Below, one piece after another: positions 1 through 62,687 of a stretch of DNA of 62,687 nt. The translations under genes were made by a program, and so were the position numbers. Within the stretch, counting starts at the first letter, position 1; the number at the start of each line of letters is the position of its first letter. The stretch is from an uncultured Candidatus Saccharimonas sp. (lineage in GTDB: Bacteria > Patescibacteriota > Saccharimonadia > Saccharimonadales > Saccharimonadaceae), in contig CAZEWP010000001.1 of assembly GCA_964516285.1 (NCBI GenBank), forward strand, positions 13,272 to 75,958. The letters are read 5' to 3'. The notes beneath the pieces were generated by a model, which was given only the letters and a program-made list of their open reading frames with translations, had not been told where the DNA came from and made no database searches.

Positions 1-954
1 GTCTAATGATAAAATGATCTCTTCACCGTCATATTTTAGTTTTGCATCAACCAAAGGGGCTTGATGCCGAACTCGAATCTGATAATCACCTTCTTTTGGT
101 GCTTGATTTATCCAGTGAACACTAGTTAGGTTAATGGTTTCGCGCCACAAGGCCTCATCATTAAGATCGGTCGTGACATAAACTTCGTTTTTTGTCATAT
201 TCTTGCCAGCCACATAATAGGGTAATCCACCCCCCAGATCTAAACCGCGCCGTTGGCCGATGGTAAAAAATAAGGCTCCTTGGTGTCGACCGAGAATTTG
301 CCCAGTTTTTTTGTCAACGATATTACCAGGTGAAGTTTCCACATACAAGCTCAAAAAATCTTTAATATCTACTTGACCAATAAAACAAATCCCTTGCGAA
401 TCTTTTTTAAGGGCCGTCTTTAAATGATATTTCTTAGCTAAAACTCGAACCTCTGGTTTAGTTAGCTCGCCCAATGGAAAAATGGTTTTAGCCACCGCTT
501 CACCAGTAATACGATACAAAAAATAAGTCTGATCTTTTTTTACATCAGTGGCTTGAAGTAACAGATTATCTTTAGATTTAGCATAATGACCGGTTGCAAT
601 CATCTCTGCCCCTTCTTTTAGGGCGGTTTCTAAAAATAATTTAAACTTAATCTCTTGATTGCACATAATATCTGGATTTGGTGTTAGCCCCAACTGGTAT
701 TGTTGAATCATATAATCAACGACCTTATCGCGATATTCTTTCTCAAAATCGAAAACCTGAAAATCAATTCCCAACTGAACTGCAACTCGTTTGGCGTCAG
801 CTAAATCCTCAGCCCAAGGACACTTCATGCCTGGTAAATCCTGACTCCAATTTTTCATATAGACACCTGTCACTTGATGACCAGCTTTAACTAATAGCGT
901 AGCTACTACTGATGAATCAACACCTCCACTTAAGCCAACAAAAACTCGTGCCAT
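1..954 (-). CDS. mnmA: tRNA 2-thiouridylase MnmA, partial (C-terminal part runs off the left window edge)
   Basis: Absent from the ORF track because it is open at the window edge. The reverse complement from 954 reads MARVFVGLSGGVDSSVVATLLVKAGHQVTGVYMKNW..., with the SGGVDSS PP-loop typical of MnmA/TrmU. Confidence 0.85.
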   Translation of the reverse strand, partial: MARVFVGLSGGVDSSVVATLLVKAGHQVTGVYMKNWSQDLPGMKCPWAEDLADAKRVAVQLGIDFQVFDFEKEYRDKVVDYMIQQYQLGLTPNPDIMCNQEIKFKLFLETALKEGAEMIATGHYAKSKDNLLLQATDVKKDQTYFLYRITGEAVAKTIFPLGELTKPEVRVLAKKYHLKTALKKDSQGICFIGQVDIKDFLSLYVETSPGNIVDKKTGQILGRHQGALFFTIGQRRGLDLGGGLPYYVAGKNMTKNEVYVTTDLNDEALWRETINLTSVHWINQAPKEGDYQIRVRHQAPLVDAKLKYDGEEIILSLD

Positions 955-955
955 T

Positions 956-1564
956 TTAACCGACCACCTTTTGAGTAAGATAGAAAACGACAATTTTGGC
1001 CAGTTCACTGGTGGCCAACCACCAACCTCGAGGTGTTAACCACCACAGATAAGGCGACCATTCTTGATCAACAGTTGTAGAATGATTTAAAATCTTAACA
1101 TCTTTAATTCGTTTTACGAACTCTAAGCTGGCTCGGCGCTGATGGTAACCAGAAGTGACTAAGATAGCTTGTTTGGTGGCTAACTCACGAAAAATAGTCT
1201 TGGTGTTTTGAGCGTTCTGTTGAGTGTTATTAGAATATTCATCCAACCAAATTGAAAGAGCCGGCACACCAGCTTGGGTGGCAATTATTTTCATTTCAGC
1301 GGCATTGCTCAAACTAGTTTTGTCTTGGGCTGCTCCTGAAAAAATTAGTTTTTTAGCCCAACCATTCTGATAAAGTTTAACGGCTTCCTCAACTCGAGCT
1401 TTAGTATTACCACCACTGACCACCACAATGGCATCAACTGCCTGACAACCGGCCGTCGAATCCGGCTTAAGACCACAACTCCTTAAATCATCAATATCTA
1501 AATAACAACTAATAGCTAAAACAACTGCCACTAAAATTATAATTAAAAGAATTAGGCGCTTCAT
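956..1564 (-). CDS. DUF218 (YdcF/SanA/ElyC-like) envelope protein
   Basis: 202 aa with an N-terminal TM helix. The VVVSGGNT ... LIFSG ... ILVTSGYHQRRA pattern is characteristic of DUF218. Confidence 0.7.
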   Translation of the reverse strand: MKRLILLIIILVAVVLAISCYLDIDDLRSCGLKPDSTAGCQAVDAIVVVSGGNTKARVEEAVKLYQNGWAKKLIFSGAAQDKTSLSNAAEMKIIATQAGVPALSIWLDEYSNNTQQNAQNTKTIFRELATKQAILVTSGYHQRRASLEFVKRIKDVKILNHSTTVDQEWSPYLWWLTPRGWWLATSELAKIVVFYLTQKVVG

Positions 1565-2718
1565 AAGCCCAACCTCTTATATTCTTGTTGAATAACTTTA
1601 ACCATGATTTTTAAAGCTTGCTCGATCTCCAAGGCTGTGCTTGGGCGACCAAGCGTCAAACGCAAACTACCTTGCCAATAGTCAGCTGGTAAACCAAGAG
1701 CTTTGGTGATTGGCAAGTCTAACGGCTGATAAGCCGAACAAGCACTACCAGTCGCCACTAAAACACCTTGTTCTTCTAGTAGATAAACTATTCTTTCGCT
1801 ATCCAACTTAGGTAAAGCTAGATAGATAAAATTCGGTAAACAAAATTTCGGATGACTCGCCACTATTGCCTGTGGAAAAGCTGTGGTTAAGCCAACTAAT
1901 AATTTATCTTTTAGCTCTTTGATCCGCCTTACTTCAGCCTCTCTTTTCTGAGAAACTAGCTCTAAAGCTTTAGCCAGACCAATTACCCCCGGAACATTTT
2001 CTGTCCCTGAGCGCCAATTATTTTCCTGACCACCACCATAAATTAGTGGTTTCAACTTAACCCCGCTTTTAACATAAAGAACCCCCACTTGCTTAGGGCC
2101 ATAAATTTTACCAGCGTTGATTGTCAATAAATCAACTCCTAGTCGGGCTAAGTTAATTTCTAAATAACCAATCGCCTGTGAAGCATCACAATGTAAGAGT
2201 AAAGGTCTATTAATCCCCAATTCTAATCGGCGTTGGCGCTCTTCTTTAATAAGCTGAGTAATTCTTGCTAACGGCTGAATCGTGCCGAGTTCATGATTAG
2301 CTAAAGCCACACTAACTATTCCAACTTCTTCGTTTAAATATTTTTTAACTTCTTCTAGTTTTAAGCGACCATATTTATCAACGGCTAAGACTTGAACTTG
2401 GTGTTGCTCGGCCGTCCTTAAAACCGCTGGATGCTCAATGACAGTGGTCAAAATTTTTCCAGTCACATGATTGAGAGCTAGGTTGACAGATTCAGTCGCT
2501 CCAGCTGTCATCACAATCTCAGAAACTTTAGCTCCTAAAAAACTAGCAATTTGCTGTTTAGCCTGCTGATAAGCTTGTCGCACTTCCACTGCCGGCCAAT
2601 AAAGGCTGGCTGGATTATAAAAATTATCTGACCAGTAGGGCGTCATCGCCTTAACCACCGCCTGATCTACTGGTGTAGCGGCGGCATAATCTAAAAAGAT
2701 AGGCCTAGTCTTTGACAT
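1561..2718 (-). CDS. Cysteine desulfurase (class V aminotransferase, NifS/IscS-like)
   Basis: 385 aa. PLP-lysine context NAGKIYGPKQVG, HCDASQA, and catalytic Cys loop ATGSACSA. It overlaps the downstream gene by 4 nt. Confidence 0.85.
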   Translation of the reverse strand: MSKTRPIFLDYAAATPVDQAVVKAMTPYWSDNFYNPASLYWPAVEVRQAYQQAKQQIASFLGAKVSEIVMTAGATESVNLALNHVTGKILTTVIEHPAVLRTAEQHQVQVLAVDKYGRLKLEEVKKYLNEEVGIVSVALANHELGTIQPLARITQLIKEERQRRLELGINRPLLLHCDASQAIGYLEINLARLGVDLLTINAGKIYGPKQVGVLYVKSGVKLKPLIYGGGQENNWRSGTENVPGVIGLAKALELVSQKREAEVRRIKELKDKLLVGLTTAFPQAIVASHPKFCLPNFIYLALPKLDSERIVYLLEEQGVLVATGSACSAYQPLDLPITKALGLPADYWQGSLRLTLGRPSTALEIEQALKIMVKVIQQEYKRLGL

Positions 2719-2737
2719 CTTAATCTAATTATACCGT

Positions 2738-3475
2738 TTATGCCGTTTTTTTGTCAGGGCCAAAAGCCTGATAGCCGTCGGTTTGACTAGTCGCCACCGA
2801 CACAACTGGCTGGGGCGCATAGAGGCGAGAAGTGTAGTGATATTTTTGCGTAATACGGTAATGATAAATTTGTGTAGCTTTATCAAGATTATCTAGCTCG
2901 GGTCCATCGCCCAACAACTCTCTTAATTGCATTTCTTTATTAGAAGATTTCAAAACCCCCATCGGCAAGACTTCATAGTGAACTGTCACTGGGGCTAAAC
3001 CTTGTTTATTGCCACCATGATAAGCCCACCAATTGCGCTCATCAGTATTGAAAAAACGAAAACCTTCAATTCGAAAGATATCAGCTCCAATTAAGCTCTC
3101 TTCTTCAATTAAATCTTCCTCAGTCGCCGACTCTAGCAAGCTATTTAACAACTTAAAAGCGACTTTTTTATGCCAAGCACCATTATGAATTTGTTGGCGG
3201 TAAGGATTATTAGACAAGAACATATCACGAGCTTCTTTTATCTCTTGACCTCTTCTTGTAACACGATCAATAATCTCTTCATTGATTCGCTCTGCCTGAT
3301 TATCTAGAAAAACAGCTTCGACCTCTCGGCGAGCTGAAGCTACCTCTTCGGCGTTTTCAAACTGGCTGTCATCAACAACCTCTCTTTCAGAAGCCTCTTG
3401 AGCCAACTCTTGACTATAAGAAGCTGACTGAGGAATCTCATAAACACTGGGACTGTTTTCTTTATTGGGTAACAT
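2738..3475 (-). CDS. Hypothetical acidic protein
   Basis: 245-aa ORF co-directional with its neighbours. I recognise no motif. Confidence 0.5.
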   Translation of the reverse strand: MLPNKENSPSVYEIPQSASYSQELAQEASEREVVDDSQFENAEEVASARREVEAVFLDNQAERINEEIIDRVTRRGQEIKEARDMFLSNNPYRQQIHNGAWHKKVAFKLLNSLLESATEEDLIEEESLIGADIFRIEGFRFFNTDERNWWAYHGGNKQGLAPVTVHYEVLPMGVLKSSNKEMQLRELLGDGPELDNLDKATQIYHYRITQKYHYTSRLYAPQPVVSVATSQTDGYQAFGPDKKTA

Positions 3476-3529
3476 AAAAACTACCTCCTGTTTTTTTAGA
3501 CAGGATACCTCCTTCTTTTTTTGCCGGGG

Positions 3530-4297
3530 TTAGTGAAATTTTATTTGAAACAGAGTTTCAATATTTTTAGTCGTGGCCGAAGCAACTGCTTCCTCGGAAA
3601 GATTCCGTTGACGACCAAAACACCTAACCACCTCTCTCACATATGTAGGCTCATTTACTTTACCACGAAAGGGGTGAGGGGTCAAGTAGGGAGCGTCTGT
3701 TTCTAAGATTAATTTATCAAGAGGAATAGCCTTAAAGGCCTCTTGTTGAGTTTGGTCTTTAGTGAAAGTGACTAGTCCATTAACACCAAGATATAAGCCT
3801 CGCTTTAAAGCCATCTCAACATTAGCTTGATTATCCGAAAAAGAATGGAGCACTCCTCTGATTGACTGATAGTTATCAAAAATTGGCCAAAAATCAGCAA
3901 AAGCCTCTCGAACATGAAAAACAATTGGTAAATCATATTTTAAGGCTAGCTCAATCTGTTGCTGTAAAACTTTTTGTTGGTTTGCTGGCTCACTATAATT
4001 GTAATGGTAATCTAAGCCAATTTCTCCAATCGCTACCAGCTGGGGATTGTCTTTATTCTCTTTAATCAACTGCTCCAAGTCACCTAGGCCTTGATCGGCA
4101 TAATGCGGATGAACCCCAATTGTCGCAAACAGGTTAGGCTTATTTTTTACAAAAGCCAGCGCTCTTTGCGACTTTTGGTAATCGGTGCCAATACAAATAG
4201 CTCCGCCGACGCCATTTTTACGAGCCCGCACCAAAACATCTTTAACTGGTAAAGGATACTCTAATTCATGAATATGACAATGCGCATCAACTATCAT
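3530..4297 (-). CDS. tatD: TatD-family metal-dependent hydrolase/DNase
   Basis: 255 aa. Starts MIVDAHCHI and has the EIGLDYHY and ETDAPYL motifs of TatD. It overlaps metG by 4 nt. Confidence 0.85.
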   Translation of the reverse strand: MIVDAHCHIHELEYPLPVKDVLVRARKNGVGGAICIGTDYQKSQRALAFVKNKPNLFATIGVHPHYADQGLGDLEQLIKENKDNPQLVAIGEIGLDYHYNYSEPANQQKVLQQQIELALKYDLPIVFHVREAFADFWPIFDNYQSIRGVLHSFSDNQANVEMALKRGLYLGVNGLVTFTKDQTQQEAFKAIPLDKLILETDAPYLTPHPFRGKVNEPTYVREVVRCFGRQRNLSEEAVASATTKNIETLFQIKFH

Positions 4298-5781
4298 TGA
4301 GTTTCTTTTAACTTAGGGTCGGGTGTATGTAGATAAATTTTAGGGAACAACACTTGCTCGGACTGTTTAATAACTCCCGTTTCAAAAATAGTCTTAATTT
4401 TAGTAGCCGACTCTGGCAAAAAAGGCATTAGTAAGTCTGCAATTTGTAGTAGCGCACTAACCGCATAGCCTAAAATATCAGCTAAATGAGCTGTGGCTTC
4501 TGGGTCGGACTCTCGTTTTTTGGCAATTTTCCAGGGTTCGACACTATCAATATACTGGTTAAGATTCCGAATCTTAACCCACACTTCATCTTGAGCCTTA
4601 TCAAACTCCATCTTATCCATCAACCGATGGTAAGCTTTCATATCATGTTCTTTTTTAGGGATCTCACCAATCACACCAGCCTGATAGCGATTAATCATTC
4701 CCGCTAATCTTTGGACTAAATTACCTAAATCGTTAGCTAACTCTCCATTATAGGCTGTCTCAAATTTCTCCCAAGTAAAATCACCATCGTCAAGAGTTGG
4801 AATATGACGCGAAAAATAATAACGAAAAGCATCCAAACCGTAATTTTGAATTATCTCAAAAGGATTTACTCCATTACCCAAACTCTTGCTCTGCTTAGAA
4901 CCTCCAACATTTACCCAACCATGCACTAATAAAGCCTTAGGTAATTCTAATCCTAGCCCCAAAAGAATAATTGGCCAAATTCCTAGATGAAAACGCATAA
5001 TGTCTTTACCTAAAACTTGAACATCAGCCGGCCAAGTTTGTTGCCAGTCGTCGCCATCCGGAAAACCAATCACAGATAAGTAATTAGACAAAGCATCAAA
5101 CCAAACATACATCACCTGGCTAGAATCACCTGGCACAGGAATCCCCCAACTTAGGCTCTTAACTGGTCGCGAAACACTAACATCCTGGAGCCCGTCTTTA
5201 ATCATTTCCAAAAATTCTTTTTTACGAAATTCTGGATAAATCTTAATCCTATCTTCTACTAACGCTTGACGGATTGGCTCAGTAAAGGCACTGGCTCGTA
5301 AAAAATAGTTTTCTTCGCTAATCCGCTGGTAAGGAGCTTGGTGGTCAGGACAAGTGCCGTTATTAGCATTGACTTCCTTGTCGGTCACAAAGGCCTCACA
5401 ACCAGCACAATACCAACCTTCATATTTATCTTTATATAAATAAGGTTGAAGCTTCTGCCAGATATACTGCACAACTTGCATATGTCGCTGGTCGGTGGTT
5501 CGGACCACATCAGTGTAGCTAGTACCAATCGCCTTGATTAGCGATTCAAATTCTAAGAAAATCTTATCAACAAAAACCTGAGGTTCAACCCCAGCTTCTG
5601 TGGCTTTGGAGGCAATTTTACTACCATGCTCGTCAGTCCCGACGCTTAAACGAACTGCTTGACCATTCTGTTTCTTATAGCGCGCTAAAATATCAGCCAA
5701 TAAATAATCTATGGTATGGCCAATATGAGGACTACCGTTGAGATACGGAATAGCTGTTGTAATATAATACTTTTTATCCAT
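4294..5781 (-). CDS. metG: Methionyl-tRNA synthetase (short form)
   Basis: 495 aa. HIGH-type PHIGHT, KMSKS-type KQSKSLGN, and Cys knuckle CAGCEAF...CPDH. No C-terminal tRNA-binding appendix. Confidence 0.9.
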   Translation of the reverse strand: MDKKYYITTAIPYLNGSPHIGHTIDYLLADILARYKKQNGQAVRLSVGTDEHGSKIASKATEAGVEPQVFVDKIFLEFESLIKAIGTSYTDVVRTTDQRHMQVVQYIWQKLQPYLYKDKYEGWYCAGCEAFVTDKEVNANNGTCPDHQAPYQRISEENYFLRASAFTEPIRQALVEDRIKIYPEFRKKEFLEMIKDGLQDVSVSRPVKSLSWGIPVPGDSSQVMYVWFDALSNYLSVIGFPDGDDWQQTWPADVQVLGKDIMRFHLGIWPIILLGLGLELPKALLVHGWVNVGGSKQSKSLGNGVNPFEIIQNYGLDAFRYYFSRHIPTLDDGDFTWEKFETAYNGELANDLGNLVQRLAGMINRYQAGVIGEIPKKEHDMKAYHRLMDKMEFDKAQDEVWVKIRNLNQYIDSVEPWKIAKKRESDPEATAHLADILGYAVSALLQIADLLMPFLPESATKIKTIFETGVIKQSEQVLFPKIYLHTPDPKLKETQ

Positions 5782-5789
5782 TATGTTTA

Positions 5790-6569
5790 TTATAACACGA
5801 GCAACTGGTAAATCTTTTTCCAGTCTGAAATCGTTAAATTCTCAGCCCGACAATCAGGGTTAATACCTGACTCCAACAACGCTTTAATGATTGTATCTTT
5901 AGATAACCCTAAGCCAGTGGCTAAACTAGTTTTAATTTTTTGGCGCTTCTTAGAAAAACCAGCCTTAACTAAGCGAAAAAACCTTTCCTCATCTAGTTCA
6001 GCAATCAAGGACTGGCTTCTTGGCCTTAAGATTACCACCTGACTGTCTACTTTAGGTGGAGGGGTAAATAAACCAGCTGGCACCACCACCCCCAATTCCA
6101 CTTCAGCTCGCACCTGCACGCTGATTGACAGTAAAGAATGCTTCTGTTTAATCGCCACCAACCTTTCGGCGACTTCTTTCTGAACTAATAAAACAACTAG
6201 TTGCGGTTGGTCGGGGCTAGTCAACAGTTTTTGAATAATTAGACTAGTTAAATAATAAGGAATATTAGCCACTACTTTATAACCTGTCGGAAGTGTCGTT
6301 AAATCAAACTTTAAAATATCCTCATTCACCACCACTAAATCTTTGCCCGGAAATTGTCCAGGTAATTTTTCAGCTAAAGCCTTATCTAGCTCAACCGCCA
6401 CAACTCGCCGAGCTCTCTTTAACAAACGACTAGTTAAAGTTCCTAGACCAGGACCAATCTCTAAGACGGTTTCATCTTTTTGAAGCTCAGCATAATTAGC
6501 AATCTCTTCTAAAATAGCTGGATCTTTTAACCAATGTTGTCCTAAAGCTTTATTATTCTTAAGCGACAT
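5790..6569 (-). CDS. rsmA: 16S rRNA (adenine1518/1519-N6)-dimethyltransferase
   Basis: 259 aa. GQHWL ... VLEIGPGLGTLT is the SAM motif typical of KsgA/RsmA. Confidence 0.85.
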   Translation of the reverse strand: MSLKNNKALGQHWLKDPAILEEIANYAELQKDETVLEIGPGLGTLTSRLLKRARRVVAVELDKALAEKLPGQFPGKDLVVVNEDILKFDLTTLPTGYKVVANIPYYLTSLIIQKLLTSPDQPQLVVLLVQKEVAERLVAIKQKHSLLSISVQVRAEVELGVVVPAGLFTPPPKVDSQVVILRPRSQSLIAELDEERFFRLVKAGFSKKRQKIKTSLATGLGLSKDTIIKALLESGINPDCRAENLTISDWKKIYQLLVL

Positions 6570-6570
6570 C

Positions 6571-7881
6571 TTATTGATTATGAGTAGCTAAAATATCCCG
6601 AGCGTAACCAATCCTGGTTGACTCTCGACAGATACCACATCGTTCAAACTGATTCTGAAAAATCTGAACCACCTCAACTAAACTATTCGAATTCTTAATA
6701 CCATTTAAAACAGTTGGGTAGCTATTGTTTAATTCAAACATCAAAAAATCAAGTTGGACATAAATATTATCATAATTAGCCCACGACATTAAATTGTCCC
6801 GTCGGCCACCTGTCCACTGAGCAATCCCCAACCCTCCCGGAGTATCAGAAGTGTTAAAACGATGCTCTTGTTTTAGGTTGCCCATAATCCCAGCTGTTTG
6901 AATTGGCGTGAAACCATGTTCACGCAAATAGTCCCAAGTAATTTTCTCATTTTCTGAAGGTGTGGTGTATTTACCCTTAACTCCAACCGCCTCAATTTGA
7001 GAGACTGGCTGTTCTAAAATAACACTCGCGATTTCTCGACGATTAACCTCTATGCCGTTTTCCATTAAAATCTCATATGATACTTGTCTTGAACCTTTAA
7101 CGCCAGCTTTCTTAATTTCTTGATAGCCAACTGGTCGATCAGCATCTTCAATTTTATCTATCGCAAAATCAACCGCCTCCTCCACTGTCACCACCTGCTT
7201 GCCTTCACGCCAAATTTTTAAAGCCTGGCTACTAGACAACGACTCACCTAACTCCATTGAAAGTCGATCGTTACTTTCCAGCTTTAGATTTTTTTCTTTT
7301 AAGAAATCAGCCACGGTTGGGGCAAAAGTTCGCACCACACTTTGCCGACCGTAGAGTGTCAAATTAATCACCGACGCTCTTTCTATCTCTACAGTTAGAG
7401 CAATCCCATTTTGTAAACTATCATTAGCTTTAATTGTCGCCCGATCTTCTGAAGCCATTTCAAGACCAGCACTAGCAATAATCTGTTTAGCAGTTTGAAA
7501 AGCTGTCATCACCCTCAAACGAGTCTTACCATCAATAATGACAACTGGTCGAGCTCGATAAATATTTACCCGATAACTAGAAGCTACTAGTTCTTCATCC
7601 AGCGACGGCTCCACTACATCTTGTTGGTCAACAACAAGCCCAACTTTTTCAAAAGCCTGACGCAAAGTCTTAGCGGTGGTTAAAATAGTTGTCTCTGTCC
7701 CACGATCATAAATAGTTAAAAGCCGTTCGTTATGCGCCCCTGGGGTGGGATTATTTTTAGCCTTAGCCACTTGAAAGGTTGTCAAAATCGAAAAAACAAA
7801 CAGCAAAAAAAGGCTAGCTAATAAAACACTCTTAGCCACTAACCTCACAACCCTAATTTGATTATTTATATACTTATTCAT
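6571..7881 (-). CDS. Secreted cell-wall hydrolase-like protein (RpfB-like DUF348/G5 architecture with a C-terminal phage-tail-lysozyme-like domain)
   Basis: 436 aa with an N-terminal TM anchor and repeated DUF348-like segments, followed by a G5-like region. The C-terminus GIMGNLKQEH...GLGIAQWTGGRRDNL resembles the Phage_lysozyme2 family. Confidence 0.6.
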   Translation of the reverse strand: MNKYINNQIRVVRLVAKSVLLASLFLLFVFSILTTFQVAKAKNNPTPGAHNERLLTIYDRGTETTILTTAKTLRQAFEKVGLVVDQQDVVEPSLDEELVASSYRVNIYRARPVVIIDGKTRLRVMTAFQTAKQIIASAGLEMASEDRATIKANDSLQNGIALTVEIERASVINLTLYGRQSVVRTFAPTVADFLKEKNLKLESNDRLSMELGESLSSSQALKIWREGKQVVTVEEAVDFAIDKIEDADRPVGYQEIKKAGVKGSRQVSYEILMENGIEVNRREIASVILEQPVSQIEAVGVKGKYTTPSENEKITWDYLREHGFTPIQTAGIMGNLKQEHRFNTSDTPGGLGIAQWTGGRRDNLMSWANYDNIYVQLDFLMFELNNSYPTVLNGIKNSNSLVEVVQIFQNQFERCGICRESTRIGYARDILATHNQ

Positions 7882-7962
7882 ATACCTCGCAGAAGATATT
7901 ACTTATAATTATAGCAAATCTTTTAGAAAAAAGTCACATAATAAACATTATCTTTTTAAGCT

Positions 7963-7985
7963 AAACAAGGACAGTCCTTGTTTTT
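7963..7985. repeat. Hairpin aaacaagga-cag-tccttgttt plus T-run; probable uvrD terminator and one copy of a palindromic repeat family
   Basis: Read directly. The same taaacaaggacagtcctt core recurs at 49824-49857. Confidence 0.6.
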
Positions 7986-8011
7986 ATAAAAAATGTGTTG
8001 TAATAAGTTTT

Positions 8012-10114
8012 TTACAACTTCTTTAGGCCAGCGAACTCAGGGTTAACCTTCTTCACTCCACCCCGATCAAATTCAATTTCGACAGCTCCTCCGTCAACAT
8101 CGATAACAACACCTTCGCCAAAGATAGTGGACTGAACCCTATCCCCAACCGAAAAAGGTAAATCACCAAAAAAATCATCAGACTCATCTAGTTCTACACC
8201 ATAAACCGGCTGTAAAGACTCTTGGTCATAAACTAGCGAAGGTATTTCATCAAGAAACCTCGAAGAGTGACTGCTTTCGATTGTCCCAAAACGAAAACGA
8301 GACAAAGCGTAAGATAAACATAATTTGTCTTTAGCTCGAGTCATCCCCACATAAAAAAGGCGTCTCTCCTCCTCTATGTCATTACCTTCATCAAACAAAG
8401 CTCGTGTATGTGGTAAAATTCCATCCTCTAAACCAACAACAAAAACAACCGGAAATTCCAACCCCTTAGAAGCATGCAGTGTCATCAAACTAACCCGGTC
8501 TTTTTCACTTTCTGTATCGGCACTAGATAATAAAGAAGCTTCGGTTATAAAATCTTCGAGACTATTAAACCTCTCTGTGTCTAGAAGAAGAGAGTTGATA
8601 TTAGCAATCCGCTCCTCAGAACTGGGGTCGTTGTCTGTTAAATACTCTATATAACGAGTGGCGTTAAGAAGCTCTCCCATAATCACGGCTGGTAAAACCT
8701 TATCTTCTGCTAGCTTTTTCAGTTTCTGAAAAATCTGACCTAACTGCTCTAAGGATTTTCTAGCTCCAGCCGGCAATGTAGGGATATCTGAGGCTGACAA
8801 AAGAGCCTCAATAAGATCCAACTTTTGAGCCTTTTTCCAATCCAAAAACTTCTTAAGACTGACTGGCCCCAACTTACGACCAGGCACATTGGCAATTCTT
8901 TTAAAACTAATCGTATCACTGGGTTGGAAAACAACTCTTAAATAAGCCAAGACATCTTTAACTTCAGCTCGATCATAAAATCTTAACCCACCAATAATCT
9001 TGTAAGGAATACTGTTATGAATTAAAGCTCTTTCTAGACCATAGCTCTGAGCGTTAATTCGATACAAAACAGCCATTTCGTCATAACGATAACGCCCGCT
9101 ATTCTTTAGGTCTTTAATCTTTTGAGCCACCAGATTAGCCTCTTCGGTTTCATTAAAGGTCTTATAGACTTTAATTGGCTCGCCATCTTGCCTGGCTGTT
9201 CGTAATTTTTTACTAGTCCGTTTCTGGTTATGCTGGATTAGTTCTCCAGCCCCATCTAGTATCTGTTGAGTGCTCCGATAGTTTTGCTCTAGTTTAATTA
9301 TTTTAGCTTTCTTAAAATCTTTTTCAAAATTTAAAATATTATGGAAATCAGCTCCCCGCCAAGAATAAATCGACTGCCAGTCATCACCCACCACACAAAT
9401 ATTTTGCTGATCATTAACCAGCAACTTAACTATTTGGTATTGAGCCGAATTAGTGTCTTGATACTCATCAATTAGAATATATTGAAATAGTTGCCGGTAT
9501 TTTTCTCGAACTAAAGCAGAAGTTTTGAGTAAACGAACCGTTTCGAGCAATAAATCATCAAAATCTAGCGCCCGATTTTCTTGACGAGCTTGCTCATAAT
9601 CTAGATAAGCCTGCCTAGTGTCATAAGCGTCTGGGTATGCCCTATCTTCTAGAAACTCATCTGGACCACATAAGCTATTTTTAGCCATAGATAAAACCGA
9701 ACAAAACCTTTTAGCCTTAGCCTTGTCACCACCCAGCACTTCTTTAGCTAATCGCAAGCGGTCATCTTCATCATAAATCACAAAACTAGGATTAACTCCG
9801 ATGGCTAATCCGTCATTTCTTAAAATCTTAACGCAAACACTATGGAATGTCCCCATCCAAGGTAGTTTAGAAAAATTGTGGTTAACCGCCAGCAACTTTG
9901 CCAACCGATCTTCCATTTCTTTGGCCGCTTTATTAGTAAAAGTCACAGCTAAAATCCGCCGAGGATCAACCTTATGATGCTGAATTAAGTAGGCGATTCG
10001 ATGCGTCAATGTCCGAGTTTTTCCTGTTCCAGCTCCAGCCAAAATTAAAATTGGCCCAGAGGCTACCCGCACGGCCTCAGCTTGGCTCTCGTTTAAACCT
10101 TCTAATAAATCCAT
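8012..10114 (-). CDS. pcrA: ATP-dependent DNA helicase PcrA/UvrD
   Basis: 700 aa. Walker A AGAGTGKT, motif II ILIDEYQDTN, and SF1 helicase motifs throughout. Confidence 0.9.
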   Translation of the reverse strand: MDLLEGLNESQAEAVRVASGPILILAGAGTGKTRTLTHRIAYLIQHHKVDPRRILAVTFTNKAAKEMEDRLAKLLAVNHNFSKLPWMGTFHSVCVKILRNDGLAIGVNPSFVIYDEDDRLRLAKEVLGGDKAKAKRFCSVLSMAKNSLCGPDEFLEDRAYPDAYDTRQAYLDYEQARQENRALDFDDLLLETVRLLKTSALVREKYRQLFQYILIDEYQDTNSAQYQIVKLLVNDQQNICVVGDDWQSIYSWRGADFHNILNFEKDFKKAKIIKLEQNYRSTQQILDGAGELIQHNQKRTSKKLRTARQDGEPIKVYKTFNETEEANLVAQKIKDLKNSGRYRYDEMAVLYRINAQSYGLERALIHNSIPYKIIGGLRFYDRAEVKDVLAYLRVVFQPSDTISFKRIANVPGRKLGPVSLKKFLDWKKAQKLDLIEALLSASDIPTLPAGARKSLEQLGQIFQKLKKLAEDKVLPAVIMGELLNATRYIEYLTDNDPSSEERIANINSLLLDTERFNSLEDFITEASLLSSADTESEKDRVSLMTLHASKGLEFPVVFVVGLEDGILPHTRALFDEGNDIEEERRLFYVGMTRAKDKLCLSYALSRFRFGTIESSHSSRFLDEIPSLVYDQESLQPVYGVELDESDDFFGDLPFSVGDRVQSTIFGEGVVIDVDGGAVEIEFDRGGVKKVNPEFAGLKKL

Positions 10115-10128
10115 TCTAAAAGTATAAC

Positions 10129-10896
10129 TTAAATCAAAGGTAAGATATAGTAATAAGTCAGTAACCCAGAGCTAATACCTAAAACAATTAACCCTATAAT
10201 CCACAACACCAACCACCAGCCAGATTTTTGGCCACCAACATCCTTGCTAAAAACATTGGTATCATAAATCGGAATAGGTTGAACTTCTTTTGGCTTAGAC
10301 TCTTTATATTGTGGCACAATATTAGGCGCCAAAGTTGAACTTAAATCTTCTGGTTTATCCGTAACACTAATTGGCTTAAAAACAGCTTCTTTTTCTATTT
10401 CCTTGTTGTTTTGTGGAGCAACTAAGTTTTCTCTAGGCGTTTGACTGGTTGGCTCTTGAGGCGCACCAAGTGGCCGTTTCTCTACTCTTGTGTCTGCTAA
10501 AAAGATTGACTCAGTTAAATCCAAACTCGGTTTACTAACTGAGGTTTCTTCTTTAGAACTTTCCCCGCTATTATCGGTCTCAACTTTCTTTTTCAGATTA
10601 GTAATCGTTGGATGAATGACATCCATAAAACGACCCGAACTCCGCCGGCTAGCGGGCGAAAGCTTCGGTTCTTCTTCAGCCAACTTTTCAACCACTAGGC
10701 TACTCGTTTGCTCCACCAAAACTACTGGTTCGGGGGCTGGTGTTACTGGTTCAACAAAAGACTCTTTTGCTTTCACCTTCGGCATAGTTTTCATTTCAAC
10801 TTCATCTATTTTAAGCGACTGAATAACCTTACTTGGTTTTTTAGCCACAAAAGCACTAATTGCCCTATCTAATTCTTCAAAATCAATATCGCCCAT
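10129..10896 (-). CDS. Hypothetical protein with C-terminal TM anchor
   Basis: 255 aa. Low-complexity, Pro/Glu/Ser-rich, with a C-terminal hydrophobic helix WWLVLWIIGLIVLGISSGLL. Confidence 0.55.
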   Translation of the reverse strand: MGDIDFEELDRAISAFVAKKPSKVIQSLKIDEVEMKTMPKVKAKESFVEPVTPAPEPVVLVEQTSSLVVEKLAEEEPKLSPASRRSSGRFMDVIHPTITNLKKKVETDNSGESSKEETSVSKPSLDLTESIFLADTRVEKRPLGAPQEPTSQTPRENLVAPQNNKEIEKEAVFKPISVTDKPEDLSSTLAPNIVPQYKESKPKEVQPIPIYDTNVFSKDVGGQKSGWWLVLWIIGLIVLGISSGLLTYYYILPLI

Positions 10897-10909
10897 CCCT
10901 TTTTCCTCT

Positions 10910-11704
10910 TTAAGATTCTTTCTTTTTATTAATTTTTAAGCTTTGGTAGGCCTTCTCAACAATCTCACTAAAGACCTTTAGATTCACACTGGACGCCCCT
11001 AAGAATAGACCGTCTAATTCTGGAATACATAAGTAAGCGTCAACATTATTGGCATTAATGCTACCACCGTAAAGGACTTTAATGTTTTCCGAAGCAGTTG
11101 GCCCGTAAAGCTCTTTAATCACCCGGCGGATAGACTGAATCGCCACGATCACATCAGTTGGCAAGGCGTTTTGGCCAGTCCCGACTGCCCAAACTGGCTC
11201 ATAAGAAATAATCACTTTATCTAACTCATCACTTGTAATATTAGCTAACCCACTGGTTAGTTGCTCACTTAAAACTTCATTGGTTTCACCATTAGAACGC
11301 TCCCAAGCTGTTTCACCAATACATAAAATTGGTGAAATATTGTTACGCACAGCTGAAGCTACCTTATTACGAATATCTTTATCGTTTTCAGCAAAAACAT
11401 AGCGCCGTTCAGAATGACCGACAAAAGCATATTGGACAATTCCTCTTAGCTGAGTAGCTGAAATTTCACCAGTAAAAGCTCCTTGGTCACGCCAAAAGAA
11501 GTTTTGGGCCGCTAATTTAAACTGCCGTAAATTAACTTGCAAGCTTAACGACTGTAAGCTAAGTAGTGTTGGCGCTAAAATTATTTCTAAATTGCGTCGA
11601 ATTTTAATCTCTTTAGCTAGTTTATCTAAATATAAACTCGATTCTTGCACATTAAAGTGCATTTTCCAGTTCCCGATGATGATTTTCTTTTTATCTTGTG
11701 CCAT
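10910..11704 (-). CDS. tpiA: Triosephosphate isomerase
   Basis: 264 aa. NWKMH, GHSERR and YEPVWAVGTG motifs. Confidence 0.9.
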   Translation of the reverse strand: MAQDKKKIIIGNWKMHFNVQESSLYLDKLAKEIKIRRNLEIILAPTLLSLQSLSLQVNLRQFKLAAQNFFWRDQGAFTGEISATQLRGIVQYAFVGHSERRYVFAENDKDIRNKVASAVRNNISPILCIGETAWERSNGETNEVLSEQLTSGLANITSDELDKVIISYEPVWAVGTGQNALPTDVIVAIQSIRRVIKELYGPTASENIKVLYGGSINANNVDAYLCIPELDGLFLGASSVNLKVFSEIVEKAYQSLKINKKKES

Positions 11705-11773
11705 TATTATCCCACTTATGTTTATAATTCTAGTCTACTCTAATTAGCTTCATTCGTCTAGTAATCTCATTTT

Positions 11774-13186
11774 TTATAATTCAACCACCTTAATCGTATC
11801 GGTGGTCCCCACCACACAAGGTTGACGGCCACTGACTATCACAAAAATAGCTGGCTCCTCACCACATAAACCTTGTTCTTTCATTTCTTTAGCCACATCT
11901 AAACAAGCCTGATCACTATCCGGTCGAATATAGTTACGGCTAGCATACCTTAAACAAAGTTGTTGTGCCACTTTAGTCTCACTCGTCACACTGACAATCG
12001 CTAGATTTGGCCGATTAGCGGAAATAGTCGTAGCTGTCGCCCCGGATTTAGTATCTACCACTAAAGCCGTGGCTTGTAATTTTTCAGCTAATTTAACTGC
12101 CGAATAAGCAATCGCATGACGGATTTTATTACTATCTTCCACACTAAAATCCACCGGCACAACTGGTTCATGGTCTTGGGTATGCAAAATCACCTTTTTC
12201 ATTTCCGCTACCGTTTCGCTAGGATGTTTACCAATCGCTGTCTCCTCTGATAACATTACCACATCTGCCCCTTGAATCACCGCCGTGGCAACATCATTAA
12301 CTTCGGCTCGAGTCGGAGCAATTTCCTCACACATACTTAACATCATCTGCGTCGCCACAATACTAATTCGGCCATATTTTCGGCACAGTTCAATAATCCG
12401 ACGCTGTAAAATCGGCACTGCTTCCGCTCCCACCTCAGCCGATAAATCACCTCGCGCCACCATTAAACCATCACTAACTTTAACAATTTCTTCTAAATTA
12501 GCCTCTTCAACCGCAGTTTTAGTCTCAATTTTAGCAATAATCTTAGCCTTTGACCCCATATCATCAAGTAGTTGTCTCAACCTTTTAACATCTTGAGCCG
12601 TTTGAACGAAACTCAGCGCCACATAATCAATATCATAATTATTAACAAACTTTAAATCTTCTAAATCTTTAGTGGTTAAAATATCACCTGCAAAGTCCGT
12701 ATCTGGTAAATTAATCCCTTTATTTTTCGCTAAAATTCCAGCATTTTCAATCCGCACTCTAATTGAGGTGTCACTCACCCGTTCCACCATCTCACCTCTG
12801 ATAGCCCCATCACAAAAGAATAATTTTTCACCAACCTGAACCTTATCAGCTAAATTATACTGAACTGGTAAAGCTAAACCATGATGTTCAGAACCATAAC
12901 CTAAAATAATTTCATCATCTTTTTGAACTGGCACATTATGGTTCAAATTCCCTAAACGGACCTTAGGCCCCTGTAAATCTTGTAAAATAGCCACTGGTTT
13001 ATTGAGCTTATTAGAGGCTTGACGAATCCAAGTTGTAAACTCCCTCACTTGAACTTCGTCAGCGTGGCTACAATTAATTCGAATTCCATTAACACCGGCT
13101 AGTATTAACTTTTCCACGCCCTCATAAGAGCCGGTGGCTGGACCAATTGTGGCTAAAATTTTGGTTCGTTTAAAGATCACACCCAT
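11774..13186 (-). CDS. pyk: Pyruvate kinase
   Basis: 470 aa. TKILATIGP, the MVARGDL catalytic motif, and the length and layout of bacterial PK. Confidence 0.9.
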   Translation of the reverse strand: MGVIFKRTKILATIGPATGSYEGVEKLILAGVNGIRINCSHADEVQVREFTTWIRQASNKLNKPVAILQDLQGPKVRLGNLNHNVPVQKDDEIILGYGSEHHGLALPVQYNLADKVQVGEKLFFCDGAIRGEMVERVSDTSIRVRIENAGILAKNKGINLPDTDFAGDILTTKDLEDLKFVNNYDIDYVALSFVQTAQDVKRLRQLLDDMGSKAKIIAKIETKTAVEEANLEEIVKVSDGLMVARGDLSAEVGAEAVPILQRRIIELCRKYGRISIVATQMMLSMCEEIAPTRAEVNDVATAVIQGADVVMLSEETAIGKHPSETVAEMKKVILHTQDHEPVVPVDFSVEDSNKIRHAIAYSAVKLAEKLQATALVVDTKSGATATTISANRPNLAIVSVTSETKVAQQLCLRYASRNYIRPDSDQACLDVAKEMKEQGLCGEEPAIFVIVSGRQPCVVGTTDTIKVVEL

Positions 13187-13239
13187 ATAGTTTTTATTAT
13201 ACCATAAGCAAAATACCCACCTATCAGGCGAGTATTACT

Positions 13240-13314
13240 TGGTGATCTCACCGGGAATCGAACCCGGATTGTCAGGATGAGAACCTGATGTCCTAACCGT
13301 TAGACGATGAGACC
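13240..13314 (-). tRNA. tRNA-Glu: tRNA-Glu (anticodon CUC), CCA encoded
   Basis: Folded by hand. Acceptor GGTCTCA/TGAGATC, anticodon arm TCAGG-TTCTCAT-CCTGA, T arm CCGGG-TTCGATT-CCCGG. Confidence 0.85.
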
Positions 13315-13408
13315 AACTAATTAAACTATAACAAATAAGCGCCTTTTTGTAAAAACAGCCCCTTGTAACTTAGTGCTTGTGTTTATTGATTGTCTATGGT
13401 TTAAAATA

Positions 13409-13437
13409 TTGACATTTTTATCTGTTTATGTTAAACT
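13409..13437 (+). promoter_or_regulatory. Sigma70-like promoter TTGACA-17 nt-TAAACT
   Basis: Read directly. It lies outside the left inverted repeat, about 190 nt upstream of the 13627 start codon, which implies a long leader. Confidence 0.5.
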
Positions 13438-13488
13438 TAAGCCATCAATCACTACTGGTGTGAGGCTGGAGTGAGCGAGGAACGTTAA

Positions 13489-13516
13489 CAAGTCAGATTA
13501 TTATAGTGCATGTCTG
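13489..13516. repeat. Left arm of a 28/30-bp inverted repeat bracketing the high-GC cassette
   Basis: caagtcagattattatagtgcatgtctg. Its reverse complement equals 14774-14803 except for a 2-nt (at) indel. Confidence 0.9.
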
Positions 13517-13626
13517 TTCGCGCCTAGGAACAGCGAATTATGGCTATACTCTCATTTATAGCTATAGTCCGCTGTTCCTGGAGTGTCCCACAGACAGCGA
13601 GAATTGGATGAAAGGAGGTGCGCTCA

Positions 13627-14730
13627 ATGCGCATCTCAGAAAAAAAATTGACTGGCAGAAGCCAGTCGATTATGGCCCTCGTGGCCAAAAAAAGACGCCA
13701 GATGGCGTCTTTGATCATGGCCCTAGTGGTCGTGGTCGGAATCGGTGGCGGGATTGCTTTATTCAGAAAGACCCCAACCACTACAGCCACCACAACCCAG
13801 CCAAGCCCTGCGACAGAGACCGTCACTCCGGATCCCAAGTTCCAAACGGTCCAGCATTTTGTGGCCGGCGCTAAAAACGCTGGCTGGTCACAAGACCAGT
13901 TGGCCGTAGAGTTTGTCAACAGCAATGCTGACAACTCCACGCCCGGAAACCAGGCGTTCTTGTCTAGTGGTGCTAAAACCACAACAGAACTTCTGGCGTG
14001 GCTCACTGGTAGTAGTCGAAGCGCCGAAGGCACTCGGTTATTAATAACCGAGTACACCGGCGCATCCGCCGGCGAGGTCCAAAACCCAGATTACTGGGTC
14101 GTGGCCCAAGCTAAGGCGGACTTCCGTTACACAGAGATGACTCTCTGGCGCAACGGAGCAATCCACACCCAAGCCGGCAAGGCCGGCAATGTTGGAGATA
14201 TCTTTTTTGCTTTCGTTCCTCCGCGGAATGAGAGCAAAATTGTGTATGTGCGAGGTGGATGTGCAAACCCCACCTTGAACGTTCCGACCCCCAACCAACC
14301 GACGCCGACCACGAGGCCGGCAACGACTCAGCCCCCAGTGGATGAGCCAGAGCCGACAACCCGTCCGTCCAAGCCCGGTGAGACGACCACCAGGCCGTCA
14401 ACCACCAAGCCAGAGCCGACCACAAGGCCAGCCACCACCCCGAAAGCCAAGGACCCCTCAAAAGATATCCTGGCCAATCCGAAGGTGGCGGATTGGAAGA
14501 AAAACGGCGGGGAGTTACTCCAAATCCTTTGGGATCTGGACGCTCCCAATGGCTATCAGCCAGCGCCTCGCGAAGAGGCAAAAGCGAAAGCCGACGCCAT
14601 CAATAGAGCCAACAAGGGGCTCGAGGAACAGCACAGTAGTGCCGTAGCCTCGGCCCCAGTCGTCGACGACAACCAGGGACACGTTGCCGTCACTAAGCCG
14701 AGCGACCCAAATTGGTCGCCCTTCGGCTAA
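13627..14730 (+). CDS. Membrane-anchored secreted protein with Pro/Thr-rich repeat linker (high-GC, probably horizontally acquired)
   Basis: The ATG at 13627 is preceded by AAAGGAGG with an 8-nt spacer; the track starts at GTG 13618. The protein has an N-terminal TM helix (LIMALVVVVGIGGGIALF), an unknown globular domain and EPTTRP-type repeats. The segment is ~60% GC, which produces spurious ORFs in all frames. Confidence 0.75.
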   Translation: MRISEKKLTGRSQSIMALVAKKRRQMASLIMALVVVVGIGGGIALFRKTPTTTATTTQPSPATETVTPDPKFQTVQHFVAGAKNAGWSQDQLAVEFVNSNADNSTPGNQAFLSSGAKTTTELLAWLTGSSRSAEGTRLLITEYTGASAGEVQNPDYWVVAQAKADFRYTEMTLWRNGAIHTQAGKAGNVGDIFFAFVPPRNESKIVYVRGGCANPTLNVPTPNQPTPTTRPATTQPPVDEPEPTTRPSKPGETTTRPSTTKPEPTTRPATTPKAKDPSKDILANPKVADWKKNGGELLQILWDLDAPNGYQPAPREEAKAKADAINRANKGLEEQHSSAVASAPVVDDNQGHVAVTKPSDPNWSPFG

Positions 14731-14739
14731 CCACGCAAG

Positions 14740-14767
14740 GGGGGTGACTGCATCAGCAGTCACCCCC
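14740..14767 (+). terminator. 12-bp perfect GC-rich hairpin (gggggtgactgc-atca-gcagtcaccccc) without a U-tract
   Basis: Read directly, 10 nt after the stop codon. Confidence 0.6.
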
Positions 14768-14773
14768 ACACCC

Positions 14774-14803
14774 CAGACATGCACATTATAATAATCTGAC
14801 TTG
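14774..14803. repeat. Right arm of the inverted repeat bracketing the high-GC cassette
   Basis: cagacatgcacattataataatctgacttg, the reverse-complement partner of 13489-13516. Confidence 0.9.
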
Positions 14804-14871
14804 AAAACAACCTTAACAATTCGTTTAACAAACCGTATCTTTTTAATAATTTAAAAAAGGAGGATTTAAAA

Positions 14872-16113
14872 ATGAGTTTATTTTCATATTTTAAAAACAG
14901 CCCTAAACGAATTCTTGGTTTCGTAGTTATGCTTTTAGCTAGCATTGCCCTACCAACCACGATTCTAGCTTGGGGACCAATCAGACCAACCTACACCATT
15001 GAAAAGCCAGCTCCCCATGTTACTTTTAACTCTATCACTAATAACCCAAATTATGGTGATGAGCGAAACTTTGTAACTATCAAGGACGCTAGCAATCAAA
15101 ACGCTGGTGGCTGGGTTGACCAAATTACTGTTCAAGACGGCAAAGAATATTATGTTCGCATGTATGTTCACAACAATGCCGCCGAAAATCTAAACCTAGT
15201 AGCCAACAATGTAACTGCTAAGTTTAATGTTCCAACCTATAATGCGAAAAAAGTTCAAATTGATGGTTATCTATCCGCTGACAATGCCCAACCCAAAGAG
15301 ATTTGGGATCAAGCAGTTTTCGTCAGCGATCAAACCTTTAATTTAAGCTATGTAGCTGGTTCTACTACCTACACCAACAATATCTTCACTGACGGCACCG
15401 CCTTAACAGATGAGGTTATCGGTAACGGTGTCAAACTAGGTTACGAAAAACTTGACGGTAAAATCCCTGGTTGTTTCCAATTTAGCGGTCTAGTTATCTT
15501 TAAGGTTAAAGCCACCACTACTGACTTTAGTCTACAAAAAACTGTCCGCCTAACTGATTCAACCGATCGAGTTTTTAAAGAAAGCGTTAAAGCTAAACCA
15601 GGCGATAAGGTAGACTTCCAAATCTACTTTAAAAACACCGGTGGTACTCAACTTAAAAATGTTGTTATTAAAGACAAACTACCAGCTGGTTTAGAATATG
15701 TCGCTGGTTCATCTAAGTTATTCAACTCTGATGGACTTAAAGACATAGTAGATGGAATCACCACAACCGGTGTTAACATCGGTGGCTATATGCCAAATGG
15801 TGATGCCTATCTAATGTTTACCGCTAAAGTTGTTGCTAACGACAAACTCCCAGTTTGTGGGTTGAATAAACTTACTAACAAAGCCGAAGCTGTCACTAGT
15901 AACGGCACCAAAGAAGATACGGCCGAGGTCTTAGTCGATCGCTATTGTGAACCCGACAAAGAACCTGAACCACCAGTTGAACCTGAACCACCAGTAATTC
16001 CAGAAGAATTACCTGTCACTGGTCCAAGTGATATTGTTTCAGCCTTCTTAGGCCTTGGGTCTCTTGTTACTAGCGCTGGTTATTACCTTAATAGCCGACG
16101 CAACAAGCGTTAA
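14872..16113 (+). CDS. LPXTG-anchored surface protein with DUF11-like repeat domain
   Basis: 413 aa. RBS AAGGAGG, a signal peptide, the KPGDKVDFQIYFKNTGGTQLKNVVIKDKLPAGLEYV DUF11-like segment and an EPEPPV tandem repeat. The C-terminus has LPVTG, a hydrophobic helix and an RRNKR tail. Confidence 0.85.
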   Translation: MSLFSYFKNSPKRILGFVVMLLASIALPTTILAWGPIRPTYTIEKPAPHVTFNSITNNPNYGDERNFVTIKDASNQNAGGWVDQITVQDGKEYYVRMYVHNNAAENLNLVANNVTAKFNVPTYNAKKVQIDGYLSADNAQPKEIWDQAVFVSDQTFNLSYVAGSTTYTNNIFTDGTALTDEVIGNGVKLGYEKLDGKIPGCFQFSGLVIFKVKATTTDFSLQKTVRLTDSTDRVFKESVKAKPGDKVDFQIYFKNTGGTQLKNVVIKDKLPAGLEYVAGSSKLFNSDGLKDIVDGITTTGVNIGGYMPNGDAYLMFTAKVVANDKLPVCGLNKLTNKAEAVTSNGTKEDTAEVLVDRYCEPDKEPEPPVEPEPPVIPEELPVTGPSDIVSAFLGLGSLVTSAGYYLNSRRNKR

Positions 16114-16165
16114 ACGAGTCTGACCGCTCCTCACAACTTAACAGTTTGAAGCGATTCAGACAGCG

Positions 16166-16198
16166 AAACACCCCGCATCTTAGCGGGGTGTTTTGTTT
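16166..16198 (+). terminator. Rho-independent terminator (aaacaccccgc-atctta-gcggggtgttt plus T-run) between convergent genes
   Basis: Read directly. Confidence 0.8.
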
Positions 16199-16212
16199 GC
16201 TAACTATCTAGC

Positions 16213-18363
16213 TTATTTAACTGGCAACATAAAACCAAAGGTGCTACCCTTGCCCTCGATTGTTTCAAAAATAATCTTACCATCATGAGCATAAATAACC
16301 TTTTTAGCTAAATACAGCCCCACCCCTGAGCCACTCGGCCGTTGTTTTTTAGCGTTACTAGCCCTGTAAAACTTAGTAAACAACTCTTTTTGCTCAACTT
16401 TTGGCACACCAATTCCGCTATCTTGAACCGTAAAAGACACCCATTCACTATCACAGGCTAAACCAATTTTTATCTCACTCTTAGGGTGGGAATAAAAAAT
16501 AGCATTATCTATAAAGTTCATCACCACCTGACGAATCTTATTTTCATCAAGCTCTAACGGCGGCACCTCATCATGACAAGCACAGCTTAATTTAATCTCC
16601 TTTTTTTGAGCCACCATCAACAAACCATCAACCTCAGTCTTAACTAGCTCCATTAAATTAACCGTAGTTCGATCAACCACAAACTTACCTGTTTGCAACC
16701 TAGAAACATCAAGAAAATCATTAACCAACCGCACCATCTTATCGCTACTGATATAGGCATCAGCTAAAATCTTTTTCTGCTGACTACTTATCTTACCAGC
16801 ATCACCATCCGCTAACATACTAATATACCCCTTAATACTAGTTAACGGTGTTCTTAGTTGATGTGAAGCCATACTAATAAAATCGTCCTTAGCTTTATCT
16901 AGCTTTCTTAACATTGCGTTCTTAACCCTTAATTCTTTAATAGCCTCATCTATGCGCTGACGTAAAGTAATATTAAAATCTTGAATTTCTTCAACAGCTA
17001 AAGCATTCTGAATTGCAATTATTAAAGCGTTAGCAATGACGTTTAAAACCTCTAAATCACGGCTAACATAGTTCGACGACATCTTTTCACCAAGACACAA
17101 AAAGCCAATTAAACTACCTTTGCTAGTTAGTGGTAAGACTACTCCAATTTTATTTGTTAATAAAATTTGTTTAATTTCGTCTGTTTCTTCTAATGCTATT
17201 GTTGCTATAGCCCCAGCTTGCTTAGAAAAATAACCACTAATCTTCTCAATGTCTGAATCTACTAATTTCCTATAATTATCTGATCCCACTAATACATATT
17301 CTTTGTTTGGCAAATAAACAACGAAAAAAGCTTGCTCTGCTTTTAGGGTTACTGTTACTTCTTTAACTACTTTTTTTAAGAGCTCCCTCAAATCAGTTGT
17401 CACAGCTAAAGCCTGATTAATCCGAGCAAAAAACTCTTCTGTATTATAGTTGTCTCTATAAAATATTTTATTAGTTACTTTATCAAAAAAGCGCTTTAAT
17501 GGTTGGAATAATAAAACTAAAACCAAGCTAACTATAACATTAGCTATTAACTCTGCTGGGGTTGAACTACCCAGTTTTAAAAAACTAGATAAAACAGCCA
17601 TAGAGCCAATATAGATTCCAGCCATAGTGGCAAGCGATAATGAATAAGTAGCGCTTCGCACAATCGCCATCCGCACATCAAACAAACCACCCTTAAGGAT
17701 ACCGTAAGAAGTTACCCCAACAAAAATTATAGAAAAAAATGGCGTAATAGTATCTACTATCTTAGCCATATTTCCCTTAAACATAGGAGCGATAAAAATC
17801 ATTATCGCTATAGAAGCTGCTGTTAACCCAAAACCAAATAATATATAAGAAATATTGTTTTTATTAGTTTTATTTTTTTTCTTGTAATATAAAAACTTAA
17901 TTATTAATGTAAGGATACCTAAAAAAGCTAATAAATATATAGACCCAAAATACAACCAAGCAATTTCCCCGTGCACCGGTATGGCTGTACCCATAACAAC
18001 ATCAACATTTTTTACTATTTTATCTGTAAAAAATATAACGGGAAAAAGACTTATAATAAAACAGGCTATAAGTAAACAAAATGGTACCAATATTTTTCTA
18101 AATAAAAAGACTGGATAAGTTAAAATAAAAACAAAAAATAAAAACATACCTCCAACCCCAAAAATATCAGTTATTTTGACAGCTGTTAATGGCTGTAACA
18201 CATAATTCGATAAAGCAAATGACACCACCCATCCTGATAAGAAAAAAACTAATATAAAAAAAATTTTATTGTAAAGTTTGCGATGGTTACTTAACAAAAC
18301 AATAATTGACATAAACAACATAACTATCGCCAAAAGTATACTCATGATTACTATAACATTCAT
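16213..18363 (-). CDS. Sensor histidine kinase: about 9 TM helices (HisKA_7TM-like), GAF-like domain, HisKA, HATPase_c
   Basis: 716 aa. H-box SHQLRTPLTSIKGY and G-boxes DSGIGV / GSGVGL. The N-terminal half is polytopic. It overlaps the upstream methyltransferase gene by 4 nt. Confidence 0.85.
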   Translation of the reverse strand: MNVIVIMSILLAIVMLFMSIIVLLSNHRKLYNKIFFILVFFLSGWVVSFALSNYVLQPLTAVKITDIFGVGGMFLFFVFILTYPVFLFRKILVPFCLLIACFIISLFPVIFFTDKIVKNVDVVMGTAIPVHGEIAWLYFGSIYLLAFLGILTLIIKFLYYKKKNKTNKNNISYILFGFGLTAASIAIMIFIAPMFKGNMAKIVDTITPFFSIIFVGVTSYGILKGGLFDVRMAIVRSATYSLSLATMAGIYIGSMAVLSSFLKLGSSTPAELIANVIVSLVLVLLFQPLKRFFDKVTNKIFYRDNYNTEEFFARINQALAVTTDLRELLKKVVKEVTVTLKAEQAFFVVYLPNKEYVLVGSDNYRKLVDSDIEKISGYFSKQAGAIATIALEETDEIKQILLTNKIGVVLPLTSKGSLIGFLCLGEKMSSNYVSRDLEVLNVIANALIIAIQNALAVEEIQDFNITLRQRIDEAIKELRVKNAMLRKLDKAKDDFISMASHQLRTPLTSIKGYISMLADGDAGKISSQQKKILADAYISSDKMVRLVNDFLDVSRLQTGKFVVDRTTVNLMELVKTEVDGLLMVAQKKEIKLSCACHDEVPPLELDENKIRQVVMNFIDNAIFYSHPKSEIKIGLACDSEWVSFTVQDSGIGVPKVEQKELFTKFYRASNAKKQRPSGSGVGLYLAKKVIYAHDGKIIFETIEGKGSTFGFMLPVK

Positions 18364-19094
18364 CTGATATGCTCCATAATAAACAGTCGGTTTTGATTAG
18401 CTTGTATATCCTCCATATGTATAATCCTTAATTTAGACAACTTTGCAATTTTCTTTATTTCTATAAGACTATCATACTGTATTATCCCTCTTTTCGACAT
18501 TATATAGATTTTAAATTGACCCCAAAGCATATTAAAATATTTGGGAAGTCTTTTAAACATCTTGAGTATTACACAAATTTTTTGCATTAAGTTTAAACCA
18601 GACAAATGAGCATTAATAAATTTCACACTATTTGTTTCTTTATTTGGCTTAGGGTTTACTAGTATAATTTTAGCTTTTTGATCAGATAATAATCTGCGCA
18701 CAGAAATTAAAAACTTTTTTTTGTCATTAATAAAAAACAATACATTAACAATAATTATTACATCAAATTTTTTATTTATATTTAGATTATTTAAATCCAT
18801 TTTTATAAAATTAACCCTATCTCCATGAACAGATGAAGCTATTTTTAACATCTCAGAAGATGCATCAACAGCATAAATTCCACCTAAAAAATTATTCTTT
18901 AGAATTTCAGCCTCCAACAACCCACTACCACAGCCCAAATCAAGAATATTTCTAGGATTATAACTCAATGCCATTTTAGCAATTTTTGTATATTTTTCTC
19001 TATGTGATCTTGAATCTGAAGACACAAAATGAAAAGACCTTGCCATTTTATCCCAAACTGTTTTCTTTATTATTTCTTTATTTCTTTTTCTCAT
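18360..19094 (-). CDS. Class I SAM-dependent methyltransferase
   Basis: 244 aa. Motif I ILDLGCGSGLL. Confidence 0.75.
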   Translation of the reverse strand: MRKRNKEIIKKTVWDKMARSFHFVSSDSRSHREKYTKIAKMALSYNPRNILDLGCGSGLLEAEILKNNFLGGIYAVDASSEMLKIASSVHGDRVNFIKMDLNNLNINKKFDVIIIVNVLFFINDKKKFLISVRRLLSDQKAKIILVNPKPNKETNSVKFINAHLSGLNLMQKICVILKMFKRLPKYFNMLWGQFKIYIMSKRGIIQYDSLIEIKKIAKLSKLRIIHMEDIQANQNRLFIMEHIR

Positions 19095-19100
19095 AAAAAC

Positions 19101-19901
19101 TTATTTATTATAGATAACAAATTTTTTATTATAAAAATCCATAAGAGTTACAGCAGGAGCTGCCAATAATTTTTTATCTTTTTTAATATAAAAACTCACT
19201 AAATCTTCTAGCAATACTAGGTATATAGCAATCGCATGGCACCAACTAGGAAATACTTTTATTTTTCCCTTTATAACATCCCTGACAATTTTATTATTCG
19301 CTTCAACTGGTAAAATTGGAAATTGAATTTTAATAATCTTTTCCATAGAAAATTTACCATCTTCAAAAAATAAATCACCATAATGTGGGCCATCAGGATC
19401 TATATTCATCGAACTAAGCATACTACCAGAAATCTGAGCTGTCATAACCCATTTTTTCTGTTTTCTTGCAGCTTCTTGTAATTCTATTGATCTGTCAATA
19501 GAAAAAAATTCTATAGCATCTATTACAACATCACAACCCTCTATAAAACTATCCACATTATCTTTATTGATTCCGTAATCCCATACTTTTAATTTTATAT
19601 TAGGATTTATTCTCATTAATTCATCCGCAACAGCCAACGCCTTGTTTTTTCCAATAGTATCAATATAACAACCAAATTGTCTATTAATATTTGATATCTC
19701 AAAAACTTCTGGATCACATATATTAATATTTTCTACACCTAGTCTGACAAGCATGTGCGCCATTGACCCACCTAATCCACCAGCACCTGCAATAGCTACT
19801 TTCAGATTTTTTATTCTTTCTTGCTCCTTTTGAGTAAAAATACCAATATTTCTTTGAAACATTTCTTCATATTTATATTTCATATCTTTATTTTTAACCA
19901 T
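19101..19901 (-). CDS. ThiF/MoeB/HesA-family E1-like adenylyltransferase
   Basis: 266 aa. Nucleotide-binding loop VAIAGAGGLGGSMAHMLVRLGV followed by DPEVFEISNINRQ. Confidence 0.75.
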   Translation of the reverse strand: MVKNKDMKYKYEEMFQRNIGIFTQKEQERIKNLKVAIAGAGGLGGSMAHMLVRLGVENINICDPEVFEISNINRQFGCYIDTIGKNKALAVADELMRINPNIKLKVWDYGINKDNVDSFIEGCDVVIDAIEFFSIDRSIELQEAARKQKKWVMTAQISGSMLSSMNIDPDGPHYGDLFFEDGKFSMEKIIKIQFPILPVEANNKIVRDVIKGKIKVFPSWCHAIAIYLVLLEDLVSFYIKKDKKLLAAPAVTLMDFYNKKFVIYNK

Positions 19902-19919
19902 AGAATTAAACCTTTCTTT

Positions 19920-20849
19920 CTAAATAAATAATAACATAAATCTATAAAATTTTAATTTTATAGGAACTGTTAAAGATCCTAGGTAATATTTTGTTCCACC
20001 AATTCTAATTAAAAAAAGTGATAAAGGCCAATATTTAATCTTTAAACGATTAAAAAGGTTTTCGTCTATACAAGCTACTGTAATTTTTTTGTTTTTAATA
20101 CAATAGCTAATAACCATTCTATATAGCCCTTTTGCAATTTTTTGACCAGGAAGAGCAGCTAAACTTCCAATCTCAACGACTCTTTCGCCCTCTTTATACA
20201 ATCTTCTGCTTACTTTATTTTTAATATCAAAATTATTAATAACCGGCAAGCCTAGCTCTGAGTTATTAATTATCCTGATAACTCCAACTATTTTATCTTG
20301 CTCCTTAGCAATAAAATATTTTGAATAACGATTAAACTTATCTTTCTGTATGACATCCTTTTGATTCTCAGACAAATATCCGACCTCAACATATCTATTA
20401 AAAAGAAAATTTCTAGCTTTCAAAATTTCCTCGCCCCGAGCTTCCTTATAGATAATAGTTTTTTTATAAGCCTTATTGCCCGTCTTCCATATTATTAAAA
20501 ATGTGGTCACAAACAACCAAACTACAACTAAAACATATAACCACCACGGTAAATTTTTACCAAATATAAAAATATAAAAATAGGGAGCAACCCAGCCAAA
20601 ACGATTAATCACCAACCCTTTAATAAAACCTTCTTCCGATATAAGTTTAGTTATGTCTATTTTTTTTGTTCTAACATATTCTCTTTTGTAATACTGATAT
20701 CCACTCTTTATCATTAGGTATTCTCCAAAATAATAAATTGGTATCGTTATTAAATATAAACAAATATAAAATATTGGGTTTACATTATAAACATCTACAG
20801 CTTGATTAAAAAGATGACTAATAAAATTCATATATTCTATATTATACAT
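19920..20849 (-). CDS. Membrane-anchored GNAT-fold N-acyltransferase (FeeM / N-acyl amino acid synthase-like)
   Basis: 309 aa with 3-4 N-terminal TM helices. The C-terminal region (DKIVGVIRII...LPV...VVEIGSLAALPG) resembles the autoinducer-synthase-like GNAT subfamily. The call is from memory of the family pattern. Confidence 0.5.
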   Translation of the reverse strand: MYNIEYMNFISHLFNQAVDVYNVNPIFYICLYLITIPIYYFGEYLMIKSGYQYYKREYVRTKKIDITKLISEEGFIKGLVINRFGWVAPYFYIFIFGKNLPWWLYVLVVVWLFVTTFLIIWKTGNKAYKKTIIYKEARGEEILKARNFLFNRYVEVGYLSENQKDVIQKDKFNRYSKYFIAKEQDKIVGVIRIINNSELGLPVINNFDIKNKVSRRLYKEGERVVEIGSLAALPGQKIAKGLYRMVISYCIKNKKITVACIDENLFNRLKIKYWPLSLFLIRIGGTKYYLGSLTVPIKLKFYRFMLLFI

Positions 20850-20886
20850 AAGTAGTGTTGTTTTAATATAAAACTTATCTATGTTC

Positions 20887-21417
20887 TTATTTAACTATAG
20901 CTTTAATAATCGCAGGGCTTTCTAAGCATTTATTTATTACTTCACTGAAAGATACTTTACGGCTAATGAGCTCTTCGACTTGATAGGTTTCTTTTTCTTG
21001 ATAACTACATATTTTATAATATTCACGAATCCTTTTTCCAAACTCATAACCATTATCTATATCTTTTGACACTTCTGGTGGTAGTTGAAGAGGTGAGCTT
21101 AAGTTATAAATCCAGTGATCACCGTAAAATATAGATGCACAACAAATTAAATTGTATATTCCATCAATCTTCTTTAAGCCACCCTCTAACCCAATAGCAA
21201 ATAAAATATTATCTTTATGGACGTCTTTAAAAGCATTTTTTGCTCGATTTTTAGCACCAGTGATAGTTTCTTTCTCTGTAGTTGGCTGATCTGACACACC
21301 AGAATCTACATCACATTTTATAATTGAAAATTTATAACCTTTTTTATCTAGACATTCTGCTAAGATATTATATTTATCTTGACTGGTTGACCCAATAGCT
21401 GTTTTTAAAATTTCCAT
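20887..21417 (-). CDS. DUF84 / YjjX-like non-canonical purine NTP phosphatase
   Basis: 176 aa. DSGVSDQPTTEKETITGAKNRAKNA matches the YjjX signature (SGV.EQP..ET..GA.NR). Confidence 0.7.
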   Translation of the reverse strand: MEILKTAIGSTSQDKYNILAECLDKKGYKFSIIKCDVDSGVSDQPTTEKETITGAKNRAKNAFKDVHKDNILFAIGLEGGLKKIDGIYNLICCASIFYGDHWIYNLSSPLQLPPEVSKDIDNGYEFGKRIREYYKICSYQEKETYQVEELISRKVSFSEVINKCLESPAIIKAIVK

Positions 21418-21468
21418 AATTAAACTCTCCTTATGTCATACATTCTTTTTTAGTTAAAGTTATAATAG

Positions 21469-21500
21469 AAAAAATCCCTACCATAAAATACAGTAGGGAT
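21469..21500 (-). terminator. Rho-independent terminator/attenuator downstream of the small peptide ORF
   Basis: On the minus strand: atccctac-loop-gtagggat followed by tttttt. It lies between the peptide ORF and the DUF84 gene. Confidence 0.65.
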
Positions 21501-21594
21501 AGTTTAGTTTTTAACAGAGAGGTTACTTTAATTTAGTTTGATAATATTATCTTTAACTAGTTTTTATAAATACCACCTTACATTTGTATTGTAA

Positions 21595-21744
21595 TTACAC
21601 TTTTTCTTTAAAAGAACTACCACAACAATTTTTACCAGACATAAATATAACTTTAGTAATTGATTCACCAGAGGGTAGAGTTTCTTCTTTGCGAACAGGT
21701 TCCTGAAGATTTTTTCTCTTAACTCGTGTTTGAAGAACTTTCAA
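21595..21744 (-). CDS. Unannotated 49-aa peptide, candidate RiPP precursor: MKVLQTRVKRKNLQEPVRKEETLPSGESITKVIFMSGKNCCGSSFKEKV
   Basis: Translated by hand. A TTG start is preceded by AAAGGAG with a 9-nt spacer, and the codon before the TTG is a stop. It sits 46 nt downstream of the radical SAM/SPASM gene and is followed by a terminator. It is below the ORF-track length cutoff. Confidence 0.6.
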   Translation of the reverse strand: MKVLQTRVKRKNLQEPVRKEETLPSGESITKVIFMSGKNCCGSSFKEKV

Positions 21745-21790
21745 TTAAAACTACTCCTTTCTGTAAGATTTTTTATATCATCTAGAATTA

Positions 21791-23107
21791 TTATTCTAGA
21801 TTTAAACATTTATAATATTTTTGAAGAATATAACTTGTTGTGTCAAATAATATATCAGAACACACCTTCTTGCCAATAAATCTTGCCTTTCGACACCCTC
21901 CTTTACAAATTGGTAGAATCTTACAATTCAAACAATCATTATCATTAAACGGATTAGTATTAATAAAACGATTATACCTAGAGAAATCCTTTTGTGATGC
22001 AAAACCAAAACGCACATTGCCAACAGCTTCCTCTTTTTTCATGCTTTGAGAACACATAAACAAATCTCCGTCTTGATCAATCATGAAAGATTTATCAAAA
22101 TCACATTCGCAAAAATTATAAGATATACCTTCATCAAAAGAATTTGTGATAAAACCCATTTCTTCTGCTCTTTGATAAAGAAATGAAATATTAGCTATGG
22201 GTGATTGTTTTTTTATCTTTTCAGAGAACATTTTTCCAGGACTTCTTCCGTCAGTATGTTCATAAACCAAACGAAAAATTAAAACACAACGTTCTTTAAT
22301 AGCATTAGGTATTCTTTCTAACATAGTTGGTATACTGGCATAATTATCATCAGTTATGTTAACTCTAAGGATTGATGCAACATCAGATTTAGTTTTTTTA
22401 CAATAGTTATTAAAATTTCTAATAATAGTATCAAAAGTCCCATGCCCAGTATTTTTTATAAAGCGGTATGTATTATGAATATCTCTGTCACCATCCAAAG
22501 TTACTTGAACACTTTTAATGTGTAGTTTTTCGATCTGATTAACAAAATCTTCATCAAGCAATACTCCATTTGTAACAAGACTAGCCACATATTCAAATTT
22601 GTATTTATTACGCAATACATCAATCTTCTTTGTTAGGCGTTGAATAGTATCTTTCGAAAGTAACGGCTCACCACCATACCAAGTTAAATAGAGTGATTTA
22701 ATGCCAATAAGCTGACTTTCTAACCATATAATATAATCTTCTTCAGTTTGCCGACTCATAAATTTACCTGTTTTGGATTCAAAACAGTAGGGACAATCAC
22801 AGTTACAAGCAAGATTCGGTAAAATAGTATGTCGTAATATACTTGACGAATACAAACTCCTACTCCATTCAAGTTTAAAAAATTCAAGCTCATCCATACC
22901 ATCATCAATAATAAATAATTGTTCTTTTAATTGGCTAATCATTTTAAGGCTCTCTGCATCAGACACCACAAAATTTTTTTCTATTAATCGCTGATACAAA
23001 ACAACTTCTTCAAGAGATAGCTCAACTATATTTTTATATAGGGTGTTATAGATTATTCCACGACCATCGGGTAAATTAACTAGAAAGTTGTAATATGAAA
23101 GCTTCAA
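21791..23107 (-). CDS. Radical SAM / SPASM-domain peptide maturase (anSME-like family)
   Basis: CNCDCPYC contains CX3CX2C. The C-terminal SPASM motif is CLNCKILPICKGGC (CX2CX5CX3C) with upstream Cys/Gly elements. The ~100-aa N-terminal extension could be an RRE. The preferred start is TTG 23107, with RBS AAGGAGAGG 6 nt upstream; the track start is 23140. Confidence 0.85.
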   Translation of the reverse strand: MKLSYYNFLVNLPDGRGIIYNTLYKNIVELSLEEVVLYQRLIEKNFVVSDAESLKMISQLKEQLFIIDDGMDELEFFKLEWSRSLYSSSILRHTILPNLACNCDCPYCFESKTGKFMSRQTEEDYIIWLESQLIGIKSLYLTWYGGEPLLSKDTIQRLTKKIDVLRNKYKFEYVASLVTNGVLLDEDFVNQIEKLHIKSVQVTLDGDRDIHNTYRFIKNTGHGTFDTIIRNFNNYCKKTKSDVASILRVNITDDNYASIPTMLERIPNAIKERCVLIFRLVYEHTDGRSPGKMFSEKIKKQSPIANISFLYQRAEEMGFITNSFDEGISYNFCECDFDKSFMIDQDGDLFMCSQSMKKEEAVGNVRFGFASQKDFSRYNRFINTNPFNDNDCLNCKILPICKGGCRKARFIGKKVCSDILFDTTSYILQKYYKCLNLE

Positions 23108-23166
23108 CTTTATCCTCTCCTTTTTGTTAAAAATCAACAAACCTTCTTTCGGGTTTATCTATACTA

Positions 23167-23196
23167 GTTATACACCTATAACAGTAACCTTGTCAA
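23167..23196 (-). promoter_or_regulatory. Promoter TTGACA-18 nt-TATAAC for the radical SAM operon
   Basis: Read on the minus strand. Its -35 box overlaps the -35 box of the divergent plus-strand promoter. Confidence 0.5.
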
Positions 23197-23218
23197 ACAT
23201 ATGTAGAGACTATATAAT
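23190..23218 (+). promoter_or_regulatory. Promoter TTGTCA-17 nt-TATAAT for the nucleoside phosphorylase gene
   Basis: Read directly. Confidence 0.55.
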
Positions 23219-23276
23219 ATATTTTGTTAGATATAACTTTTTTATAAAACACCTAATAGAAAGCGTTAGATAGTGT

Positions 23277-24011
23277 ATGATAACCTTTGACCCTAATAAA
23301 CAAGCCATTTTTGATCCACCAACTTTAAATTTAGACAGGCAGGTGGATAAAGCAATTTTAGTTTTTGATGATGAAGTTTGGGAAGATTATATTATTCCTA
23401 ATAAAGATTTAGTTAGTTTTGATGTTAAAAATTTAAAAGGCCGAGTTTTCAATACTTTCCGTTATCTAGAACATCACGGGCAAAACGTTTTATTAGTCTA
23501 TCCATCGACCGGAGGGCCAGCTTCAGCTGGTGACCTAGAACTTTTGATAGCTAGTGGTGTTAATAAAATAGTTGCTTTTGGAACTTGTGGAGCGATGGAT
23601 AAAAATATCCCCAAAAACACGATTATTTTACCAACTAGCGCTATTCGAGAAGAAGGAGTTAGCTATCATTATTTAGAACCTACTGATGAGATAGCTCAAG
23701 AGCAAAATTCAATTAACGCTATGAAAACAGTTTTTATTAAAAAAGGTGTCGATTATTTAGCTGGTAAAGTTTGGACAACTGATGCAGTTTATCGCGAAAC
23801 AGTTGGTAAAAAAGAAGCTTTTAAATCAAAGGGCTGTTTAGCAGTTGATATGGAACTGGCTTCTCTATTAGCGGTGGCTAAATTTCGAGCTATTAAATTT
23901 GCTCAGTTTTTGATCACGGATGATAATATTGATGGTGTCAATAAAAATAGCAGAGATAGAAATTCTAAAGAATTATTAAATCTTGCACTTGAAATAGTTA
24001 AATTATTATAA
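23277..24011 (+). CDS. PNP/UDP-family nucleoside phosphorylase
   Basis: 244 aa. STGGPASAG, AFGTCGAMD and VDMELASL are motifs typical of the uridine/purine nucleoside phosphorylase family. Confidence 0.75.
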   Translation: MITFDPNKQAIFDPPTLNLDRQVDKAILVFDDEVWEDYIIPNKDLVSFDVKNLKGRVFNTFRYLEHHGQNVLLVYPSTGGPASAGDLELLIASGVNKIVAFGTCGAMDKNIPKNTIILPTSAIREEGVSYHYLEPTDEIAQEQNSINAMKTVFIKKGVDYLAGKVWTTDAVYRETVGKKEAFKSKGCLAVDMELASLLAVAKFRAIKFAQFLITDDNIDGVNKNSRDRNSKELLNLALEIVKLL

Positions 24012-24289
24012 CTGAATTAAAAAACTGTAATTTTTTACATACATCGTGAGATAAAGATTTTGTGCTAAATAATAACTATAAAACACGATTACAGATTTTA
24101 AGCCGTGGATTAATTATTGTTTTTTAAATACTTTCCAATAATTGTGATATCCACCATATCAGTATTTAACACTAAAAACTATAGTTAAAGACGCCATAAA
24201 AAATCTTTAACTTTTTAAATTAAGTTATAAAATTCAACATTTACCCATGATTGTGTTACTATAAATTTATTACTAAATAAGTATTTATA

Positions 24290-25861
24290 ATGAAAAACCA
24301 AAAAACACCGAAACCCCAATCACTTCATCATCTATTTGAACAAAAGCGTAAAGAATTTGGAGATCGCCCCTTTATTTGGGATAAATGGCATAGTGAGGAT
24401 TTTACCCCGCATAGCTATAAAGAGATTATTACTGATATTCAAATCGTAGCTAATTATTTATTATTAGCAAAATATAAAGACCAAAGAGTTGTTTTGTTCT
24501 CTGAGAATAGTTATTACTGGTATGTCTGTAATATGGCGATTACTGGCTATGTTGGAATTTCGGTGGCGGCTAATAAAGATTGGCAAGAATATGATTTAGA
24601 AAATGCTTTAAAAGTTGTTGGAGCAAAATTAGTAATTTATTCAGCTAAAAACGCTGAAACAATTGAAGAGCTTCGGCGTAAGTATAAGAATATTGTTTTT
24701 ATTTCTATGGATAAAATTGCGGATATTATTAAACACAAAAGAGAAGAATCACCAGTGGTCAATAAAAAACTACTAGCCGACAATGCCCAAGCTGGCGATA
24801 AGCTATGTCAAATTATATTCACAACTGGATCTAGTGGCCTACCTAAAGCTGTGCCGATTTCCTTTAATAATATGGAACCTTGTTATGACATGATGCTTAG
24901 TCGGCTTCCTTTTACGGCTAACGATCGACACTACCTGTTTTTGCCACTATCTCATGTCTTCGGTAATATGGCGGCCTTAGTTTCTTTCCGTCAGGGACAT
25001 AAACTATATCTCTGCTCAGATACTAAAGCTGTTAAAGAAGAACTTAAAGTTGCCAAGCCAACCATTGTTTGTGGTGTGCCTTTATTTTTAAACAGAATCT
25101 ATGATGGCCTAAATGAATCAACCGTTCAAACCATTAATCGCTTGGCTAAACTTACCACTCCACTGGCTAAAATTGGAATTAATGTCCGTAAAGTTGTTTT
25201 TAAAAAACTCTACAAAGCTTTTGGCGGTAATCTAAAGTATTTCATTTGCGGAGCAGCCCCTTTAAACCCTGATATCAAGCAACTTTTTTTGAATGTCGGG
25301 ATTGATTTTGTTGAGGCTTACGGTATGAGCGAGACATGTGCTTTTATCACTATGGAAAAAAGAGGTCAACAAATTGCTAATTCAGTGGGAACTCCTTATG
25401 ATGCTGTTGATTGCAAGATTATTGATAAAGATAAAAATGGGGTTGGCGAAGTAGTTATTAAAGGGCCAAATGTTTTTGCCGGCTATTACAAACAAGGAAA
25501 AATTGATAAATCAGCTTTTGATAAAAAAGGCTATTTTCACACTGGTGATTTAGGTTATTTTGATAAGCAAGGCCGACTCTTTTTAACTGGTCGCAAAAAA
25601 CGCTTAATCCTAACCTCAAATGGAGAAAATGTTTCACCTGATGAATTAGAGGGCTTAATTGCTAAGCACCTAAAAGCTAAAAATATTAAAGTTTTTGCCA
25701 CTGACGATGGTATTGCCACCATTATTTATCCATTAGAAAATGATGGGCGAGCTAATGATGAGTTTAAAGCTATTATTGATGAACTTAATTTAGATTTGCC
25801 AAAATTTAAACAAATTAGAGTAGTTAACATTAATCGCAGTAGCGAGATGAGTGTTAAATAA
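24290..25861 (+). CDS. AMP-forming acyl-CoA ligase (long-chain fatty acid-CoA ligase-like)
   Basis: 523 aa. AMP-binding core IFTTGSSGLPKAV, YGMSET, GYFHTGDLGYFD and GRKKRLI. Confidence 0.85.
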   Translation: MKNQKTPKPQSLHHLFEQKRKEFGDRPFIWDKWHSEDFTPHSYKEIITDIQIVANYLLLAKYKDQRVVLFSENSYYWYVCNMAITGYVGISVAANKDWQEYDLENALKVVGAKLVIYSAKNAETIEELRRKYKNIVFISMDKIADIIKHKREESPVVNKKLLADNAQAGDKLCQIIFTTGSSGLPKAVPISFNNMEPCYDMMLSRLPFTANDRHYLFLPLSHVFGNMAALVSFRQGHKLYLCSDTKAVKEELKVAKPTIVCGVPLFLNRIYDGLNESTVQTINRLAKLTTPLAKIGINVRKVVFKKLYKAFGGNLKYFICGAAPLNPDIKQLFLNVGIDFVEAYGMSETCAFITMEKRGQQIANSVGTPYDAVDCKIIDKDKNGVGEVVIKGPNVFAGYYKQGKIDKSAFDKKGYFHTGDLGYFDKQGRLFLTGRKKRLILTSNGENVSPDELEGLIAKHLKAKNIKVFATDDGIATIIYPLENDGRANDEFKAIIDELNLDLPKFKQIRVVNINRSSEMSVK

Positions 25862-25889
25862 TTAGTAAGCTAAATTTTACATAGGCGGT

Positions 25890-26797
25890 ATGAAATATAG
25901 TAAAGTTTACATTAAACAAGCTAGCACACATGTCGCAGGTCATGTTTTTGAGCATGTTGTGGCTAATTTTATACAAGAAAACCTCTTTACTAAAGGGTAC
26001 TTAAAACTACTAGATTACCGTTTTGGGCTTATACAGATGATGGCATTGTTCAGATCCGCTTCGAAACACAACAACAAGCAATCCTAGCTGAATTTGAAAA
26101 GAACATAAAACTAGTTGAAGTCTCTGAAAAACTTGTTAAGGTTGCCCTTGAACAGATTAGTTGTGAATATGAAAAACTGCCAAACTTTAAAATTTCTGAA
26201 TTATTAGAAGAAATTAAAGAAATAGTTAGAATAAAATGGGTTGAGTGTGACGATTATTATCGCTCGGCACCGATCCATGATCAAGCTAAGACTTTAAAGT
26301 CTGAGTCTGGAGAATTTGGACGCAAAACACCACAAAATTTTCAAGAATACGCTTTTATTTACGAGATAGAGGGTTGTCCTTTTGAGCTAAAACCTCTAGC
26401 TGTCTATATTGTCTTAGGTCTTGCCTTAAACCAGATTATTAAACTTTATGAGGTGCTTGGTAGTTGTTATGACTTCTCTGATGAATGGGCAGAATACCAA
26501 GAACTGGTTGGATATGCTCATTATTTAAGAGTTCCTAAAAAGTCTCAATTAACTTTGGAAGCTTTGCAAAAGATTGAGCTGGCCAACCGCCAAGAAATAC
26601 TAAATCATGACTTTGCTAAAAAGCTACACAACTATATCCAACACCAATCTCTGTCCGCTCACCATTATTTAACACTATCTGAGATGTATGCTTACTCGCA
26701 CCAGTATATTGGGAAAGCTGGTTGGGATGAAATTAATACTAGTAAAAATATTGAGAAGATACTGAATTCGCTAAAAATTAGAGTAGAAAAAAGATAG
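25890..26797 (+). pseudogene. Frameshifted gene for a protein of about 300 aa with an HxxEH (inverted zincin, M16-like) motif
   Basis: The frame starting at 25890 stops at 26087. A second frame is open from 25994 to 26797 and has no plausible start before 26453. A 1-nt indel between 25994 and about 26030 would join them; tttt at 26021 and aaaa at 26003 are candidate sites. The N-terminus carries GHVFEHV. Confidence 0.55.
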
Positions 26798-26927
26798 TAA
26801 AAAAGTTTAAGATGATTATTCTGGTAAGCTTCTTATGCTTGATACTTCCCTGTTTTTGGGTATGATTAGAGCATCACGTAAATCTTTTCATGCGTGATAT
26901 GTTCTTTTCAGGAAAGGAGCCTCCGTT

Positions 26928-27368
26928 ATGGACAAATTGTCTGATCTCCGCAAACAGCGCAAAAGACTAGCCTCCAAGCGAGACGAAGTGGAAAAAAGAT
27001 TAACGCTAAAGAGAAGATGTCTCAAAAAAACTCTAACGATACCAAGAGACAGAATGGAGCGTGAGATTCAAAGAATGTCTAGCCAGATGGCTAACCACTT
27101 CAAAAATGCTCAATTGCTGTACGGTAAAGCTGGCGCCCGCGATCATGCACAACGCGCTCAAGATCTAAAACAAAGAGTTAAACACGACCAAGAAGTGCTG
27201 GCTGGTGTTAATCGTAAAATCTACTCTCTAGAAAATGATATTACTAAAACCGAGAAAAAATTAGCTAATATCATCGAGGAGTTAGAAGCTTTAGATCGAG
27301 CCTATTATCGTTTGCAGTTGTCTCAGACCAACTTGCCGGATGGTATTGCTTTTGCCACTTCCGAATAG
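26928..27368 (+). CDS. Hypothetical coiled-coil protein
   Basis: 146 aa, highly charged heptad-like sequence. RBS GGAAAGGAG upstream and a terminator downstream. Confidence 0.6.
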   Translation: MDKLSDLRKQRKRLASKRDEVEKRLTLKRRCLKKTLTIPRDRMEREIQRMSSQMANHFKNAQLLYGKAGARDHAQRAQDLKQRVKHDQEVLAGVNRKIYSLENDITKTEKKLANIIEELEALDRAYYRLQLSQTNLPDGIAFATSE

Positions 27369-27377
27369 AACACCCCT

Positions 27378-27402
27378 GCCCTGCTTTTTAGCAGGGCTTT
27401 TT
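27378..27402 (+). terminator. Rho-independent terminator gccctgc-loop-gcagggc plus ttttt
   Basis: Read directly. Confidence 0.8.
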
Positions 27403-27404
27403 AC

Positions 27405-28424
27405 TTAACTTTGCCGGGCAACAATAAAATCGGCTAAAGTTAGAAGTAGTTGTCTAAATTCATTATCTGGTAATGTTTTTAAAGCCTGTTTGGCTAGTTT
27501 GATGTGCTGACTGGCTAAATCTTGAGCTTTCTTTTTAGCAGTTGTTTGATTAATTAATTTTATAATCTCAGCTACTTTAGCATCTGTCATCTCGACTGAG
27601 CTATTTAAAGCTTTTAAGACCACCTGTTTAGCTTGAGTTGGTAATTCAGCAAGCGCTTCTAAAATAACTATGTTACCTTGCTTTTTTTCAATAATGTCTT
27701 TGCCAATTTTTTTACCAAATTCTTGTTCATCAGCAAAAATATCTAAAATGTCATCTTGAATCTGAAAAGCTAACCCAATGTTGCGCCCATAGTCAGCGAC
27801 TTTAGCTATTTGCTTATCACTGGCTTCGGCAACAATCGCTCCAGCTCGACAACAAGCTTCAATTAAACTAGCCGTCTTTTGACTAATCATCAAAAAATAA
27901 TCGTCTTTAGTAATATCTGAGTAGCGATTAGTAACAGCATAGGGTTCATCTTCACGACCAGAACGCTCAAATAAAATATCTTTAATTTCACCCTCAACCA
28001 CTACTTTTAAGGTTTGGCTGTAGAGTCGGCTAAGAGCTAAGTGGTGCTTAGATTTAGTTAAACCCAGTGACATGGAAGCCACATAATTAAGCACTTGGCA
28101 TTCAGCAAAAGATTGCCCGTATTTTTGCCAACAAGTTGGTTGATTGCGCCTAACCACAGAATGATCAATAATGTCGTCAGCTAATAAAGTTGAGTTATGT
28201 AAAATCTCAATCGCTGTAGCTGGATAAAAAAGCTCGTCTAGCTTAGCGCCTAATAGTTGCCCAACAGTTATTACTAAAAACGGTCGAATTCGCTTACCAC
28301 CGATAGCACACTGGTAAACTGCCTGCTCAGCAGTAGAAGGATCTAAACTGTCTGATAGCAATTCTCTCAAGTAAGGTTCGAGTTGTTGATTGGTATTAAT
28401 TAAAGCTTGTTTTAAATTATCCAT
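27405..28424 (-). CDS. Polyprenyl diphosphate synthase (trans-isoprenyl, GGPP/longer-chain type)
   Basis: DDxxD motifs LLADDIIDH and FQIQDDILD. The start is set at internal Met 28424 (MDNLKQ...), because the track N-terminal 31 aa run into the divergent response-regulator gene. Confidence 0.85.
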   Translation of the reverse strand: MDNLKQALINTNQQLEPYLRELLSDSLDPSTAEQAVYQCAIGGKRIRPFLVITVGQLLGAKLDELFYPATAIEILHNSTLLADDIIDHSVVRRNQPTCWQKYGQSFAECQVLNYVASMSLGLTKSKHHLALSRLYSQTLKVVVEGEIKDILFERSGREDEPYAVTNRYSDITKDDYFLMISQKTASLIEACCRAGAIVAEASDKQIAKVADYGRNIGLAFQIQDDILDIFADEQEFGKKIGKDIIEKKQGNIVILEALAELPTQAKQVVLKALNSSVEMTDAKVAEIIKLINQTTAKKKAQDLASQHIKLAKQALKTLPDNEFRQLLLTLADFIVARQS

Positions 28425-28479
28425 AATGTTCCTGCTTAAATGACTAGTAATTATTGTTTTTTTATTATACCATTGAACT

Positions 28480-28854
28480 ATGGTAAAGATTGCAATTATA
28501 GAAGATGATGAACTCATCGGCCAAATGTATCGGATGAAATTTGAAGTTGAAAATTTCGATACCGAACTAGCTATTGACGGCGTCTCAGGGCTAGATTTAA
28601 TAGAAAATTATAATCCAGATTTAGTGCTTCTCGATTTACAGATGCCAGAGATGAATGGTGATGAAGTGTTAAGAAATATGCGCAAAAAAGACTGGGGGAA
28701 AGATATTCCGGTTATTATCCTAACCAACACCGGTAAGGAAGAAGCCCCTAAAGGTCTAGATAAATATAATGTTTATAGCTATATTGTCAAAGCAGAGTTA
28801 ACCCCCCGTGAGGTGGTCGTTAAAGTTAAAGAAGCTTTAAACTTAAAAGATTAA
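28480..28854 (+). CDS. Single-domain response regulator (CheY-like receiver only)
   Basis: 124 aa. EDDE acidic pocket, phospho-acceptor context LVLLDLQMP, and a conserved K near the C-terminus. No output domain. Confidence 0.85.
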   Translation: MVKIAIIEDDELIGQMYRMKFEVENFDTELAIDGVSGLDLIENYNPDLVLLDLQMPEMNGDEVLRNMRKKDWGKDIPVIILTNTGKEEAPKGLDKYNVYSYIVKAELTPREVVVKVKEALNLKD

Positions 28855-28863
28855 GATAAATCT

Positions 28864-29613
28864 TTATTCGAAAGATAAATCATTTCTCTGAATACTATTT
28901 ACTTTCTTAGCGTGGACCACTAATTTTTTTGAAGGAATATCTGAATAACAAGTTGATAAGGTTAAGACTTGATCTCCAGTGGCAACATGGGTGCTAAAAT
29001 TGTAAATACTTCTCTTTTTAATTAGTTTAATAAAATCATTAAACTCTTCTTTAGAAAAACTGGTGGCAATATAGTCATCTGTATCCAGAATTACATAAAT
29101 ACTAAAAATCTTCCACAAAGCACTTTCTTGTTCTTGGGCTGTCTGAATGATTAAATTATCTTCATTTAAAAACCAGTCTTTCTTTAAAGTGTTTTTTAAT
29201 GAGCCAAATAAAGTTAAATCCTTCCTGGCATGGGCGTAAAGAATGATATTTTGGTCATTAAAAGAGTTCCGATAATCCATAAAGACCCAACCCGCTTCAT
29301 TCCTGGTTTTATCAAGAGAATGATTTAAATAGAAAGTATTATTAATGGTTTTAACAAAGGGATAATCAATCTTAGTATTTTTGATTTTAAGATATCCAAT
29401 TATTTCTTGATTAATTTTCTTTAAATCAGACCAAGAAATCTTTAAGAAATCATTATCTTCTTTTAGGTTAGCAACTTTATGAACTAATTCAATGTCTTGA
29501 CTGGTACGCGAAGAATCTCTTTGCCAAACAATTATCTTATAAGCGGAAAAGAATAAAACTAAGCTAAGCAACACTATTAGCGCTAAAAATAAAAACCTTT
29601 TAGGCCGATTCAT
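28864..29613 (-). CDS. srtB: Class B-like sortase
   Basis: 249 aa with an N-terminal TM anchor. IDYPFV...YLNHS...MDYRN...ILYAHA and the catalytic TLSTCY motif. Confidence 0.75.
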   Translation of the reverse strand: MNRPKRFLFLALIVLLSLVLFFSAYKIIVWQRDSSRTSQDIELVHKVANLKEDNDFLKISWSDLKKINQEIIGYLKIKNTKIDYPFVKTINNTFYLNHSLDKTRNEAGWVFMDYRNSFNDQNIILYAHARKDLTLFGSLKNTLKKDWFLNEDNLIIQTAQEQESALWKIFSIYVILDTDDYIATSFSKEEFNDFIKLIKKRSIYNFSTHVATGDQVLTLSTCYSDIPSKKLVVHAKKVNSIQRNDLSFE

Positions 29614-29633
29614 CTTCTTCTCTAATAAAATAA

Positions 29634-30065
29634 TTAAGCCCTTTTCTTAAGATAAGTTCTAATAGAAAAAACTAATAAGATAGCGCTAACTACAAAAAGC
29701 ACTCCATAGAGTAAAACACTATCACTTGTTAAGGGATTAACTGTCCCAGTTTTTGTTACTTTAATAGTTTTAGAGGTAGTGTTTTCACCTTTATAGTCTC
29801 CTATTTGAATAGTACACTCACCTTCCAACCCCTCAATCACTGGTAGAACCAGACTAAACTTCCCCCCACTAGCTGTGGTGGTGGTAAAGTAGACCGGTTC
29901 TTTATTAACATTAAAAACGACAATTTGAATCTCTCCTTCACCAGTGCCAGCAACTGTAATTCGGCCATCAGCATAGGTCACGCTATCTAAGGTAATTGTG
30001 ACGGCCCGAGCATTAGGCGCAAACACTAATAAAAGTAAAAGTAGAGATGTTAATAGTTTTTTCAT
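29634..30065 (-). CDS. Small surface protein with NPLTS-type C-terminal sorting signal
   Basis: 143 aa with a signal peptide and a beta-rich body. NPLTSD is followed by a hydrophobic helix and a KKRA tail. Its start shares ATGA with the upstream gene. Confidence 0.65.
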   Translation of the reverse strand: MKKLLTSLLLLLLVFAPNARAVTITLDSVTYADGRITVAGTGEGEIQIVVFNVNKEPVYFTTTTASGGKFSLVLPVIEGLEGECTIQIGDYKGENTTSKTIKVTKTGTVNPLTSDSVLLYGVLFVVSAILLVFSIRTYLKKRA

Positions 30066-31636
30066 TATTTACCTCCTAGCTCTAACACCACACCAGAGCC
30101 GATGCCAAACTCGACTGATGGTAGCTTATCGCCATATTTAATTTTACCGTTTGTCAAAAAAGTAGCGACTTTAGTTGGATTTTTTATGTTTGTATCTAAT
30201 TTAGCGTCATATAACACAATATTGCCAAAACCAGCAAACATTTCTGCACTTTCATTAGCTTCTAGATTATTAACAAACTCTTCATCATCAATTTGAACTT
30301 GTTTATAGCCAATAATCTTATCCCCGTTATAGAAAATAACTTGCAAATAAGCATCAAATATTTCATCATTATGGTTTTGATTCTCGTAAAGATAAGCTTT
30401 ATTAATAATATAACTAGCTTCAACTATTCCGTGATCTGGATAGTTATGTAGCTTAAAGGCGGTTCTAATAATATTAATGTCTTTTTCTACCTTAGTGTTA
30501 TCTAAAAGTAAAATCTCAATCGTCACTTTTGTGATTGTTTCCACGCTTAGTGGTGGGAGATTAATATCAACAGTTCCATCAGGATTAACAACACCATTAC
30601 CTTTTACAAGCTTGGTGATTTTATCAACTTTTCCCCCCATGGCTGTTAAATTAACACTGGTATTACCAAAAAAGATTGAAACATCACCTTCTTGAATGCT
30701 ATCTGTCAAAAAAGCTTCCGCTGACAATTCAGAACCAACATCAAAAATAAAACTTAGCTCGGCATCAGCCCTAACAACTATTAAATCTTCAGTAGTTAAG
30801 TTTATAAAAAAGTTTAAATCGCCATAGTCATCATGCATTAGATGAATTCCAGCTCGACCATAGTCGAAAAACTTACTTTTAATATTTAAAGTAAGTCGAT
30901 CCTCTGAGGTCGAGAGTGTCTCTCTGGGTTCACCTTTTAAGACAAAACCCTCAATATGCAACGGTTCTAATCTTTCGGTGCCTGGATCACATTCATTAGG
31001 TTCTTTATCAGCTATAATGTCGCCATTAAATTCACAAACCTTAACTTTAAAACTAACATCACCGCCATCAAAACCACTTGGTAGCATAATGTTGGCTAAG
31101 TGATCAATTGGTACTGGGGATGGAAAACCAGCAAACTCGGCTAATATCTCGAAATCACCGGGATGACCACCGGGATGACCACCACCAGGTTCGCCACCAT
31201 GGTTAAGCGCTCTAAACTGAACATCAATATGGAAGTTCTCATTATCTTCAACAGTGTAATGAAGAACAAGATCGCCAGGAATATCTTCTACCACCTTTTC
31301 GCCATTAATTAAAAAATCTTTTAATTCAAAATTTCCATCAACATTAAAGATAAAATCAAGCTCATAAGGATCAGTAAACTCTGGTAAAATAAATTCTCCA
31401 TCAGTCGTAGTTAATTTTTCCCCGCCTGATCTAATCTCCATTTCACCCATATATTGCTCTCCATCAAAGAACTGAACAATATCTTCATGATTCACCTCGC
31501 CAGTATCTAAAATAATCCTTTGACTAGTGCTAGCTTTAACCGCTCCAAAAAAGCCAAAAGTTAAATTAGCAAACAGCAACCCAAAAATTAACAGGTAAGC
31601 TGTTACCCGCTTTGTTATCTTTTTTACTCCCTCCAT
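30065..31636 (-). CDS. Large secreted/surface protein (unknown fold)
   Basis: 523 aa with an N-terminal signal anchor and a GGHPGGHPG short tandem repeat. No C-terminal sorting signal. It is the first gene of the sortase operon. Confidence 0.6.
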   Translation of the reverse strand: MEGVKKITKRVTAYLLIFGLLFANLTFGFFGAVKASTSQRIILDTGEVNHEDIVQFFDGEQYMGEMEIRSGGEKLTTTDGEFILPEFTDPYELDFIFNVDGNFELKDFLINGEKVVEDIPGDLVLHYTVEDNENFHIDVQFRALNHGGEPGGGHPGGHPGDFEILAEFAGFPSPVPIDHLANIMLPSGFDGGDVSFKVKVCEFNGDIIADKEPNECDPGTERLEPLHIEGFVLKGEPRETLSTSEDRLTLNIKSKFFDYGRAGIHLMHDDYGDLNFFINLTTEDLIVVRADAELSFIFDVGSELSAEAFLTDSIQEGDVSIFFGNTSVNLTAMGGKVDKITKLVKGNGVVNPDGTVDINLPPLSVETITKVTIEILLLDNTKVEKDINIIRTAFKLHNYPDHGIVEASYIINKAYLYENQNHNDEIFDAYLQVIFYNGDKIIGYKQVQIDDEEFVNNLEANESAEMFAGFGNIVLYDAKLDTNIKNPTKVATFLTNGKIKYGDKLPSVEFGIGSGVVLELGGK

Positions 31637-31746
31637 AACCCCTCCTTTTATCTTTAAAATAGCCTATGTAGACACTTTTGTCAACAAATAACCATAGCTT
31701 AATAATCATAGTTAGACCCGGACGGCTTATTATTTAAAAATAAAAG

Positions 31747-32550
31747 TTATTTTTCTTGACGATTAGCTACTGTCAAAAGATTATCAAACAGAACGGCTAC
31801 AGTCAGAGGACCAACACCACCTTTTAGTGGTGTTATAGTTAAGTCTTTTCTTAAACGAGCTTCATCAGCCACATCACCTTTTAAAACTCCTTGGTCACTA
31901 GCCACCCCGGCGTCAACCACTATCACTTTTTGGGGTAACATTTCCGAAGTAATTAAACCAGGCACACCGGTAGCTGTAACAATAACTTCCGCTTGAGTTA
32001 GAACATCCTTTAGGTTTATTGTCTGGCTATCGTAAGCTGCAACCTGATAACCAGATTTTTGCCAAATCTTAAATAGCGGACTACCCACTAGTCGCCCTTT
32101 ACCAATAATCGCTATTTTTTTATTTACTAGATTAATTCCATAACCAGCTAATAACCAATTAATCGCTGTAGCCGTAGCTGAGTCGTAACTGGCTTGACTA
32201 CCTAAACCATCAATATCTTTATCTTTATGAATAGAATTAATAATCTTATCTGTTTGGCTTGGATCGGCTAACGGTAGCTGAACCACAATTCCATGAACTG
32301 ATTGATCTTGATTTAATTCTAATACTTTTTTTAGAAGTTGGTCTTCCGCCAACTGATAAGTGTCAACTTGAACACCGATATCTTGACCATAAGACTGCTT
32401 CAAGCGAAGATATAAGTCAACCACTGGCTGATCATTAGATTTTAGAATAACTAACTTTGGTTGGACTTTACGAGCCAACAATGACCTAACTTGTTTTGCT
32501 TGCCTAACTTTTATGTAGTCAGCTAAATCACGACCTGATAGTATCTTCAT
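31747..32550 (-). CDS. folD: Bifunctional methylene-THF dehydrogenase / methenyl-THF cyclohydrolase
   Basis: 267 aa. HGIVVQLPL and GKGRLVG motifs and the FolD layout. Confidence 0.85.
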   Translation of the reverse strand: MKILSGRDLADYIKVRQAKQVRSLLARKVQPKLVILKSNDQPVVDLYLRLKQSYGQDIGVQVDTYQLAEDQLLKKVLELNQDQSVHGIVVQLPLADPSQTDKIINSIHKDKDIDGLGSQASYDSATATAINWLLAGYGINLVNKKIAIIGKGRLVGSPLFKIWQKSGYQVAAYDSQTINLKDVLTQAEVIVTATGVPGLITSEMLPQKVIVVDAGVASDQGVLKGDVADEARLRKDLTITPLKGGVGPLTVAVLFDNLLTVANRQEK

Positions 32551-32665
32551 CTTTTAAAATCATAGCAAATAATCCTCTAAACAATAAGTCTTGTTTAAAA
32601 AACTTGTCTAAACTACAATAATGGTAAGCGTGAGCTTATTAAAATAATTTTATAAAGGAGAAAAG

Positions 32666-33277
32666 ATGGAAGACGAAATATTTAATTCTGGTGCAGAATA
32701 TGTTCAAACTAAATACATTATCTCAACACCAACTAGCTCGGCTTTAGGGCCAGTCGCGGTGCTAGCCGGTTTGTTTGTTTGGTTTTTAGTAGTCTTAGGT
32801 GGTTACGCTATTAGTTGTTGGCTAATGAGCCGTGTCTTTAAGAAATTCGGTGAAAAACCAATTAAAGCTTGGATCCCTTTTTACAATGTTTGGAAATTCC
32901 TAGAACTAGGTGGACAAAAAGGCTTTTGGATGTTTGTACCTGGAGCTAATACTATCTTTATGATTCTCTCTGCCTATAATCTAGGTAAAAAAATTGGTAA
33001 AAGCGACGCTTTTGTTTTGCTTTATATTTTTTTACAACCAATTTGGGCCATTATTGTTGGTTCTAAGAGTAGTCCAATTGTGGCTGGCGCACCAACCGCT
33101 GTCACACCTGATAACCAGTTTACCCAACAACCAGTAGCTTACCAACCAACTCCTGTTATTCAAGATGTGACTGCCCCGGTTACCCCATCTCAAGAAGCTC
33201 CTGCACCAGCAGAAGCAGAACCAGTCACCACGGAAGAACCTCAAGATTTAGATGACACTGATCAGATAGACAACTAA
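32666..33277 (+). CDS. Membrane protein (DUF5684-like) with Pro/Thr/Ala-rich tail
   Basis: 203 aa. RBS AAAGGAG, the KAWIPFYNVWKFLELGG motif and three TM helices. Confidence 0.6.
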   Translation: MEDEIFNSGAEYVQTKYIISTPTSSALGPVAVLAGLFVWFLVVLGGYAISCWLMSRVFKKFGEKPIKAWIPFYNVWKFLELGGQKGFWMFVPGANTIFMILSAYNLGKKIGKSDAFVLLYIFLQPIWAIIVGSKSSPIVAGAPTAVTPDNQFTQQPVAYQPTPVIQDVTAPVTPSQEAPAPAEAEPVTTEEPQDLDDTDQIDN

Positions 33278-33290
33278 GAAGCAACTACTA

Positions 33291-33325
33291 AACTAAAACT
33301 ACTCTTTCTTAGAGTAGTTTTAGTT
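33291..33325 (+). terminator. 15-bp perfect hairpin aactaaaactactct-ttctt-agagtagttttagtt
   Basis: Read directly, 14 nt after the stop codon. Confidence 0.7.
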
Positions 33326-33354
33326 TGCATTACACTTACGCTTTAAGCTATAAT
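33325..33354 (+). promoter_or_regulatory. Promoter TTGCAT-18 nt-TATAAT for xfp
   Basis: Read directly. Confidence 0.45.
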
Positions 33355-33364
33355 TAGTATTAAT

Positions 33365-35758
33365 ATGGTGGACATCAATCTTAATAATTATAAAAAATTT
33401 CAAAGAGCGGTAAACTATTTGACGGTCGCTCAAATCTTCTTACAAGATAACTTCTTGCTAGAACGGCCCCTTCAAGCTAGCGACATTAAACCTCGCCTGC
33501 TTGGACATTGGGGTTCTTGTCCGGGAGTTTCTCTAATTTATGCTCATCTAAATCGTTTAATTAAAGACTACGGTCAAGAAATGATGTTTATTCTTGGACC
33601 AGGCCACGCTTTCCCGGCCTTGCAAGCCAGCTTATTTTTAGAAGGGTCTCTCCAGGAATTTTATCCAAAAGCAACTCTTGATATAGAAGGGATTGCTTAT
33701 ATTTGTCACAACTTTAGTTGGCCTCACGGTTTTCCAAGCCACTCTAATCCTGGCACCCCTGGAGTTATTTTAGAAGGTGGTGAACTAGGTTATTCTTTGT
33801 CTACTGCTTACGGAGCAGTCTTGGATAATCCTAATATGATTGTCGCCTGCTTAATGGGTGATGGTGAGGCTGAAACTGGTCCAGCGGCCGCTTCTTGGCA
33901 TCTTAATAAACTGGTTGACCCAAAAACTAATGGCACCGTTTTACCAATCTTGCACTTAAACGGCTATAAGATTTCTGGGCCAACTGTATTTGGACGAATG
34001 AGTGACGATGAACTGAAAGCTCTTTTCTGGGGCTATGGTTATGAACCAAAGATTGTTGACGGTGATGACCTAGATCAAAAAACAGCCGAAGCGTTAGACT
34101 GGGCGCATCATCTTATTTGGGATATTAAGCACAGTGAAGCTAAACCCTCGCCTCGCCTGCCAATGATTATTTTACGAACCCCTAAAGGCATGACTGGACC
34201 AACCGAACTTGATGGTCAAAAAATTACTGGAAACTGTTTATCACATCAAGTAGTTTTAACTGAAGCTAAAACCAATAAAACCCAACTAAAAATGTTGGAA
34301 GATTGGCTAAAGTCTTACCACTTTGAAGAACTCTTTGACAAAAAAACTGGTTTTGGTGACTTCCTTAAGGAAATTATCCCTGAAGGAGTCAGCCGAATGG
34401 GCATGAGTCCGCACGCTCATGGCGGAAAACCAGTCTACCAAGCGCTCAACCTGCCTAAAATTGAAGATTTTTGTGAAGACGCTACCAAGCCAGGCACGAT
34501 TGGTTCTAGCAGTATGGTGCGAGCTGGACTTTACTTAAAAGAAGTTTTTCATCTCAACCAAGCAAACCACAACTTCCGCTTAATGTCCCCTGATGAAACT
34601 TACTCCAATAAACTTCATGCTGTTTTTGAGGAAACCGCTCGTGGTTGGGTTTGGCCAATCAAAGATTGGGACAAAGACCTAACTAGAACTGGCCGAGTCA
34701 TGGAAATGCTATCTGAGCAGACTCTCCAAGGACTAATCCAAGGCTACATTCTAACTGGTCGGCATGGTATTTTTGCTAGTTATGAAGCTTTTATTCAAAT
34801 CGTAGCTAGTATGATGGATCAATATGCTAAATTTATTAAACACACCGCCGATTATCCTTGGCGAAAAGACTTTCCATCACTCAACTATATCTTAACTAGT
34901 TCTGGTTGGCGCCAAGACCACAACGGCTTTAGTCACCAAAATCCTGGTTTTATCGACGGTGTCTTGCAACGCCATGGTGATTTTGTTGATGTCTATTTAC
35001 CACCTGATGGCAATTCAACCTTAGTTGTTCTAGAAAAAATGCTTTCTTCGGTTCGTAAAATTAATGTTTTAAGTGCCGGTAAAACTCTCGAACCACGCTG
35101 GCTAACACCTGAGCTAGCTAGAGACCAAATAGAATCTGGTGTCATGATTTGGGATTTTGCTAGCGACCCCGAGCCAGATGTTGTTTTAACTGCCGCTGGC
35201 GACTATTCAACCAAAGAAACCTTAGCTGCGATTAACTTAGCCAAGTCAGAATGGCCTAGCGCTCGTTTCCGCTTTATTAATATCAGTTCCTTAACCAGTA
35301 AGGGTCTAGGCACCAGCGAACAACCTATGTCAAGACTAGAGTTTAATCGCTTATTTACTCAGGACAAAGCAGTCATCTGTAATTTTCACGGCTATCCAGA
35401 AACTCTTAAATCAATCCTCTTTGATTATATTAAAGATGCCAGTCGTTTTGATGTCAGGGGCTATATTGAATGTGGTAGCACCACCACACCTTTTGACATG
35501 CATGTCCGCAATCGCACAAGTCGCTATCATTTAGTTATTGCTATCTTTGACCGCCTAGCTAAAGCTAATGTTCTACCACGAAATATTGCTCAAAATATTA
35601 TCCTTAAGTACCAAACCAAAATTAGCTTAAATACTGGTTATATTATGAAACATGGGGTTGATATGCCAGAAATTGACGAATGGCAATGGTCAGGTAGCGT
35701 CCCAGAAGATAAGGCACTGCTACACTCTATCGCGCTTGATGTTTCTGATATGAAATAA
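33365..35758 (+). CDS. xfp: Xylulose-5-P/fructose-6-P phosphoketolase
   Basis: 797 aa. EGGELGYS and GDGEAETGP are XFP signatures, and the protein is family-typical over its full length. Confidence 0.92.
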   Translation: MVDINLNNYKKFQRAVNYLTVAQIFLQDNFLLERPLQASDIKPRLLGHWGSCPGVSLIYAHLNRLIKDYGQEMMFILGPGHAFPALQASLFLEGSLQEFYPKATLDIEGIAYICHNFSWPHGFPSHSNPGTPGVILEGGELGYSLSTAYGAVLDNPNMIVACLMGDGEAETGPAAASWHLNKLVDPKTNGTVLPILHLNGYKISGPTVFGRMSDDELKALFWGYGYEPKIVDGDDLDQKTAEALDWAHHLIWDIKHSEAKPSPRLPMIILRTPKGMTGPTELDGQKITGNCLSHQVVLTEAKTNKTQLKMLEDWLKSYHFEELFDKKTGFGDFLKEIIPEGVSRMGMSPHAHGGKPVYQALNLPKIEDFCEDATKPGTIGSSSMVRAGLYLKEVFHLNQANHNFRLMSPDETYSNKLHAVFEETARGWVWPIKDWDKDLTRTGRVMEMLSEQTLQGLIQGYILTGRHGIFASYEAFIQIVASMMDQYAKFIKHTADYPWRKDFPSLNYILTSSGWRQDHNGFSHQNPGFIDGVLQRHGDFVDVYLPPDGNSTLVVLEKMLSSVRKINVLSAGKTLEPRWLTPELARDQIESGVMIWDFASDPEPDVVLTAAGDYSTKETLAAINLAKSEWPSARFRFINISSLTSKGLGTSEQPMSRLEFNRLFTQDKAVICNFHGYPETLKSILFDYIKDASRFDVRGYIECGSTTTPFDMHVRNRTSRYHLVIAIFDRLAKANVLPRNIAQNIILKYQTKISLNTGYIMKHGVDMPEIDEWQWSGSVPEDKALLHSIALDVSDMK

Positions 35759-35788
35759 AAGCGCCCGCGGTTAGATGCGAGCGCTTAG

Positions 35789-36334
35789 TTAATAGGGTGG
35801 TCGCCAAGGTAGTTTTTTTGTTTTAGTTGAAGAAACTATTGGTTTATAACCTTCGGCAAAAGCATGGGTTTTCCAAAACTGCCACACTTTTTTTCCGAAG
35901 TCATGGTCAGCCAAGGAGAACTCCTTAACAACAGAGCTCTTCCAAGGTTCCACCGGAAATTCTTTTCCGGGTTTAGCCACAACTAGGTTGTAGCCTTTTT
36001 TCTTGGCGTAGATTCTCTTATTTAACACAATTGTTAAATAAGTAGTGGGAGACGGCTTTACGCCAGAAATAAACCTGGAATAACCACGCCTGCCAACAAT
36101 TTGAGCATAATAAATTTGCTCTTTTTGTTGAGGGGTGGCCGATACACAATAATCCAAACCAATTTCTCGGCCAAGATCGACTGTAGCTGAAAGCCGATCT
36201 TGTCCATCAGCCTGAATCTGGTCCAAAGCTTCCTTAATGAGAGGAAGCAAGTCAGATTTGGTTTTTGTGTAAGGCTCTTTTGCCCTATCGAAAACCCTTT
36301 CACCTGACGCCAGACGCCCCAATAAATAGGACAT
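35789..36334 (-). CDS. Hypothetical protein, paralog of 36619-37176
   Basis: 181 aa. Shares GE.VFDR, YYAQ.V.R.GYSRF, EPW and FWK.HAF..GY blocks with the neighbouring ORF. Confidence 0.6.
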   Translation of the reverse strand: MSYLLGRLASGERVFDRAKEPYTKTKSDLLPLIKEALDQIQADGQDRLSATVDLGREIGLDYCVSATPQQKEQIYYAQIVGRRGYSRFISGVKPSPTTYLTIVLNKRIYAKKKGYNLVVAKPGKEFPVEPWKSSVVKEFSLADHDFGKKVWQFWKTHAFAEGYKPIVSSTKTKKLPWRPPY

Positions 36335-36477
36335 TTTATCACCACCTTTGCAAAAAACTAATAGCTCCTAACCTTAGCTATTTACGATATTATACCATAA
36401 AATAATATTTTTACCAGAATAAATTTAATAAAAAAATTGCTTTTTCAAAAAGCAATCATTGCAAATTATTAAAACAT

Positions 36478-36554
36478 TGGTGGGTCAGGTGGGACTCGAA
36501 CCCACGACATTCTGCTTAAGAGGCAGACGCTCTAACCGGCTGAGCTACTAACCC
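36478..36554 (-). tRNA. tRNA-Lys: tRNA-Lys (anticodon CUU), CCA encoded
   Basis: Acceptor GGGTTAG/CTGACCC, anticodon arm TCTGC-CTCTTAA-GCAGA, T arm GTGGG-TTCGAGT-CCCAC. Confidence 0.9.
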
Positions 36555-36618
36555 ATAATAAAACGCCTTTTATTTTAGCATATTATTGAATTAATTTCTA
36601 TTAAAATAGCGCCGTTCA

Positions 36619-37176
36619 TTAAAGATCGGCGCTGTCGAGGTTGATTTTTGTCCAAGGGCACCTTTTAACAATAGAAAAATCATAAATCTTTCTATATCCC
36701 TTAACAAAAGCGTGCTTCTTCCAAAAAGACCAGCTTTTATTAATAATGTCTGGATCGTTTTTTGAAGCCATAAGTAATATATCTTTTTGCCAAGGTTCCG
36801 GATAAGACTTATCCCCGGGGTAAAAACCCCTCAAGACATAATAATCATCTACTCTAGAGAGGATAACTACTAACTTATTAGTGGGCTCTGGTTGGCGCTC
36901 TCTCACAAAACGCGAATAGCCTGTCCGATCAACCATTTGAGCATAGTAGATACGATCCAACTCTTTCTTAGAGACTTCGACACAGTATTTCATGCCGGTT
37001 TGGAAGAAAAAAGGATACTCTTTTGCTAGATGATATTCTCCTTGTGATCGTGTCCTAGCTAATAACTCCGGTAGTAGTTGAGTAATTTCTGGAGGTTTAA
37101 CCAACATAATTGGGTCCCTTTTTCGGTCAAAAACCTCTTCCCCGGTCGCTAGCTGACCAATCTTAGCAGGTTTCAA
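36619..37176 (-). CDS. Hypothetical protein, paralog of 35789-36334
   Basis: 185 aa. Same conserved blocks as the other copy. Confidence 0.6.
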   Translation of the reverse strand: MKPAKIGQLATGEEVFDRKRDPIMLVKPPEITQLLPELLARTRSQGEYHLAKEYPFFFQTGMKYCVEVSKKELDRIYYAQMVDRTGYSRFVRERQPEPTNKLVVILSRVDDYYVLRGFYPGDKSYPEPWQKDILLMASKNDPDIINKSWSFWKKHAFVKGYRKIYDFSIVKRCPWTKINLDSADL

Positions 37177-37264
37177 TTAAATCACCCCTTTTTAAGTAAC
37201 TACAGTCAAGACCTCACTGACTGTGCCACCTCTTTATAGCTTATTTATAAAGAAAATTCTAGCT

Positions 37265-38068
37265 CTAATTTAATCTGTCAGCAATTGCCTCGGCAAAACT
37301 ATCGGTAATTAAGTGTCGTTTACCTTTTAACTCGATAACCTTAACATTGCTTTGCTTACTTAAGCTCCTTATTACCGCCTTGACAAGCAAACCGTCGAGC
37401 GACCCATAAATAACAGTAATTGGTTGATTCAGTTGGCTTATTTCTTGATAGGTATTTTGGTCAAGAATAGTATTTTTTAAAGATTGCTCAAAGCTGTGCC
37501 AATTTTGCTCAATAATCTCAGCTCCATCTTTAACATTTAAAAACTGTCTAAAAAGCTTCGAGGCTTTAAGCGATAACTTCTTGTTTTTTAATAAATATTC
37601 AAATCCCTTAAGAATAAGACTAGTTTCTTTTTTAATTAAATAAGACTGATTAGCTTCATCTTTTTTAAGATACAACGGCGGGCTAACTAGAAACAACCGT
37701 TCTATTTTCTTCGGATTTTTTGTGGCGTAGTGAGTCGCAATAATTGACCCCATAGAATGCCCGACAAAAGTGGCTTTTTTTATACCCAAAGAATAAAGTG
37801 TTTTCTTAACAGCTCTCATATGATCATTAACTGTAAATCGACAACGCTGAGGTTTAGGTGATTGGCCAAAACCTAATAAGTCTAAAGCTACGAGCCGATA
37901 CTTTTTAGTATCTAGATTTTTAATAACTGACTCCCAAGTCTTAGCAGTAGCTGCAATGCCATGTAAAAAAACAATCGTCGGCTGGTTAGGTAAACCAGAG
38001 TCATGAGCTACATACAAAAAATAGCCTGGCTTTAACCAACCTATTATTTTTCGTAAAAACTTAAACAT
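37265..38068 (-). CDS. Alpha/beta-fold hydrolase
   Basis: 267 aa. HG oxyanion motif (VFLHGI) and nucleophile elbow GHSMG. Confidence 0.75.
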   Translation of the reverse strand: MFKFLRKIIGWLKPGYFLYVAHDSGLPNQPTIVFLHGIAATAKTWESVIKNLDTKKYRLVALDLLGFGQSPKPQRCRFTVNDHMRAVKKTLYSLGIKKATFVGHSMGSIIATHYATKNPKKIERLFLVSPPLYLKKDEANQSYLIKKETSLILKGFEYLLKNKKLSLKASKLFRQFLNVKDGAEIIEQNWHSFEQSLKNTILDQNTYQEISQLNQPITVIYGSLDGLLVKAVIRSLSKQSNVKVIELKGKRHLITDSFAEAIADRLN

Positions 38069-38084
38069 ATATTTAGCTTAATCC

Positions 38085-38161
38085 TGGTACACCCGGCAGG
38101 ATTCGAACCTGCGACCACTTGGTTCGAAGCCAAGTACTCTAATCCGCTGAGCTACGGGTGC
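38085..38161 (-). tRNA. tRNA-Arg: tRNA-Arg (anticodon UCG), CCA encoded
   Basis: Anticodon arm CTTGG-CTTCGAA-CCAAG, T arm GCAGG-TTCGAAT-CCTGC, acceptor with a G1-U72 pair. Confidence 0.85.
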
Positions 38162-38236
38162 GCGACAGAGATTATTATAACATAAAAACTACTAATCTTA
38201 AAAACAATCTTAATTAACTAATGCTATACTAGATTT

Positions 38237-39259
38237 ATGAAGATTAAACAAAACATCCCTTTAAAAGATTTAACCACGATGCGCCTTGGCGGAATGGCCA
38301 ATTTTGTCATAGAAGTCACTAGTGAAGACGAAGTAAGACAAGCCCACCAGTTTGCCCTGGATAAAAAACTACCTTTTTTCGTCATTGGAGCCGGCAGTAA
38401 CTTAATTGCTAAAGACACTGGTTATCCCGGGGTTTTAATTAAAATGTCTATCTTAGGTGTTGAGATTATGGAAGAAACCACCAACTCTTTAACTGTCACT
38501 ATTGGAGCTGGTGAAACTTGGGATGATATTACAAAACAGTTTAGTGAACAGGGTTGGAGTGGTATCGAAGCCATGTCTGGTATTCCCGGCACAGCTGGCG
38601 CGACTGTTATCCAAAATGTTGGCGCTTACGGCCAAGAAATTGTAAACACTCTCCAAACAGTCAGAGTTTATGATACTAAAATTCAAGAATTCACTACCCT
38701 GACCGCTAAAGATTGTAAATTATCTTATCGTCATAGTATTTTTCGAGGTGAAGCTACGGGAAGATATATCGTCACTCAAATCACCCTAAAGTTAACTCAC
38801 ACCCAACTCCAACCCCCACTTTATAATTCCTTGCAAAAATATTTTGACAACCAACAATCCAGCGACTACTCGCCATCAGCTATTCGCAAAGCCGTTTTAG
38901 CGGTCCGAGCTTCAAAGCTACCAGACCCTAAAAAATTACCGAATAGTGGCTCTTTTTTCAAAAATTCTCTAATCAATAAAGACCAAGCTGATCAACTTAG
39001 AGTCATCGACGAACAAGCGCCAATCTTTGTAGCTGACAACCAACTATTCAAAGTTCCTAGTGGTTATTTAATCGAAAAAGCCGGCCTAAAGAATAAATCT
39101 CTCTTTGGCTTTAAAGTCCACGATCAAAATGCTGTCGTTCTAGTTAACGAATCAGCAGACTCCTACCATGATCTTATTAAAGCCCGTCAAACTATTATCC
39201 AAACAGTAGCGGATAAGTTTCAAATTACGCTTGAACAAGAACCCCTCGAAATTGGCTAG
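38237..39259 (+). CDS. murB: UDP-N-acetylenolpyruvoylglucosamine reductase
   Basis: 340 aa. N-terminal FAD-binding pattern PLKDLTTMRLGG...FVIGAGSNL. Confidence 0.85.
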   Translation: MKIKQNIPLKDLTTMRLGGMANFVIEVTSEDEVRQAHQFALDKKLPFFVIGAGSNLIAKDTGYPGVLIKMSILGVEIMEETTNSLTVTIGAGETWDDITKQFSEQGWSGIEAMSGIPGTAGATVIQNVGAYGQEIVNTLQTVRVYDTKIQEFTTLTAKDCKLSYRHSIFRGEATGRYIVTQITLKLTHTQLQPPLYNSLQKYFDNQQSSDYSPSAIRKAVLAVRASKLPDPKKLPNSGSFFKNSLINKDQADQLRVIDEQAPIFVADNQLFKVPSGYLIEKAGLKNKSLFGFKVHDQNAVVLVNESADSYHDLIKARQTIIQTVADKFQITLEQEPLEIG

Positions 39260-39295
39260 CTTGCGATTTTTAGTAAAAAAACTTATGCTTATACT

Positions 39296-39748
39296 ATGAG
39301 AAAGCTAGGTTTTACGATCATTGAAGTTTCGGTAGCCATCACTCTTTTAGGCATCTTCCTTGCCATTGGCACCTTGGGGCTACAAAATTACCTAGCCGGA
39401 GCTAGAGATCGAGAAAGAAAAGACGATCTCCAGAGCATTGCCACTCATCTTGAAAATTACTACCGAGACCATGGCCAATACCCTTCAATCGCACAATTCA
39501 CTAAAGATGATGACACCCCTGAAGATCCCCGAGAAACCTTAAACAGATTAGCGATTGATGACGTTACAGCACCTAATCAAGAAGAGATTTCTTTTAAAGC
39601 TAGCACCACTCAAGATAACTTAGACATTAATACCTACATCTATACTCCCACTTGCACTGAAACTGGAAAGATTTGTCATAGTTTTATTTTAGCCACTAAA
39701 TTAGAAAATAATAACGAAGCTTTTACGATAGAAAGTAAACACCAATGA
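39296..39748 (+). CDS. Type IV pilin-like protein (prepilin-type N-terminus)
   Basis: MRKLG/FTIIEVSVAITLLGI: G-F cleavage site, Glu+5 and a hydrophobic helix. Confidence 0.75.
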   Translation: MRKLGFTIIEVSVAITLLGIFLAIGTLGLQNYLAGARDRERKDDLQSIATHLENYYRDHGQYPSIAQFTKDDDTPEDPRETLNRLAIDDVTAPNQEEISFKASTTQDNLDINTYIYTPTCTETGKICHSFILATKLENNNEAFTIESKHQ

Positions 39749-40113
39749 TTTTAAAATTAAATCGTAAAACTTCTGGATTCAGCACAGCTGAATTAGTTGT
39801 CACTCTTTTTGTGGCCACCACTTACATTTTTGCTGGCTACGAAACTTTTAAATTAGCCACAAAAGATAGTGGTCTAGTAAAAAACCTAAATGAAACTCAC
39901 CAAAACATTACTAATAAACTAGAAGAAATCAAACTAAACCCACCTGACTTCTGCCCTCCTCCAGGCCCAACGGAAGATAATGGTTTAACTATAACCTGTC
40001 AGACTATTACATTAGATGACACTAACCATTTTTATTTTAAAATAACTGCTAAACAATCACTCCTTGAGAAAGATCAATTTTTAGAGCAAACTATCTATGT
40101 CAAACAAAATTAG
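39745..40113 (+). CDS. Type IV minor pilin-like protein
   Basis: ..KTSG/FSTAELVVTLFVA prepilin motif. 4-nt overlap with the upstream gene. Confidence 0.65.
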   Translation: MILKLNRKTSGFSTAELVVTLFVATTYIFAGYETFKLATKDSGLVKNLNETHQNITNKLEEIKLNPPDFCPPPGPTEDNGLTITCQTITLDDTNHFYFKITAKQSLLEKDQFLEQTIYVKQN

Positions 40114-40807
40114 AAAAAATCTCCAACAAGGCTTTACGGTGAGCGAAATTATTATTGTGGCCCCAATTGTTTTAGCCACTTTGACCGGCTTAGTTACCTC
40201 AATTGTGTTCATAACAACGACGATCTTGCAACTTAGTAAAGCCAACTACCAACGACAAGAAATCTTATCTGCTCTTGATACTATAGCCGAGGACTTAAGT
40301 GTCAATGCCGAGGTGGTAGACAAAAGCTTCACCCCTATAACTCCGCAAGGCAAAAATGACGATGAAACTAAGTTTGAAACTAACTCTCTAGTGCTTGTCA
40401 TAAAAAGACCGCTACTTTCAAGTCACTTGAAAAATAAGCATAAAGATTTAATTTTAACAAACTCCGTTGAAAATGACTGCTCTGGACCCCTTGACCCAGC
40501 TATGATTAATGTTGTTTATTTTCTAAAAGACAAGACACTTTGGCGCCGAGTTTTATTGCCTAATGAACCAACCGAAAAAACTTATTGTCTTAATAGTAAT
40601 AAAATTGAAATAAACAACTTAAAAGACCGACCAAGTTGCTCCGCCACTGATAATCCCATCTGTTTGGCTAAAGATAGTAAAATCTTAACTGAAGTAGCTG
40701 ATTTCAAAATTAAAGCTTTAAATAAAAAATTACCTGAAATTACTATAAAAGTTAAAGATCAGGCTATCACGAAAAAAGTTTTTGTTGACTATCCAGCTCA
40801 TCCTTAA
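40097..40807 (+). CDS. Type IV minor pilin-like protein
   Basis: ..LQQG/FTVSEIIIVAPIVLA prepilin motif. Overlaps the upstream gene by 17 nt. Confidence 0.65.
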   Translation: MSNKIRKNLQQGFTVSEIIIVAPIVLATLTGLVTSIVFITTTILQLSKANYQRQEILSALDTIAEDLSVNAEVVDKSFTPITPQGKNDDETKFETNSLVLVIKRPLLSSHLKNKHKDLILTNSVENDCSGPLDPAMINVVYFLKDKTLWRRVLLPNEPTEKTYCLNSNKIEINNLKDRPSCSATDNPICLAKDSKILTEVADFKIKALNKKLPEITIKVKDQAITKKVFVDYPAHP

Positions 40808-40828
40808 AGAAAATTAACTTTTTTGCGC

Positions 40829-40857
40829 TTGTGTTTAATTTTAAAACCCTCTATAAT
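40829..40857 (+). promoter_or_regulatory. Promoter TTGTGT-17 nt-TATAAT upstream of the major pilin gene
   Basis: Read directly. Confidence 0.45.
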
Positions 40858-40896
40858 ATGTTTGTATTAAAATCATAACTCAAGAAGGAAAATTAT

Positions 40897-41358
40897 ATGA
40901 AAATTAAGCGCCACAACAATCAAGGTTTCACTATTGTAGAGCTGGTAATTGTGATTGTTATTATCGGTATCCTAACCGCAATTGGTCTAGTTACCTATAA
41001 TGGCTTAACTGATCGGGCTAAAAAAGCTCAGGTTGATTCTGCTGTTAGTAACCTTAGTAATTTTTTAGATGTTTATTATGCTGAAGAAGGGGTTTATCCT
41101 AATACTTCTGCGCAAGCTAGCAGTTTTAAATTTGCTAAACTCCCTGGAGGGATTGAAACTACTGGTGCTAATGAAGATGCTGGGTGGGCAACAGATGATA
41201 ACACTAAAGTCAATTTACGCTACTTTGACTGTGACGACAAAGGCTATGTCATTAAATATAAGTATCCTGGTAAGAGTTGGGATAAAAAAACTGTTGGCAC
41301 AACGCCAGATGGCTGCTATAACGCTACTGATTCGGCTATAAATCTTTACCAAAACTAA
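40897..41358 (+). CDS. pilA: Type IV major pilin (PilA-like)
   Basis: 153 aa. MKIKRHNNQG/FTIVELVIVIVIIGILTAI, RBS AAGGA, its own promoter, and a C-terminal Cys pair. Confidence 0.8.
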   Translation: MKIKRHNNQGFTIVELVIVIVIIGILTAIGLVTYNGLTDRAKKAQVDSAVSNLSNFLDVYYAEEGVYPNTSAQASSFKFAKLPGGIETTGANEDAGWATDDNTKVNLRYFDCDDKGYVIKYKYPGKSWDKKTVGTTPDGCYNATDSAINLYQN

Positions 41359-41406
41359 CAACTCTATCTGCTTGACCATATCTCATTTGTGAGATAAGCT
41401 ATAGTT

Positions 41407-42942
41407 ATGAAACTAAATTATAAACAAAAAATTGGGTATTTAATTCAAAATGCCCGACAATCTCGCAATTTAACTCAAAAACAATTAGCCGAAGCTCTTG
41501 GTACCAGCCAAAGTGCGATTAATCGGATTGAAAAAGGTGGGCAAAACATCAGCCTGGAAATGCTGGCCAAGATTAGCGATGTCTTATCTAGTGAATTAAT
41601 TAGTTTAAACCTTTCTGGAAAACTCGCTTTTAAAATTAATGGTGGCAAAAGATTAGCTGGTTCTATTGATGTTAAAACTAGTAAAAACGCGGCCGTTGGG
41701 CTACTTTGTGCCAGTTTACTAAATCACGGCACCACTATTATTCGCCGAGTAGCTAAAATTGAAGAAGTTAACCGCATTATTGAAGTTCTTAATAGCCTTG
41801 GCGTTAAAACCCGATGGCTGAATCAACAAAATGACTTAGAGATTAAACCACCAGCTCGACTAAAATTAACCGAAATTGATGAAGAGGCTGCTAAAAAAAC
41901 GCGCTCGGTTTTAATGTTTCTTGGCCCTCTGCTCAACCAATATAAAAAATTTACAATTCCTTTTGCTGGAGGTTGCAACCTAGGCACCCGCACAGTAGAG
42001 CCTCATTTGGCGGGACTCCGAGCGTTTGGCTTGAATATTGAAGTCGCTAATAATCACTATCATATGACTGTTAAAAAAACCACTAAAGAACCTAACACTA
42101 GATACATTCTTTTAACTGAGCGCAGTGATACGGCTACCGAAAATGTTATTATGGCTTCCGCTTTAAGCGAAGGCACAACTATTATTCGCAACGCTAGCCC
42201 TAACTATATGGTGCAAGATGTTTGTTTCTTCTTGCAAAAGCTAGGGGTTAAGATTGAAGGGATTGGCACAACTATTCTTAAAATTACCGGCAAAAAAAAT
42301 ATTAACAAAAATATCGATTATTATCCCAGCGAAGACCCTATTGAAGCTATGAGTTTTATTGCAGCTGGGGTGGTAACTAATTCCGAAATTACTATCAAGC
42401 GGGTGCCAATTGAATTCGTCGAAATTGAACTAGCTATTTTAGCTTCGATGGGCCTAAAATATGAAATAAGTTCTGAATACAAAGCTCGCAATAATGAAAC
42501 TCGATTAGTCAACCTAAAAATTTTTAGATCTAAACTGGTCGCTCCAAAAGATAAACTCCACTGTATGCCCTTCCCAGGTGTTAACATGGATAATCTACCC
42601 TTCTTAGGCTTGATTGCCACTGTGGCTAAAGGTCGCACGCTAGTTCATGATTGGTCTTACGATAACCGGGCCATTTATTTTACTGAACTTCAAAAATTAA
42701 ATGCCCATATTGAATTAGTTGATCCACACCGAGTCTATATTACCGGGCCAACTAAATGGCAACCAGCTGATATTATCTCTCCACCAGCCCTTAGACCATC
42801 GGCTGTCATTATGTTAGCCATGCTAGCAGTCCCCGGTACTTCAACACTCCAAAATGTCTATTCTATTAACCGTGGTTATGAAGATTTTGCTAATCGCTTA
42901 AACTTATTAGGGGCAGATATTCAGACGCTTAGAGAGGTCTAG
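41407..42942 (+). CDS. murA: XRE-type HTH domain fused to UDP-N-acetylglucosamine 1-carboxyvinyltransferase
   Basis: 511 aa. Residues ~8-62 (LTQKQLAEALGTSQSAINRIEKG) form an XRE HTH. The rest is full-length MurA (KNAAVGLLCASLL, catalytic loop GGCNLGTRTVEPH). Confidence 0.85.
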   Translation: MKLNYKQKIGYLIQNARQSRNLTQKQLAEALGTSQSAINRIEKGGQNISLEMLAKISDVLSSELISLNLSGKLAFKINGGKRLAGSIDVKTSKNAAVGLLCASLLNHGTTIIRRVAKIEEVNRIIEVLNSLGVKTRWLNQQNDLEIKPPARLKLTEIDEEAAKKTRSVLMFLGPLLNQYKKFTIPFAGGCNLGTRTVEPHLAGLRAFGLNIEVANNHYHMTVKKTTKEPNTRYILLTERSDTATENVIMASALSEGTTIIRNASPNYMVQDVCFFLQKLGVKIEGIGTTILKITGKKNINKNIDYYPSEDPIEAMSFIAAGVVTNSEITIKRVPIEFVEIELAILASMGLKYEISSEYKARNNETRLVNLKIFRSKLVAPKDKLHCMPFPGVNMDNLPFLGLIATVAKGRTLVHDWSYDNRAIYFTELQKLNAHIELVDPHRVYITGPTKWQPADIISPPALRPSAVIMLAMLAVPGTSTLQNVYSINRGYEDFANRLNLLGADIQTLREV

Positions 42943-43219
42943 GCCCTGCTGGTGGCCGAGAAACACCACCGCTACTTTTAGCTGATGACTGGGTCGCCCC
43001 AGGATAACTAGTTGGCGAGACCGCACTACGACTACTTCCCATGTTAGAAAACTGGTAACCACTAACTATTCGGCGACTAGCTTCGCGTTTTTTACGAGAA
43101 GAAAATGAATCTTGAGTTACAACACTCTCTCGAGAAGCCACCGCTCTAGCAAAAGCGTTACTTTGAAGTAGGTTAATATCGTTGTCTTGTGAGTTATCTG
43201 TGTTATTATCCATAACCAT
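42929..43219 (-). CDS. Hypothetical Ser-rich low-complexity protein
   Basis: 96-aa ORF co-directional with proS. Its 3' end overlaps the murA 3' end by 14 nt. No motif recognised. Confidence 0.35.
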   Translation of the reverse strand: MVMDNNTDNSQDNDINLLQSNAFARAVASRESVVTQDSFSSRKKREASRRIVSGYQFSNMGSSRSAVSPTSYPGATQSSAKSSGGVSRPPAGPRPL

Positions 43220-43247
43220 ATTCTACCATAATTAAAATAATCTTAAA

Positions 43248-44672
43248 TTAATAAGCTTTAGAGAAAGAAGCCACACATTTAGCCGGACGACCACACCAAA
43301 CACAAGTCCCACTAGTTTTATGTTGTTGATCGATTGGCATATTACGCGACATCGCTCCAGTCGCTTCTTTGATTGACAATTCACAATCTGTTTCCCCGCA
43401 CCAATTAATTTGAGCTAGACCTGCTTGATCTTTGATAATTTTTTCAAACCTAGACTTATCATTCGTTTCAAAAATTCTCTGCTTGAGACTAGCTTCTGCT
43501 TTAGCAAGCATTTCTTGTTGGATTGTATCTAACAACTGTTCAACTTCCGTTACTAAGGTGGCACGCTTGAACTGACCCTTAGTAGAGTTATATCGCACAG
43601 CATAAGTTATTTGCTGACTAGACATTTCTTGTTCCCCAATTTCTAGCCGAATTGGCACTCCTCGAACCTCGTGATCATAGTATTTAGCCCCTGGTCGCAA
43701 ATCATCACGATCATCCAATTCAGTGGCTATTCCCGCCGTATTTAAATCTACTTGGAGAGCTTTGGCATAATCTAAAACTTGCTCACTAATCGGAATAATA
43801 ACAACTTTGGTTGGTGCGACTTTAGGTGGTATCACCAAACCTTTTTCGTCACCATGAGCCATAATTAAAGCGCCAATCAATCTAGTTGAAACCCCCCAAC
43901 TCGTCATCTGAACGAACTTTGTTTTTTCATCTTTATCTAAAAAACTAACACCTGCCATTTTTGAGAAATTATCACCTAAATAGTGAGATGTGCCCATTTG
44001 CAAGGCTCGACCATCAGGCATCAAACCTTCAATACTATAAGAATCAACCGCTCCAGCAAATTTCTCTTTCTCGGATTTTTGACCAACGACTACTGGAATA
44101 GCTAGTGTCTCTCGAGCAAAATCTGCATAAACCTGCGTCATAATTGCCACTTCTTGTCTGGCCTCTTCTTCGGTTTGATGAGCAGTATGCCCTTCTTGCC
44201 ACTGAAATTCGGTTGTCCTTAAAAATAAGCGAGGGTGTTTTTCCCAACGCACAACATTACACCATTGATTGACCTTGAGTGGCAAATCCCGATAAGATCG
44301 AATCCATCGTTTCATACTTTCATGAATAATTGTTTCAGAAGTAGGACGAATAATTAAATTTTCTGCCAACTCAGCGCCACCAGCATAGGTTACCACGGCA
44401 ATTTCTGGACTGAACCCTTCAATATGATCTTTCTCACGCGCCAAGAAAGATTCTGGAATAAACAGAGGGAACAAAGCATTTTTAGCACCGTGCTGTTTAA
44501 TTCTAGCATCTAAATCATCTCGCATATTCTCCCATAAAGCATAGCCATAAGGTCGAATTGTCATACACCCCTTAACAGGAGCGTGTTCAGCTAATTCTGC
44601 ACGATAAATAACCTCCTGGTACCAATCTGAGAAGTTATCGGTAAATGATGGTAGTTTTTTATTCTTGGCCAC
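43248..44672 (-). CDS. proS: Prolyl-tRNA synthetase, archaeal/eukaryote-like type
   Basis: Class II motifs and a C-terminal Zn-binding domain ending ...CVWCGRPAKCVASFSKAY. The start is set at GTG 44672, with AAGGAG upstream, because the track N-terminal extension overlaps tRNA-His. Confidence 0.88.
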   Translation of the reverse strand: MAKNKKLPSFTDNFSDWYQEVIYRAELAEHAPVKGCMTIRPYGYALWENMRDDLDARIKQHGAKNALFPLFIPESFLAREKDHIEGFSPEIAVVTYAGGAELAENLIIRPTSETIIHESMKRWIRSYRDLPLKVNQWCNVVRWEKHPRLFLRTTEFQWQEGHTAHQTEEEARQEVAIMTQVYADFARETLAIPVVVGQKSEKEKFAGAVDSYSIEGLMPDGRALQMGTSHYLGDNFSKMAGVSFLDKDEKTKFVQMTSWGVSTRLIGALIMAHGDEKGLVIPPKVAPTKVVIIPISEQVLDYAKALQVDLNTAGIATELDDRDDLRPGAKYYDHEVRGVPIRLEIGEQEMSSQQITYAVRYNSTKGQFKRATLVTEVEQLLDTIQQEMLAKAEASLKQRIFETNDKSRFEKIIKDQAGLAQINWCGETDCELSIKEATGAMSRNMPIDQQHKTSGTCVWCGRPAKCVASFSKAY

Positions 44673-44695
44673 AACACTCCTTAATTTCTTAAAAA

Positions 44696-44773
44696 TGGGG
44701 CGAACGATGGGGTTCGAACCCACGACCTTCGGATCCACAGACCGACGCTCTAACCAACTGAGCTACGTTCGCC
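44696..44773 (-). tRNA. tRNA-His: tRNA-His (anticodon GUG) with encoded G-1 and CCA
   Basis: GGCGAACG.../...CGTTCGCC-CCA: the extra 5' G pairs with discriminator C73. The anticodon loop contains GTG. Confidence 0.85.
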
Positions 44774-44968
44774 ATATTTTGATGCTGGTGCCCTTTTGGT
44801 GGAAGTATAACAACCACTAGGCATAAATTTATAGGCAGTAATAACTACTAACTAGTTAAATTATACTACATTTTTTATATTTTGCGTTAAAAATTTACTA
44901 TTTTTTGTATAAAAAGATAAAAATTAAAAATTTTATGTTACAATAGTTATGAAAGAAGGTAGATAAAT

Positions 44969-45757
44969 ATGACTTATGAAGAAAGACTGAAAAAATTATT
45001 AGGAAATAATGACCCGTTTTGGTATACCACAATAGATAATTTTGTTAGAACAACATACGAAGATAAAGAACAAGCAATTAGTGATTTAGAAAATCTTGCA
45101 AAAGATAATGCTAAATTTAATGAATTTACAAAACAAATCATTCAGAGAAAAGATAATTTAAAAAGTGTAAAGGAAGAGTTTTTAAATTTCCAAAATCAAG
45201 ATATACAACGTGCAACAATTGATATGGCAAGAATGATGAATTATAAAATGCATGCTGAACAATTATATATTCCTATTTTAAATGGTTTTCAAGTTCAAAA
45301 TGACAATAACCCACAAACTATATTATTGGCTTCAGGACATGGCTTTATGGAGCAATTAACATCTGATGGGTACATAGAAGATGGACAATTTGAAAAAAGA
45401 ATTGATTTAGTAATAAATAATACTAAACAATTTATGAAAAATAATGGTTGTGAAAATGTAGAAAATAGTTTTATATATTATAAAGACTATAATAACGGAA
45501 CATTTAATTTTAAATTATATGTTCAAGATATGGTTGTAAATATTGAAAATCAAAAGAAAGTAATTAGAGCATTCATCGCATATTTTGTTGAACCACGAAT
45601 GCACGATTTCTATCAATTAAGTTTAAGTGTCGGTCCATTTACTATGCCAACAGAGCAATTAAAAATTGGCATTATCGACTTAGAGCAAGACCAAATTACT
45701 ATTTCACTTGACAATTTAATGAATACAATAATGGATAATTTAAAATATAAAAATTAA
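44969..45757 (+). CDS. Hypothetical protein (element cargo)
   Basis: 262 aa. RBS GAAGG and an extended -10-like TGTTACAAT upstream. I recognise no family. Confidence 0.6.
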   Translation: MTYEERLKKLLGNNDPFWYTTIDNFVRTTYEDKEQAISDLENLAKDNAKFNEFTKQIIQRKDNLKSVKEEFLNFQNQDIQRATIDMARMMNYKMHAEQLYIPILNGFQVQNDNNPQTILLASGHGFMEQLTSDGYIEDGQFEKRIDLVINNTKQFMKNNGCENVENSFIYYKDYNNGTFNFKLYVQDMVVNIENQKKVIRAFIAYFVEPRMHDFYQLSLSVGPFTMPTEQLKIGIIDLEQDQITISLDNLMNTIMDNLKYKN

Positions 45758-45936
45758 ATTATCAAATAAAAGCCGTGGCACGTTTTGTTGCGTAAGCAAT
45801 GAAAGTGGCGATAGGCTTTCTCTTTTATTTTCATTACGAAGTTTTGAAAATAAAAACATAATTTTGCTTGGCTTTATGCCTTGCTAAAATTATGCTTTAA
45901 AGGGTTTAAAAAGGGAAATTCCCTTTTTCACACCGT

Positions 45937-45966
45937 TATTGGCTTTGCCAATAGCGTAGTGTGTTA
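45937..45966 (+). promoter_or_regulatory. Candidate oriT: hairpin tattggc-ttt-gccaata followed by TAGTGTG/TTA
   Basis: The 10-mer TAGTGTGTTA matches my recollection of the pMV158 MobM nick region (GTGTG/TT). A hairpin immediately 5' of the nick site is the usual MobV oriT layout. Confidence 0.45.
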
Positions 45967-46012
45967 CCATTTCGACAAAATGGTCTTTTACGACGAGTTG
46001 TAGCTCGTTTTT

Positions 46013-49106
<3,094 letters not shown>

Positions 49107-49127
49107 TTATCAACCTCACTTTCTATC

Positions 49128-49176
49128 AAAAAAGAGGGGTCAAAAATACTAGATAACTAATACCTTTGACTCCTCT
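49128..49176 (-). terminator. Long hairpin (12-bp stem with one mismatch) followed by a T-run on the minus strand, between the 91-aa gene and the recombinase gene
   Basis: agaggggtcaaa ... tttgactcctct, read directly. It could instead be a regulatory or recombinase-binding site. Confidence 0.4.
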
Positions 49177-49314
49177 TTAAAATCAAGTATAAACTTTTAA
49201 ATATGTTATATGTGCTTTTAATCATAGAAGTACCTCTCTTTCCCCTTAAAAAGCGATACTGCTTGCTTTTATTAGTTCTATACTATAAACTTTTATTCTT
49301 GATTTGTCAAGGTT

Positions 49315-49590
49315 TTAGTGGGATTTGATATATTCTTCAAAGTCTTTAAACTTAATTTTTTCTTTATAACCATTTATAAAAATGTCATCATAATTATCAA
49401 ATATTAAATAATCAATACCTTTAATTTTAACTATATGAGGTCTAACCATAGCAATATTTGTATTTTTAATACTTTTAACATTTCCATTTGTGATAGTGTA
49501 GTCAACATAAGCAAACCTACAAATCATTTCAACCTTTCTTTTTAATTCTTCACTTATTACAAGTTCTTTAGTTTCTATTGTCATACTCAA
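49315..49590 (-). CDS. Hypothetical small protein (element-encoded; possible directionality factor, speculative)
   Basis: 91-aa ORF at the right end of the low-GC element, upstream of the recombinase. No motif recognised. Confidence 0.5.
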   Translation of the reverse strand: MSMTIETKELVISEELKRKVEMICRFAYVDYTITNGNVKSIKNTNIAMVRPHIVKIKGIDYLIFDNYDDIFINGYKEKIKFKDFEEYIKSH

Positions 49591-49680
49591 TCACTTTCCT
49601 TTCTTAAATAACAAAAAAACTAACTATTTCTAGTTAGCATTTATTACTTAAACTCGAAAAGTTCGAGTTTCCTATCAATC

Positions 49681-49755
49681 TGGTGCGGGTGAGGAGAATC
49701 GAACTCCTCGCTCTTGCTTGGAAGGCAAGTATATTAGCCACTATACGACACCCGC
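49681..49755 (-). tRNA. tRNA-Gly: tRNA-Gly (anticodon UCC), CCA encoded
   Basis: Acceptor GCGGGTG/CACCCGC, anticodon arm CTTGC-CTTCCAA-GCAAG, T arm GAGGA-GTTCGATT-CTCCTC. Confidence 0.88.
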
Positions 49756-49823
49756 CCAACTGGTAACAGTATATCACTCTAGTAGTTTTTCTGTCTAGTT
49801 GCTAAACAAATTAAACAAGTTTT

Positions 49824-49857
49824 AAACAAGGACAGTCCTTAAGGACTGTCCTTGTTT
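49824..49857. repeat. Perfect 34-nt palindrome aaacaaggacagtcctt|aaggactgtccttgttt followed by a T-run
   Basis: Read directly. It shares its 17-nt half-site with the hairpin at 7963-7983 and is preceded by three TAAACAA(G) direct repeats. Confidence 0.8.
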
Positions 49858-49917
49858 TCTTTTTGACTTGTTTTATGGTGTAGCATGTTTTTTTGGGGCT
49901 GAGATGTGGAAGAAAAT

Positions 49918-49946
49918 TTGCTAATATCTCTCTTTTGTGATATAAT
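49918..49946 (+). promoter_or_regulatory. Promoter TTGCTA-17 nt-(TGa)TATAAT with extended -10
   Basis: Read directly, about 55 nt upstream of the 50000 start. Confidence 0.55.
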
Positions 49947-49999
49947 CTTGACCATATTAGGGTGTAAACTCTAATAAATATTTTTGGGAGGTGATTTCC

Positions 50000-50482
50000 T
50001 TGTTGAAAGACAGGAGGTCAAGGTGGGGTAATTATAAACCCCAAAGCATTGCCGCTGTTTGCGACAACATCCGTAACAATAGCATCGACGAACTATGCGC
50101 CTACGAGCATATACTCCTAGGCAACCACCTGGCGCGTCAAATCTGCGACTATTATTCTGGAGTTGAAAAACTCCGAATCACAGTTGTGACGTATTTGGAC
50201 CGGGTCACATATGTCAGGCAAGGTGTTTCTGGTCCACTTTCTTGGGGAAAGTATCCGGTACAGATTGTGGGTAGCTCGCGCTACTGGATCCAAGAAAGAA
50301 GAGCACAATCGAAAAGAGAAAAAACGGATATAACAATCTTCGTTTCTCTCTATCCCCTACTGGATGAGGAGAGAAAAAGAATTGTTAAGCTCAAAGACCG
50401 AGACGAAAAAATCCTTTTTGCCTCAGTCTTCAGGCCAGCAAAAGAGACCTCCGTTCTTAATAGCTTCTACGCTATTAAGTAA
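50000..50482 (+). CDS. Hypothetical protein (about 50% GC)
   Basis: The ORF track starts at GTG 49991, which abuts the RBS GGGAGG. TTG 50000 gives an 8-nt spacer. No family recognised. Confidence 0.55.
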   Translation: MLKDRRSRWGNYKPQSIAAVCDNIRNNSIDELCAYEHILLGNHLARQICDYYSGVEKLRITVVTYLDRVTYVRQGVSGPLSWGKYPVQIVGSSRYWIQERRAQSKREKTDITIFVSLYPLLDEERKRIVKLKDRDEKILFASVFRPAKETSVLNSFYAIK

Positions 50483-50491
50483 CACAAATTT

Positions 50492-50526
50492 AAAGCGGTG
50501 TTGTCCTACAACAATACCGCTTTTTT
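50492..50526 (+). terminator. Hairpin aaagcggtgttgt...acaac(aat)accgcttt plus T-run between convergent genes
   Basis: Read directly. Confidence 0.7.
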
Positions 50527-50540
50527 CTTTGCTTAATTAT

Positions 50541-50960
50541 TTACTGATGATGCTCTTCTTCTTCAGCCAAGTCAGCTTCAGCACGGGTGGCGTGAACAGT
50601 CCCAGATGGATGGTGAGCTGGTCCATAGATAGAGTAGATTTTTAACTCATCGTCGCCGATATTCTCAACATTATGCCAATAGCCAGATGGGATGAAAATA
50701 GCAAAATCTGCTTCGGCTTCCCAGGTTTGCATCTCGTCTTGAGTCTTGCCCATACTAACTTTGGCCTTGCCTTGCTCTAAACGCAAGAACTGGTCATTGT
50801 CATTGTGGATTTCTAAGCCGATATCTCCGCCAACCTCAATAGACATTAGAGTTAATTGTATGTCTTTGCCGGTCCAAAGAGCGGTTCGAAAAGTGTTATT
50901 ATTTAAAGTTTCCTCTTCGATGTTAACGACAGCTGGAAATGGTCCTTGATCTTTGTTCAT
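50541..50960 (-). CDS. Cupin-domain protein
   Basis: 139 aa. GLEIHNDNDQF...G...IPSGYWHNVEN matches the two-motif cupin metal-site pattern. Confidence 0.7.
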   Translation of the reverse strand: MNKDQGPFPAVVNIEEETLNNNTFRTALWTGKDIQLTLMSIEVGGDIGLEIHNDNDQFLRLEQGKAKVSMGKTQDEMQTWEAEADFAIFIPSGYWHNVENIGDDELKIYSIYGPAHHPSGTVHATRAEADLAEEEEHHQ

Positions 50961-51021
50961 AATAATTCCTCCTTTTTATACTCTTCTTATTATACTACAC
51001 CTACCAAGACTATGGTTAATT

Positions 51022-51030
51022 TGCTATAAT
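51022..51030 (+). promoter_or_regulatory. Extended -10 element TGcTATAAT, 10 nt upstream of the tRNA 5' end
   Basis: Read directly. Confidence 0.5.
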
Positions 51031-51040
51031 ATTTTTGCGT

Positions 51041-51117
51041 GCCCTGGTAGCTCAGTTGGATAGAGCAGAGGACTTCTAAGCCTAAGGTCGCAGGTTCGAA
51101 TCCTGCCCGGGGCGCCA
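51041..51117 (+). tRNA. tRNA-Arg: tRNA-Arg (anticodon UCU), CCA encoded; anticodon stem has only 3 Watson-Crick pairs
   Basis: Acceptor GCCCTGG/CCGGGGC, a standard D arm, loop CTTCTAA, and T arm GCAGG-TTCGAAT-CCTGC. The anticodon stem GAGGA/GCCTA has mismatches at both ends. Confidence 0.75.
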
Positions 51118-51139
51118 TAATCTTAGAGAAAGGATATAA

Positions 51140-52663
51140 ATGGCCACACTGAAAGATTTCCGTAACGAACGATTAAAAAAGCTTGAAAGACTTCAAGCTC
51201 TTGGAATTAACCCTTTTCCTGCCCGTTCCACTAGAACTATTATAATTCAAGAAATTATTGACAATTTTTCTGAACTGGAAAACACCACTCAAACGATTGT
51301 TGGCAGAATTAAGTCTATTAGAACTTTTGGCAAACTAGCTTTTATTGTGATTCAAGACGCTTCTGGTAAAATCCAACTCTTTATTAAAGATGGTGAATTA
51401 GGACCTTTAACTCCGGTTAATGGTGAATTGGGAATAAAAGAAATCCCTCTACTTGACACTGGCGACTTCGTTGAAGCTACCGGCCAAGTCATTAAGACTA
51501 AAACTGGCGAAATTTCCTTAAACACTCAAAAGCTCCGTCTCCTAACTAAATCACTCCGACCAATGCCCCTCGCTCACGAAGAGTTCAGTGACAAAGAAGA
51601 GCGCTTGCGCCGACGCTACATTGATATTAATATTAATCAAGCTGTGCGTGATCGATTTCTTAGGCGAGCTAAATTTTGGCAAGCTAATCGAGACTTTCTG
51701 CGCGATCACGGTTTTATAGAAATGAGCACACCAGTTCTCGAACAAACCACTGGTGGAGCTGATGCTAATCCTTTTGTTACCCACATGGATGCCTTGGATC
51801 AAGATTTTTATCTAAGAATCAGCCATGAACTACCCCTTAAAAGATTGATTGGGGCTGGTTATGAAAAAATCTATGATATTGGTCCTCGTTTTCGGAATGA
51901 GGGCGTAACAGAAGAGCACTTACCAGAACATAACGCTCTAGAGTGGTATTGGGCTTATGCCGATTGGCAAGACGGTATGAATTTAACTGAAAAAATGGTC
52001 CGATATCTCGCCGATCAAGTTTGGGGGAAGAGGCAATTCACCCTCCTTAATGGCCAATCTATTGACCTTGGTGAGGATAATGAACCTTTCCCAAAAGTCA
52101 GCTTCCCAAAAATAATCAAAGAACATTATGGAATTGATGTCTTTGACGCTACTATCGAAGAAATCTCTCAAAAGCTGAAAGAGAATAAACTTGAAGTTGA
52201 AAAGACAGACAGTGTAGCCAGGGGGATTGATAAACTTTGGAAGAAAATTCGTAAAGAGCTTTCTGGTCCAGCTTTTCTAGTTGATATACCTGTTTATCTC
52301 CAACCTTTAGCTAAAAAGCAAACTGCTGATGCGCGCTTAACTGAACAATTCAATCTTATTCTTGGTGGCACCGAAGCTTGCAAATCTTATAGCGAATTAA
52401 ACGATCCAATTGATCAATTAAATCGGTTTATCGAGCAACAAAAATTAAGAGATTCAGGTGATAATGAGGCTATGATGATGGATATTGATTTTGTAGAAAT
52501 GCTAGAATATGGCATACCCCCAACTTGTGGCTACGGTCACTCTGAGCGTCTCTTTTGGATGCTAGAAGGTGTCACCGCCAAAGAAGGTGTGATTTTTCCT
52601 CAAATGCGCCGAGAGATTAGTTCAGTTACTAAATCAATTTACCCAGATCTCAATCTCGAGTAA
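51140..52663 (+). CDS. lysS: Lysyl-tRNA synthetase, class II
   Basis: 507 aa. N-terminal OB anticodon-binding domain and class II motifs (FRNEG, GLGIDR-equivalent region). Confidence 0.9.
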   Translation: MATLKDFRNERLKKLERLQALGINPFPARSTRTIIIQEIIDNFSELENTTQTIVGRIKSIRTFGKLAFIVIQDASGKIQLFIKDGELGPLTPVNGELGIKEIPLLDTGDFVEATGQVIKTKTGEISLNTQKLRLLTKSLRPMPLAHEEFSDKEERLRRRYIDININQAVRDRFLRRAKFWQANRDFLRDHGFIEMSTPVLEQTTGGADANPFVTHMDALDQDFYLRISHELPLKRLIGAGYEKIYDIGPRFRNEGVTEEHLPEHNALEWYWAYADWQDGMNLTEKMVRYLADQVWGKRQFTLLNGQSIDLGEDNEPFPKVSFPKIIKEHYGIDVFDATIEEISQKLKENKLEVEKTDSVARGIDKLWKKIRKELSGPAFLVDIPVYLQPLAKKQTADARLTEQFNLILGGTEACKSYSELNDPIDQLNRFIEQQKLRDSGDNEAMMMDIDFVEMLEYGIPPTCGYGHSERLFWMLEGVTAKEGVIFPQMRREISSVTKSIYPDLNLE

Positions 52664-52928
52664 TCTTAATCGCTTTACCATTGGTTAAAGCATCAGCAAT
52701 TTTTTGATAAGCTGAATAAAGAATCCTTTGATAGGTACTTTGTGAAGTTACCATGTGTTTGGCTGCTTCCATCTGTTCTAAATTACTACTGTGACGCAAT
52801 CGGTAAGCCTCAAACTCTTCAGCCGTTAATTCGACCACTTCTAAAAATCGGAGTGGCACGCCTTGTGGTTTAAAATAAGTTACTTGCGGATTAAAAGAAA
52901 TCCGCCGATACAATCGTGGTCTAGGCAT
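52650..52928 (-). CDS. DUF134 (UPF0251) predicted DNA-binding protein
   Basis: MPRPRLYRRISFNPQVTYFKPQGVPLR...NGKAIKI closely follows the DUF134 consensus. Its 3' end overlaps the lysS 3' end by 14 nt. Confidence 0.75.
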   Translation of the reverse strand: MPRPRLYRRISFNPQVTYFKPQGVPLRFLEVVELTAEEFEAYRLRHSSNLEQMEAAKHMVTSQSTYQRILYSAYQKIADALTNGKAIKITRD

Positions 52929-52933
52929 AAAAA

Positions 52934-53212
52934 TTATTTGCTATCTTTATTAACTAATTGCTTTAGAGACTTTTTTTCTTCTTGCAAGGCAATTAATTCT
53001 TCTTTTAGTAATGCCTCTTCATCTTCAAGATAAGCTAACTTTTCTTGATCCGACAAACGACGCCAGTAATTAAATTGGTATGGGCAACCACCCCAACCAA
53101 AACGCCCCATACCACAGCCTAAGCCTAAACCTTGACCTTGACCACAAGGACCTAGTCCTCGACCACTTCTTGGACCTTGACCTAGAGGCCCTGTTCCATC
53201 TAACTTTGGCAT
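52934..53212 (-). CDS. DUF5320-family protein
   Basis: MPKLDGTGPLGQGPRSGRGLGPCG... Gly-rich N-terminus plus a C-terminal coiled coil, the usual partner of DUF134. Confidence 0.65.
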   Translation of the reverse strand: MPKLDGTGPLGQGPRSGRGLGPCGQGQGLGLGCGMGRFGWGGCPYQFNYWRRLSDQEKLAYLEDEEALLKEELIALQEEKKSLKQLVNKDSK

Positions 53213-53339
53213 AATCTGCTCCTTTCTTGTTAGTTATATTATGAGTATATACCCATAATTATTAGTTGTCAAATCTTTCAAGAAAAATAGCCACTATTTT
53301 TAATAAGGGCTATTTTTTACTTTTAAAAAATCTTGGTAA

Positions 53340-55745
53340 TTAATCATCTGCCAACATACCCTTAATCTGATTAAGGGTAACTTGAATGGTATCGCCTGGC
53401 TTAACATCACCCGATAAAACCTGTTTGGCCACCACATTCTCAACCGTGCGCTGAATCATTCGACGCATTGGTCGGGCGCCTAATCGTGGGTCATAGCCCT
53501 TTTCGATTAATAATTTTTTGGCTTCCAATTCAACTTCAACTGAAACTTTTTGATTGGCCAAAGTTTCATTAACTGATTTAATCATTAAGTCAACTACCTG
53601 CAGTAATTCTTCTTTAGTTAATGGCCTAAACATCACCACTTCGTCAAAACGGTTAACAAATTCTGGTCGGAACTGGTTGGTTTTAATGAGCTCGTCAACA
53701 AAAAAAGCTTCCATCCGTTCAATATCAAGACCTCGCTCAATCAGTTCCCTGATTCGATCAGCCCCCGCGTTACTGGTGCCGATAATAATCGTATCTTTAA
53801 AGCTCACTTCTCGATTTTTAACATCTCTTAAAATACCCTCGTCCAGTAATTGCAATAATGTCACTAAAACTTTATCATGAGCTTTTTCAATTTCATCTAG
53901 TAGCACCACACTAAACGGCTGTTTCATAACCTGAGCAGTTAAACTTTCTGGATAATCTGCTCCGTCGGCTAATAACCTTTGAACATCTTGCTCGGTAACG
54001 AAGCTGTTCATATCTAAGCGAATCATCTGATTCTCCCCGCCAAAATAAGTTCTAGCTAGGGCTTTAGCTAACTCAGTTTTTCCAACCCCAGTTGGCCCCA
54101 AGAAAAGAAAGGTGCCGATTGGTCGATTTTGGTTACGAACACCAGACCGAGCTCGCCGTAAGGCATCGCTAACTACCGAAACAGCTCGGTTTTGATTAAT
54201 CATCTTCTGATGAATTAATTCTTCTAGGTTTAATAAAACTTGTCGCTCATCAGTTTCATGCGCCACCCCAACCTTGACATCTAAAGTTTTTTCAACTGCT
54301 TGATGAACCGATTGAGTCGTCACTAAACCATTAGGTTCGCTATATTGTGAAGCTGCTTCCATAATCTTTAACCCCCGACCAGGCATCACAATGTCATAGA
54401 TATAACGATCAGCCAACTGGTAAGATTCAACTAAAGCTTGGTAAGTATAAGTTGTTTGGTTTTGGCTTTCAATTAAGACGGCTCGATCTTGCATAATAGC
54501 AATGGTTTCTTCTTTGGTCGCTGGCGCCACTACAATTTTATTTAAAGCATTGGCTAATTCTGGATGGCGCTGATTAATCTGTAAAAATCTCTGTTCATCG
54601 ACTGCTAAAATAATTCTCAAGCGACCAGATTGAATAATCGGTAACAAAATATTAGAAATATCTACTGAACCAACGCCGTCTTCAAAAAACAAATGTGAAT
54701 CGTCTAAACAAAGAATTATATTCTTAGCACTATAGGCTTCCATTAACACTCTCGGAATAATTCTTTCTAGATCACCCCTCTCACGCGAGACAGCTAGTAA
54801 AGAAGCGGCATTCAAAAGAAATACTTGACGATACTTCAGGTTGTTCGGCACCTTAGAATAACCATCGATCAATCGAGCGGCAAAAGAATGGACCACTCGA
54901 GTCTTACCAGAACCAGACCCCCCAACCAATAAAGCGTTTTGTCGACCATTCTTACTGAAAATGCCAATCAAACGATTAACAGCCTCATCGTGTGACTCCA
55001 AAGTTAAAAGTGAGACAGCATCTATTTGGGTGCTAATATTTTGGGCTAATTTTTTTAAAAGTGGAGTCCAGCCAAAAGCCCAATCTCTAGCTACCCCCCC
55101 ATTACGGGCTGGTTTACGATAATTTTCAGTTAATTGTCTTAAGTGGTTATACCAATAAATACCCTGGTATAGATCTTTAACCCCTAAATGAACTGGCGCT
55201 AATAATTGTTGAGACAGAGGACTAACCTCGGCAACCGCCACGATTAAAACCACGGCTGAAATGTTTTTATTTTTTGTTTGCCCCTGAATTTCTAAAGCTT
55301 TTTGCCAAATTTTAGCTAGATCAACTTCTGGTGGTTCAACTAAAGTGGCCAGTAAATTCGGACCAACCCCAAACCGAATCGCAAAAAATTGACCAGCCAA
55401 CAAATTACTTAGTATCGCCACCAACTCTTTTGGCGTTGGATTTTTCGACAATCTCCCTAAAACTTCGGCCGACAAAATGTCATCGATATTTTTAATTTCT
55501 TTATTTGACTTTAAATGCCGTAAGTCACCGTTGTACCAAGCTCCTAGCATAAATAACAAGCAAGCCAAACTTAATATTAACCACCCTAAAGCACTATGTA
55601 AAACAAAGATTAACAACCCAGCTAAAACGAAAAAGCCGACTGTCAAAATTTGAATCAAGAGATAAATGCTTTTATTAATCTTAACACTTAAACGAGCCTT
55701 GGTACTTCTAAGACTACGGTAGTTAAAGCCTAAGTTGTTATCCAT
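53340..55745 (-). CDS. Membrane-anchored double-AAA+ Clp/Hsp100-like ATPase
   Basis: 801 aa with two N-terminal TM helices. D1 has Walker A GGSGSGKT but an atypical Walker B ILCLDDSH. D2 is canonical (GPTGVGKT, VVLLDEIEKAH) and is followed by a ClpB_D2-small-like C-terminus. Confidence 0.75.
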   Translation of the reverse strand: MDNNLGFNYRSLRSTKARLSVKINKSIYLLIQILTVGFFVLAGLLIFVLHSALGWLILSLACLLFMLGAWYNGDLRHLKSNKEIKNIDDILSAEVLGRLSKNPTPKELVAILSNLLAGQFFAIRFGVGPNLLATLVEPPEVDLAKIWQKALEIQGQTKNKNISAVVLIVAVAEVSPLSQQLLAPVHLGVKDLYQGIYWYNHLRQLTENYRKPARNGGVARDWAFGWTPLLKKLAQNISTQIDAVSLLTLESHDEAVNRLIGIFSKNGRQNALLVGGSGSGKTRVVHSFAARLIDGYSKVPNNLKYRQVFLLNAASLLAVSRERGDLERIIPRVLMEAYSAKNIILCLDDSHLFFEDGVGSVDISNILLPIIQSGRLRIILAVDEQRFLQINQRHPELANALNKIVVAPATKEETIAIMQDRAVLIESQNQTTYTYQALVESYQLADRYIYDIVMPGRGLKIMEAASQYSEPNGLVTTQSVHQAVEKTLDVKVGVAHETDERQVLLNLEELIHQKMINQNRAVSVVSDALRRARSGVRNQNRPIGTFLFLGPTGVGKTELAKALARTYFGGENQMIRLDMNSFVTEQDVQRLLADGADYPESLTAQVMKQPFSVVLLDEIEKAHDKVLVTLLQLLDEGILRDVKNREVSFKDTIIIGTSNAGADRIRELIERGLDIERMEAFFVDELIKTNQFRPEFVNRFDEVVMFRPLTKEELLQVVDLMIKSVNETLANQKVSVEVELEAKKLLIEKGYDPRLGARPMRRMIQRTVENVVAKQVLSGDVKPGDTIQVTLNQIKGMLADD

Positions 55746-56125
55746 TAAAACCTAACCCCCGCGATAAAAAGCAACAGACCGATAATTGGCAAAAACGGCA
55801 CCACTAGCCAAAACCCTAGAAAAATAAAATTAATAACTACAAGCAGTCCAGTTGTTAGTAAACCAAATATAATCATAAAAGTCCGCACAACAGCACCAAC
55901 AGCTCTTGAAATTAAGTTGTCAAACATGTGACGAATCTGGATAGCAAAGCTATTGTCTGACTGTTCTATGGAAGCTGAAATCTGCTTATATGGCGCCAAC
56001 CAAGTTTTAACTAGAGAACGAATCGAAAACATATCGATAACAGATTCAACCCTAAAAACTAAGAGTCTTATTTGTCGCTTAAATCCAGCGTTATACCACC
56101 ACTCTAGAATGCCCACTAGTAACAT
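55745..56125 (-). CDS. Small integral membrane protein, translationally coupled to the Clp-like ATPase
   Basis: 126 aa with 2-3 TM helices. Its stop overlaps the start of the downstream gene by 1 nt. Confidence 0.55.
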   Translation of the reverse strand: MLLVGILEWWYNAGFKRQIRLLVFRVESVIDMFSIRSLVKTWLAPYKQISASIEQSDNSFAIQIRHMFDNLISRAVGAVVRTFMIIFGLLTTGLLVVINFIFLGFWLVVPFLPIIGLLLFIAGVRF

Positions 56126-56148
56126 ATGTCTATTGTAGCTTATTTTAG

Positions 56149-58773
56149 CTATTTACGAAATACAACTGCTAGTGGAGTTTGTTGGCGAGCTTGTCCTAAA
56201 GGATTGTCAGCAAAAACAGCTTCTAAGGTTTCATCTTTAACCGCCACATTTTTACCAAGAATATTGCGACCAAGGTCATTAGCATCAATAATCACGACTC
56301 CCTGTAAAGATTCAGCTAAAAATTTTGGTAGATTATCTTTTAAGATTTTGGTTAAATCTTGAGCCACCTTATCGGGTGCTTCCGGACTTAACTTGGCTGA
56401 AACATTAGCTGGATAGACACTGTGAGCGGTCGGCCCATCAATCGCTCGGACACTATGTCCAGCTAAATTGTAAAAGACTCCTCTTTTACCAATGACCTTA
56501 CCTAAAATTCCACCAAGAGAAGCTAATAAGATTCTTAGTCCCCCAGCCTCTCTGATGGCTAATTCCATCGTGCATGGGTGGGCTAAACCAATACCATAGG
56601 CACTTTTTGTCACAAACCGACTTAAAATTTTTGCTAGTAACCGTGGCTTAATATCCCAGATAAAATAAGCTCGTTGTTGGGTAATCGCCACAATCTTCTC
56701 ACTAATAAAAAGCATCCAACCATGCTTAGTAATAGCCTGGTAGTCTGGTGACCGCTGGCTTAACTGCTTAGCAAAGTTTTTAAGATAATCTAAAACTAGA
56801 CTAGATAACTGATCGTCAGCTTGCACAACCTTAGTTCTGATTGGCAACCGACGATAACTATTTTTACCAACTTTTATATCTAAACTTTTTTCTTCATTTG
56901 GCTGAAATTCAACTTGTTGCGCTTCTGTTTCGGCTATCGGCTCATCAATAAACTCCCTCAACCACAACTCCGTATTAAGAATCCGCCAAAAAGTCATACT
57001 TGAAACACTGTTTTTATTAACTAGATAATCTTTAAAGGCTTCAACTACGGCTAATTGATTAAAATAAGGTCGCGAAGCAAATTTTTCAGAAGTAAAAATC
57101 GTTAAAACCTCTTTATTTAAGCGCTTTAACCATTCAACTTCCGGGGTGCTAAAGCCAACCTTCTTGCGCCGACGACTAATCTCAATTGGTAAGACATCCC
57201 CAAAAGCTTCTCTTAAAATCCGTTTATTCCAACTACGTTTAATAATCGCTTGATCCTCCAAACTAAACACTAGTTCAACTAATTTTTTATCCAAAAAAGG
57301 CACCCGTCCCTTAATGTTAAAACGATTAGTGTTTTTAGCTTCATAGCGTAATAAAGCTGGTAAACTATCTCGAAAAATATCGTCCACTAACCTTAACCGT
57401 AAATTATTAGTCACCTTACTAAATGCTGTCGCTTGGTTGGTTTTTAGAAAATCTGAGCTAAGAAAATTATCAGATGGCAAGTCTTTCTTAAAACTTAAAG
57501 CACTAAAAATTTTAAACCGCACCAATTGAAAAATAATATCCAGCGAAGAGACCACCTCAACCACTAATCGCCCCCAACAATGTTGTTCCCAAAGTTGCTT
57601 AAAATAAACAAAATATGCTGGCAAATAACCGGCCATAACTTCATCAGCCCCTTGCCCATCAAGCATAATCTCTACTTTTTGGCTAGCTTGTTTCATAACA
57701 CAATATTGAGCGTACGGTCCAGTACTAATTGTTGGTTCCTCTTGGACTCTAACAAAATCAGTCACTTCTTGCCAAAAGCCTTTTTCATTAGGATAAACTT
57801 TATTGACTTTAACTCTTGGAAATTTCTGTCGCCAACTATCAACATACTTTTCCTCATCATTAATCTCACCAGGAAAAACTGCTGAAAAAACCTTAGCTTG
57901 TTTACCCTGAGTTGAACCAATCAAGGTGCGTTGGGTAACGCTCGTAATAACCGAAGAATCTAATCCACCCGATAAAGCCATACCAATTGCTTGATCACCC
58001 GTTGTTCGTCGCTCAATTGCCGAAGTCAATAACTGTCGGTATTGCTCTTGAATCGCTGGAGTGTATTTTTGTAACTTACCTTGTAAAACCTGTTCCTTGA
58101 AGCGACTTTCTAGTTTAGAAAATTGTTTTTTCTTAATACCCGATGCATTAACCACCACCATTTCACCAACTCTAACTTTTTTAATCTGCGCAAAAAAAGT
58201 CTCAGCCGTATCATCATGGGCCCGAAAACGAAGATAACGGGCTAAAACTGTTTCGTTGACTTCAGCTTGAAATAACTCGCTTTGCAATAAAGACTTGAGA
58301 TCTGAGCTAAATAAAATTTGAGGATTTTTCTTGCTTCGTAATTCCACATAATAGAGTGGTTGGACACCAAAATGATCCCGTGCTAACACTAATTCTCTTT
58401 TTGTGGAATTATAAAGTGCCACCCCAAAAGAGCCATCAAGCCGATCCAAAAAAAGATCTTCGTCAACTGAATAATTATAAGCCAAAAACTCAAGGTCACT
58501 TTGTTGATTGGCCACAGTAATTGCTTGACGAGAAAATTGCCCATAAAGCTCTTGACGATTGTAAACCTCCGCCAACCCAACAGCCACCACTGCTTTTTGT
58601 TGAGACAATAAGTCATCTGGTTGAACATGATTCTGCGCACAACCGAAAGCTATTTCATTTTTAAAATAAGTATCCGTCACGACTTTTTGACCAACCTCTG
58701 GCATCCGAAGCATCTTTTGGATTAAATCTTTTTGATTATCCTGAAGGCCATAAAAACCAACTATTTTTCTCAT
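56149..58773 (-). CDS. Asparagine-synthase-like (AsnB family, no N-terminal Cys) enzyme fused to a CofE-like (F420-0:gamma-glutamyl ligase family) domain
   Basis: 874 aa. PP-loop ALSGGLDSS. The N-terminus is MRKIVG rather than MCG. The C-terminal ~230 aa (ISEKIVAITQQRA...PEAPDKVAQDL...VVIIDANDLGR) follows the CofE pattern. Confidence 0.65.
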   Translation of the reverse strand: MRKIVGFYGLQDNQKDLIQKMLRMPEVGQKVVTDTYFKNEIAFGCAQNHVQPDDLLSQQKAVVAVGLAEVYNRQELYGQFSRQAITVANQQSDLEFLAYNYSVDEDLFLDRLDGSFGVALYNSTKRELVLARDHFGVQPLYYVELRSKKNPQILFSSDLKSLLQSELFQAEVNETVLARYLRFRAHDDTAETFFAQIKKVRVGEMVVVNASGIKKKQFSKLESRFKEQVLQGKLQKYTPAIQEQYRQLLTSAIERRTTGDQAIGMALSGGLDSSVITSVTQRTLIGSTQGKQAKVFSAVFPGEINDEEKYVDSWRQKFPRVKVNKVYPNEKGFWQEVTDFVRVQEEPTISTGPYAQYCVMKQASQKVEIMLDGQGADEVMAGYLPAYFVYFKQLWEQHCWGRLVVEVVSSLDIIFQLVRFKIFSALSFKKDLPSDNFLSSDFLKTNQATAFSKVTNNLRLRLVDDIFRDSLPALLRYEAKNTNRFNIKGRVPFLDKKLVELVFSLEDQAIIKRSWNKRILREAFGDVLPIEISRRRKKVGFSTPEVEWLKRLNKEVLTIFTSEKFASRPYFNQLAVVEAFKDYLVNKNSVSSMTFWRILNTELWLREFIDEPIAETEAQQVEFQPNEEKSLDIKVGKNSYRRLPIRTKVVQADDQLSSLVLDYLKNFAKQLSQRSPDYQAITKHGWMLFISEKIVAITQQRAYFIWDIKPRLLAKILSRFVTKSAYGIGLAHPCTMELAIREAGGLRILLASLGGILGKVIGKRGVFYNLAGHSVRAIDGPTAHSVYPANVSAKLSPEAPDKVAQDLTKILKDNLPKFLAESLQGVVIIDANDLGRNILGKNVAVKDETLEAVFADNPLGQARQQTPLAVVFRK

Positions 58774-60299
58774 TTCCCCTCACTTATCCTTATGTTAATG
58801 TCCTCGCCTAGTTGCAAAAACTCCTTTAAAAACAAACTCTCAAACTTAGTGTTTTTAACTACAACCTTTTCTTTTAACAACTGCGGAATTTGCTTCTCGT
58901 TATAACTAATAAAATAAATTTTTCTAAAAGCCTCTAACTCTCGACTGTCATCACGAACTCGCACCTCATCACCAACCGGTGCATAGCCACCCACCAACTC
59001 TCGCTCTTGACTAACCACATAGATTGGGCAGTCAGCTAATAGCTCTTTCATTTGGATATAAACATACGGGTCAGATGCCAAAACCACCTGACCGCCGTCA
59101 CAAACCACTTGTTGACTCAATTCTCTGGTCTTAATCTTTTCTAAACGCTGGAAATTGTAGTTACCTAATTGACTCAAACTTACCAAGCCAGCCAACAGAG
59201 CTACTGAAAAAATAGCGGTTAAAGTTTTAGCCGACTTAGCTTTTTTCTGCCAAGCCACTGCTAATAAAACCCCCAATAACGACAAGCCATAAATAACATA
59301 AAAAACCACATATCTCTCAATGTAAACTGGACGATTGAGGCCAATAAGTATCATCACAACCAACGGCACTATAAAACAACTAGTTAAAAACGCCATACCT
59401 TCCGGATACTTTTTGCGAGTGATTGGATAAAACTTCACCACTAGATAAATTAAAGCGCCGAACAAAGCCACCGCCAACAGCGACATGACAGCCTTTAGCC
59501 AAAAAATTGGTTGATACAAAAAGCTAAAAGTCACCATCCCTAAAAGATTTTCTAATGTTAAAGCTTTTACTACACTAGCTAAAGTCTTACCAGAAACCTG
59601 TTTTAAAGCTATCGGCAACCAAGGCAAAAACAAGATAACTGATCCTAAATAAGCCAAGATCCAGGGTTGTTTAATAAAAGATTGTCGCTGACGATAAGCT
59701 TGAGCCACTAACCACACTAAATGCCCTAGCCAGAGAAAAGATAGATAATAATGTGTTAATACCCCCAAAGCCACTAGAATTGCATAACCAAAATAATAAC
59801 TAACTCGCCAAGCTCGTCTCAATTCTTGTTTGGCTAAAATTAATAAATAACTAGCTGTCACACTAATTAAGGTCATCAAAGCGTACATCCGAATCTCAAA
59901 ACTATAACGAAGTAGGAGTGGACTAAAAGCCACTAAAAGCAACCCACCCAAAGCTATTTTCTGGTTAAATAGTTTTTTTAATAGTAAAAATAACATAAAT
60001 AGACTTAAACTAAAACAAATTAAACTAAACAGTCTAAGTATCATTTCCTCAATCCCGAACAGACCACCCCACCCCTTTAGAAGAAGATAATAAACTGGTG
60101 GATGAACATCTACTGCAGTCCAATGAATTAGATCAGCCACCTTTTGCCTGGCCAACATAATTGAGTAGCCTTCGTCAAACCATAAACTCTGTTGACTAGC
60201 AATCAACCAGCCAATTAACCCAGACCCTATTAAAACAGCCCCAACTAGCCAACCAAAAAATTGCTTATTTTTCTTAAACATCTGTCTTAATTTTAACAC
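58770..60299 (-). CDS. Polytopic glycosyltransferase (ArnT/PMT-like, GT39/GT83-type)
   Basis: 509 aa with 10 or more TM helices, an early-loop motif SLWFDEGYS and a soluble C-terminal domain. It overlaps the downstream gene by 4 nt. Confidence 0.6.
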   Translation of the reverse strand: MLKLRQMFKKNKQFFGWLVGAVLIGSGLIGWLIASQQSLWFDEGYSIMLARQKVADLIHWTAVDVHPPVYYLLLKGWGGLFGIEEMILRLFSLICFSLSLFMLFLLLKKLFNQKIALGGLLLVAFSPLLLRYSFEIRMYALMTLISVTASYLLILAKQELRRAWRVSYYFGYAILVALGVLTHYYLSFLWLGHLVWLVAQAYRQRQSFIKQPWILAYLGSVILFLPWLPIALKQVSGKTLASVVKALTLENLLGMVTFSFLYQPIFWLKAVMSLLAVALFGALIYLVVKFYPITRKKYPEGMAFLTSCFIVPLVVMILIGLNRPVYIERYVVFYVIYGLSLLGVLLAVAWQKKAKSAKTLTAIFSVALLAGLVSLSQLGNYNFQRLEKIKTRELSQQVVCDGGQVVLASDPYVYIQMKELLADCPIYVVSQERELVGGYAPVGDEVRVRDDSRELEAFRKIYFISYNEKQIPQLLKEKVVVKNTKFESLFLKEFLQLGEDINIRISEGK

Positions 60300-60353
60300 A
60301 CCAGTTAAAAAGACTAGCGTTCTTTAAAAAAATGCTTTATAATCTAGTCAGTC

Positions 60354-60430
60354 CGGGGTGTGGCGCAGTTGGCTAGCGCGCGCGGTTTGGGACCGTGAGG
60401 TCGAAGGTTCGAGTCCTTTCACCCCGACCA
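60354..60430 (+). tRNA. tRNA-Pro: tRNA-Pro (anticodon UGG), CCA encoded
   Basis: Acceptor CGGGGTG/CACCCCG, anticodon arm CGCGG-TTTGGGA-CCGTG, T arm GAAGG-TTCGAGT-CCTTT. Confidence 0.88.
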
Positions 60431-62266
60431 AGAAGTATTTTCGCTTAAATCCACCATCAAATCGTATGGTGGATTTAGCTTTATAACAGATATAAAGTTG
60501 TCATTTGCTCGGAGGTTCAACACTACCTCACGATAGACTAAATCTTCTTCGACCACATCGGTCGTTTTTAGTATGGTTTCCAGATAAGAATTGATGAGTT
60601 CAACAAATTCTTCACGAGTTGGCAAAGCTTTGCTTAGTTGCGTCTTTTCGTCTTCTAGCCTCTTTATAATCTCCTCGATAGAGTTTATCTGAGCTTGGTG
60701 AAATTCAAGTTTACCCTTGTGGTGTTGTTTATACTCCACAGGATTAGACACCTGAAAGGTCTGGTATTTAGCATAGAAATCTCTTTGTAGCTTGAGGTCT
60801 TTTTTGGCATCGTTGAGCTTGCGTCTATTGGTCTCTTTTTTGATAATTACATCTTGCTCGATACGGTCTATGTATCGCTTATGAGCCTCGTCTACGTTTT
60901 TCGTTAGGTGTCGCAACGTCCACTCAATATGAGCGTTTACATATTTTGCCCTAATGCCCTTTGGTAGTTTATGCCCATATTTCAAGATAGCTTCTTTATC
61001 GTTATGGCGAAGACACTCTTTATTGCGACAATAGTAACTCAATAGCCACTTACCCTTATTCTTGCCACGAGGTATTTTGGTGCGTTGAAACGTCATTACC
61101 CTATCGCAAAAATCACAAATAACTTTTTCTCGTAGCAAACCATATTCGAGTCGTTGAGCCACGTTGCCACGACCCTTAAATTCCTTGTCAAAACTAGCCG
61201 ATATATTGCGACCAAGTTGTATAAATTCATCTGGCGTCATTAAAGGCAAGAAGTTGTATTGGTCGTTTAAGTTTGAGATATTGTCACCGTGCTTATAGAC
61301 GCCAGTGTAGAACTCGTCAGTTAAAAAGTCCGACACCATATTCTTAGTCATTTTTACGAGCTTATATTCATCTTGTTCTGTCTTGCGAACGCTCAAATGC
61401 GAGTCATTCAGAAAGTCTGCTATATCTTCGCCAGTAGCACGGTCATTAAGCCTCATTAAGACGGCTTTGCGGAGTAATTGCCAGTTATGTTCATCTGGCT
61501 CGTAATAGCCCGTTGCTGTGTTAACATAGTATCCCTTTTTGACTACGCCTAGATACTTACCGTCTCGGACTGCTCCAGTATTACCACGTTTTACATCTTG
61601 TGATAATTTGTCGCTATATTGCTTCGATGTAGCGAACAAAATACCTAAGAGCATTTTTCCATTTGGCGTGTTATCAAATTGGTATGTTTTGAATAGTAGG
61701 TCTTGGATTTCTTCGTGGTCTACCATTTCAATAATCTGACCGCCCTCAAGCATATTCCTAGATAGTCGGTCGGGCGACCAAGCTATAAGCCCTTGGTATT
61801 TGCCAGTCTTAAAACCTAACATCACCTTATCAAAAATAGGACGATTACCAGACTCTTTAGCGGAGGCACTTTCTTTAAAAATGTCATCAGGGTGTATTTT
61901 TATATTCAACTGTTTGGCAAGTGCCATACACTCAACTTCTTGGTCTTCTAATGAGCGGACTTGTCGCTCTTCGGAATCTGTTGATTTACGAAGATACATA
62001 GCATATCGGCGTCGCTCTTTTGGTAGTAGCTTTTTACTGCCCTCTGCCGACTGAACAAAGAAATCCACTAGATTATCTACGGTGTAGTTGCTCTCTGGTA
62101 AATCTAGTAGGTTTGGGTTTTCTTCTAGCTCTTCAGTTAATACTGATTTAGCCTGTAATAGTTGATTATCACTCAAAATGACACGCTCTTGCTTCTTGCG
62201 TGGTTTACGAGGAACTCCATTATTACTAGCCATACTATCCACATTATACCTTGTCAAAGGGTTCAA
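60419..62266 (-). CDS. Large serine recombinase with an N-terminal extension of about 90 aa
   Basis: 615 aa. YLRKSTDSEERQ..SLEDQ and SPDRLSRN resolvase motifs, a Cys-rich zinc ribbon (CDFCDR...CRNKEC) and a coiled coil. The last 12 nt overlap tRNA-Pro. Confidence 0.85.
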   Translation of the reverse strand: MNPLTRYNVDSMASNNGVPRKPRKKQERVILSDNQLLQAKSVLTEELEENPNLLDLPESNYTVDNLVDFFVQSAEGSKKLLPKERRRYAMYLRKSTDSEERQVRSLEDQEVECMALAKQLNIKIHPDDIFKESASAKESGNRPIFDKVMLGFKTGKYQGLIAWSPDRLSRNMLEGGQIIEMVDHEEIQDLLFKTYQFDNTPNGKMLLGILFATSKQYSDKLSQDVKRGNTGAVRDGKYLGVVKKGYYVNTATGYYEPDEHNWQLLRKAVLMRLNDRATGEDIADFLNDSHLSVRKTEQDEYKLVKMTKNMVSDFLTDEFYTGVYKHGDNISNLNDQYNFLPLMTPDEFIQLGRNISASFDKEFKGRGNVAQRLEYGLLREKVICDFCDRVMTFQRTKIPRGKNKGKWLLSYYCRNKECLRHNDKEAILKYGHKLPKGIRAKYVNAHIEWTLRHLTKNVDEAHKRYIDRIEQDVIIKKETNRRKLNDAKKDLKLQRDFYAKYQTFQVSNPVEYKQHHKGKLEFHQAQINSIEEIIKRLEDEKTQLSKALPTREEFVELINSYLETILKTTDVVEEDLVYREVVLNLRANDNFISVIKLNPPYDLMVDLSENTSWSG

Positions 62267-62300
62267 CGATTTTCTCGCATACGAACAACCGTATAAATAT

Positions 62301-62687
62301 TTAAGTAAGTTTGATAGTCTTTATAGGCTTTAGTCCCTCTGGGTTAATGATTTGTGCTTTTATAGACAATCTTGGTCGTCGCCCCTGCATCTGCTGGTCT
62401 GTAAATGTTTCACCTTTTTTTCTATTGAGAACGATGTCTCTAGGGTGAGTATTTATCCTGTATATATCAACTGTGCCATCAACCACGCCAGTAGGAGCAA
62501 AGTCCATAAATATTAAAACATCCCAAGTTGAAGTAGGACCGAATGATGTCAAGTCACTTTCTATAGAAGTGGACTTTACCTGAATGCCTTCGTGGGTCAC
62601 TAAGTCTACGGCATCGTATGAACGAGCTGTGCCGTTTGTCCTAACAGCATTAAATAGGTAAAACAAACGATTAAATACTTTCTCATC
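62301..62687 (-). CDS. PD-(D/E)xK-like nuclease / restriction-endonuclease-like protein, partial (N-terminus beyond the window)
   Basis: The frame stays open to the window edge (..DEKVFNRLFYLFNAV..). YDAVDLVTHEGIQVKST fits a D...(E/Q)xK nuclease core. The family assignment is tentative. Confidence 0.4.
   Translation of the reverse strand, partial: DEKVFNRLFYLFNAVRTNGTARSYDAVDLVTHEGIQVKSTSIESDLTSFGPTSTWDVLIFMDFAPTGVVDGTVDIYRINTHPRDIVLNRKKGETFTDQQMQGRRPRLSIKAQIINPEGLKPIKTIKLT

Follow-up and report, generated by a model that had tools for sequence, protein, structure and literature searches.

The two inverted repeats at positions 13489-13516 and 14774-14803 of the window, the whole stretch of 62,687 nucleotides analysed here, are the 5' and 3' strands of one conserved RNA helix predicted to close a 1.3-kb message, and base covariation places this helix on the predicted plus-strand transcript from the promoter at 13409-13437. 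The first-pass annotation had proposed that the repeats bound a transposase-less cassette acquired from a high-GC donor, that they delimit an invertible segment or, ranked last, that they pair as 5' and 3' UTRs. The evidence backs only the last of these, for which the pairing is supported by covariation, and the interpretation overall is partly supported. As judged from that covariation, the locus is a new conserved RNA element in Saccharibacteria, a phylum in which cis-acting RNA biology is to our knowledge almost unknown.

The long-range helix would take its 5' strand from the left arm, CAAGTCAGATTATTATAGTGCATGTCTG (13489-13516, plus strand), and its 3' strand from the right arm, CAGACATGCAC[AT]TATAATAATCTGACTTG (14774-14803, plus strand). 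The right arm is the reverse complement of the left arm plus two additional bases (28/30 paired), in agreement with the near-exact repeats and 2-nt indel described earlier. The helix is arranged as 17 bp, a 2-nt bulge on the 3' strand (AT, 14785-14786) and 11 bp. The 17-mer arm core occurs at only two sites in the window where 0.02 are expected from shuffles, and no other 17-mer of the window has an exact inverted partner at a distance of 50-3000 nt, with 0 such pairs found in twenty shuffles. No other clean long-range inverted repeats and no further arm copies were found in the window, and the arm sequence scanned against viral contigs gave 0 matches. The duplex has a predicted energy of -39.7 kcal/mol, and all 28 arm pairs are present in the MFE structure of the full transcript with a mean probability of 0.99. 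The arms themselves are AT-rich (33-36% GC). Both are adjoined by the boxA-like CNTTAACAA, found 10 times in the window versus 5.4 expected; because the motif is not rare in the window, a connection with rRNA antitermination is regarded as no more than a lead.

The gene, promoter, arms, leader and gene order were found at the same place in ten Saccharibacteria lineages (the window with L001 and L002, L007, L013, L014, L018, L023, L024, L025, L016 and L017), the contigs of L016 and L017 including the 3' arm only. The shared order is TIM, pyruvate kinase, tRNA-Glu, the gene, a DUF11 protein and a histidine kinase, with the flanking DUF11 protein 59-75% identical to that of the window. Conservation extends as a single unit from the leader outside the arm to the 5' UTR on its inner side, and all related loci with sufficient flanking sequence are occupied.

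Substitutions within the arms follow the pattern of an RNA helix. In an alignment of nine lineages, 97.6% of the cells in arm columns were paired compared with 94.2 ± 0.8% after shuffling, a value reached in 0 of 500 shuffles, and sliding the partner arm by 1-3 columns lowered pairing to 24-38%. Two-sided changes were present at five pairs (C-G/U-A, U-A/C-G twice, U-A/A-U and U-A/G-C) among these nine lineages, and the tenth, L025, supplied an extra compensatory change from C-G to U-A at 13514/14776. One further pair shows the series G-C, G·U and A-U. The one-sided changes within the helices are all G·U (13 cells, at least 5 events), valid on the plus strand only, and the sole A·C cell is a frayed helix end. 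The bulge comprises 2-4 nt in other lineages and is replaced in L024 by a 21-nt inserted hairpin; the variable regions of RNA helices evolve by such bulge expansion. The duplex thus has both the length (about two helical turns or more) and the covariation on the transcribed strand characteristic of a long-range UTR duplex. Among the 28 arm pairs, 20 are invariant across lineages with saturated synonymous sites, which exceeds the needs of pairing; therefore, a sequence-specific partner or a second role is likely.

The open reading frame and its homologues identify a single CDS between the arms (13627-14730, plus strand), whose 367-aa product is membrane-anchored and belongs to an uncharacterised family of Saccharibacteria. 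The dN/dS of 0.18 indicates that 13627-14730 is a genuine coding gene. The ribosome-binding site AAAGGAGG (13611-13618, plus strand) and an N-terminal membrane helix are likewise consistent with the one real TM-anchored gene recognized inside the repeats by the first-pass annotation. Also correctly recognized were the adjacent tRNA-Glu, located at 13240-13314 on the minus strand, and the LPXTG surface-protein neighbour, a downstream DUF11/CLIPPER protein with an LPVTG sorting signal (14872-16113, plus strand). The core domain modelled by AF2 (residues 70-225) has a pLDDT of 95-98. A Foldseek search of this core against PDB and BFVD returned no match at E ≤ 0.001, and searches of the 367-aa protein against Pfam, PHROGs and PDB sequences returned none. 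The family includes 191 cluster representatives, and every member with a readable genomic context sits in a Saccharibacteria-type locus. A further protein search with a profile of 51 sequences, over a capped set of candidates, extended this very little. The most distant member read, L026, has a different gene context and no recognisable upstream arm, on a contig that stops at the stop codon.

The promoter, correctly noted earlier as a good one just outside the left repeat, is TTGACA-17-TAAACT with TG ahead of the -10 element (13409-13437, plus strand; promoter score 10/12), with a transcription start predicted near 13444. The form TTGACA-17-TAnnnT is kept in L001, L002, L007, L013, L014, L018, L024 and L025. 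Downstream of this conserved promoter, both arms precede the next gene, and no intrinsic terminator intervenes between the two. A predicted 5'-proximal stem-loop (13449-13474, plus strand) displays GUGAGG; GGTGTGAGG is common to all lineages and the adjoining stem sequence varies among them, the stem having been assessed by eye without a formal count. The stem-loop is followed, 8 nt 5' of the left arm, by the Shine-Dalgarno-like GAGGA (13477-13481, plus strand). ATG, GTG and TTG are absent from the next 16 nt, so that the motif is start-codon-less and, as a Shine-Dalgarno-like sequence in a 5' UTR with no start codon following, conforms in sequence to a STAB-SD. GGAGGA or GAGGA directly precedes CGTTAAC/T in the window, L001-L010, L012, L013, L018 and L023, with the variants GGAGGC in L024, GGACGA in the L014 lineage and AGAGG in L025. 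Part of the GAGGA motif pairs, in the MFE fold, with a CCUU that follows the right arm. Inside the left arm lies a long 5'-UTR hairpin (13523-13582, plus strand) with 23-nt arms and a conserved AGCG...CGCUG base, for which RNAalifold identified compensatory changes at 8 of 17 pairs in 7 lineages. The leader folded by itself yields z = -6.25.

At the other end of the message, a GC-rich hairpin just past the stop codon (14739-14767, plus strand), with a 12-bp perfect stem and no U-tract, is a candidate barrier to 3' exonucleases. Hairpins of differing sequence occupy the same post-stop place in L001, L007, L013, L014, L016, L023, L024 and L025. The sequence scan found no terminator-like site on the plus strand between the arms or after the 3' hairpin, and the DUF11 gene and the helix are not separated by a terminator. 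The L023 contig (SRR29243425; 1644 nt) extends from the 5' stem-loop to 7 nt beyond the right arm and may therefore be RNA-derived. Most lineages keep a further conserved element beyond the right arm, TTAACAATTC (14813-14841, plus strand; TTAACA-17-TATCTT, promoter score 9/12), which may be a weak promoter of the gene that follows or, alternatively, belong to the RNA. Searches with Rfam 15 reached the gathering score for tRNAs alone, and its covariance models at E up to 10 gave nothing credible in 13320-14900, which covers the leader, arms and 3' region.

The left-arm GUCUG can pair with a local AGAC/CAGAC or with the distant right arm, which raises the alternative of a translational or conditional switch. 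The long-range helix would then be one of its states, and the switch would govern translation or decay according to a signal or to the binding of a protein, such as a GGA-binding regulator of GUGAGG and GGAGGA. When the leader is folded alone, 13507-13516 and 13589-13598 pair around the long hairpin, the local GUCU...AGAC alternative is present in L007, L013 and L014, a short hairpin (GGUGCGC / GCGCAUC) is predicted to hold the start region with its start codon, and the very high conservation of the arm sequence suggests a specific binding partner. However, the alternative pairing is short, the arm lies ~100 nt from the ribosome-binding site with no overlap, and no known riboswitch or leader family in Rfam was matched. 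A switch is for these reasons an unlikely function of the helix, although one deserving consideration.

The composition of the gene bears on whether it was imported. The GC content is 56.6% between the arms and 57.0% in the CDS, compared with 37.7% and 38.2% in the 1-kb flanks and 37.0% in the whole window, confirming the GC-rich segment reported earlier. The Pro/Thr repeats (14284-14438), which had been described as AT-rich, are at 68.4% GC the most GC-rich stretch of the gene, and that description was wrong. The GC3 of the gene is 63%, against a median of 31% and a next highest value of 39% among 40 ORFs of at least 200 aa. The gene also diverges faster than its neighbour, with dS about three times higher (0.92-1.03 versus 0.26-0.35); the divergence is restricted to 13690-14735 between flanks 90-100% identical, and L005 joins a window-type leader to an L002-type gene. 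These properties are those expected of an imported GC-rich gene, either a high-GC cassette or an allele that Saccharibacteria repeatedly exchange through homologous recombination within conserved flanks, GC-biased gene conversion raising its GC. The family and the paired arms are nevertheless native to the lineage. Across lineages GC3 is graded (32, 33, 46, 47, 53, 56, 59, 59, 60, 63, 65 and 74%), with native-GC copies (32-33%) in two lineages, and it reaches 74% in genomes of about 37% GC. Values of 63-74% persist in lineages where synonymous divergence is saturated, and therefore a continuing force is needed rather than a past import. No outside homologue, whether actinobacterial or other, was identified, and the locus in the window has no transposase and no extra arm copies. 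The cassette from a high-GC, possibly actinobacterial, donor proposed earlier is not supported, the locus being syntenic in ten lineages that include native-GC members, and the repeat copies and empty site that might have revealed insertion did not appear, only the two arms being present in the window and the related loci all being occupied. Allele exchange may add to the fast divergence but leaves the arms unexplained, and import of either kind is judged quite improbable. High GC accompanies RNA folding and does not mark a recent foreign insertion; in this lineage it may be a feature of the folded RNA, or of frequent recombination at a fast-evolving locus.

The base pairing predicted inside the helix far exceeds what the protein sequence and codon usage of the message would demand. 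Compared with synonymous-codon shuffles, the mRNA of the window gene gave z = -10.2 and those of 7 relatives, native-GC lineages included, -4.5 to -9.1, versus +0.55 to -1.9 for 16 control genes. Seven 200-nt segments spanning 13401 to 14800 all gave z ≤ -3.4, about the 5th percentile of the window (-3.58), and the signal ends at the right arm. The predicted helices within the CDS are weakly conserved among relatives (z of 0.4-2.0), with double changes kept at best in 17 of 36 cases versus 9.0 ± 2.9, indicating that the internal folding is generic and not one fixed architecture. A single conserved fold of the coding part was considered and rejected, the MFE helices of the window being kept barely above matched random pairs. 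The downstream DUF11 gene mRNA is also over-folded, with a synonymous-shuffle z of -5.9 and values of -3.6 to -5.2 in relatives. The folding signature was observed as well in two unannotated genes of the window (35789-36334 and 49991-50482); being shared by these and the DUF11 gene, it may be a wider expression strategy of Saccharibacteria.

The excess folding could instead be a by-product of template switching that perfects quasi-palindromes in DNA, and not selected RNA structure. Folding z-scores are alike on both strands, the CDS holds perfect local palindromes that are imperfect in close relatives (for example the 22-nt palindrome at 14032-14053), specific helices are poorly conserved and substitution rates are raised, all as this process would produce. 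It leaves unexplained, however, the restriction to this unit in every lineage and the stop at the right arm, and the RNA-type covariation of the long-range helix and the 5'-UTR hairpin speaks against it, making template switching a very unlikely source of the structure. A diversity-generating retroelement was also rejected, with no RT domain in window ORFs of at least 150 aa and no second copy of a gene segment in the window.

The proposal that the arms are site-specific recombinase sites at which the whole gene inverts, varying in phase off the outside promoter, draws on inverted repeats flanking a surface-protein gene with the promoter outside, on the compensatory changes that recombination-homogenised arms would also yield and on two large serine recombinase genes in the window (47238-49103 and 60419-62266), but it is scarcely credible given that the inverted order was found in 0 of 22 assembled contigs drawn from many samples, a count in which rare variants could be missed, that no recombinase or invertase of the window lies within about 30 kb of the locus, that the two recombinases, large integrase-type enzymes encoded 33 and 46 kb off next to tRNA genes and a Mob relaxase, are absent from the 21-kb context of L007, that the arms always differ by the bulge (a 21-nt insertion in L024), that their one-sided changes are G·U pairs of the plus strand only, and that the leader beyond the arm is conserved as a unit with the 5' UTR within. 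Cassette and inversion both fail because sister genomes share the GC content, no heterogeneity of orientation was seen among the contigs and the window has no extra copies of the repeat.

Together with the folded message for an envelope protein, the long-range helix probably constitutes an architecture for mRNA processing and stabilisation, be it an RNase III-type stalk or a clamp proof against exonucleases, a function suggested by the anatomy of the transcript. The helix, the 5' stem-loop, the start-codon-less GGAGGA and the post-stop GC hairpin would act jointly as a device for end definition and stabilisation. By one route, RNase III would cut the long duplex and separate the message from RNA that reads on into the DUF11 gene, with both message ends remaining paired after cutting; no RNase III signature was found in the 62-kb window, from a genome of ~1 Mb, or in L007. 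By a second route, the duplex would block 5' and 3' exonucleases together with nearby endonuclease sites. Either would result in a long-lived, high-output mRNA for the gene. It can also be entertained, with considerable reservation, that the message belongs to an "armoured" class of mRNA sealed end to end, in which synonymous sites are selected for near-full base pairing. Such an mRNA might have an exceptional lifetime in an ultra-small cell or, alternatively, a further function, as an RNA or between cells.

The combination of a GC island, inverted repeats and a tRNA gene mimics a mobile insertion, here around a native gene with RNA probably under structural selection, and calls for caution in calling islands in genomes of candidate phyla. 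An orthologue that is hyper-folded at GC3 values from 32% to 74% offers a natural experiment on the drivers of local GC content in bacteria, the graded values posing the question of selection on RNA folding versus biased gene conversion. Saccharibacteria are now genetically tractable, and the paired arms, the GGAGGA element and the 3' hairpin could serve as stabilising parts for expression constructs.

Several known systems resemble parts of this architecture. In rRNA operons, sequences flanking 16S and 23S form the stems cut by RNase III. Such stalks share with the present locus a conserved helix of ~20-30 bp, with strands more than 1 kb apart, that closes a folded, GC-enriched RNA in an AT-rich genome, whereas the present helix encloses a translated mRNA. 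Pairing of the 5' and 3' ends also occurs in hok mRNA, where the 5' tac and 3' fbi elements produce a compact, long-lived, closed molecule; that mRNA, a toxin message of ~400 nt, becomes active on 3' trimming and is under the control of an antisense RNA, whereas no toxin or antisense partner is apparent here. [quoted passage not shown] In contrast, ~100 nt separate the arm described here from the ribosome-binding site downstream of it, and the features around it suggest stabilisation. The cry mRNA of B. thuringiensis has a 5' STAB-SD and a 3' positive retroregulator hairpin that prolong its life in Gram-positive bacteria (PMC4113751), and the present locus likewise combines a non-initiating Shine-Dalgarno-like sequence, placed in its 5' UTR, with a predicted stable hairpin at the 3' end, although the cry elements act separately on each end with no end-to-end helix. 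[quoted passage not shown] The likeness lies in the long-range UTR-UTR pairing, with no sequence similarity between the two loci. The helix of the present locus differs in having 28 bp with a conserved bulge, in its sequence conservation over many lineages and in enclosing a hyper-structured, GC-enriched CDS of 1.1 kb.

The inverted repeat around the gene encoding the 367-aa protein (13627-14730) was verified, the left arm (13489-13516) being the reverse complement of the right arm (14774-14803) save for 2 extra bases in the latter. The 17-nt arm core had no further copy anywhere in the window (0.02 expected from shuffles), and the arms were the sole exact inverted 17-mer pair ≤3 kb apart in 62.7 kb, none having arisen in 20 shuffles. 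The GC island also stood, with 56.6% GC between the arms versus 37.7% and 38.2% in the flanking 1 kb and 37.0% for the whole window. The third-codon-position GC (GC3) of the gene was 63%, the 40 long ORFs having a median of 31% and a next highest value of 39%. The promoter (TTGACA-17-TAAACT), the tRNA-Glu and the LPXTG surface-protein neighbour, a downstream DUF11/CLIPPER protein with LPVTG, were present as described in the first-pass annotation. The Pro/Thr repeats, which had been called AT-rich, were found to have 68.4% GC, more than any other part of it.

The arms were found in every related contig with enough flank, and covariation was evaluated in a 9-lineage alignment of both arms. Standard pairs occupied 97.6% of the cells versus 94.2±0.8 in shuffles, with 0 of 500 shuffles matching, and sliding the partner arm by 1-3 columns left 24-38% of cells paired. 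Five pairs (11 cells) were changed on both sides, and an additional C-G to U-A exchange was present in contig L025. The pair 13492/14800 is G-C in the window, G·U in five lineages and A-U in lineage L018; more U·G or G·U pairs occurred in L018, L007 and L024, the last with three within a 10-bp helix. Since these wobbles are A·C mismatches on the other strand, the pairing is valid only with the + strand folded; the lone + strand A·C is at the helix end that frays. The right-arm bulge of 2-4 nt was constant in position in all lineages, and in L024 it is a 21-nt insertion folding into its own small hairpin. When the predicted transcript (13444-14871) was folded, 28 of 28 pairs fell in the minimum-energy structure, with a mean probability of 0.99. 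The invariance of 20 of the 28 pairs suggests a putative sequence-specific partner. An RNA helix between the arms, clamping the ~1.3-kb message, is well supported; the arm covariation and strand-specific wobbles favour 5'/3' UTR pairing, the explanation ranked last in the first-pass annotation. The arms were also proposed to bound an invertible DNA segment, a reading that was rejected since none of 22 contigs had the inverted arrangement and no recombinase was encoded within ~30 kb of the arms; together with the RNA-type behaviour of the arms, these results make DNA inversion unlikely.

Further elements accompany the helix. A 5'-proximal stem-loop (13449-13474) presents a conserved GUGAGG, and a Shine-Dalgarno-like GAGGA/GGAGGA with no start codon following (13477-13481) lies 8 nt 5' of the left arm. 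Inside the clamp, a long hairpin (13523-13582), 8 of whose 17 pairs have compensatory changes, is followed on its 3' side by the true ribosome-binding site. Directly after the stop codon is a GC-rich hairpin with no U-tract (14739-14767); each lineage examined had such a hairpin, differing in sequence. The transcript is likely to read through into the DUF11 gene, since no terminator-like site was found between the two genes on the + strand. The sequences CGTTAACAA (13483-13491) and CCTTAACAA (14811-14819), which lie just outside the arms, left and right respectively, resemble the rRNA-operon boxA core CTTTAACAA; such motifs are not rare, 10 being present in the window versus 5.4 expected. Contig L005 joins the window-type leader AGCGAGGAACG (~156-171) to an L002-type gene, while the other contigs with that gene type (L002-L004, L006) carry AATGAGGAACG in the leader, which hints at between-strain recombination within the leader. 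The 1644-nt Logan contig L023 (SRR29243425; 1-1644) starts inside the 5' stem-loop and ends 7 nt beyond the right arm; since these ends approximate those of the predicted transcript, the contig might be derived from RNA.

The enclosed message was itself strongly folded. Relative to synonymous-codon shuffles preserving protein and codon usage, the minimum free energy of the window gene was -465.6 versus -372.7±9.1 kcal/mol (z = -10.2, negative values being more folded). Corresponding z values for the orthologues were -9.1 (L017), -8.4 (L014), -7.9 (L023), -7.0 (L007) and -6.9 (L016), with -7.8 and -4.5 for the native-GC genes of L013 and L018. The DUF11 gene yielded -3.6 to -5.9 in four lineages (window, 14872-16113; L007, L013 and L014), and 16 other window genes yielded +0.55 to -1.9. 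This hyper-structured DUF11/CLIPPER gene downstream of the clamp has a normal composition (GC3 24-33%). In 200-nt windows with dinucleotide shuffles, z ranged from -1.8 to -8.1 over 13400-14799, all but one value being ≤-2.6, and was back near -1.5 at the right arm. Each of the seven windows within the clamp scored ≤-3.4, the window-wide median being -0.46 and the 5th percentile -3.58. Two genes with no Pfam domain, encoding 181 aa (35789-36334, - strand) and 163 aa (49991-50482, + strand), had synonymous-shuffle z values of -6.3 and -5.5, and neither interval matched Rfam.

The dN/dS of 0.18 marks the family gene as genuinely protein-coding and subject to purifying selection, but its evolution is much faster than that of the DUF11 neighbour, the protein identities to the window being 77% versus 97% in L001, 48% versus 75% in L007 and 33% versus 65% in L014, with dS of 0.92-1.03 versus 0.26-0.35. 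The divergent zone (13690-14735) is within the coding region past the conserved cytoplasmic N-terminus and therefore does not start at the arms. Orthologue GC3 was graded by lineage (32, 33, 46, 47, 53, 56, 59, 59, 60, 63, 65 and 74%), that of the DUF11 gene being 24-42%. GC3 was still 63-74% in lineages with saturated synonymous divergence, so some ongoing force must be keeping it high. The candidates are selection favouring a more stable fold and, for a locus that recombines, GC-biased conversion. Particular helices within the message were weakly conserved among relatives; thus selection, if that is the cause, would favour being folded and not one fixed fold.

A word-indexed search recovered only six relatives, and an exhaustive profile search 191 cluster representatives of 300-500 aa, none with a Pfam domain. 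Contigs from ten lineages, where flanks exist, had the order TIM, (PGK), pyruvate kinase, tRNA-Glu, promoter, family gene, DUF11 protein and GAF-histidine kinase. For another family member, P0040, the same downstream order was read from its gene table alone. The family gene has native composition in L013 (GC3 33%) and L018 (GC3 32%). In both, an extra small ORF of ~115-127 aa (L013, 2233-2578; L018, 3599-3982) lies upstream of it inside the clamp, which is therefore able to hold two genes; their family protein has a multi-helix N-terminus. In L024 alone among the lineages, an IS200-type Y1 transposase gene (6498-7127) lies between the DUF11 and histidine kinase genes, an arrangement shared by another contig that encodes the same protein. 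These comparisons indicate a native gene in a conserved position. The proposed recent cassette from a high-GC donor is ruled out by this shared synteny and the native-GC orthologues.

From its N-terminus, the 367-aa protein comprises a membrane helix, a domain modelled with high confidence (residues 70-225, pLDDT 95-98), a Pro/Thr linker and, at the C-terminus, a conserved segment. Neither its fold nor its sequence matched any known structure. Since its gene adjoins that of a sortase-type surface protein and the window also encodes a sortase, it is probably an envelope protein.

Elsewhere in the window, a candidate integrated mobile element (44696-49755; 25-30% GC) bounded by tRNA-His (44696-44772) and tRNA-Gly (49681-49755) encodes a Mob_Pre relaxase (46013-47311) and a large serine recombinase (47238-49103). 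A second Resolvase-domain protein of 615 aa (60419-62266, - strand) is directly beside tRNA-Pro (60354-60430), and this segment (60354-62266) may mark another integrative element running off the window. An island at ~17000-33000 (26-34% GC versus ~39% elsewhere) encodes a methyltransferase, ThiF, an FeeM-like N-acyl synthase, a radical SAM enzyme, an AMP-binding enzyme and a sortase.

We infer that the promoter, long-range helix, accessory RNA elements and pervasive folding would act together in setting the message ends and shielding them. Duplexes of this type, 28 bp long with an asymmetric bulge, are classical RNase III substrates. Cleavage of the duplex by RNase III would free the message from DUF11 read-through, its ends remaining paired; alternatively, the duplex would block exonucleases and nearby endonuclease sites. 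The start-codon-less GGAGGA is similar to STAB-SD, which blocks RNase J1 (PMC4113751), and 5'/3' UTR duplexes of icaR mRNA are able to recruit RNase III (PMC3868564). Overall, the locus is described as a hyper-structured, end-clamped mRNA conserved across Saccharibacteria, a new variation on known 5'/3'-UTR and processing-stalk mechanisms.

Follow-up and report, generated by a model that had tools for sequence, protein, structure and literature searches.

The region probably consists of two independently conserved modules that lie side by side in one genome of the Saccharibacteria (Patescibacteria), and we propose a separate chemistry for each. The window is the whole stretch of 62,687 nucleotides that was analysed. 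Module A (21,595-24,011) is a small peptide-modifying cassette, spread across the Saccharibacteria. It comprises a radical SAM (rSAM)/SPASM maturase and a 49-aa precursor, beside a nucleoside-phosphorylase-like gene. Module B (16,213-20,849 plus 24,290-26,797), spread across the Patescibacteria, is a putative N-acyl-amino-acid pathway of the lipid type, coupled to a sensor kinase in the membrane. Besides a ligase of the acyl-CoA type and a FeeM-like synthase of N-acyl amino acids (NAS), it encodes a ThiF-like enzyme, a methyltransferase and a histidine kinase with GAF; a further gene, for an HxxEH protein, is frameshifted.

Integrity and composition of the region

Every ORF listed in the original prediction was recovered, with coordinates identical or shifted by a few bases, and the domains were confirmed with Pfam and NCBIfam. 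A chimeric assembly join had been considered. This is contradicted by an identical gene order on independently assembled contigs from three sequencing runs (SRR8925715, SRR8925753 and SRR8925814). The GC content is 26-32% across 17-25 kb, compared with a window mean of 37%, as expected for the low-GC part. The flanks announced at 40-47% exist on the left side only; the right flank has 32-38%.

The maturase and its precursor peptide

The maturase gene (21791-23107, minus strand) encodes a protein of 438 aa whose N-terminal domain is RRE-like. It matches PF04055 and the SPASM domain TIGR04085, the latter with 50 bits (cut-off 27). Its start is a TTG at 23107, after AAGGAGAGG. An alternative TTG start lies upstream, at 23140. 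The rSAM and SPASM motifs are complete, with C101-x3-C105-x2-C108 and the 7-Cys SPASM motif conserved in an alignment of 72 sequences. Among NCBIfam models, Clo7bot, TIGR04463 and CefB score best, all under their cut-offs. A PqqD-like RRE had been suspected at the N-terminus. Pfam detects no PqqD/RRE domain there; the fold is nonetheless RRE-like in the AF2 model (pLDDT 92.6), where residues 7-86 form three strands, then three helices. The top Foldseek match of this model, over the full length, is the thioether-forming maturase CteB (5WHY/5WGG, TM 0.72-0.75).

The precursor gene (21595-21744, minus strand; MKVLQTRVKRKNLQEPVRKEETLPSGESITKVIFMSGKNCCGSSFKEKV) begins 46 nt past the rSAM stop. Its TTG start has the sequence AAAGGAG 8 nt ahead of it. 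The peptide matches no model of Pfam or NCBIfam. Homologous ORFs of 48-66 aa lie 3' of the rSAM gene in 13 other Saccharibacteria loci, each with a strong Shine-Dalgarno sequence, and seven additional peptide clusters were found among 1.84 billion representative proteins. E21, G26, C40 and C41 are invariant in the alignment. The C-terminal part is conserved as L-[PN]-x-G-[EQ]-S-I-[TS]-[KR]-A-[IV]-x-M-G-x-[KR]-x-C-C-G-x-x-[FY]-x-E. The ORF is under purifying selection (pN/pS 0.12-0.32, and 0.12-0.15 in the closest pairs). More distant rSAM homologues (L024, L029 and L030) have a Cys/Gly-rich peptide after or before the enzyme.

These results support a genuine maturase-precursor pair, formed by the rSAM/SPASM enzyme and the small ORF with Cys-Cys, in line with the RiPP reading of the original prediction. 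Two observations had been named as counting against it, namely homologous loci that lack the small ORF and a grouping of the enzyme with sulfatase maturases. Neither was found, because the ORF is conserved, lying 3' of every close rSAM homologue examined, and the maturase is not of the sulfatase type (191-228 bits for peptide-maturase models versus 77 bits for the sulfatase maturase). Near module A, neither a protease nor an exporter is conserved. In this, the cassette is similar to the minimal two-gene SCIFF systems.

If the system works like CteB, PapB and QhpD, the RRE would bind the N-terminal part of the peptide as a leader. The rSAM cluster would then generate a 5'-deoxyadenosyl radical, which would remove a hydrogen atom from a residue of the core, and an intramolecular thioether may form at one of the two adjacent cysteines or at both. 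The candidate acceptors are the conserved Glu or the downstream aromatic residue.

The nucleoside-phosphorylase-like gene

This gene (PNP; 23277-24011, plus strand) encodes 244 aa and matches PF01048 with 99 bits. It is divergent from the rSAM gene across a gap of 169 bp. The original prediction recorded its presence and orientation correctly; it missed that PNP is the sole gene consistently tied to the RiPP pair. PNP lies next to the cassette in all 14 loci, which show two different arrangements and unrelated flanks. The distance to the rSAM or peptide gene is 52-205 bp in 12 of the 13 other loci, divergent or convergent, and 983 bp in L011.

Among PDB entries, the S. solfataricus MTA phosphorylase (1jds) is the top match; DeoD PNPs and AMP nucleosidase come next. 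The M-E that binds ribose is invariant, as are the catalytic Asp and a C-terminal Arg. In the 'IRxGTxGA' motif, Ala always takes the place of the Arg. Since this is the canonical phosphate-binding Arg of PNP/UP, the type of reaction (phosphorolysis or hydrolysis) is uncertain. The protein might cleave 5'-deoxyadenosine, in addition to MTA or adenosine. Such a cleavage would free the rSAM enzyme from product inhibition and return adenine to a purine-auxotrophic cell.

The association could also be purely positional. PNP orthologues persist without rSAM in L031, L033, L034/35 and L036/37, and linkage to rSAM is absent from the wider PNP-like family. Moreover, no PNP lies within 8 kb of the L029 rSAM (45% identity). 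The comparison of L004 with L034 bears on the same point: rSAM and peptide form an exact presence/absence unit of 1,567 bp between these two closely related strains, whose PNP genes are 97% identical. PNP is thus kept whether or not the 1.57-kb unit is present. It is a resident gene existing in its own right, and the RiPP cassette is always beside it. Considering the orthologues without rSAM and the L029 rSAM without a nearby PNP, a functional link would be one-sided.

Enzymes of module B and the histidine kinase

The GNAT gene (19920-20849, minus strand) encodes the FeeM-like NAS. It matches PF21926 FeeM with 38.6 bits (cut-off 27); the Acetyltransf_5 and LBL_2463 family matches are weaker. 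Homologues with 40-55% identity lie upstream of ThiF-methyltransferase in L026, L027 and L111, and the homologue of L112 passes TIGR03694 and PF00765 Autoind_synth. The first ~125 residues of the synthase make up a hydrophobic domain that is conserved and is an ORF of its own in L113. The protein had been described as membrane-anchored; only one segment (residues 102-120) exceeds the strict hydropathy threshold.

The stand-alone ThiF/E1-like adenylating enzyme (19101-19901, minus strand, 266 aa) matches PF00899 with 129.5 bits and has no Cys-x-x-Cys pair. Its top NCBIfam model is PRK08223, with 163 bits (cut-off 266), and the Rv1355c family gives 67 bits. The gene adjoins the methyltransferase in every homologous locus. 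The latter (18360-19094, minus strand) is a class I SAM-dependent enzyme (Methyltransf_25/11/12).

The AMP-binding acyl-CoA/acyl-AMP ligase (24290-25861, plus strand) matches PF00501 with 192 bits. Ligase and GNAT are directly divergent in L027, with a gap of 89 bp. In L026 the ligase (74% identity) lies ~6.5 kb from the GNAT gene, and in L111 it is co-directional, 3' of ThiF. The HxxEH gene (25890-26797, plus strand) is split, with ~45 N-terminal codons in one frame and ~262 in another. Tblastn and three-frame translation confirm that it is one gene with a single frameshift. Its family is unassigned, with no match in Pfam. Intact homologues of 312/313 aa lie directly 3' of the kinase in L026 and L027.

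The sensor histidine kinase (16213-18363, minus strand) has a multi-pass membrane domain, a GAF-like domain, HisKA and HATPase_c. It is 50% identical to the L026 and L027 kinases. Its alignment with HisKA_7TM is end-to-end but weak (E = 0.056); the homologues of L014 and L112 exceed the cut-off. The predicted multi-pass membrane part and the 4-nt overlap of the methyltransferase stop with the kinase start were both found, and this overlap recurs across five loci, including L026, L112, L113/114 and the P0137 locus. Residues 1-286 contain 8 strongly hydrophobic segments instead of about 9 helices, and the GAF match is below the Pfam cut-off (24.7 vs 28.6 bits).

Relation between the two modules

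The original prediction joined all these genes in a single pathway, in which GNAT, ligase, E1 and methyltransferase tailor the peptide. The locus sample (13 + 1 for module A and 7 for module B) argues against this. It was collected via pattern-based scans (rSAM patterns NFCECDF and CKGGCRKA), and is small and biased to close relatives. In tblastn searches with all the window proteins, rSAM, peptide and PNP were present in 13 of 13 distinct rSAM loci; GNAT, ThiF, methyltransferase, DUF84 and ligase were in none of them. Conversely, module B occurs without rSAM, peptide or PNP in L026, L027/28, L111, L112, L113/114 and the P0137 locus. The recurrence of the ligase/GNAT/ThiF/methyltransferase/kinase set in these other Patescibacteria also speaks against the kinase as a sensor of the peptide. 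L026 and the window share flanking synteny (response regulator, polyprenyl synthase and the ligase, at 74% identity).

In this genome, the block DUF84-peptide-rSAM-PNP is placed within the divergent ligase/GNAT promoter region of module B. The DUF84/inosine-xanthosine triphosphatase-like NTPase (20887-21417, minus strand; PF01931, 83 bits) is encoded ahead of the GNAT gene, at a distance of 37 nt, and tblastn finds no homologue at any other module A or B locus. A hairpin with a T-run (21474-21500, minus strand), resembling an intrinsic terminator, lies 3' of the precursor gene and divides module A from DUF84 and module B. It had been predicted, and is the sole terminator-like site within 20.7-24.4 kb. 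Nevertheless, the two modules could be co-transcribed here, as this terminator may be leaky and the genes from DUF84 to the kinase are packed so tightly that only ~57 nt remain for a promoter.

Proposed chemistry of module B and known systems

For module B we infer a pathway to N-acyl-amino-acid lipids, similar in type to OxzAB/TyzABC. Its ligase would activate a scavenged fatty acid, and the FeeM-like synthase, with its N-terminal hydrophobic domain, would N-acylate an amino acid. The ThiF-like enzyme may adenylate the free carboxylate, leading to an oxazolone-type cyclisation or another substitution. A methyl group would be added by the methyltransferase. Finally, the translationally coupled multi-pass-membrane/GAF kinase may sense the lipid product, or a membrane state that the lipid reports.

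Microcin C-like chemistry, suggested earlier for the E1-like enzyme with the methyltransferase, is not supported. The match of this 266-aa protein to MccB is confined to the Rossmann core, and the pairing of NAS with a ThiF-like enzyme follows the logic of acyl-oxazolone lipid pathways (PMC10404671, PMC12596934). Published pathways with NAS and a ThiF-like cyclase take acyl-CoA donors, as in TyzABC (PMC10404671), TrzAS (PMC12856293) and OxzAB (PMC12596934). Clusters with NAS, ThiF, NTR and MT have been described for the stieleriacines (PMC12479983). The characterised oxazolone pathways all have a nitroreductase. Module B resembles the OxzAB and TyzABC pathways, but it lacks this enzyme and carries an extra methyltransferase and a histidine kinase.

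Gene organization and composition of the region

The genes from the radical SAM (rSAM)/SPASM maturase to the histidine kinase form a tightly packed, co-directional string on the minus strand, at 16.2-23.1 kb of the window. The rSAM/SPASM gene (21791-23107) has a TTG start behind AAGGAGAGG, and an alternative TTG is present at 23140. An ORF of 49 amino acids (21595-21744) lies 46 nt after it, with a TTG start behind AAAGGAG. A hairpin with a T-run (21474-21500, minus) is the sole terminator-like site between 20.7 and 24.4 kb. The string also comprises the genes for a DUF84 protein (20887-21417), a FeeM-like GNAT (19920-20849), a ThiF protein (19101-19901), a methyltransferase (MT; 18360-19094) and the histidine kinase (16213-18363), which overlaps the MT gene by 4 nt. 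Divergent from it are a PNP_UDP_1 gene (23277-24011), nucleoside-phosphorylase/nucleosidase-like and called PNP here, and an AMP-binding ligase gene (24290-25861). Domain assignments were checked with Pfam and NCBIfam. Every gene of the minus-strand string and of the divergent group in the original prediction is present among these ORFs and domain matches. The "frameshifted HxxEH protein" consists of one gene with a single frameshift (25890-26797).

The low GC content anticipated for this region was also recovered, with 26-32% GC over 17-25 kb against 37% for the window. Contigs from three different sequencing runs have an identical gene order; therefore, the region is not a chimeric join. Low GC was considered as proof that a single island had been acquired horizontally, and rejected. 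The homologous loci L026 and L027 also have GNAT, ThiF and MT as their AT-richest genes, and the GC content of rSAM varies from 0.30 to 0.54 across genomes, often unlike the adjacent PNP gene. Low GC does not mark one acquired island. In L027, ligase and GNAT diverge from an intergenic region of 89 bp; in the window, exactly this site holds the block DUF84-peptide-rSAM-PNP. An Rfam scan of 15.5-27.5 kb detected no riboswitches or leaders at E ≤ 1. The promoter scan was at chance level (19 matches versus 20.8 expected).

The window has another low-GC island at 44,700-49,800, where GC is 25-30% and the AT skew strongly negative. Between tRNA-His (44696-44772) and tRNA-Gly (49681-49755), two minus-strand genes of this island encode a large serine recombinase (47238-49103) and a Mob_Pre relaxase (46013-47311). 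We regard the island as a probable integrative mobilisable element. The stretch at 13,600-14,730 has 53% GC in a window of 37% GC. It presents a Pro/Thr-rich ORF of 370 aa (13618-14730, plus) and long overlapping ORFs on both strands, with no informative Pfam match. The DUF11-repeat surface protein at 14,872-16,113 ends with LPVTG and a hydrophobic tail, and a sortase gene is found 13 kb from it (28,864-29,613). Together, they indicate surface anchoring of the Gram-positive type in this genome.

The maturase and its precursor peptide

PF04055 matches the window rSAM with 48 bits, and the SPASM model TIGR04085 with 50 bits (cut-off 27). Homologues at 52-65% identity come from Saccharibacteria MAGs. 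Among 72 homologues, C101 and C105 of the CX3CX2C motif are invariant, and C108 is present in at least 90%. Likewise, the seven-cysteine SPASM motif is complete and invariant in this set (C333-x13-G347-x4-C352, C392-x2-C395-x5-C401-x3-C405, C416).

The best NCBIfam models are Clo7bot TIGR04334 (228 bits), TIGR04463 (212) and CefB NF038107 (191), and PapB reaches 107. The curated equivalog cut-offs of the first three (600, 525 and 600, respectively) are missed by the window rSAM and likewise by its homologues in loci L004, L024 and L029. The identity of an anaerobic sulfatase maturase was discarded. TIGR03942 gives 77.5 bits against a cut-off of 349, less than these three peptide-maturase models, and none of the rSAM loci has a sulfatase neighbour.

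The AlphaFold (AF2) model of rSAM has a pLDDT of 92.6. Residues 7-86 form three strands followed by three helices (~95 pLDDT), the topology of an RRE. In Foldseek, the best full-length PDB match is CteB (TM 0.72-0.75), which synthesises the thioether of SCIFF, with TigE and anSME next. The alignment covers 456 columns with the RRE-containing CteB versus ~385 with the RRE-less anSME. Pfam gives no match to a PqqD/RRE domain in the first 97 residues, and the RRE-like N-terminal domain is a prediction of the structure model.

All 13 other Saccharibacteria loci conserve an ORF of 48-66 aa after rSAM, with a strong GGAGG-type SD and an ATG start. The aligned peptides show E21, G26, C40 and C41 as invariant. 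Their consensus is L-[PN]-x-G-[EQ]-S-I-[TS]-[KR]-A-[IV]-x-M-G-x-[KR]-x-C-C-G-x-x-[FY]-x-E. The pN/pS values are 0.12-0.15 in the closest pairs and 0.31-0.32 in two more divergent pairs. No Pfam or NCBIfam model matches these peptides, and only seven more of them came out of 1.84 billion representative proteins scanned in full with HMMER. The conservation of the ORF and its pN/pS support the view, already present in the original prediction, that rSAM and the small Cys-Cys ORF are a real maturase-precursor pair.

More distant rSAM homologues also adjoin Cys/Gly-rich peptides, in Leptothrix (L024, ...DCGKCGDCGKCGDC...), in L030 and in L029 (...NCCSSYY...). A library protein of 1012 aa, P0260, has eight copies of the repeat WQEQTLPxGDSxNSITCVTTSFCEA, which resembles the TLPxGESITK...CC region of the precursor. 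We judged these eight peptide matches to be a chance or convergent resemblance and set P0260 aside. In L007, two more radical SAM genes (469 and 431 aa; 13142-16901) lie 2-5 kb downstream of the rSAM-peptide-PNP trio, and an ORF of 30 aa follows one of them. This may be a small RiPP island.

Two modules with separate distributions

The window proteins were compared with the 13 other rSAM-peptide loci by tblastn. The rSAM, the peptide and PNP were found each time, and GNAT, ThiF, MT, DUF84 and ligase never. These three recurrent genes constitute module A (21,595-24,011). A kinase homologue occurs only in L014, on the opposite strand. There (12117-15368), it is convergent to the trio, with an LPG_synthase_C (MprF C-terminal-like) protein after it, which is another link of this kinase family to membrane-lipid enzymes.

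The few homologues of GNAT and those of ThiF lead to loci with a different, recurrent gene set, called module B (16,213-20,849 and 24,290-26,797 in the window). In L027/28, a divergent ligase precedes GNAT-ThiF-MT-kinase-HxxEH. L026 has GNAT, a racemase, and then ThiF-MT-kinase-HxxEH; its ligase is ~6.5 kb from GNAT, and the flanking synteny is like that of the window. The order in L111 is GNAT-ThiF-MT-ThiF-ligase. A distant Patescibacterium (L112) has an Autoind_synth/FeeM GNAT, ThiF, MT and a kinase with HisKA_7TM and GAF domains, with all starts overlapping. L113/114 present a GNAT-like gene, the GNAT membrane domain as a separate ORF and ThiF-MT-kinase. Finally, ThiF-MT-kinase is found at the locus of the library protein P0137. 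No rSAM, peptide or PNP was detected by tblastn in the other module B loci whose nucleotide sequence was searched.

The window GNAT matches the FeeM model PF21926 with 38.6 bits (cut-off 27), and its L112 homologue passes TIGR03694. PF00765 (Autoind_synth) does not match the window protein; the distant L112 homologue reaches 40.9 bits against a cut-off of 24. The ThiF domain is always linked to this N-acyl amino acid synthase (NAS) in module B loci. ThiF has 266 aa, and only its residues 14-112 match MccB (residues 97-195). The Rv1355c (TrzS) model gives it 67 bits versus 476. The genes scanned at 13.6-31.6 kb of the window include no nitroreductase-family flavin oxidase, nor do the other module B loci have one among their Pfam annotations.

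The kinase presents HisKA (67 bits) and HATPase_c (89 bits) domains. No response regulator adjoins it, and the nearest candidate is a receiver-only protein (28480-28854), syntenic in L026. The HxxEH protein matches no Pfam family. Its gene is directly after the module B kinase in L026 (15373-16311) and L027 (7538-8479). In the window (25,890-26,797) it is instead displaced beyond the ligase, and split ORFs were also called in an independent assembly.

Previous works described related gene pairs. TyzA N-acylates Tyr or Phe from lauroyl-CoA, and the ThiF-like TyzB cyclises the product with ATP (PMC10404671). TrzA/TrzS perform the same chemistry for Trp (PMC12856293). [quoted passage not shown] The stieleriacine-type clusters of Stieleria (NAS, ThiF and NTR) add a methyltransferase (PMC12479983). 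Acyl-oxazolone biosynthesis thus has, in these publications, a NAS adjoining a ThiF-like enzyme as its signature. By analogy, the product of module B would be an N-acyl amino acid, activated at the carboxyl (cyclised or substituted) and methylated. Its source might be scavenged fatty acids, and the product might be linked to membrane sensing. We infer this pathway from the gene content and its published relatives. Module B could also be a signal-synthase/receptor pair, where the co-translated multi-pass-membrane/GAF kinase senses an autoinducer derived from the N-acyl amino acid. We propose this tentatively and consider it rather unlikely.

The PNP-like gene and the possible mobility of the cassette

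No gene other than PNP shows a consistent link to the RiPP pair. PNP is adjacent in 14 of 14 loci (tblastn on 13 loci, and the window), divergent upstream in seven (101-205 bp) and convergent downstream in the other seven (52-92 bp; 983 bp in L011). The flanks of the trio are otherwise unrelated between loci. A PNP-based scan found more than 590 relatives without rSAM in unrelated contexts, most at 32-40% identity. The orthologue itself occurs without the rSAM-precursor cassette in four Saccharibacteria contexts. This link is one-sided. The neighbour survey of the wider PNP-like family (53 loci) showed no recurrent neighbour and no rSAM, and the idea of a family of rSAM accessory proteins was rejected on this basis.

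The L034 locus is syntenic with L004 (97% nucleotide identity at PNP) and lacks exactly 1,567 bp, which correspond to rSAM and the peptide. The indel is at 9978-11544 of L004 and at 5979-5981 of L034 (reverse complement). Target-site duplications were sought at these junctions, and only a weak, imperfect short repeat (TTAGCACAAA-like) was found. In L023, L007, L013 and L014, the GC content of rSAM is 0.48-0.54, whereas the adjacent PNP and flanks have 0.37-0.43; the window rSAM has 0.30. This difference suggests that the cassette is exchanged between lineages independently of its PNP neighbour.

An extended -10-like element (TGnTAnAAT) is conserved ~20-40 nt upstream of the PNP start in L007, L013, L014, L020 and L023. 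The PNP-rSAM gaps of these five loci also share a block, AATCGAnTTAnGTCAATG, closer to rSAM. The window has no recognisable copy of the element or the block.

PF01048 (PNP_UDP_1 fold) matches the PNP-like protein with 99 bits, and PDB profiles do so down to 2e-20. The best solved relatives are the MTA phosphorylase of S. solfataricus (SsMTAP), DeoD-type PNPs and AMP nucleosidase. M192, E193, D216 and R228 are invariant in the 14 orthologues and align with the "EME" and "SD" of solved enzymes. Thus, the orthologues keep the ribose-binding M-E, the catalytic Asp and the C-terminal Arg. The phosphate-binding arginines of E. coli PNP are R24, R43 and R87. The Arg of "IR[VY]G[TS]xGA" in SsMTAP, B. 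cereus PNP and E. coli UP is replaced by an invariant Ala ("VAFGTxGA"); AMP nucleosidase has Phe at this position. The R43/R48-equivalent Arg is mostly kept. Nothing before residue ~47 aligned with solved structures, including the R24 region and an invariant FDDE.WE motif. Our suspicion is that this motif replaces the GDPxR phosphate loop or mimics the acidic loop of MTAN. The protein is below the family cut-offs of MTAN NF004079 (16 versus 169 bits), HpnG (43 versus 187) and DeoD (52 versus 230). In our preferred reading, it would be an enzyme that cleaves purine (5'-deoxy)nucleosides. It would clear 5'-deoxyadenosine, the by-product of rSAM, and salvage adenine.

Alternative explanations

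The original prediction joined both modules in one pathway. The peptide cross-linked by rSAM would be lipidated by the ligase and GNAT, adenylated at its C-terminus by the E1-like protein and methylated, with the kinase sensing the product. The packing of these genes in one direction agrees with it, as does an arrangement stable in three independent assemblies. Read-through is possible, since ~57 nt separate the sole terminator from the start of DUF84. However, module B genes are absent from the other rSAM-peptide loci (0/13), and rSAM or the peptide from the other module B loci (0/6). ThiF always travels with the NAS-type GNAT, as in the small-molecule oxazolone pathways (PMC10404671), and lacks the N-terminal peptide-binding extension of MccB. 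In addition, the 49-aa peptide ends in ...KEKV, with Val instead of Asn as the last residue. A single pathway is very unlikely on these grounds; the proposed lipidated or nucleotidylated peptide signal and the microcin C-like chemistry were not borne out. ThiF might also activate the C-terminus of a protein or peptide (a ThiS/MoaD-like sulfur carrier or a ubiquitin-like protein) and not an N-acyl amino acid. The ThiF, MoeB and E1 models all match its Rossmann core. Nevertheless, no small GG-ended ORF was called in any module B locus, the sequence has no Cys-x-x-Cys zinc motif, and the link to the NAS-type GNAT or its membrane domain is constant, as in OxzAB and TyzABC. We consider this activity improbable.

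Concerning module A, the rSAM might install something other than a thioether. It could be a cyclophane of three residues that joins the conserved [FY] to the residue at +2, an epimerisation or a cysteine oxidation. An [FY]-x-[E/D/K] motif is conserved five residues after Cys-Cys, and [FY]-x-E resembles the aromatic-X-X motif of triceptides. The rSAM weakly matches the cyclophane-forming YhhB (73 bits) and FxsB models, and its second-best structural match is TigE, which is not known to be a thioether synthase. Conversely, the two Cys are the only invariant residues of the core, the best sequence models are all maturases of Cys-rich peptides, ranthipeptides or SCIFF, and CteB is the best fold match. 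The more distant homologues act on Cys/Gly-rich cores without the aromatic motif. A non-thioether product seems rather unlikely to us. PNP, in turn, could be a dedicated tailoring enzyme. MqnE and HpnH adenosylate their substrates, and MqnB and HpnG then remove adenine. Analogously, rSAM would add 5'-deoxyadenosyl to the peptide, and the nucleosidase would leave a ribosyl-type adduct. Such adenosylation and trimming, with the nucleosidase as an obligatory partner of rSAM, would, if true, be a new class of RiPP modification. The adjacency in all 14 loci despite rearrangements is consistent with it, as are the weak HpnG match (43 bits) and the hydrolase-like loss of one phosphate-binding Arg with base- and ribose-binding residues kept. 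Yet the gene is intact at 97% identity in a strain without the cassette, the >590 relatives lack rSAM, and the related rSAM and CC peptide of L029 have no PNP. Furthermore, the characterised relatives of this CteB-like SPASM enzyme abstract hydrogen and do not adenosylate. We regard this role as highly improbable; the signal/receptor reading of module B is more likely and less radical. Finally, the adjacency might have no functional meaning, with the cassette inserting or surviving beside a conserved resident gene that acts as a hot spot for insertion or an anchor for recombination. The clean 1.57-kb indel by an unchanged PNP gene, with its short imperfect repeat, points in this direction. So does the GC content of rSAM, often sharply unlike that of PNP, which suggests separate histories, and PNP is never co-directional with the cassette. 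On the other hand, all other neighbours vary while, in 13 of 14 cases, the distance within the pair remains 52-205 bp, and the cassette occurs on either side of PNP. Inhibition of rSAM enzymes by 5'-deoxyadenosine is established biochemistry, and the best solved relative of PNP is an MTA phosphorylase. A purely positional link is a serious rival, although less likely than not. We maintain nucleoside cleavage and adenine salvage as the preferred role of PNP.

Significance

Saccharibacteria and other Patescibacteria are ultra-small epibionts, usually described with almost no specialised metabolism, and they must scavenge host lipids. One survey reported zero biosynthetic clusters in its Patescibacteria MAGs (PMC11613949). 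Module A is conserved across many Saccharibacteria, including those of human oral samples (L004-L006, from HMP-type samples). Near-identical strains differ by the gain or loss of its cassette as one unit of 1.6 kb, which makes the cassette a candidate for strain-level differences in dealing with hosts or competitors. Module B is a candidate for a lipid signal or an envelope-remodelling circuit, as a putative pathway for fatty-acyl amino acids wired directly to a membrane sensor kinase. If true, its synthase/receptor pair would be the first circuit of this kind in Patescibacteria. Here, the adjacency of genes in one genome misled the interpretation, and comparison with other loci resolved an apparent "hybrid" cluster into two modules.

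Comparison with known systems

We found neither module described in the literature on radical SAM enzymes and RiPPs of Saccharibacteria/Patescibacteria, on ranthipeptides with nucleoside phosphorylases or on CPR autoinducer synthases. CteB/CteA (SCIFF) and PapB share with module A an N-terminal RRE (predicted in the window), the rSAM core and a SPASM domain with two auxiliary clusters. Like CteB/CteA and the ranthipeptide maturases, the cassette is a minimal two-gene unit with a Cys-containing precursor of 45-60 aa and no conserved protease or exporter. However, the sequence identity is just 17-18%, and the scores are 72 bits with the SCIFF model (cut-off 425) and 107 bits with the PapB model (cut-off 340). 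The window precursor has two adjacent Cys instead of the six spread-out Cys of SCIFF. Unlike CteB/CteA, the maturase gene precedes the precursor gene, and a PNP-like gene is always adjacent. The Clo7bot, TIGR04463 and CefB families, the best-scoring models, also pair an rSAM/SPASM enzyme with short Cys-rich peptides, although the window scores are far under their cut-offs (525-600) and the precursor matches none of the NCBIfam or Pfam models. To our knowledge, none of these three families is biochemically characterised. In module A, an enzyme of a known kind is paired with a new family of precursors.

The window PNP has the NP-I fold in common with MTAN, SsMTAP (the best solved relative, E = 2e-20), MqnB and HpnG. 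Like mqnB and hpnG in their pathways, its gene adjoins that of an rSAM. Nevertheless, it is no member of MTAN, HpnG or DeoD by score, one phosphate-binding Arg is changed to Ala, and its wider family is usually stand-alone. The microcin C system (MccA/MccB) has an E1/ThiF-like enzyme near a ribosomal peptide gene, which is also true of the window. It differs in the N-terminal peptide clamp of MccB, absent from the window ThiF, in the peptide (here 49 aa, ending in Val) and in the link of ThiF to GNAT and not to the peptide.

Module B resembles OxzAB of Pseudoalteromonas rubra and TyzABC and TrzAS of M. tuberculosis in having a NAS beside a ThiF-like adenylating enzyme. These acyl-oxazolone pathways use an acyl-CoA-type donor, and module B has a linked AMP-binding ligase (PMC10404671, PMC12856293, PMC12596934). 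The methyltransferase is shared with the Stieleria clusters (PMC12479983). In contrast to all of them, module B has no nitroreductase or flavin oxidase, and its hosts are Patescibacteria. Unlike in the oxazolone pathways, a hydrophobic domain is conserved at the N-terminus of its NAS, translation of its MT is coupled to that of a multi-pass-membrane/GAF kinase, and an HxxEH protein accompanies the set. With module B, the NAS-ThiF pathway gains a new variant.

Follow-up and report, generated by a model that had tools for sequence, protein, structure and literature searches.

Several described peptide systems bear on the locus analysed here. One is CteB, the thermocellin thioether maturase, whose N-terminus carries an RRE. 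PapB (freyrasin), NxxcB and QhpD attach thioethers to side-chain carbons of Asp, Asn or Glu. Three-residue cyclophane RiPPs (triceptides) carry an aromatic-x-x pattern. Radical SAM (rSAM)/SPASM enzymes act on beta or gamma carbons, and they form thioethers in sacti- and ranthipeptides after hydrogen abstraction (PMC10114670).

The window is a 62,687-nt stretch of DNA from an uncultured Candidatus Saccharimonas sp. Saccharibacteria and other CPR bacteria (Patescibacteria) have tiny genomes, and genome-mining surveys usually find few or no biosynthetic gene clusters (BGCs) in them. One survey reported no BGCs in its Patescibacteria MAGs (PMC11613949). We found no description of an rSAM RiPP from Saccharibacteria or CPR bacteria in the literature.

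The window contains an rSAM/SPASM enzyme gene followed by a 49-codon open reading frame (ORF) on the same strand (Table 1). This ORF is almost certainly a translated gene. It probably belongs to a family of 47-66 aa RiPP precursors restricted to Saccharibacteria, each encoded 16-52 nt downstream of its rSAM/SPASM enzyme. By sequence comparison, the cassette resembles a two-gene system of the SCIFF/ranthipeptide type but falls outside every named family.

Table 1. Features of the candidate cassette, in window coordinates
Feature	Position	Strand	Details
Radical SAM/SPASM maturase	21791..23140	-	449-aa ORF from TTG 23140; the 438-aa database call implies a start at 23107
Candidate precursor-peptide gene	21595..21744	-	49 codons plus TAA; TTG start aligns with the ortholog ATG
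Shine-Dalgarno sequence AAAGGAG	21760..21754	-	9 nt 5' of the TTG
Proposed leader, residues 1-37 (MKVLQT ... EETLPSGESITKVIFMSG)	21634..21744	-	From column conservation in 51 sequences; putative boundary
Proposed core, residues 38-49 (KNCCGSSFKEKV)	21598..21633	-	Motif [K/R]-x-C-C-G-[G/S/A]-[A/S/T]-[Y/F/H]-x-E
Vicinal Cys-Cys codons, residues 40-41	21622..21627	-	Invariant in 51 sequences; kept in L030
Perfect palindrome TCTAGAAT-AATA-ATTCTAGA	21781..21800	-	Overlaps the rSAM stop codon
Intrinsic terminator	21464..21500	-	12-bp stem 21500-21474, 3-nt loop, T-run TTTTTT
Nucleoside-phosphorylase-family gene (PNP_UDP_1)	23277..24011	+	244 aa; apart from the rSAM and peptide genes, the sole syntenic gene

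The reading frame and its orthologs

The first-pass annotation described a 49-aa ORF opening at a TTG after an in-frame stop, and the sequence agrees. It translates as (M/L)KVLQTRVKRKNLQEPVRKEETLPSGESITKVIFMSGKNCCGSSFKEKV, with start codon TTG and stop codon TAA. An in-frame TAA stands directly before the TTG (21744-21742), and the next candidate start is Met35. The TTG was therefore taken as the sole sensible start. The AAAGGAG described upstream of it was found at the distance claimed. The ORF had also been placed just after the SPASM maturase and before a rho-independent terminator. This placement holds: 46 nt separate the rSAM/SPASM stop codon (21793-21791) from the TTG, and 94 nt separate the peptide stop from the terminator. 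The terminator is the sole terminator-like site within 18000-24500. It appears to close an rSAM-peptide transcription unit. The palindrome between the two genes could form an intergenic hairpin. A promoter scan was uninformative (41 sites versus 40 expected). Additional precursor copies were sought in the window and none were found.

The length of the ORF is by itself weak evidence and not beyond chance. An ORF of at least 49 codons appeared on the same strand in 959 of 20000 mononucleotide shuffles (4.8%) of the 373-nt, 26% GC spacer. The frame could thus be accidental, lying in the 3' UTR of the rSAM transcript, or the region could be a non-coding RNA element. The AT-rich spacer, the TTG start and the several gene callers that skipped the ORF all fit that account. 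The case for a gene comes from comparison with related loci and not from ORF length.

A scan of 185,579 species-representative genomes for the enzyme gave 14 Saccharibacteria loci. Searched by tblastn, the 49-aa peptide gave one match per locus in all 14, directly 3' of the enzyme gene. The E values were 8e-7 to 2e-11 (against this small locus set), with nothing comparable elsewhere in the 14 loci. The ORF was further present in loci L021-L024, L031 and L032. All 15 Saccharibacteria loci analysed in detail contained an orthologous ORF of 47-66 aa, beginning 16-52 nt past the rSAM stop. Read directly, the loci show an ORF of 48-66 aa. Eleven distinct loci were read by eye. All 11 have an ATG start aligned with the window TTG, preceded at 6-10 nt by AGGAGG, AAGGAG or GAGGTG. 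A GC-rich hairpin lies 3' of the ortholog in these loci, with a T-run after most.

Substitutions were compared among 12 distinct peptide-gene sequences. Mean pS was 0.78 and mean pN was 0.36, and pN was lower than pS in 66/66 pairs. By codon position, the sequences differed at 0.40/0.35/0.61, third positions varying most. The reading frame is thus under purifying selection, and hence translated. Peptide and enzyme diverge together: their pairwise identities correlate with a Pearson r of 0.74 (105 phylogenetically non-independent pairs).

Both comparisons, tBLASTn beside homologous rSAM genes and synonymous versus non-synonymous change, had been proposed in the first-pass annotation. They came out in its favour, with a conserved frame right after the enzyme in every Saccharibacteria locus examined. 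Since the frame is found in related loci, a real gene is favoured, and on this comparative basis the 49-codon frame is almost certainly one. A chance frame is extremely unlikely. Loci with enzymes only 53-65% identical still share the frame, its start position, its Shine-Dalgarno sequence and its length, and homologs are called as proteins in 54 clusters. An Rfam search of the entire window gave only seven tRNAs and no RNA family at the peptide locus. The orthologous frames, together with pN below pS, effectively refute the chance-frame and 3' UTR accounts.

The ORF had been called unannotated. This holds for the present genome and some relatives, but other genomes call the ortholog as 'hypothetical protein' (for example, MBR3138762.1), and the few named orthologs all carry this label. 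The ORF is left uncalled on three public contigs with an identical rSAM gene (L018-L020), of which L018 has the identical ORF. It is also uncalled in L031, the closest relative (65% enzyme identity), and in L032, though the frame is present in both.

The peptide family and its maturase

The peptide family is narrow. Searching 5.8 billion proteins by word-indexed profile gave 54 clusters (at 90%) of 42-104 aa, mostly 48-66 aa. None of the 54 contained a Pfam domain. One listed cluster member, P0299 (351 aa), is an unrelated protein and was set aside as a database artefact. When 1.84 billion representatives (at 50%) were searched exhaustively by HMM, only 14 matched, all from the same narrow family. 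These searches suggest a family with no detectable relatives beyond the Saccharibacteria clade. The peptide matched no family in Pfam, NCBIfam (to E<=10) or PADLOC.

The consensus of 51 aligned sequences is MK.IK.NV.R..LV......K[DE]E.L.NGQSITKAI.MGG[KR].CCG[GSA][AST][YFH].E. Residues E21, G26, C40, C41 and G42 are invariant in 51/51. M1, L23, S28, A32 and E47 are each at least 90% conserved. Position 45 is aromatic throughout (Y in 43, F in 5 and H in 3). E47 is present in 48/51 and is replaced by K or G in the other 3. Some peptides end at residue 47, and the shortest orthologs terminate in ...CCGGAYVE.

The first-pass annotation proposed a leader followed by a Cys-Cys core, a layout that fits the conservation pattern in the 51 sequences. 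The putative leader contains E21, L23, G26, S28 and the I-T-K-A-I block, and it ends in a Gly-Gly-like pair. Most orthologs have Gly-Gly here, with G at residue 36 in 42/51 and at residue 37 in 43/51; S-G stands at these positions in the window peptide. The proposed leader is conserved at least as strongly as the proposed core, an unusual pattern among antimicrobial RiPPs. The window peptide contains two Cys only and no evident acceptor pattern (CX3D or NxxC, for example).

The enzyme matches Pfam Radical_SAM. Its SPASM domain scored 50 bits with TIGR04085 (cut-off 27). The radical SAM motif CX3CX2C is C112-x3-C116-x2-C119. The seven-Cys SPASM pattern is complete (C346...G358-x4-C363, C403-x2-C406-x5-C412-x3-C416, C427). 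The radical SAM and SPASM cysteines are invariant in 33 orthologs. Orthologs in Saccharibacteria/TM7 metagenome-assembled genomes are about 52-65% identical to the enzyme. Beyond this set, a few relatives have 39-45% identity, followed by proteins of about 36% in other phyla. A scan of viral contigs for the enzyme gave only generic rSAM/SPASM proteins at <=34% identity, and hence no sign of a phage-borne cassette.

The best full-length profile matches of the enzyme were Clo7bot (227.6 bits), TIGR04463 (211.9), CefB (190.8), geopeptide (174) and PapB (107). The best matches are maturases of Cys-containing peptides, and all scores are far under the curated cut-offs. The enzyme reaches the cut-off of no named maturase family. 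An AlphaFold2 model built from the ortholog alignment had a pLDDT of 82 and a pTM of 0.80. Residues 12-97 of the model (pLDDT around 90) fold as four strands, two helices, a short strand and a helix. This N-terminal domain appears RRE-like in the model, its strands preceding its helices as in RiPP recognition elements. A Pfam scan of the enzyme gave no PqqD match. The best solved structures in a Foldseek search were CteB (5WHY/5WGG; 438-464 aligned columns, TM 0.61-0.68) and TigE. anSME, ChlB and SkfB were next.

Small Cys-containing ORFs also lie immediately 3' of more distant enzyme relatives (35-45% identity) in loci L014, L028, L029 and L030. At about 35-36% identity are the relatives from Leptothrix (L014), 'Ca. 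Methanoperedens' (L028) and L029. At one extreme their downstream ORFs contain three Cys, at the other long CGxCxDC repeats, and the repeat peptides directly follow the enzyme gene in L014 and L029 (about 36% identity). The enzyme of L030 is closer (45% identity). Its peptide begins 22 nt downstream and reads MKTICENV...DEYNGEYNLDLISMKSHNCCSSYYD... It keeps the N-terminus, N-G, CC, and the aromatic and acidic residues (NCCSSYY). This diverged peptide was detected through gene context and not by profile search. A downstream precursor and Cys-directed chemistry thus appear to be the rule in this branch of the enzyme family.

The precursor reading made in the first-pass annotation gains support, on comparative grounds, from a conserved and selected frame beside the maturase. 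We infer that the peptide is probably the substrate of the adjacent enzyme. It might instead be a real small protein other than the substrate. As accessory subunit, chaperone, regulator or metal/Fe-S-handling partner it would serve the rSAM enzyme, which would act on something else (for example, a small molecule or another protein). The C-terminal two-thirds of the peptide are evenly and highly conserved, neither a peptidase nor an exporter was seen nearby, and the module adjoins a nucleoside-metabolism gene, all of which would suit such a role. We consider it very unlikely. The enzyme has its own predicted RRE-like domain, and peptide maturases are its closest relatives. With 48 aa, two Cys, no predicted domain and no match in Pfam, NCBIfam or PADLOC, the peptide falls short of the size typical for Fe-S proteins or chaperones. 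In related clades, classic Cys-rich precursor-like peptides occupy the equivalent position.

Proposed pathway and neighbouring genes

If the peptide is the substrate, the rSAM and peptide genes would be cotranscribed up to the terminator, with the peptide translated from its own strong ribosome-binding site. The N-terminal residues, about 37, would act as a leader, whose E-x-L-x-N-G-Q-S-I-T-K-A-I segment may dock on the RRE-like domain of the enzyme. The C-terminal core, [K/R]-x-C-C-G-x-x-[Y/F/H]-x-E, would enter the active site. There, a 5'-deoxyadenosyl radical would take hydrogen from a nearby residue. A thioether ring of the sacti- or ranthipeptide type may then be closed by one vicinal Cys thiol or by both, which would be held at a SPASM auxiliary cluster. 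No family cut-off is reached by the enzyme and no acceptor pattern is present in the peptide, so the type of cross-link is not readable from homology. We propose thioether chemistry tentatively and judge it about as likely as not.

The main alternative is a C-C cross-link on the [Y/F/H]-x-E motif, either cyclophane/triceptide-like or a PQQ-like Tyr-Glu bond. The peptide would still be the substrate, and the Cys-Cys pair would only anchor it to an auxiliary cluster or serve otherwise. The motif fits the aromatic-x-x pattern of the triceptides, and the aromatic residue at position 45 is nearly always followed two residues on by E. The cyclophane maturases YhhB, DynA and FxsB are among the weaker profile matches. 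rSAM/SPASM enzymes commonly make C-C bonds (PMC10114670), which we counted for this reading. The strongest profile and structure matches, however, are thioether or Cys-peptide maturases (Clo7bot at 228 bits versus YhhB at 73; CteB). CC-G is the sole strictly invariant part of the core, while E47 is replaced in 3/51 and some peptides end there. The Cys-rich peptides of distant clade members have no aromatic motif. We regard a C-C cross-link as unlikely.

The PNP_UDP_1 gene was present in every locus with sufficient flank. In some loci it stands upstream of the enzyme gene in divergent orientation; in others it follows the peptide gene and is convergent with it. Its protein falls under the cut-off of all NCBIfam families. 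The closest solved relative is the 5'-methylthioadenosine phosphorylase of S. solfataricus (1JDS; E 1e-16). Its nucleoside-binding motifs are retained, among them GGP, (V)-[E/D]-M-E and the Asp of [S/D]-D-N. Because the PNP_UDP_1 family is far larger than the rSAM family, the gene is not exclusive to the cassette. In genomes without this enzyme, one ortholog adjoins a different 350-aa rSAM (L026), and another lies 1.7 kb from a PqqD and rSAM/SPASM pair (L027).

Radical SAM enzymes yield 5'-deoxyadenosine as a by-product that is both toxic and inhibitory (PMC6079011, PMC8102628). It is therefore reasonable to infer that the neighbour clears it, and the phosphorylase-like protein would plausibly complete the thioether pathway in this way. 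Alternatively, it may be a housekeeping salvage gene that incidentally marks the insertion site.

The three genes might also form one unit. The rSAM/SPASM enzyme, the CC-peptide and the phosphorylase-like enzyme would then make a new peptide-derived product by chemistry outside the defined RiPP classes. The phosphorylase-like enzyme would act on the pathway itself and not solely clear 5'-deoxyadenosine; by analogy, it could, for example, trim a nucleoside adduct. HpnG and MqnB trim such adducts after adenosylating rSAM enzymes. The chemistry would take place at the vicinal Cys-Cys/aromatic motif, and the product would be made without a protease or exporter. It would serve inside the epibiont as a cofactor or a host-interaction signal. 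We consider this three-gene pathway doubtful.

Neither a leader peptidase nor an exporter turned up among the called neighbours, which span about 4-10 kb on each flank according to locus, or among 20 larger window ORFs scanned against Pfam. Peptidase_C39/PCAT in particular was absent from both sets. PqqB/C/D and MftB/D/E/F partner genes were in none of the loci. The low-GC DUF84 NTPase, FeeM-like, ThiF-like and methyltransferase genes of the window were rejected as parts of the cassette, being absent from every other locus. The window histidine kinase, also low in GC, was rejected as well, with a match near the rSAM only in L004. Locus L032 contains a HisKA/HATPase_c gene about 3.4 kb from its rSAM.

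The rSAM-peptide pair lies in an island of 27-31% GC against a background of about 40%. Compared with L006, a strain whose flanks are 99.4% identical, L025 has lost the enzyme gene together with the start of the peptide gene (its 5' end) in one 1.57-kb deletion. This joint loss was counted as evidence for co-evolution. L015 contains an intact peptide gene, but its enzyme gene is reduced to the last 49 codons. In the L009 enzyme, Gly replaces the third cysteine of the radical SAM motif. Taken together, the GC island, the deletion, the remnant and the lost cysteine indicate a patchily kept cassette. Such retention is typical of accessory peptide systems.

Many Saccharibacteria lineages retain this compact cassette for the proposed peptide modification, and gene callers often miss the candidate substrate gene. 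If the precursor reading is correct, it would represent a previously undescribed family of modified peptides in the tiny, parasitic Saccharibacteria/TM7. It would supply a candidate modified peptide in bacteria that live attached to host bacteria, where molecules for signalling and competition are largely unknown. The precursor family would escape Pfam, NCBIfam and RiPP rule sets as they now stand. Searches for precursors in this enzyme clade should look downstream of the maturase. The consistent phosphorylase-like neighbour hints at local handling of radical SAM by-products. The candidate is cheap to test, as it consists of two genes, one of only 150 bp.

Comparison with known systems

(a) SCIFF/ranthipeptides. 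The thermocellin pair CteA/CteB shares the two-gene layout, a precursor of about 45-50 aa with a C-terminal Cys core, and an rSAM-SPASM enzyme of about 440 aa with an RRE, which for the window enzyme is a predicted RRE-like fold. No dedicated protease or exporter accompanies CteA/CteB, and none was seen here among the called neighbours or 20 larger window ORFs. CteB is the best structural match. The window enzyme differs in scoring 71.7 bits against a cut-off of 425 (TIGR03974). The peptide contains two Cys, whereas SCIFF precursors (TIGR03973) contain six in about 45 residues, and it has no NCBIfam match at E<=10. Its gene lies downstream of the enzyme gene, and its host is a member of the Saccharibacteria and not of the Clostridia.

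(b) Clo7bot (TIGR04334), TIGR04463 ('rSAM_vs_C_rich') and CefB (NF038107). These are the best profile matches, over the whole length of the enzyme including the N-terminal domain. Gene order is also shared with L014 and L029 (about 36%), where a Cys-repeat peptide follows the enzyme. The scores of 227.6, 211.9 and 190.8 bits compare with cut-offs of 600, 525 and 600. The peptide here is single copy with a single CC motif, in contrast to the many regularly spaced Cys of those systems.

(c) PapB/freyrasin, NxxcB and QhpD. Like these, the short core contains Cys and a nearby acidic residue. CX3D or NxxC spacing is absent, and N stands three residues before C41 in only 3/51. The enzyme scored 107 bits with PapB (cut-off 340) and 63 with QhpD (cut-off 453).

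(d) Triceptides. The aromatic-x-E pattern made use of by YhhB/XyeB-type (3-CyFE) enzymes has a counterpart in [Y/F/H]45-x-[E/K/G]47, a short and unspecific motif. The match to NF041707 was 73.1 bits against a cut-off of 445 and covered the rSAM core only. The invariant feature here is CC-G.

(e) PQQ and mycofactocin cofactors. The enzyme scored 46.4 bits with MftC against a cut-off of 265. PqqE was outside the top 25 matches, and the partner genes are absent.

(f) Double-glycine leaders and C39 ABC exporters. Gly at position 36 (42/51) and position 37 (43/51) might correspond to the GG, GA or GS cleavage motif of these leaders; the window peptide reads S-G. The called neighbours and 20 larger window ORFs include no C39 transporter.

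(g) MTA phosphorylase/MTAN salvage enzymes. The phosphorylase-like neighbour shares the NP-I fold and keeps the motifs, with MTA phosphorylase as its closest solved relative. Its orthologs also occur beside unrelated rSAM genes. It differs in falling under all NCBIfam cut-offs, and its family is spread far more widely than the rSAM-peptide pair.

Judged by these sequence comparisons, we rate both the precursor family and the maturase family as new.

Loss and decay of the radical SAM gene in relatives

The enzyme gene is lost, truncated or apparently altered in three of the Saccharibacteria loci that we compared with the window cassette (radical SAM/SPASM maturase and proposed precursor peptide genes). 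In the comparison of L025:4735-5603 with L006:5858-7426, the flanks were 99.4% identical between the strains. A 1.57-kb segment of L006, which covers the entire radical SAM gene and extends 45 nt into the 5' end of the peptide gene, was absent from L025, which carries approximately 330 nt of unrelated sequence in its place. The peptide gene is retained in L015, where the radical SAM gene has been reduced to its final 49 codons. The ortholog in L009 (2776-4074) encodes CNCDCPYG in place of CNCDCPYC, so that Gly stands where the radical SAM cluster would have its third Cys ligand; the adjoining peptide gene is intact. The substitution reflects either an inactive enzyme or a sequencing error in the MAG.

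Between the enzyme and peptide genes, the window contains a perfect palindrome (TCTAGAAT AATA ATTCTAGA; 21781-21800) that has 8-bp arms and a 4-nt loop and overlaps the radical SAM stop codon. It may form a processing or attenuation hairpin, or it may be a restriction-site-like repeat.

GC islands in the window

The peptide and radical SAM genes lie inside a low-GC island (18000-24000), with 27 to 31% GC versus approximately 40% in the flanks. It also contains four genes (see table), none of which was found beside the radical SAM gene in any other compared locus. They could represent a separate small-molecule pathway.

A second low-GC block (44696-49755) has 26 to 29% GC, with tRNA-His and tRNA-Gly on either side, and has the appearance of an integrated mobile element. 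The GC-richest stretch in the window (13506-14730; 43 to 47% GC) contains long ORFs that overlap on both strands. The 370-aa ORF among them had no Pfam match at an E value of ≤1e-5 (see table).

Features of the window and compared loci
Feature	Location	Context
370-aa ORF (no Pfam match)	window 13618-14730 (+)	GC-rich stretch
Gene with DUF11 repeat	window 14872-16113	next after 370-aa ORF
Methyltransferase	window 18360-19094	low-GC island
ThiF-like adenylyltransferase	window 19101-19901	low-GC island
FeeM-like N-acyl amino acid synthase/GNAT, membrane-anchored	window 19920-20849	low-GC island
DUF84 NTPase	window 20887-21417	low-GC island
Mob_Pre relaxase	window 46013-47311	second low-GC block
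Large serine recombinase	window 47238-49103	second low-GC block
Further resolvase-domain ORF	window 60419-62266	adjoins tRNA-Pro
Unclassified 350-aa radical SAM	L026:2816-3868	divergent to nucleoside-phosphorylase-like ortholog
PqqD-like protein and 351-aa radical SAM/SPASM	L027:6431-7781	1.7 kb from nucleoside-phosphorylase-like ortholog
CGxCxDC-repeat peptides	L029:1876-2342 and 3857-4114	flank enzyme relative
CGxCxDC-repeat peptides	L014:1492-1907	flank enzyme relative

Cassette-less genomes and distant enzyme relatives

Two Saccharibacteria without the cassette (L026 and L027) encode the orthologous nucleoside-phosphorylase-like gene near other radical SAM genes.

Enzyme relatives at approximately 36% identity (L029 and L014, the latter from Leptothrix) have two or three CGxCxDC-repeat peptides alongside. 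Those of L029 are uncalled in its gene table. Two of the three carry a twin-arginine-like SRRQFALFVGLSPLAF signal at the N terminus, which suggests that a Cys-rich modified peptide is exported.
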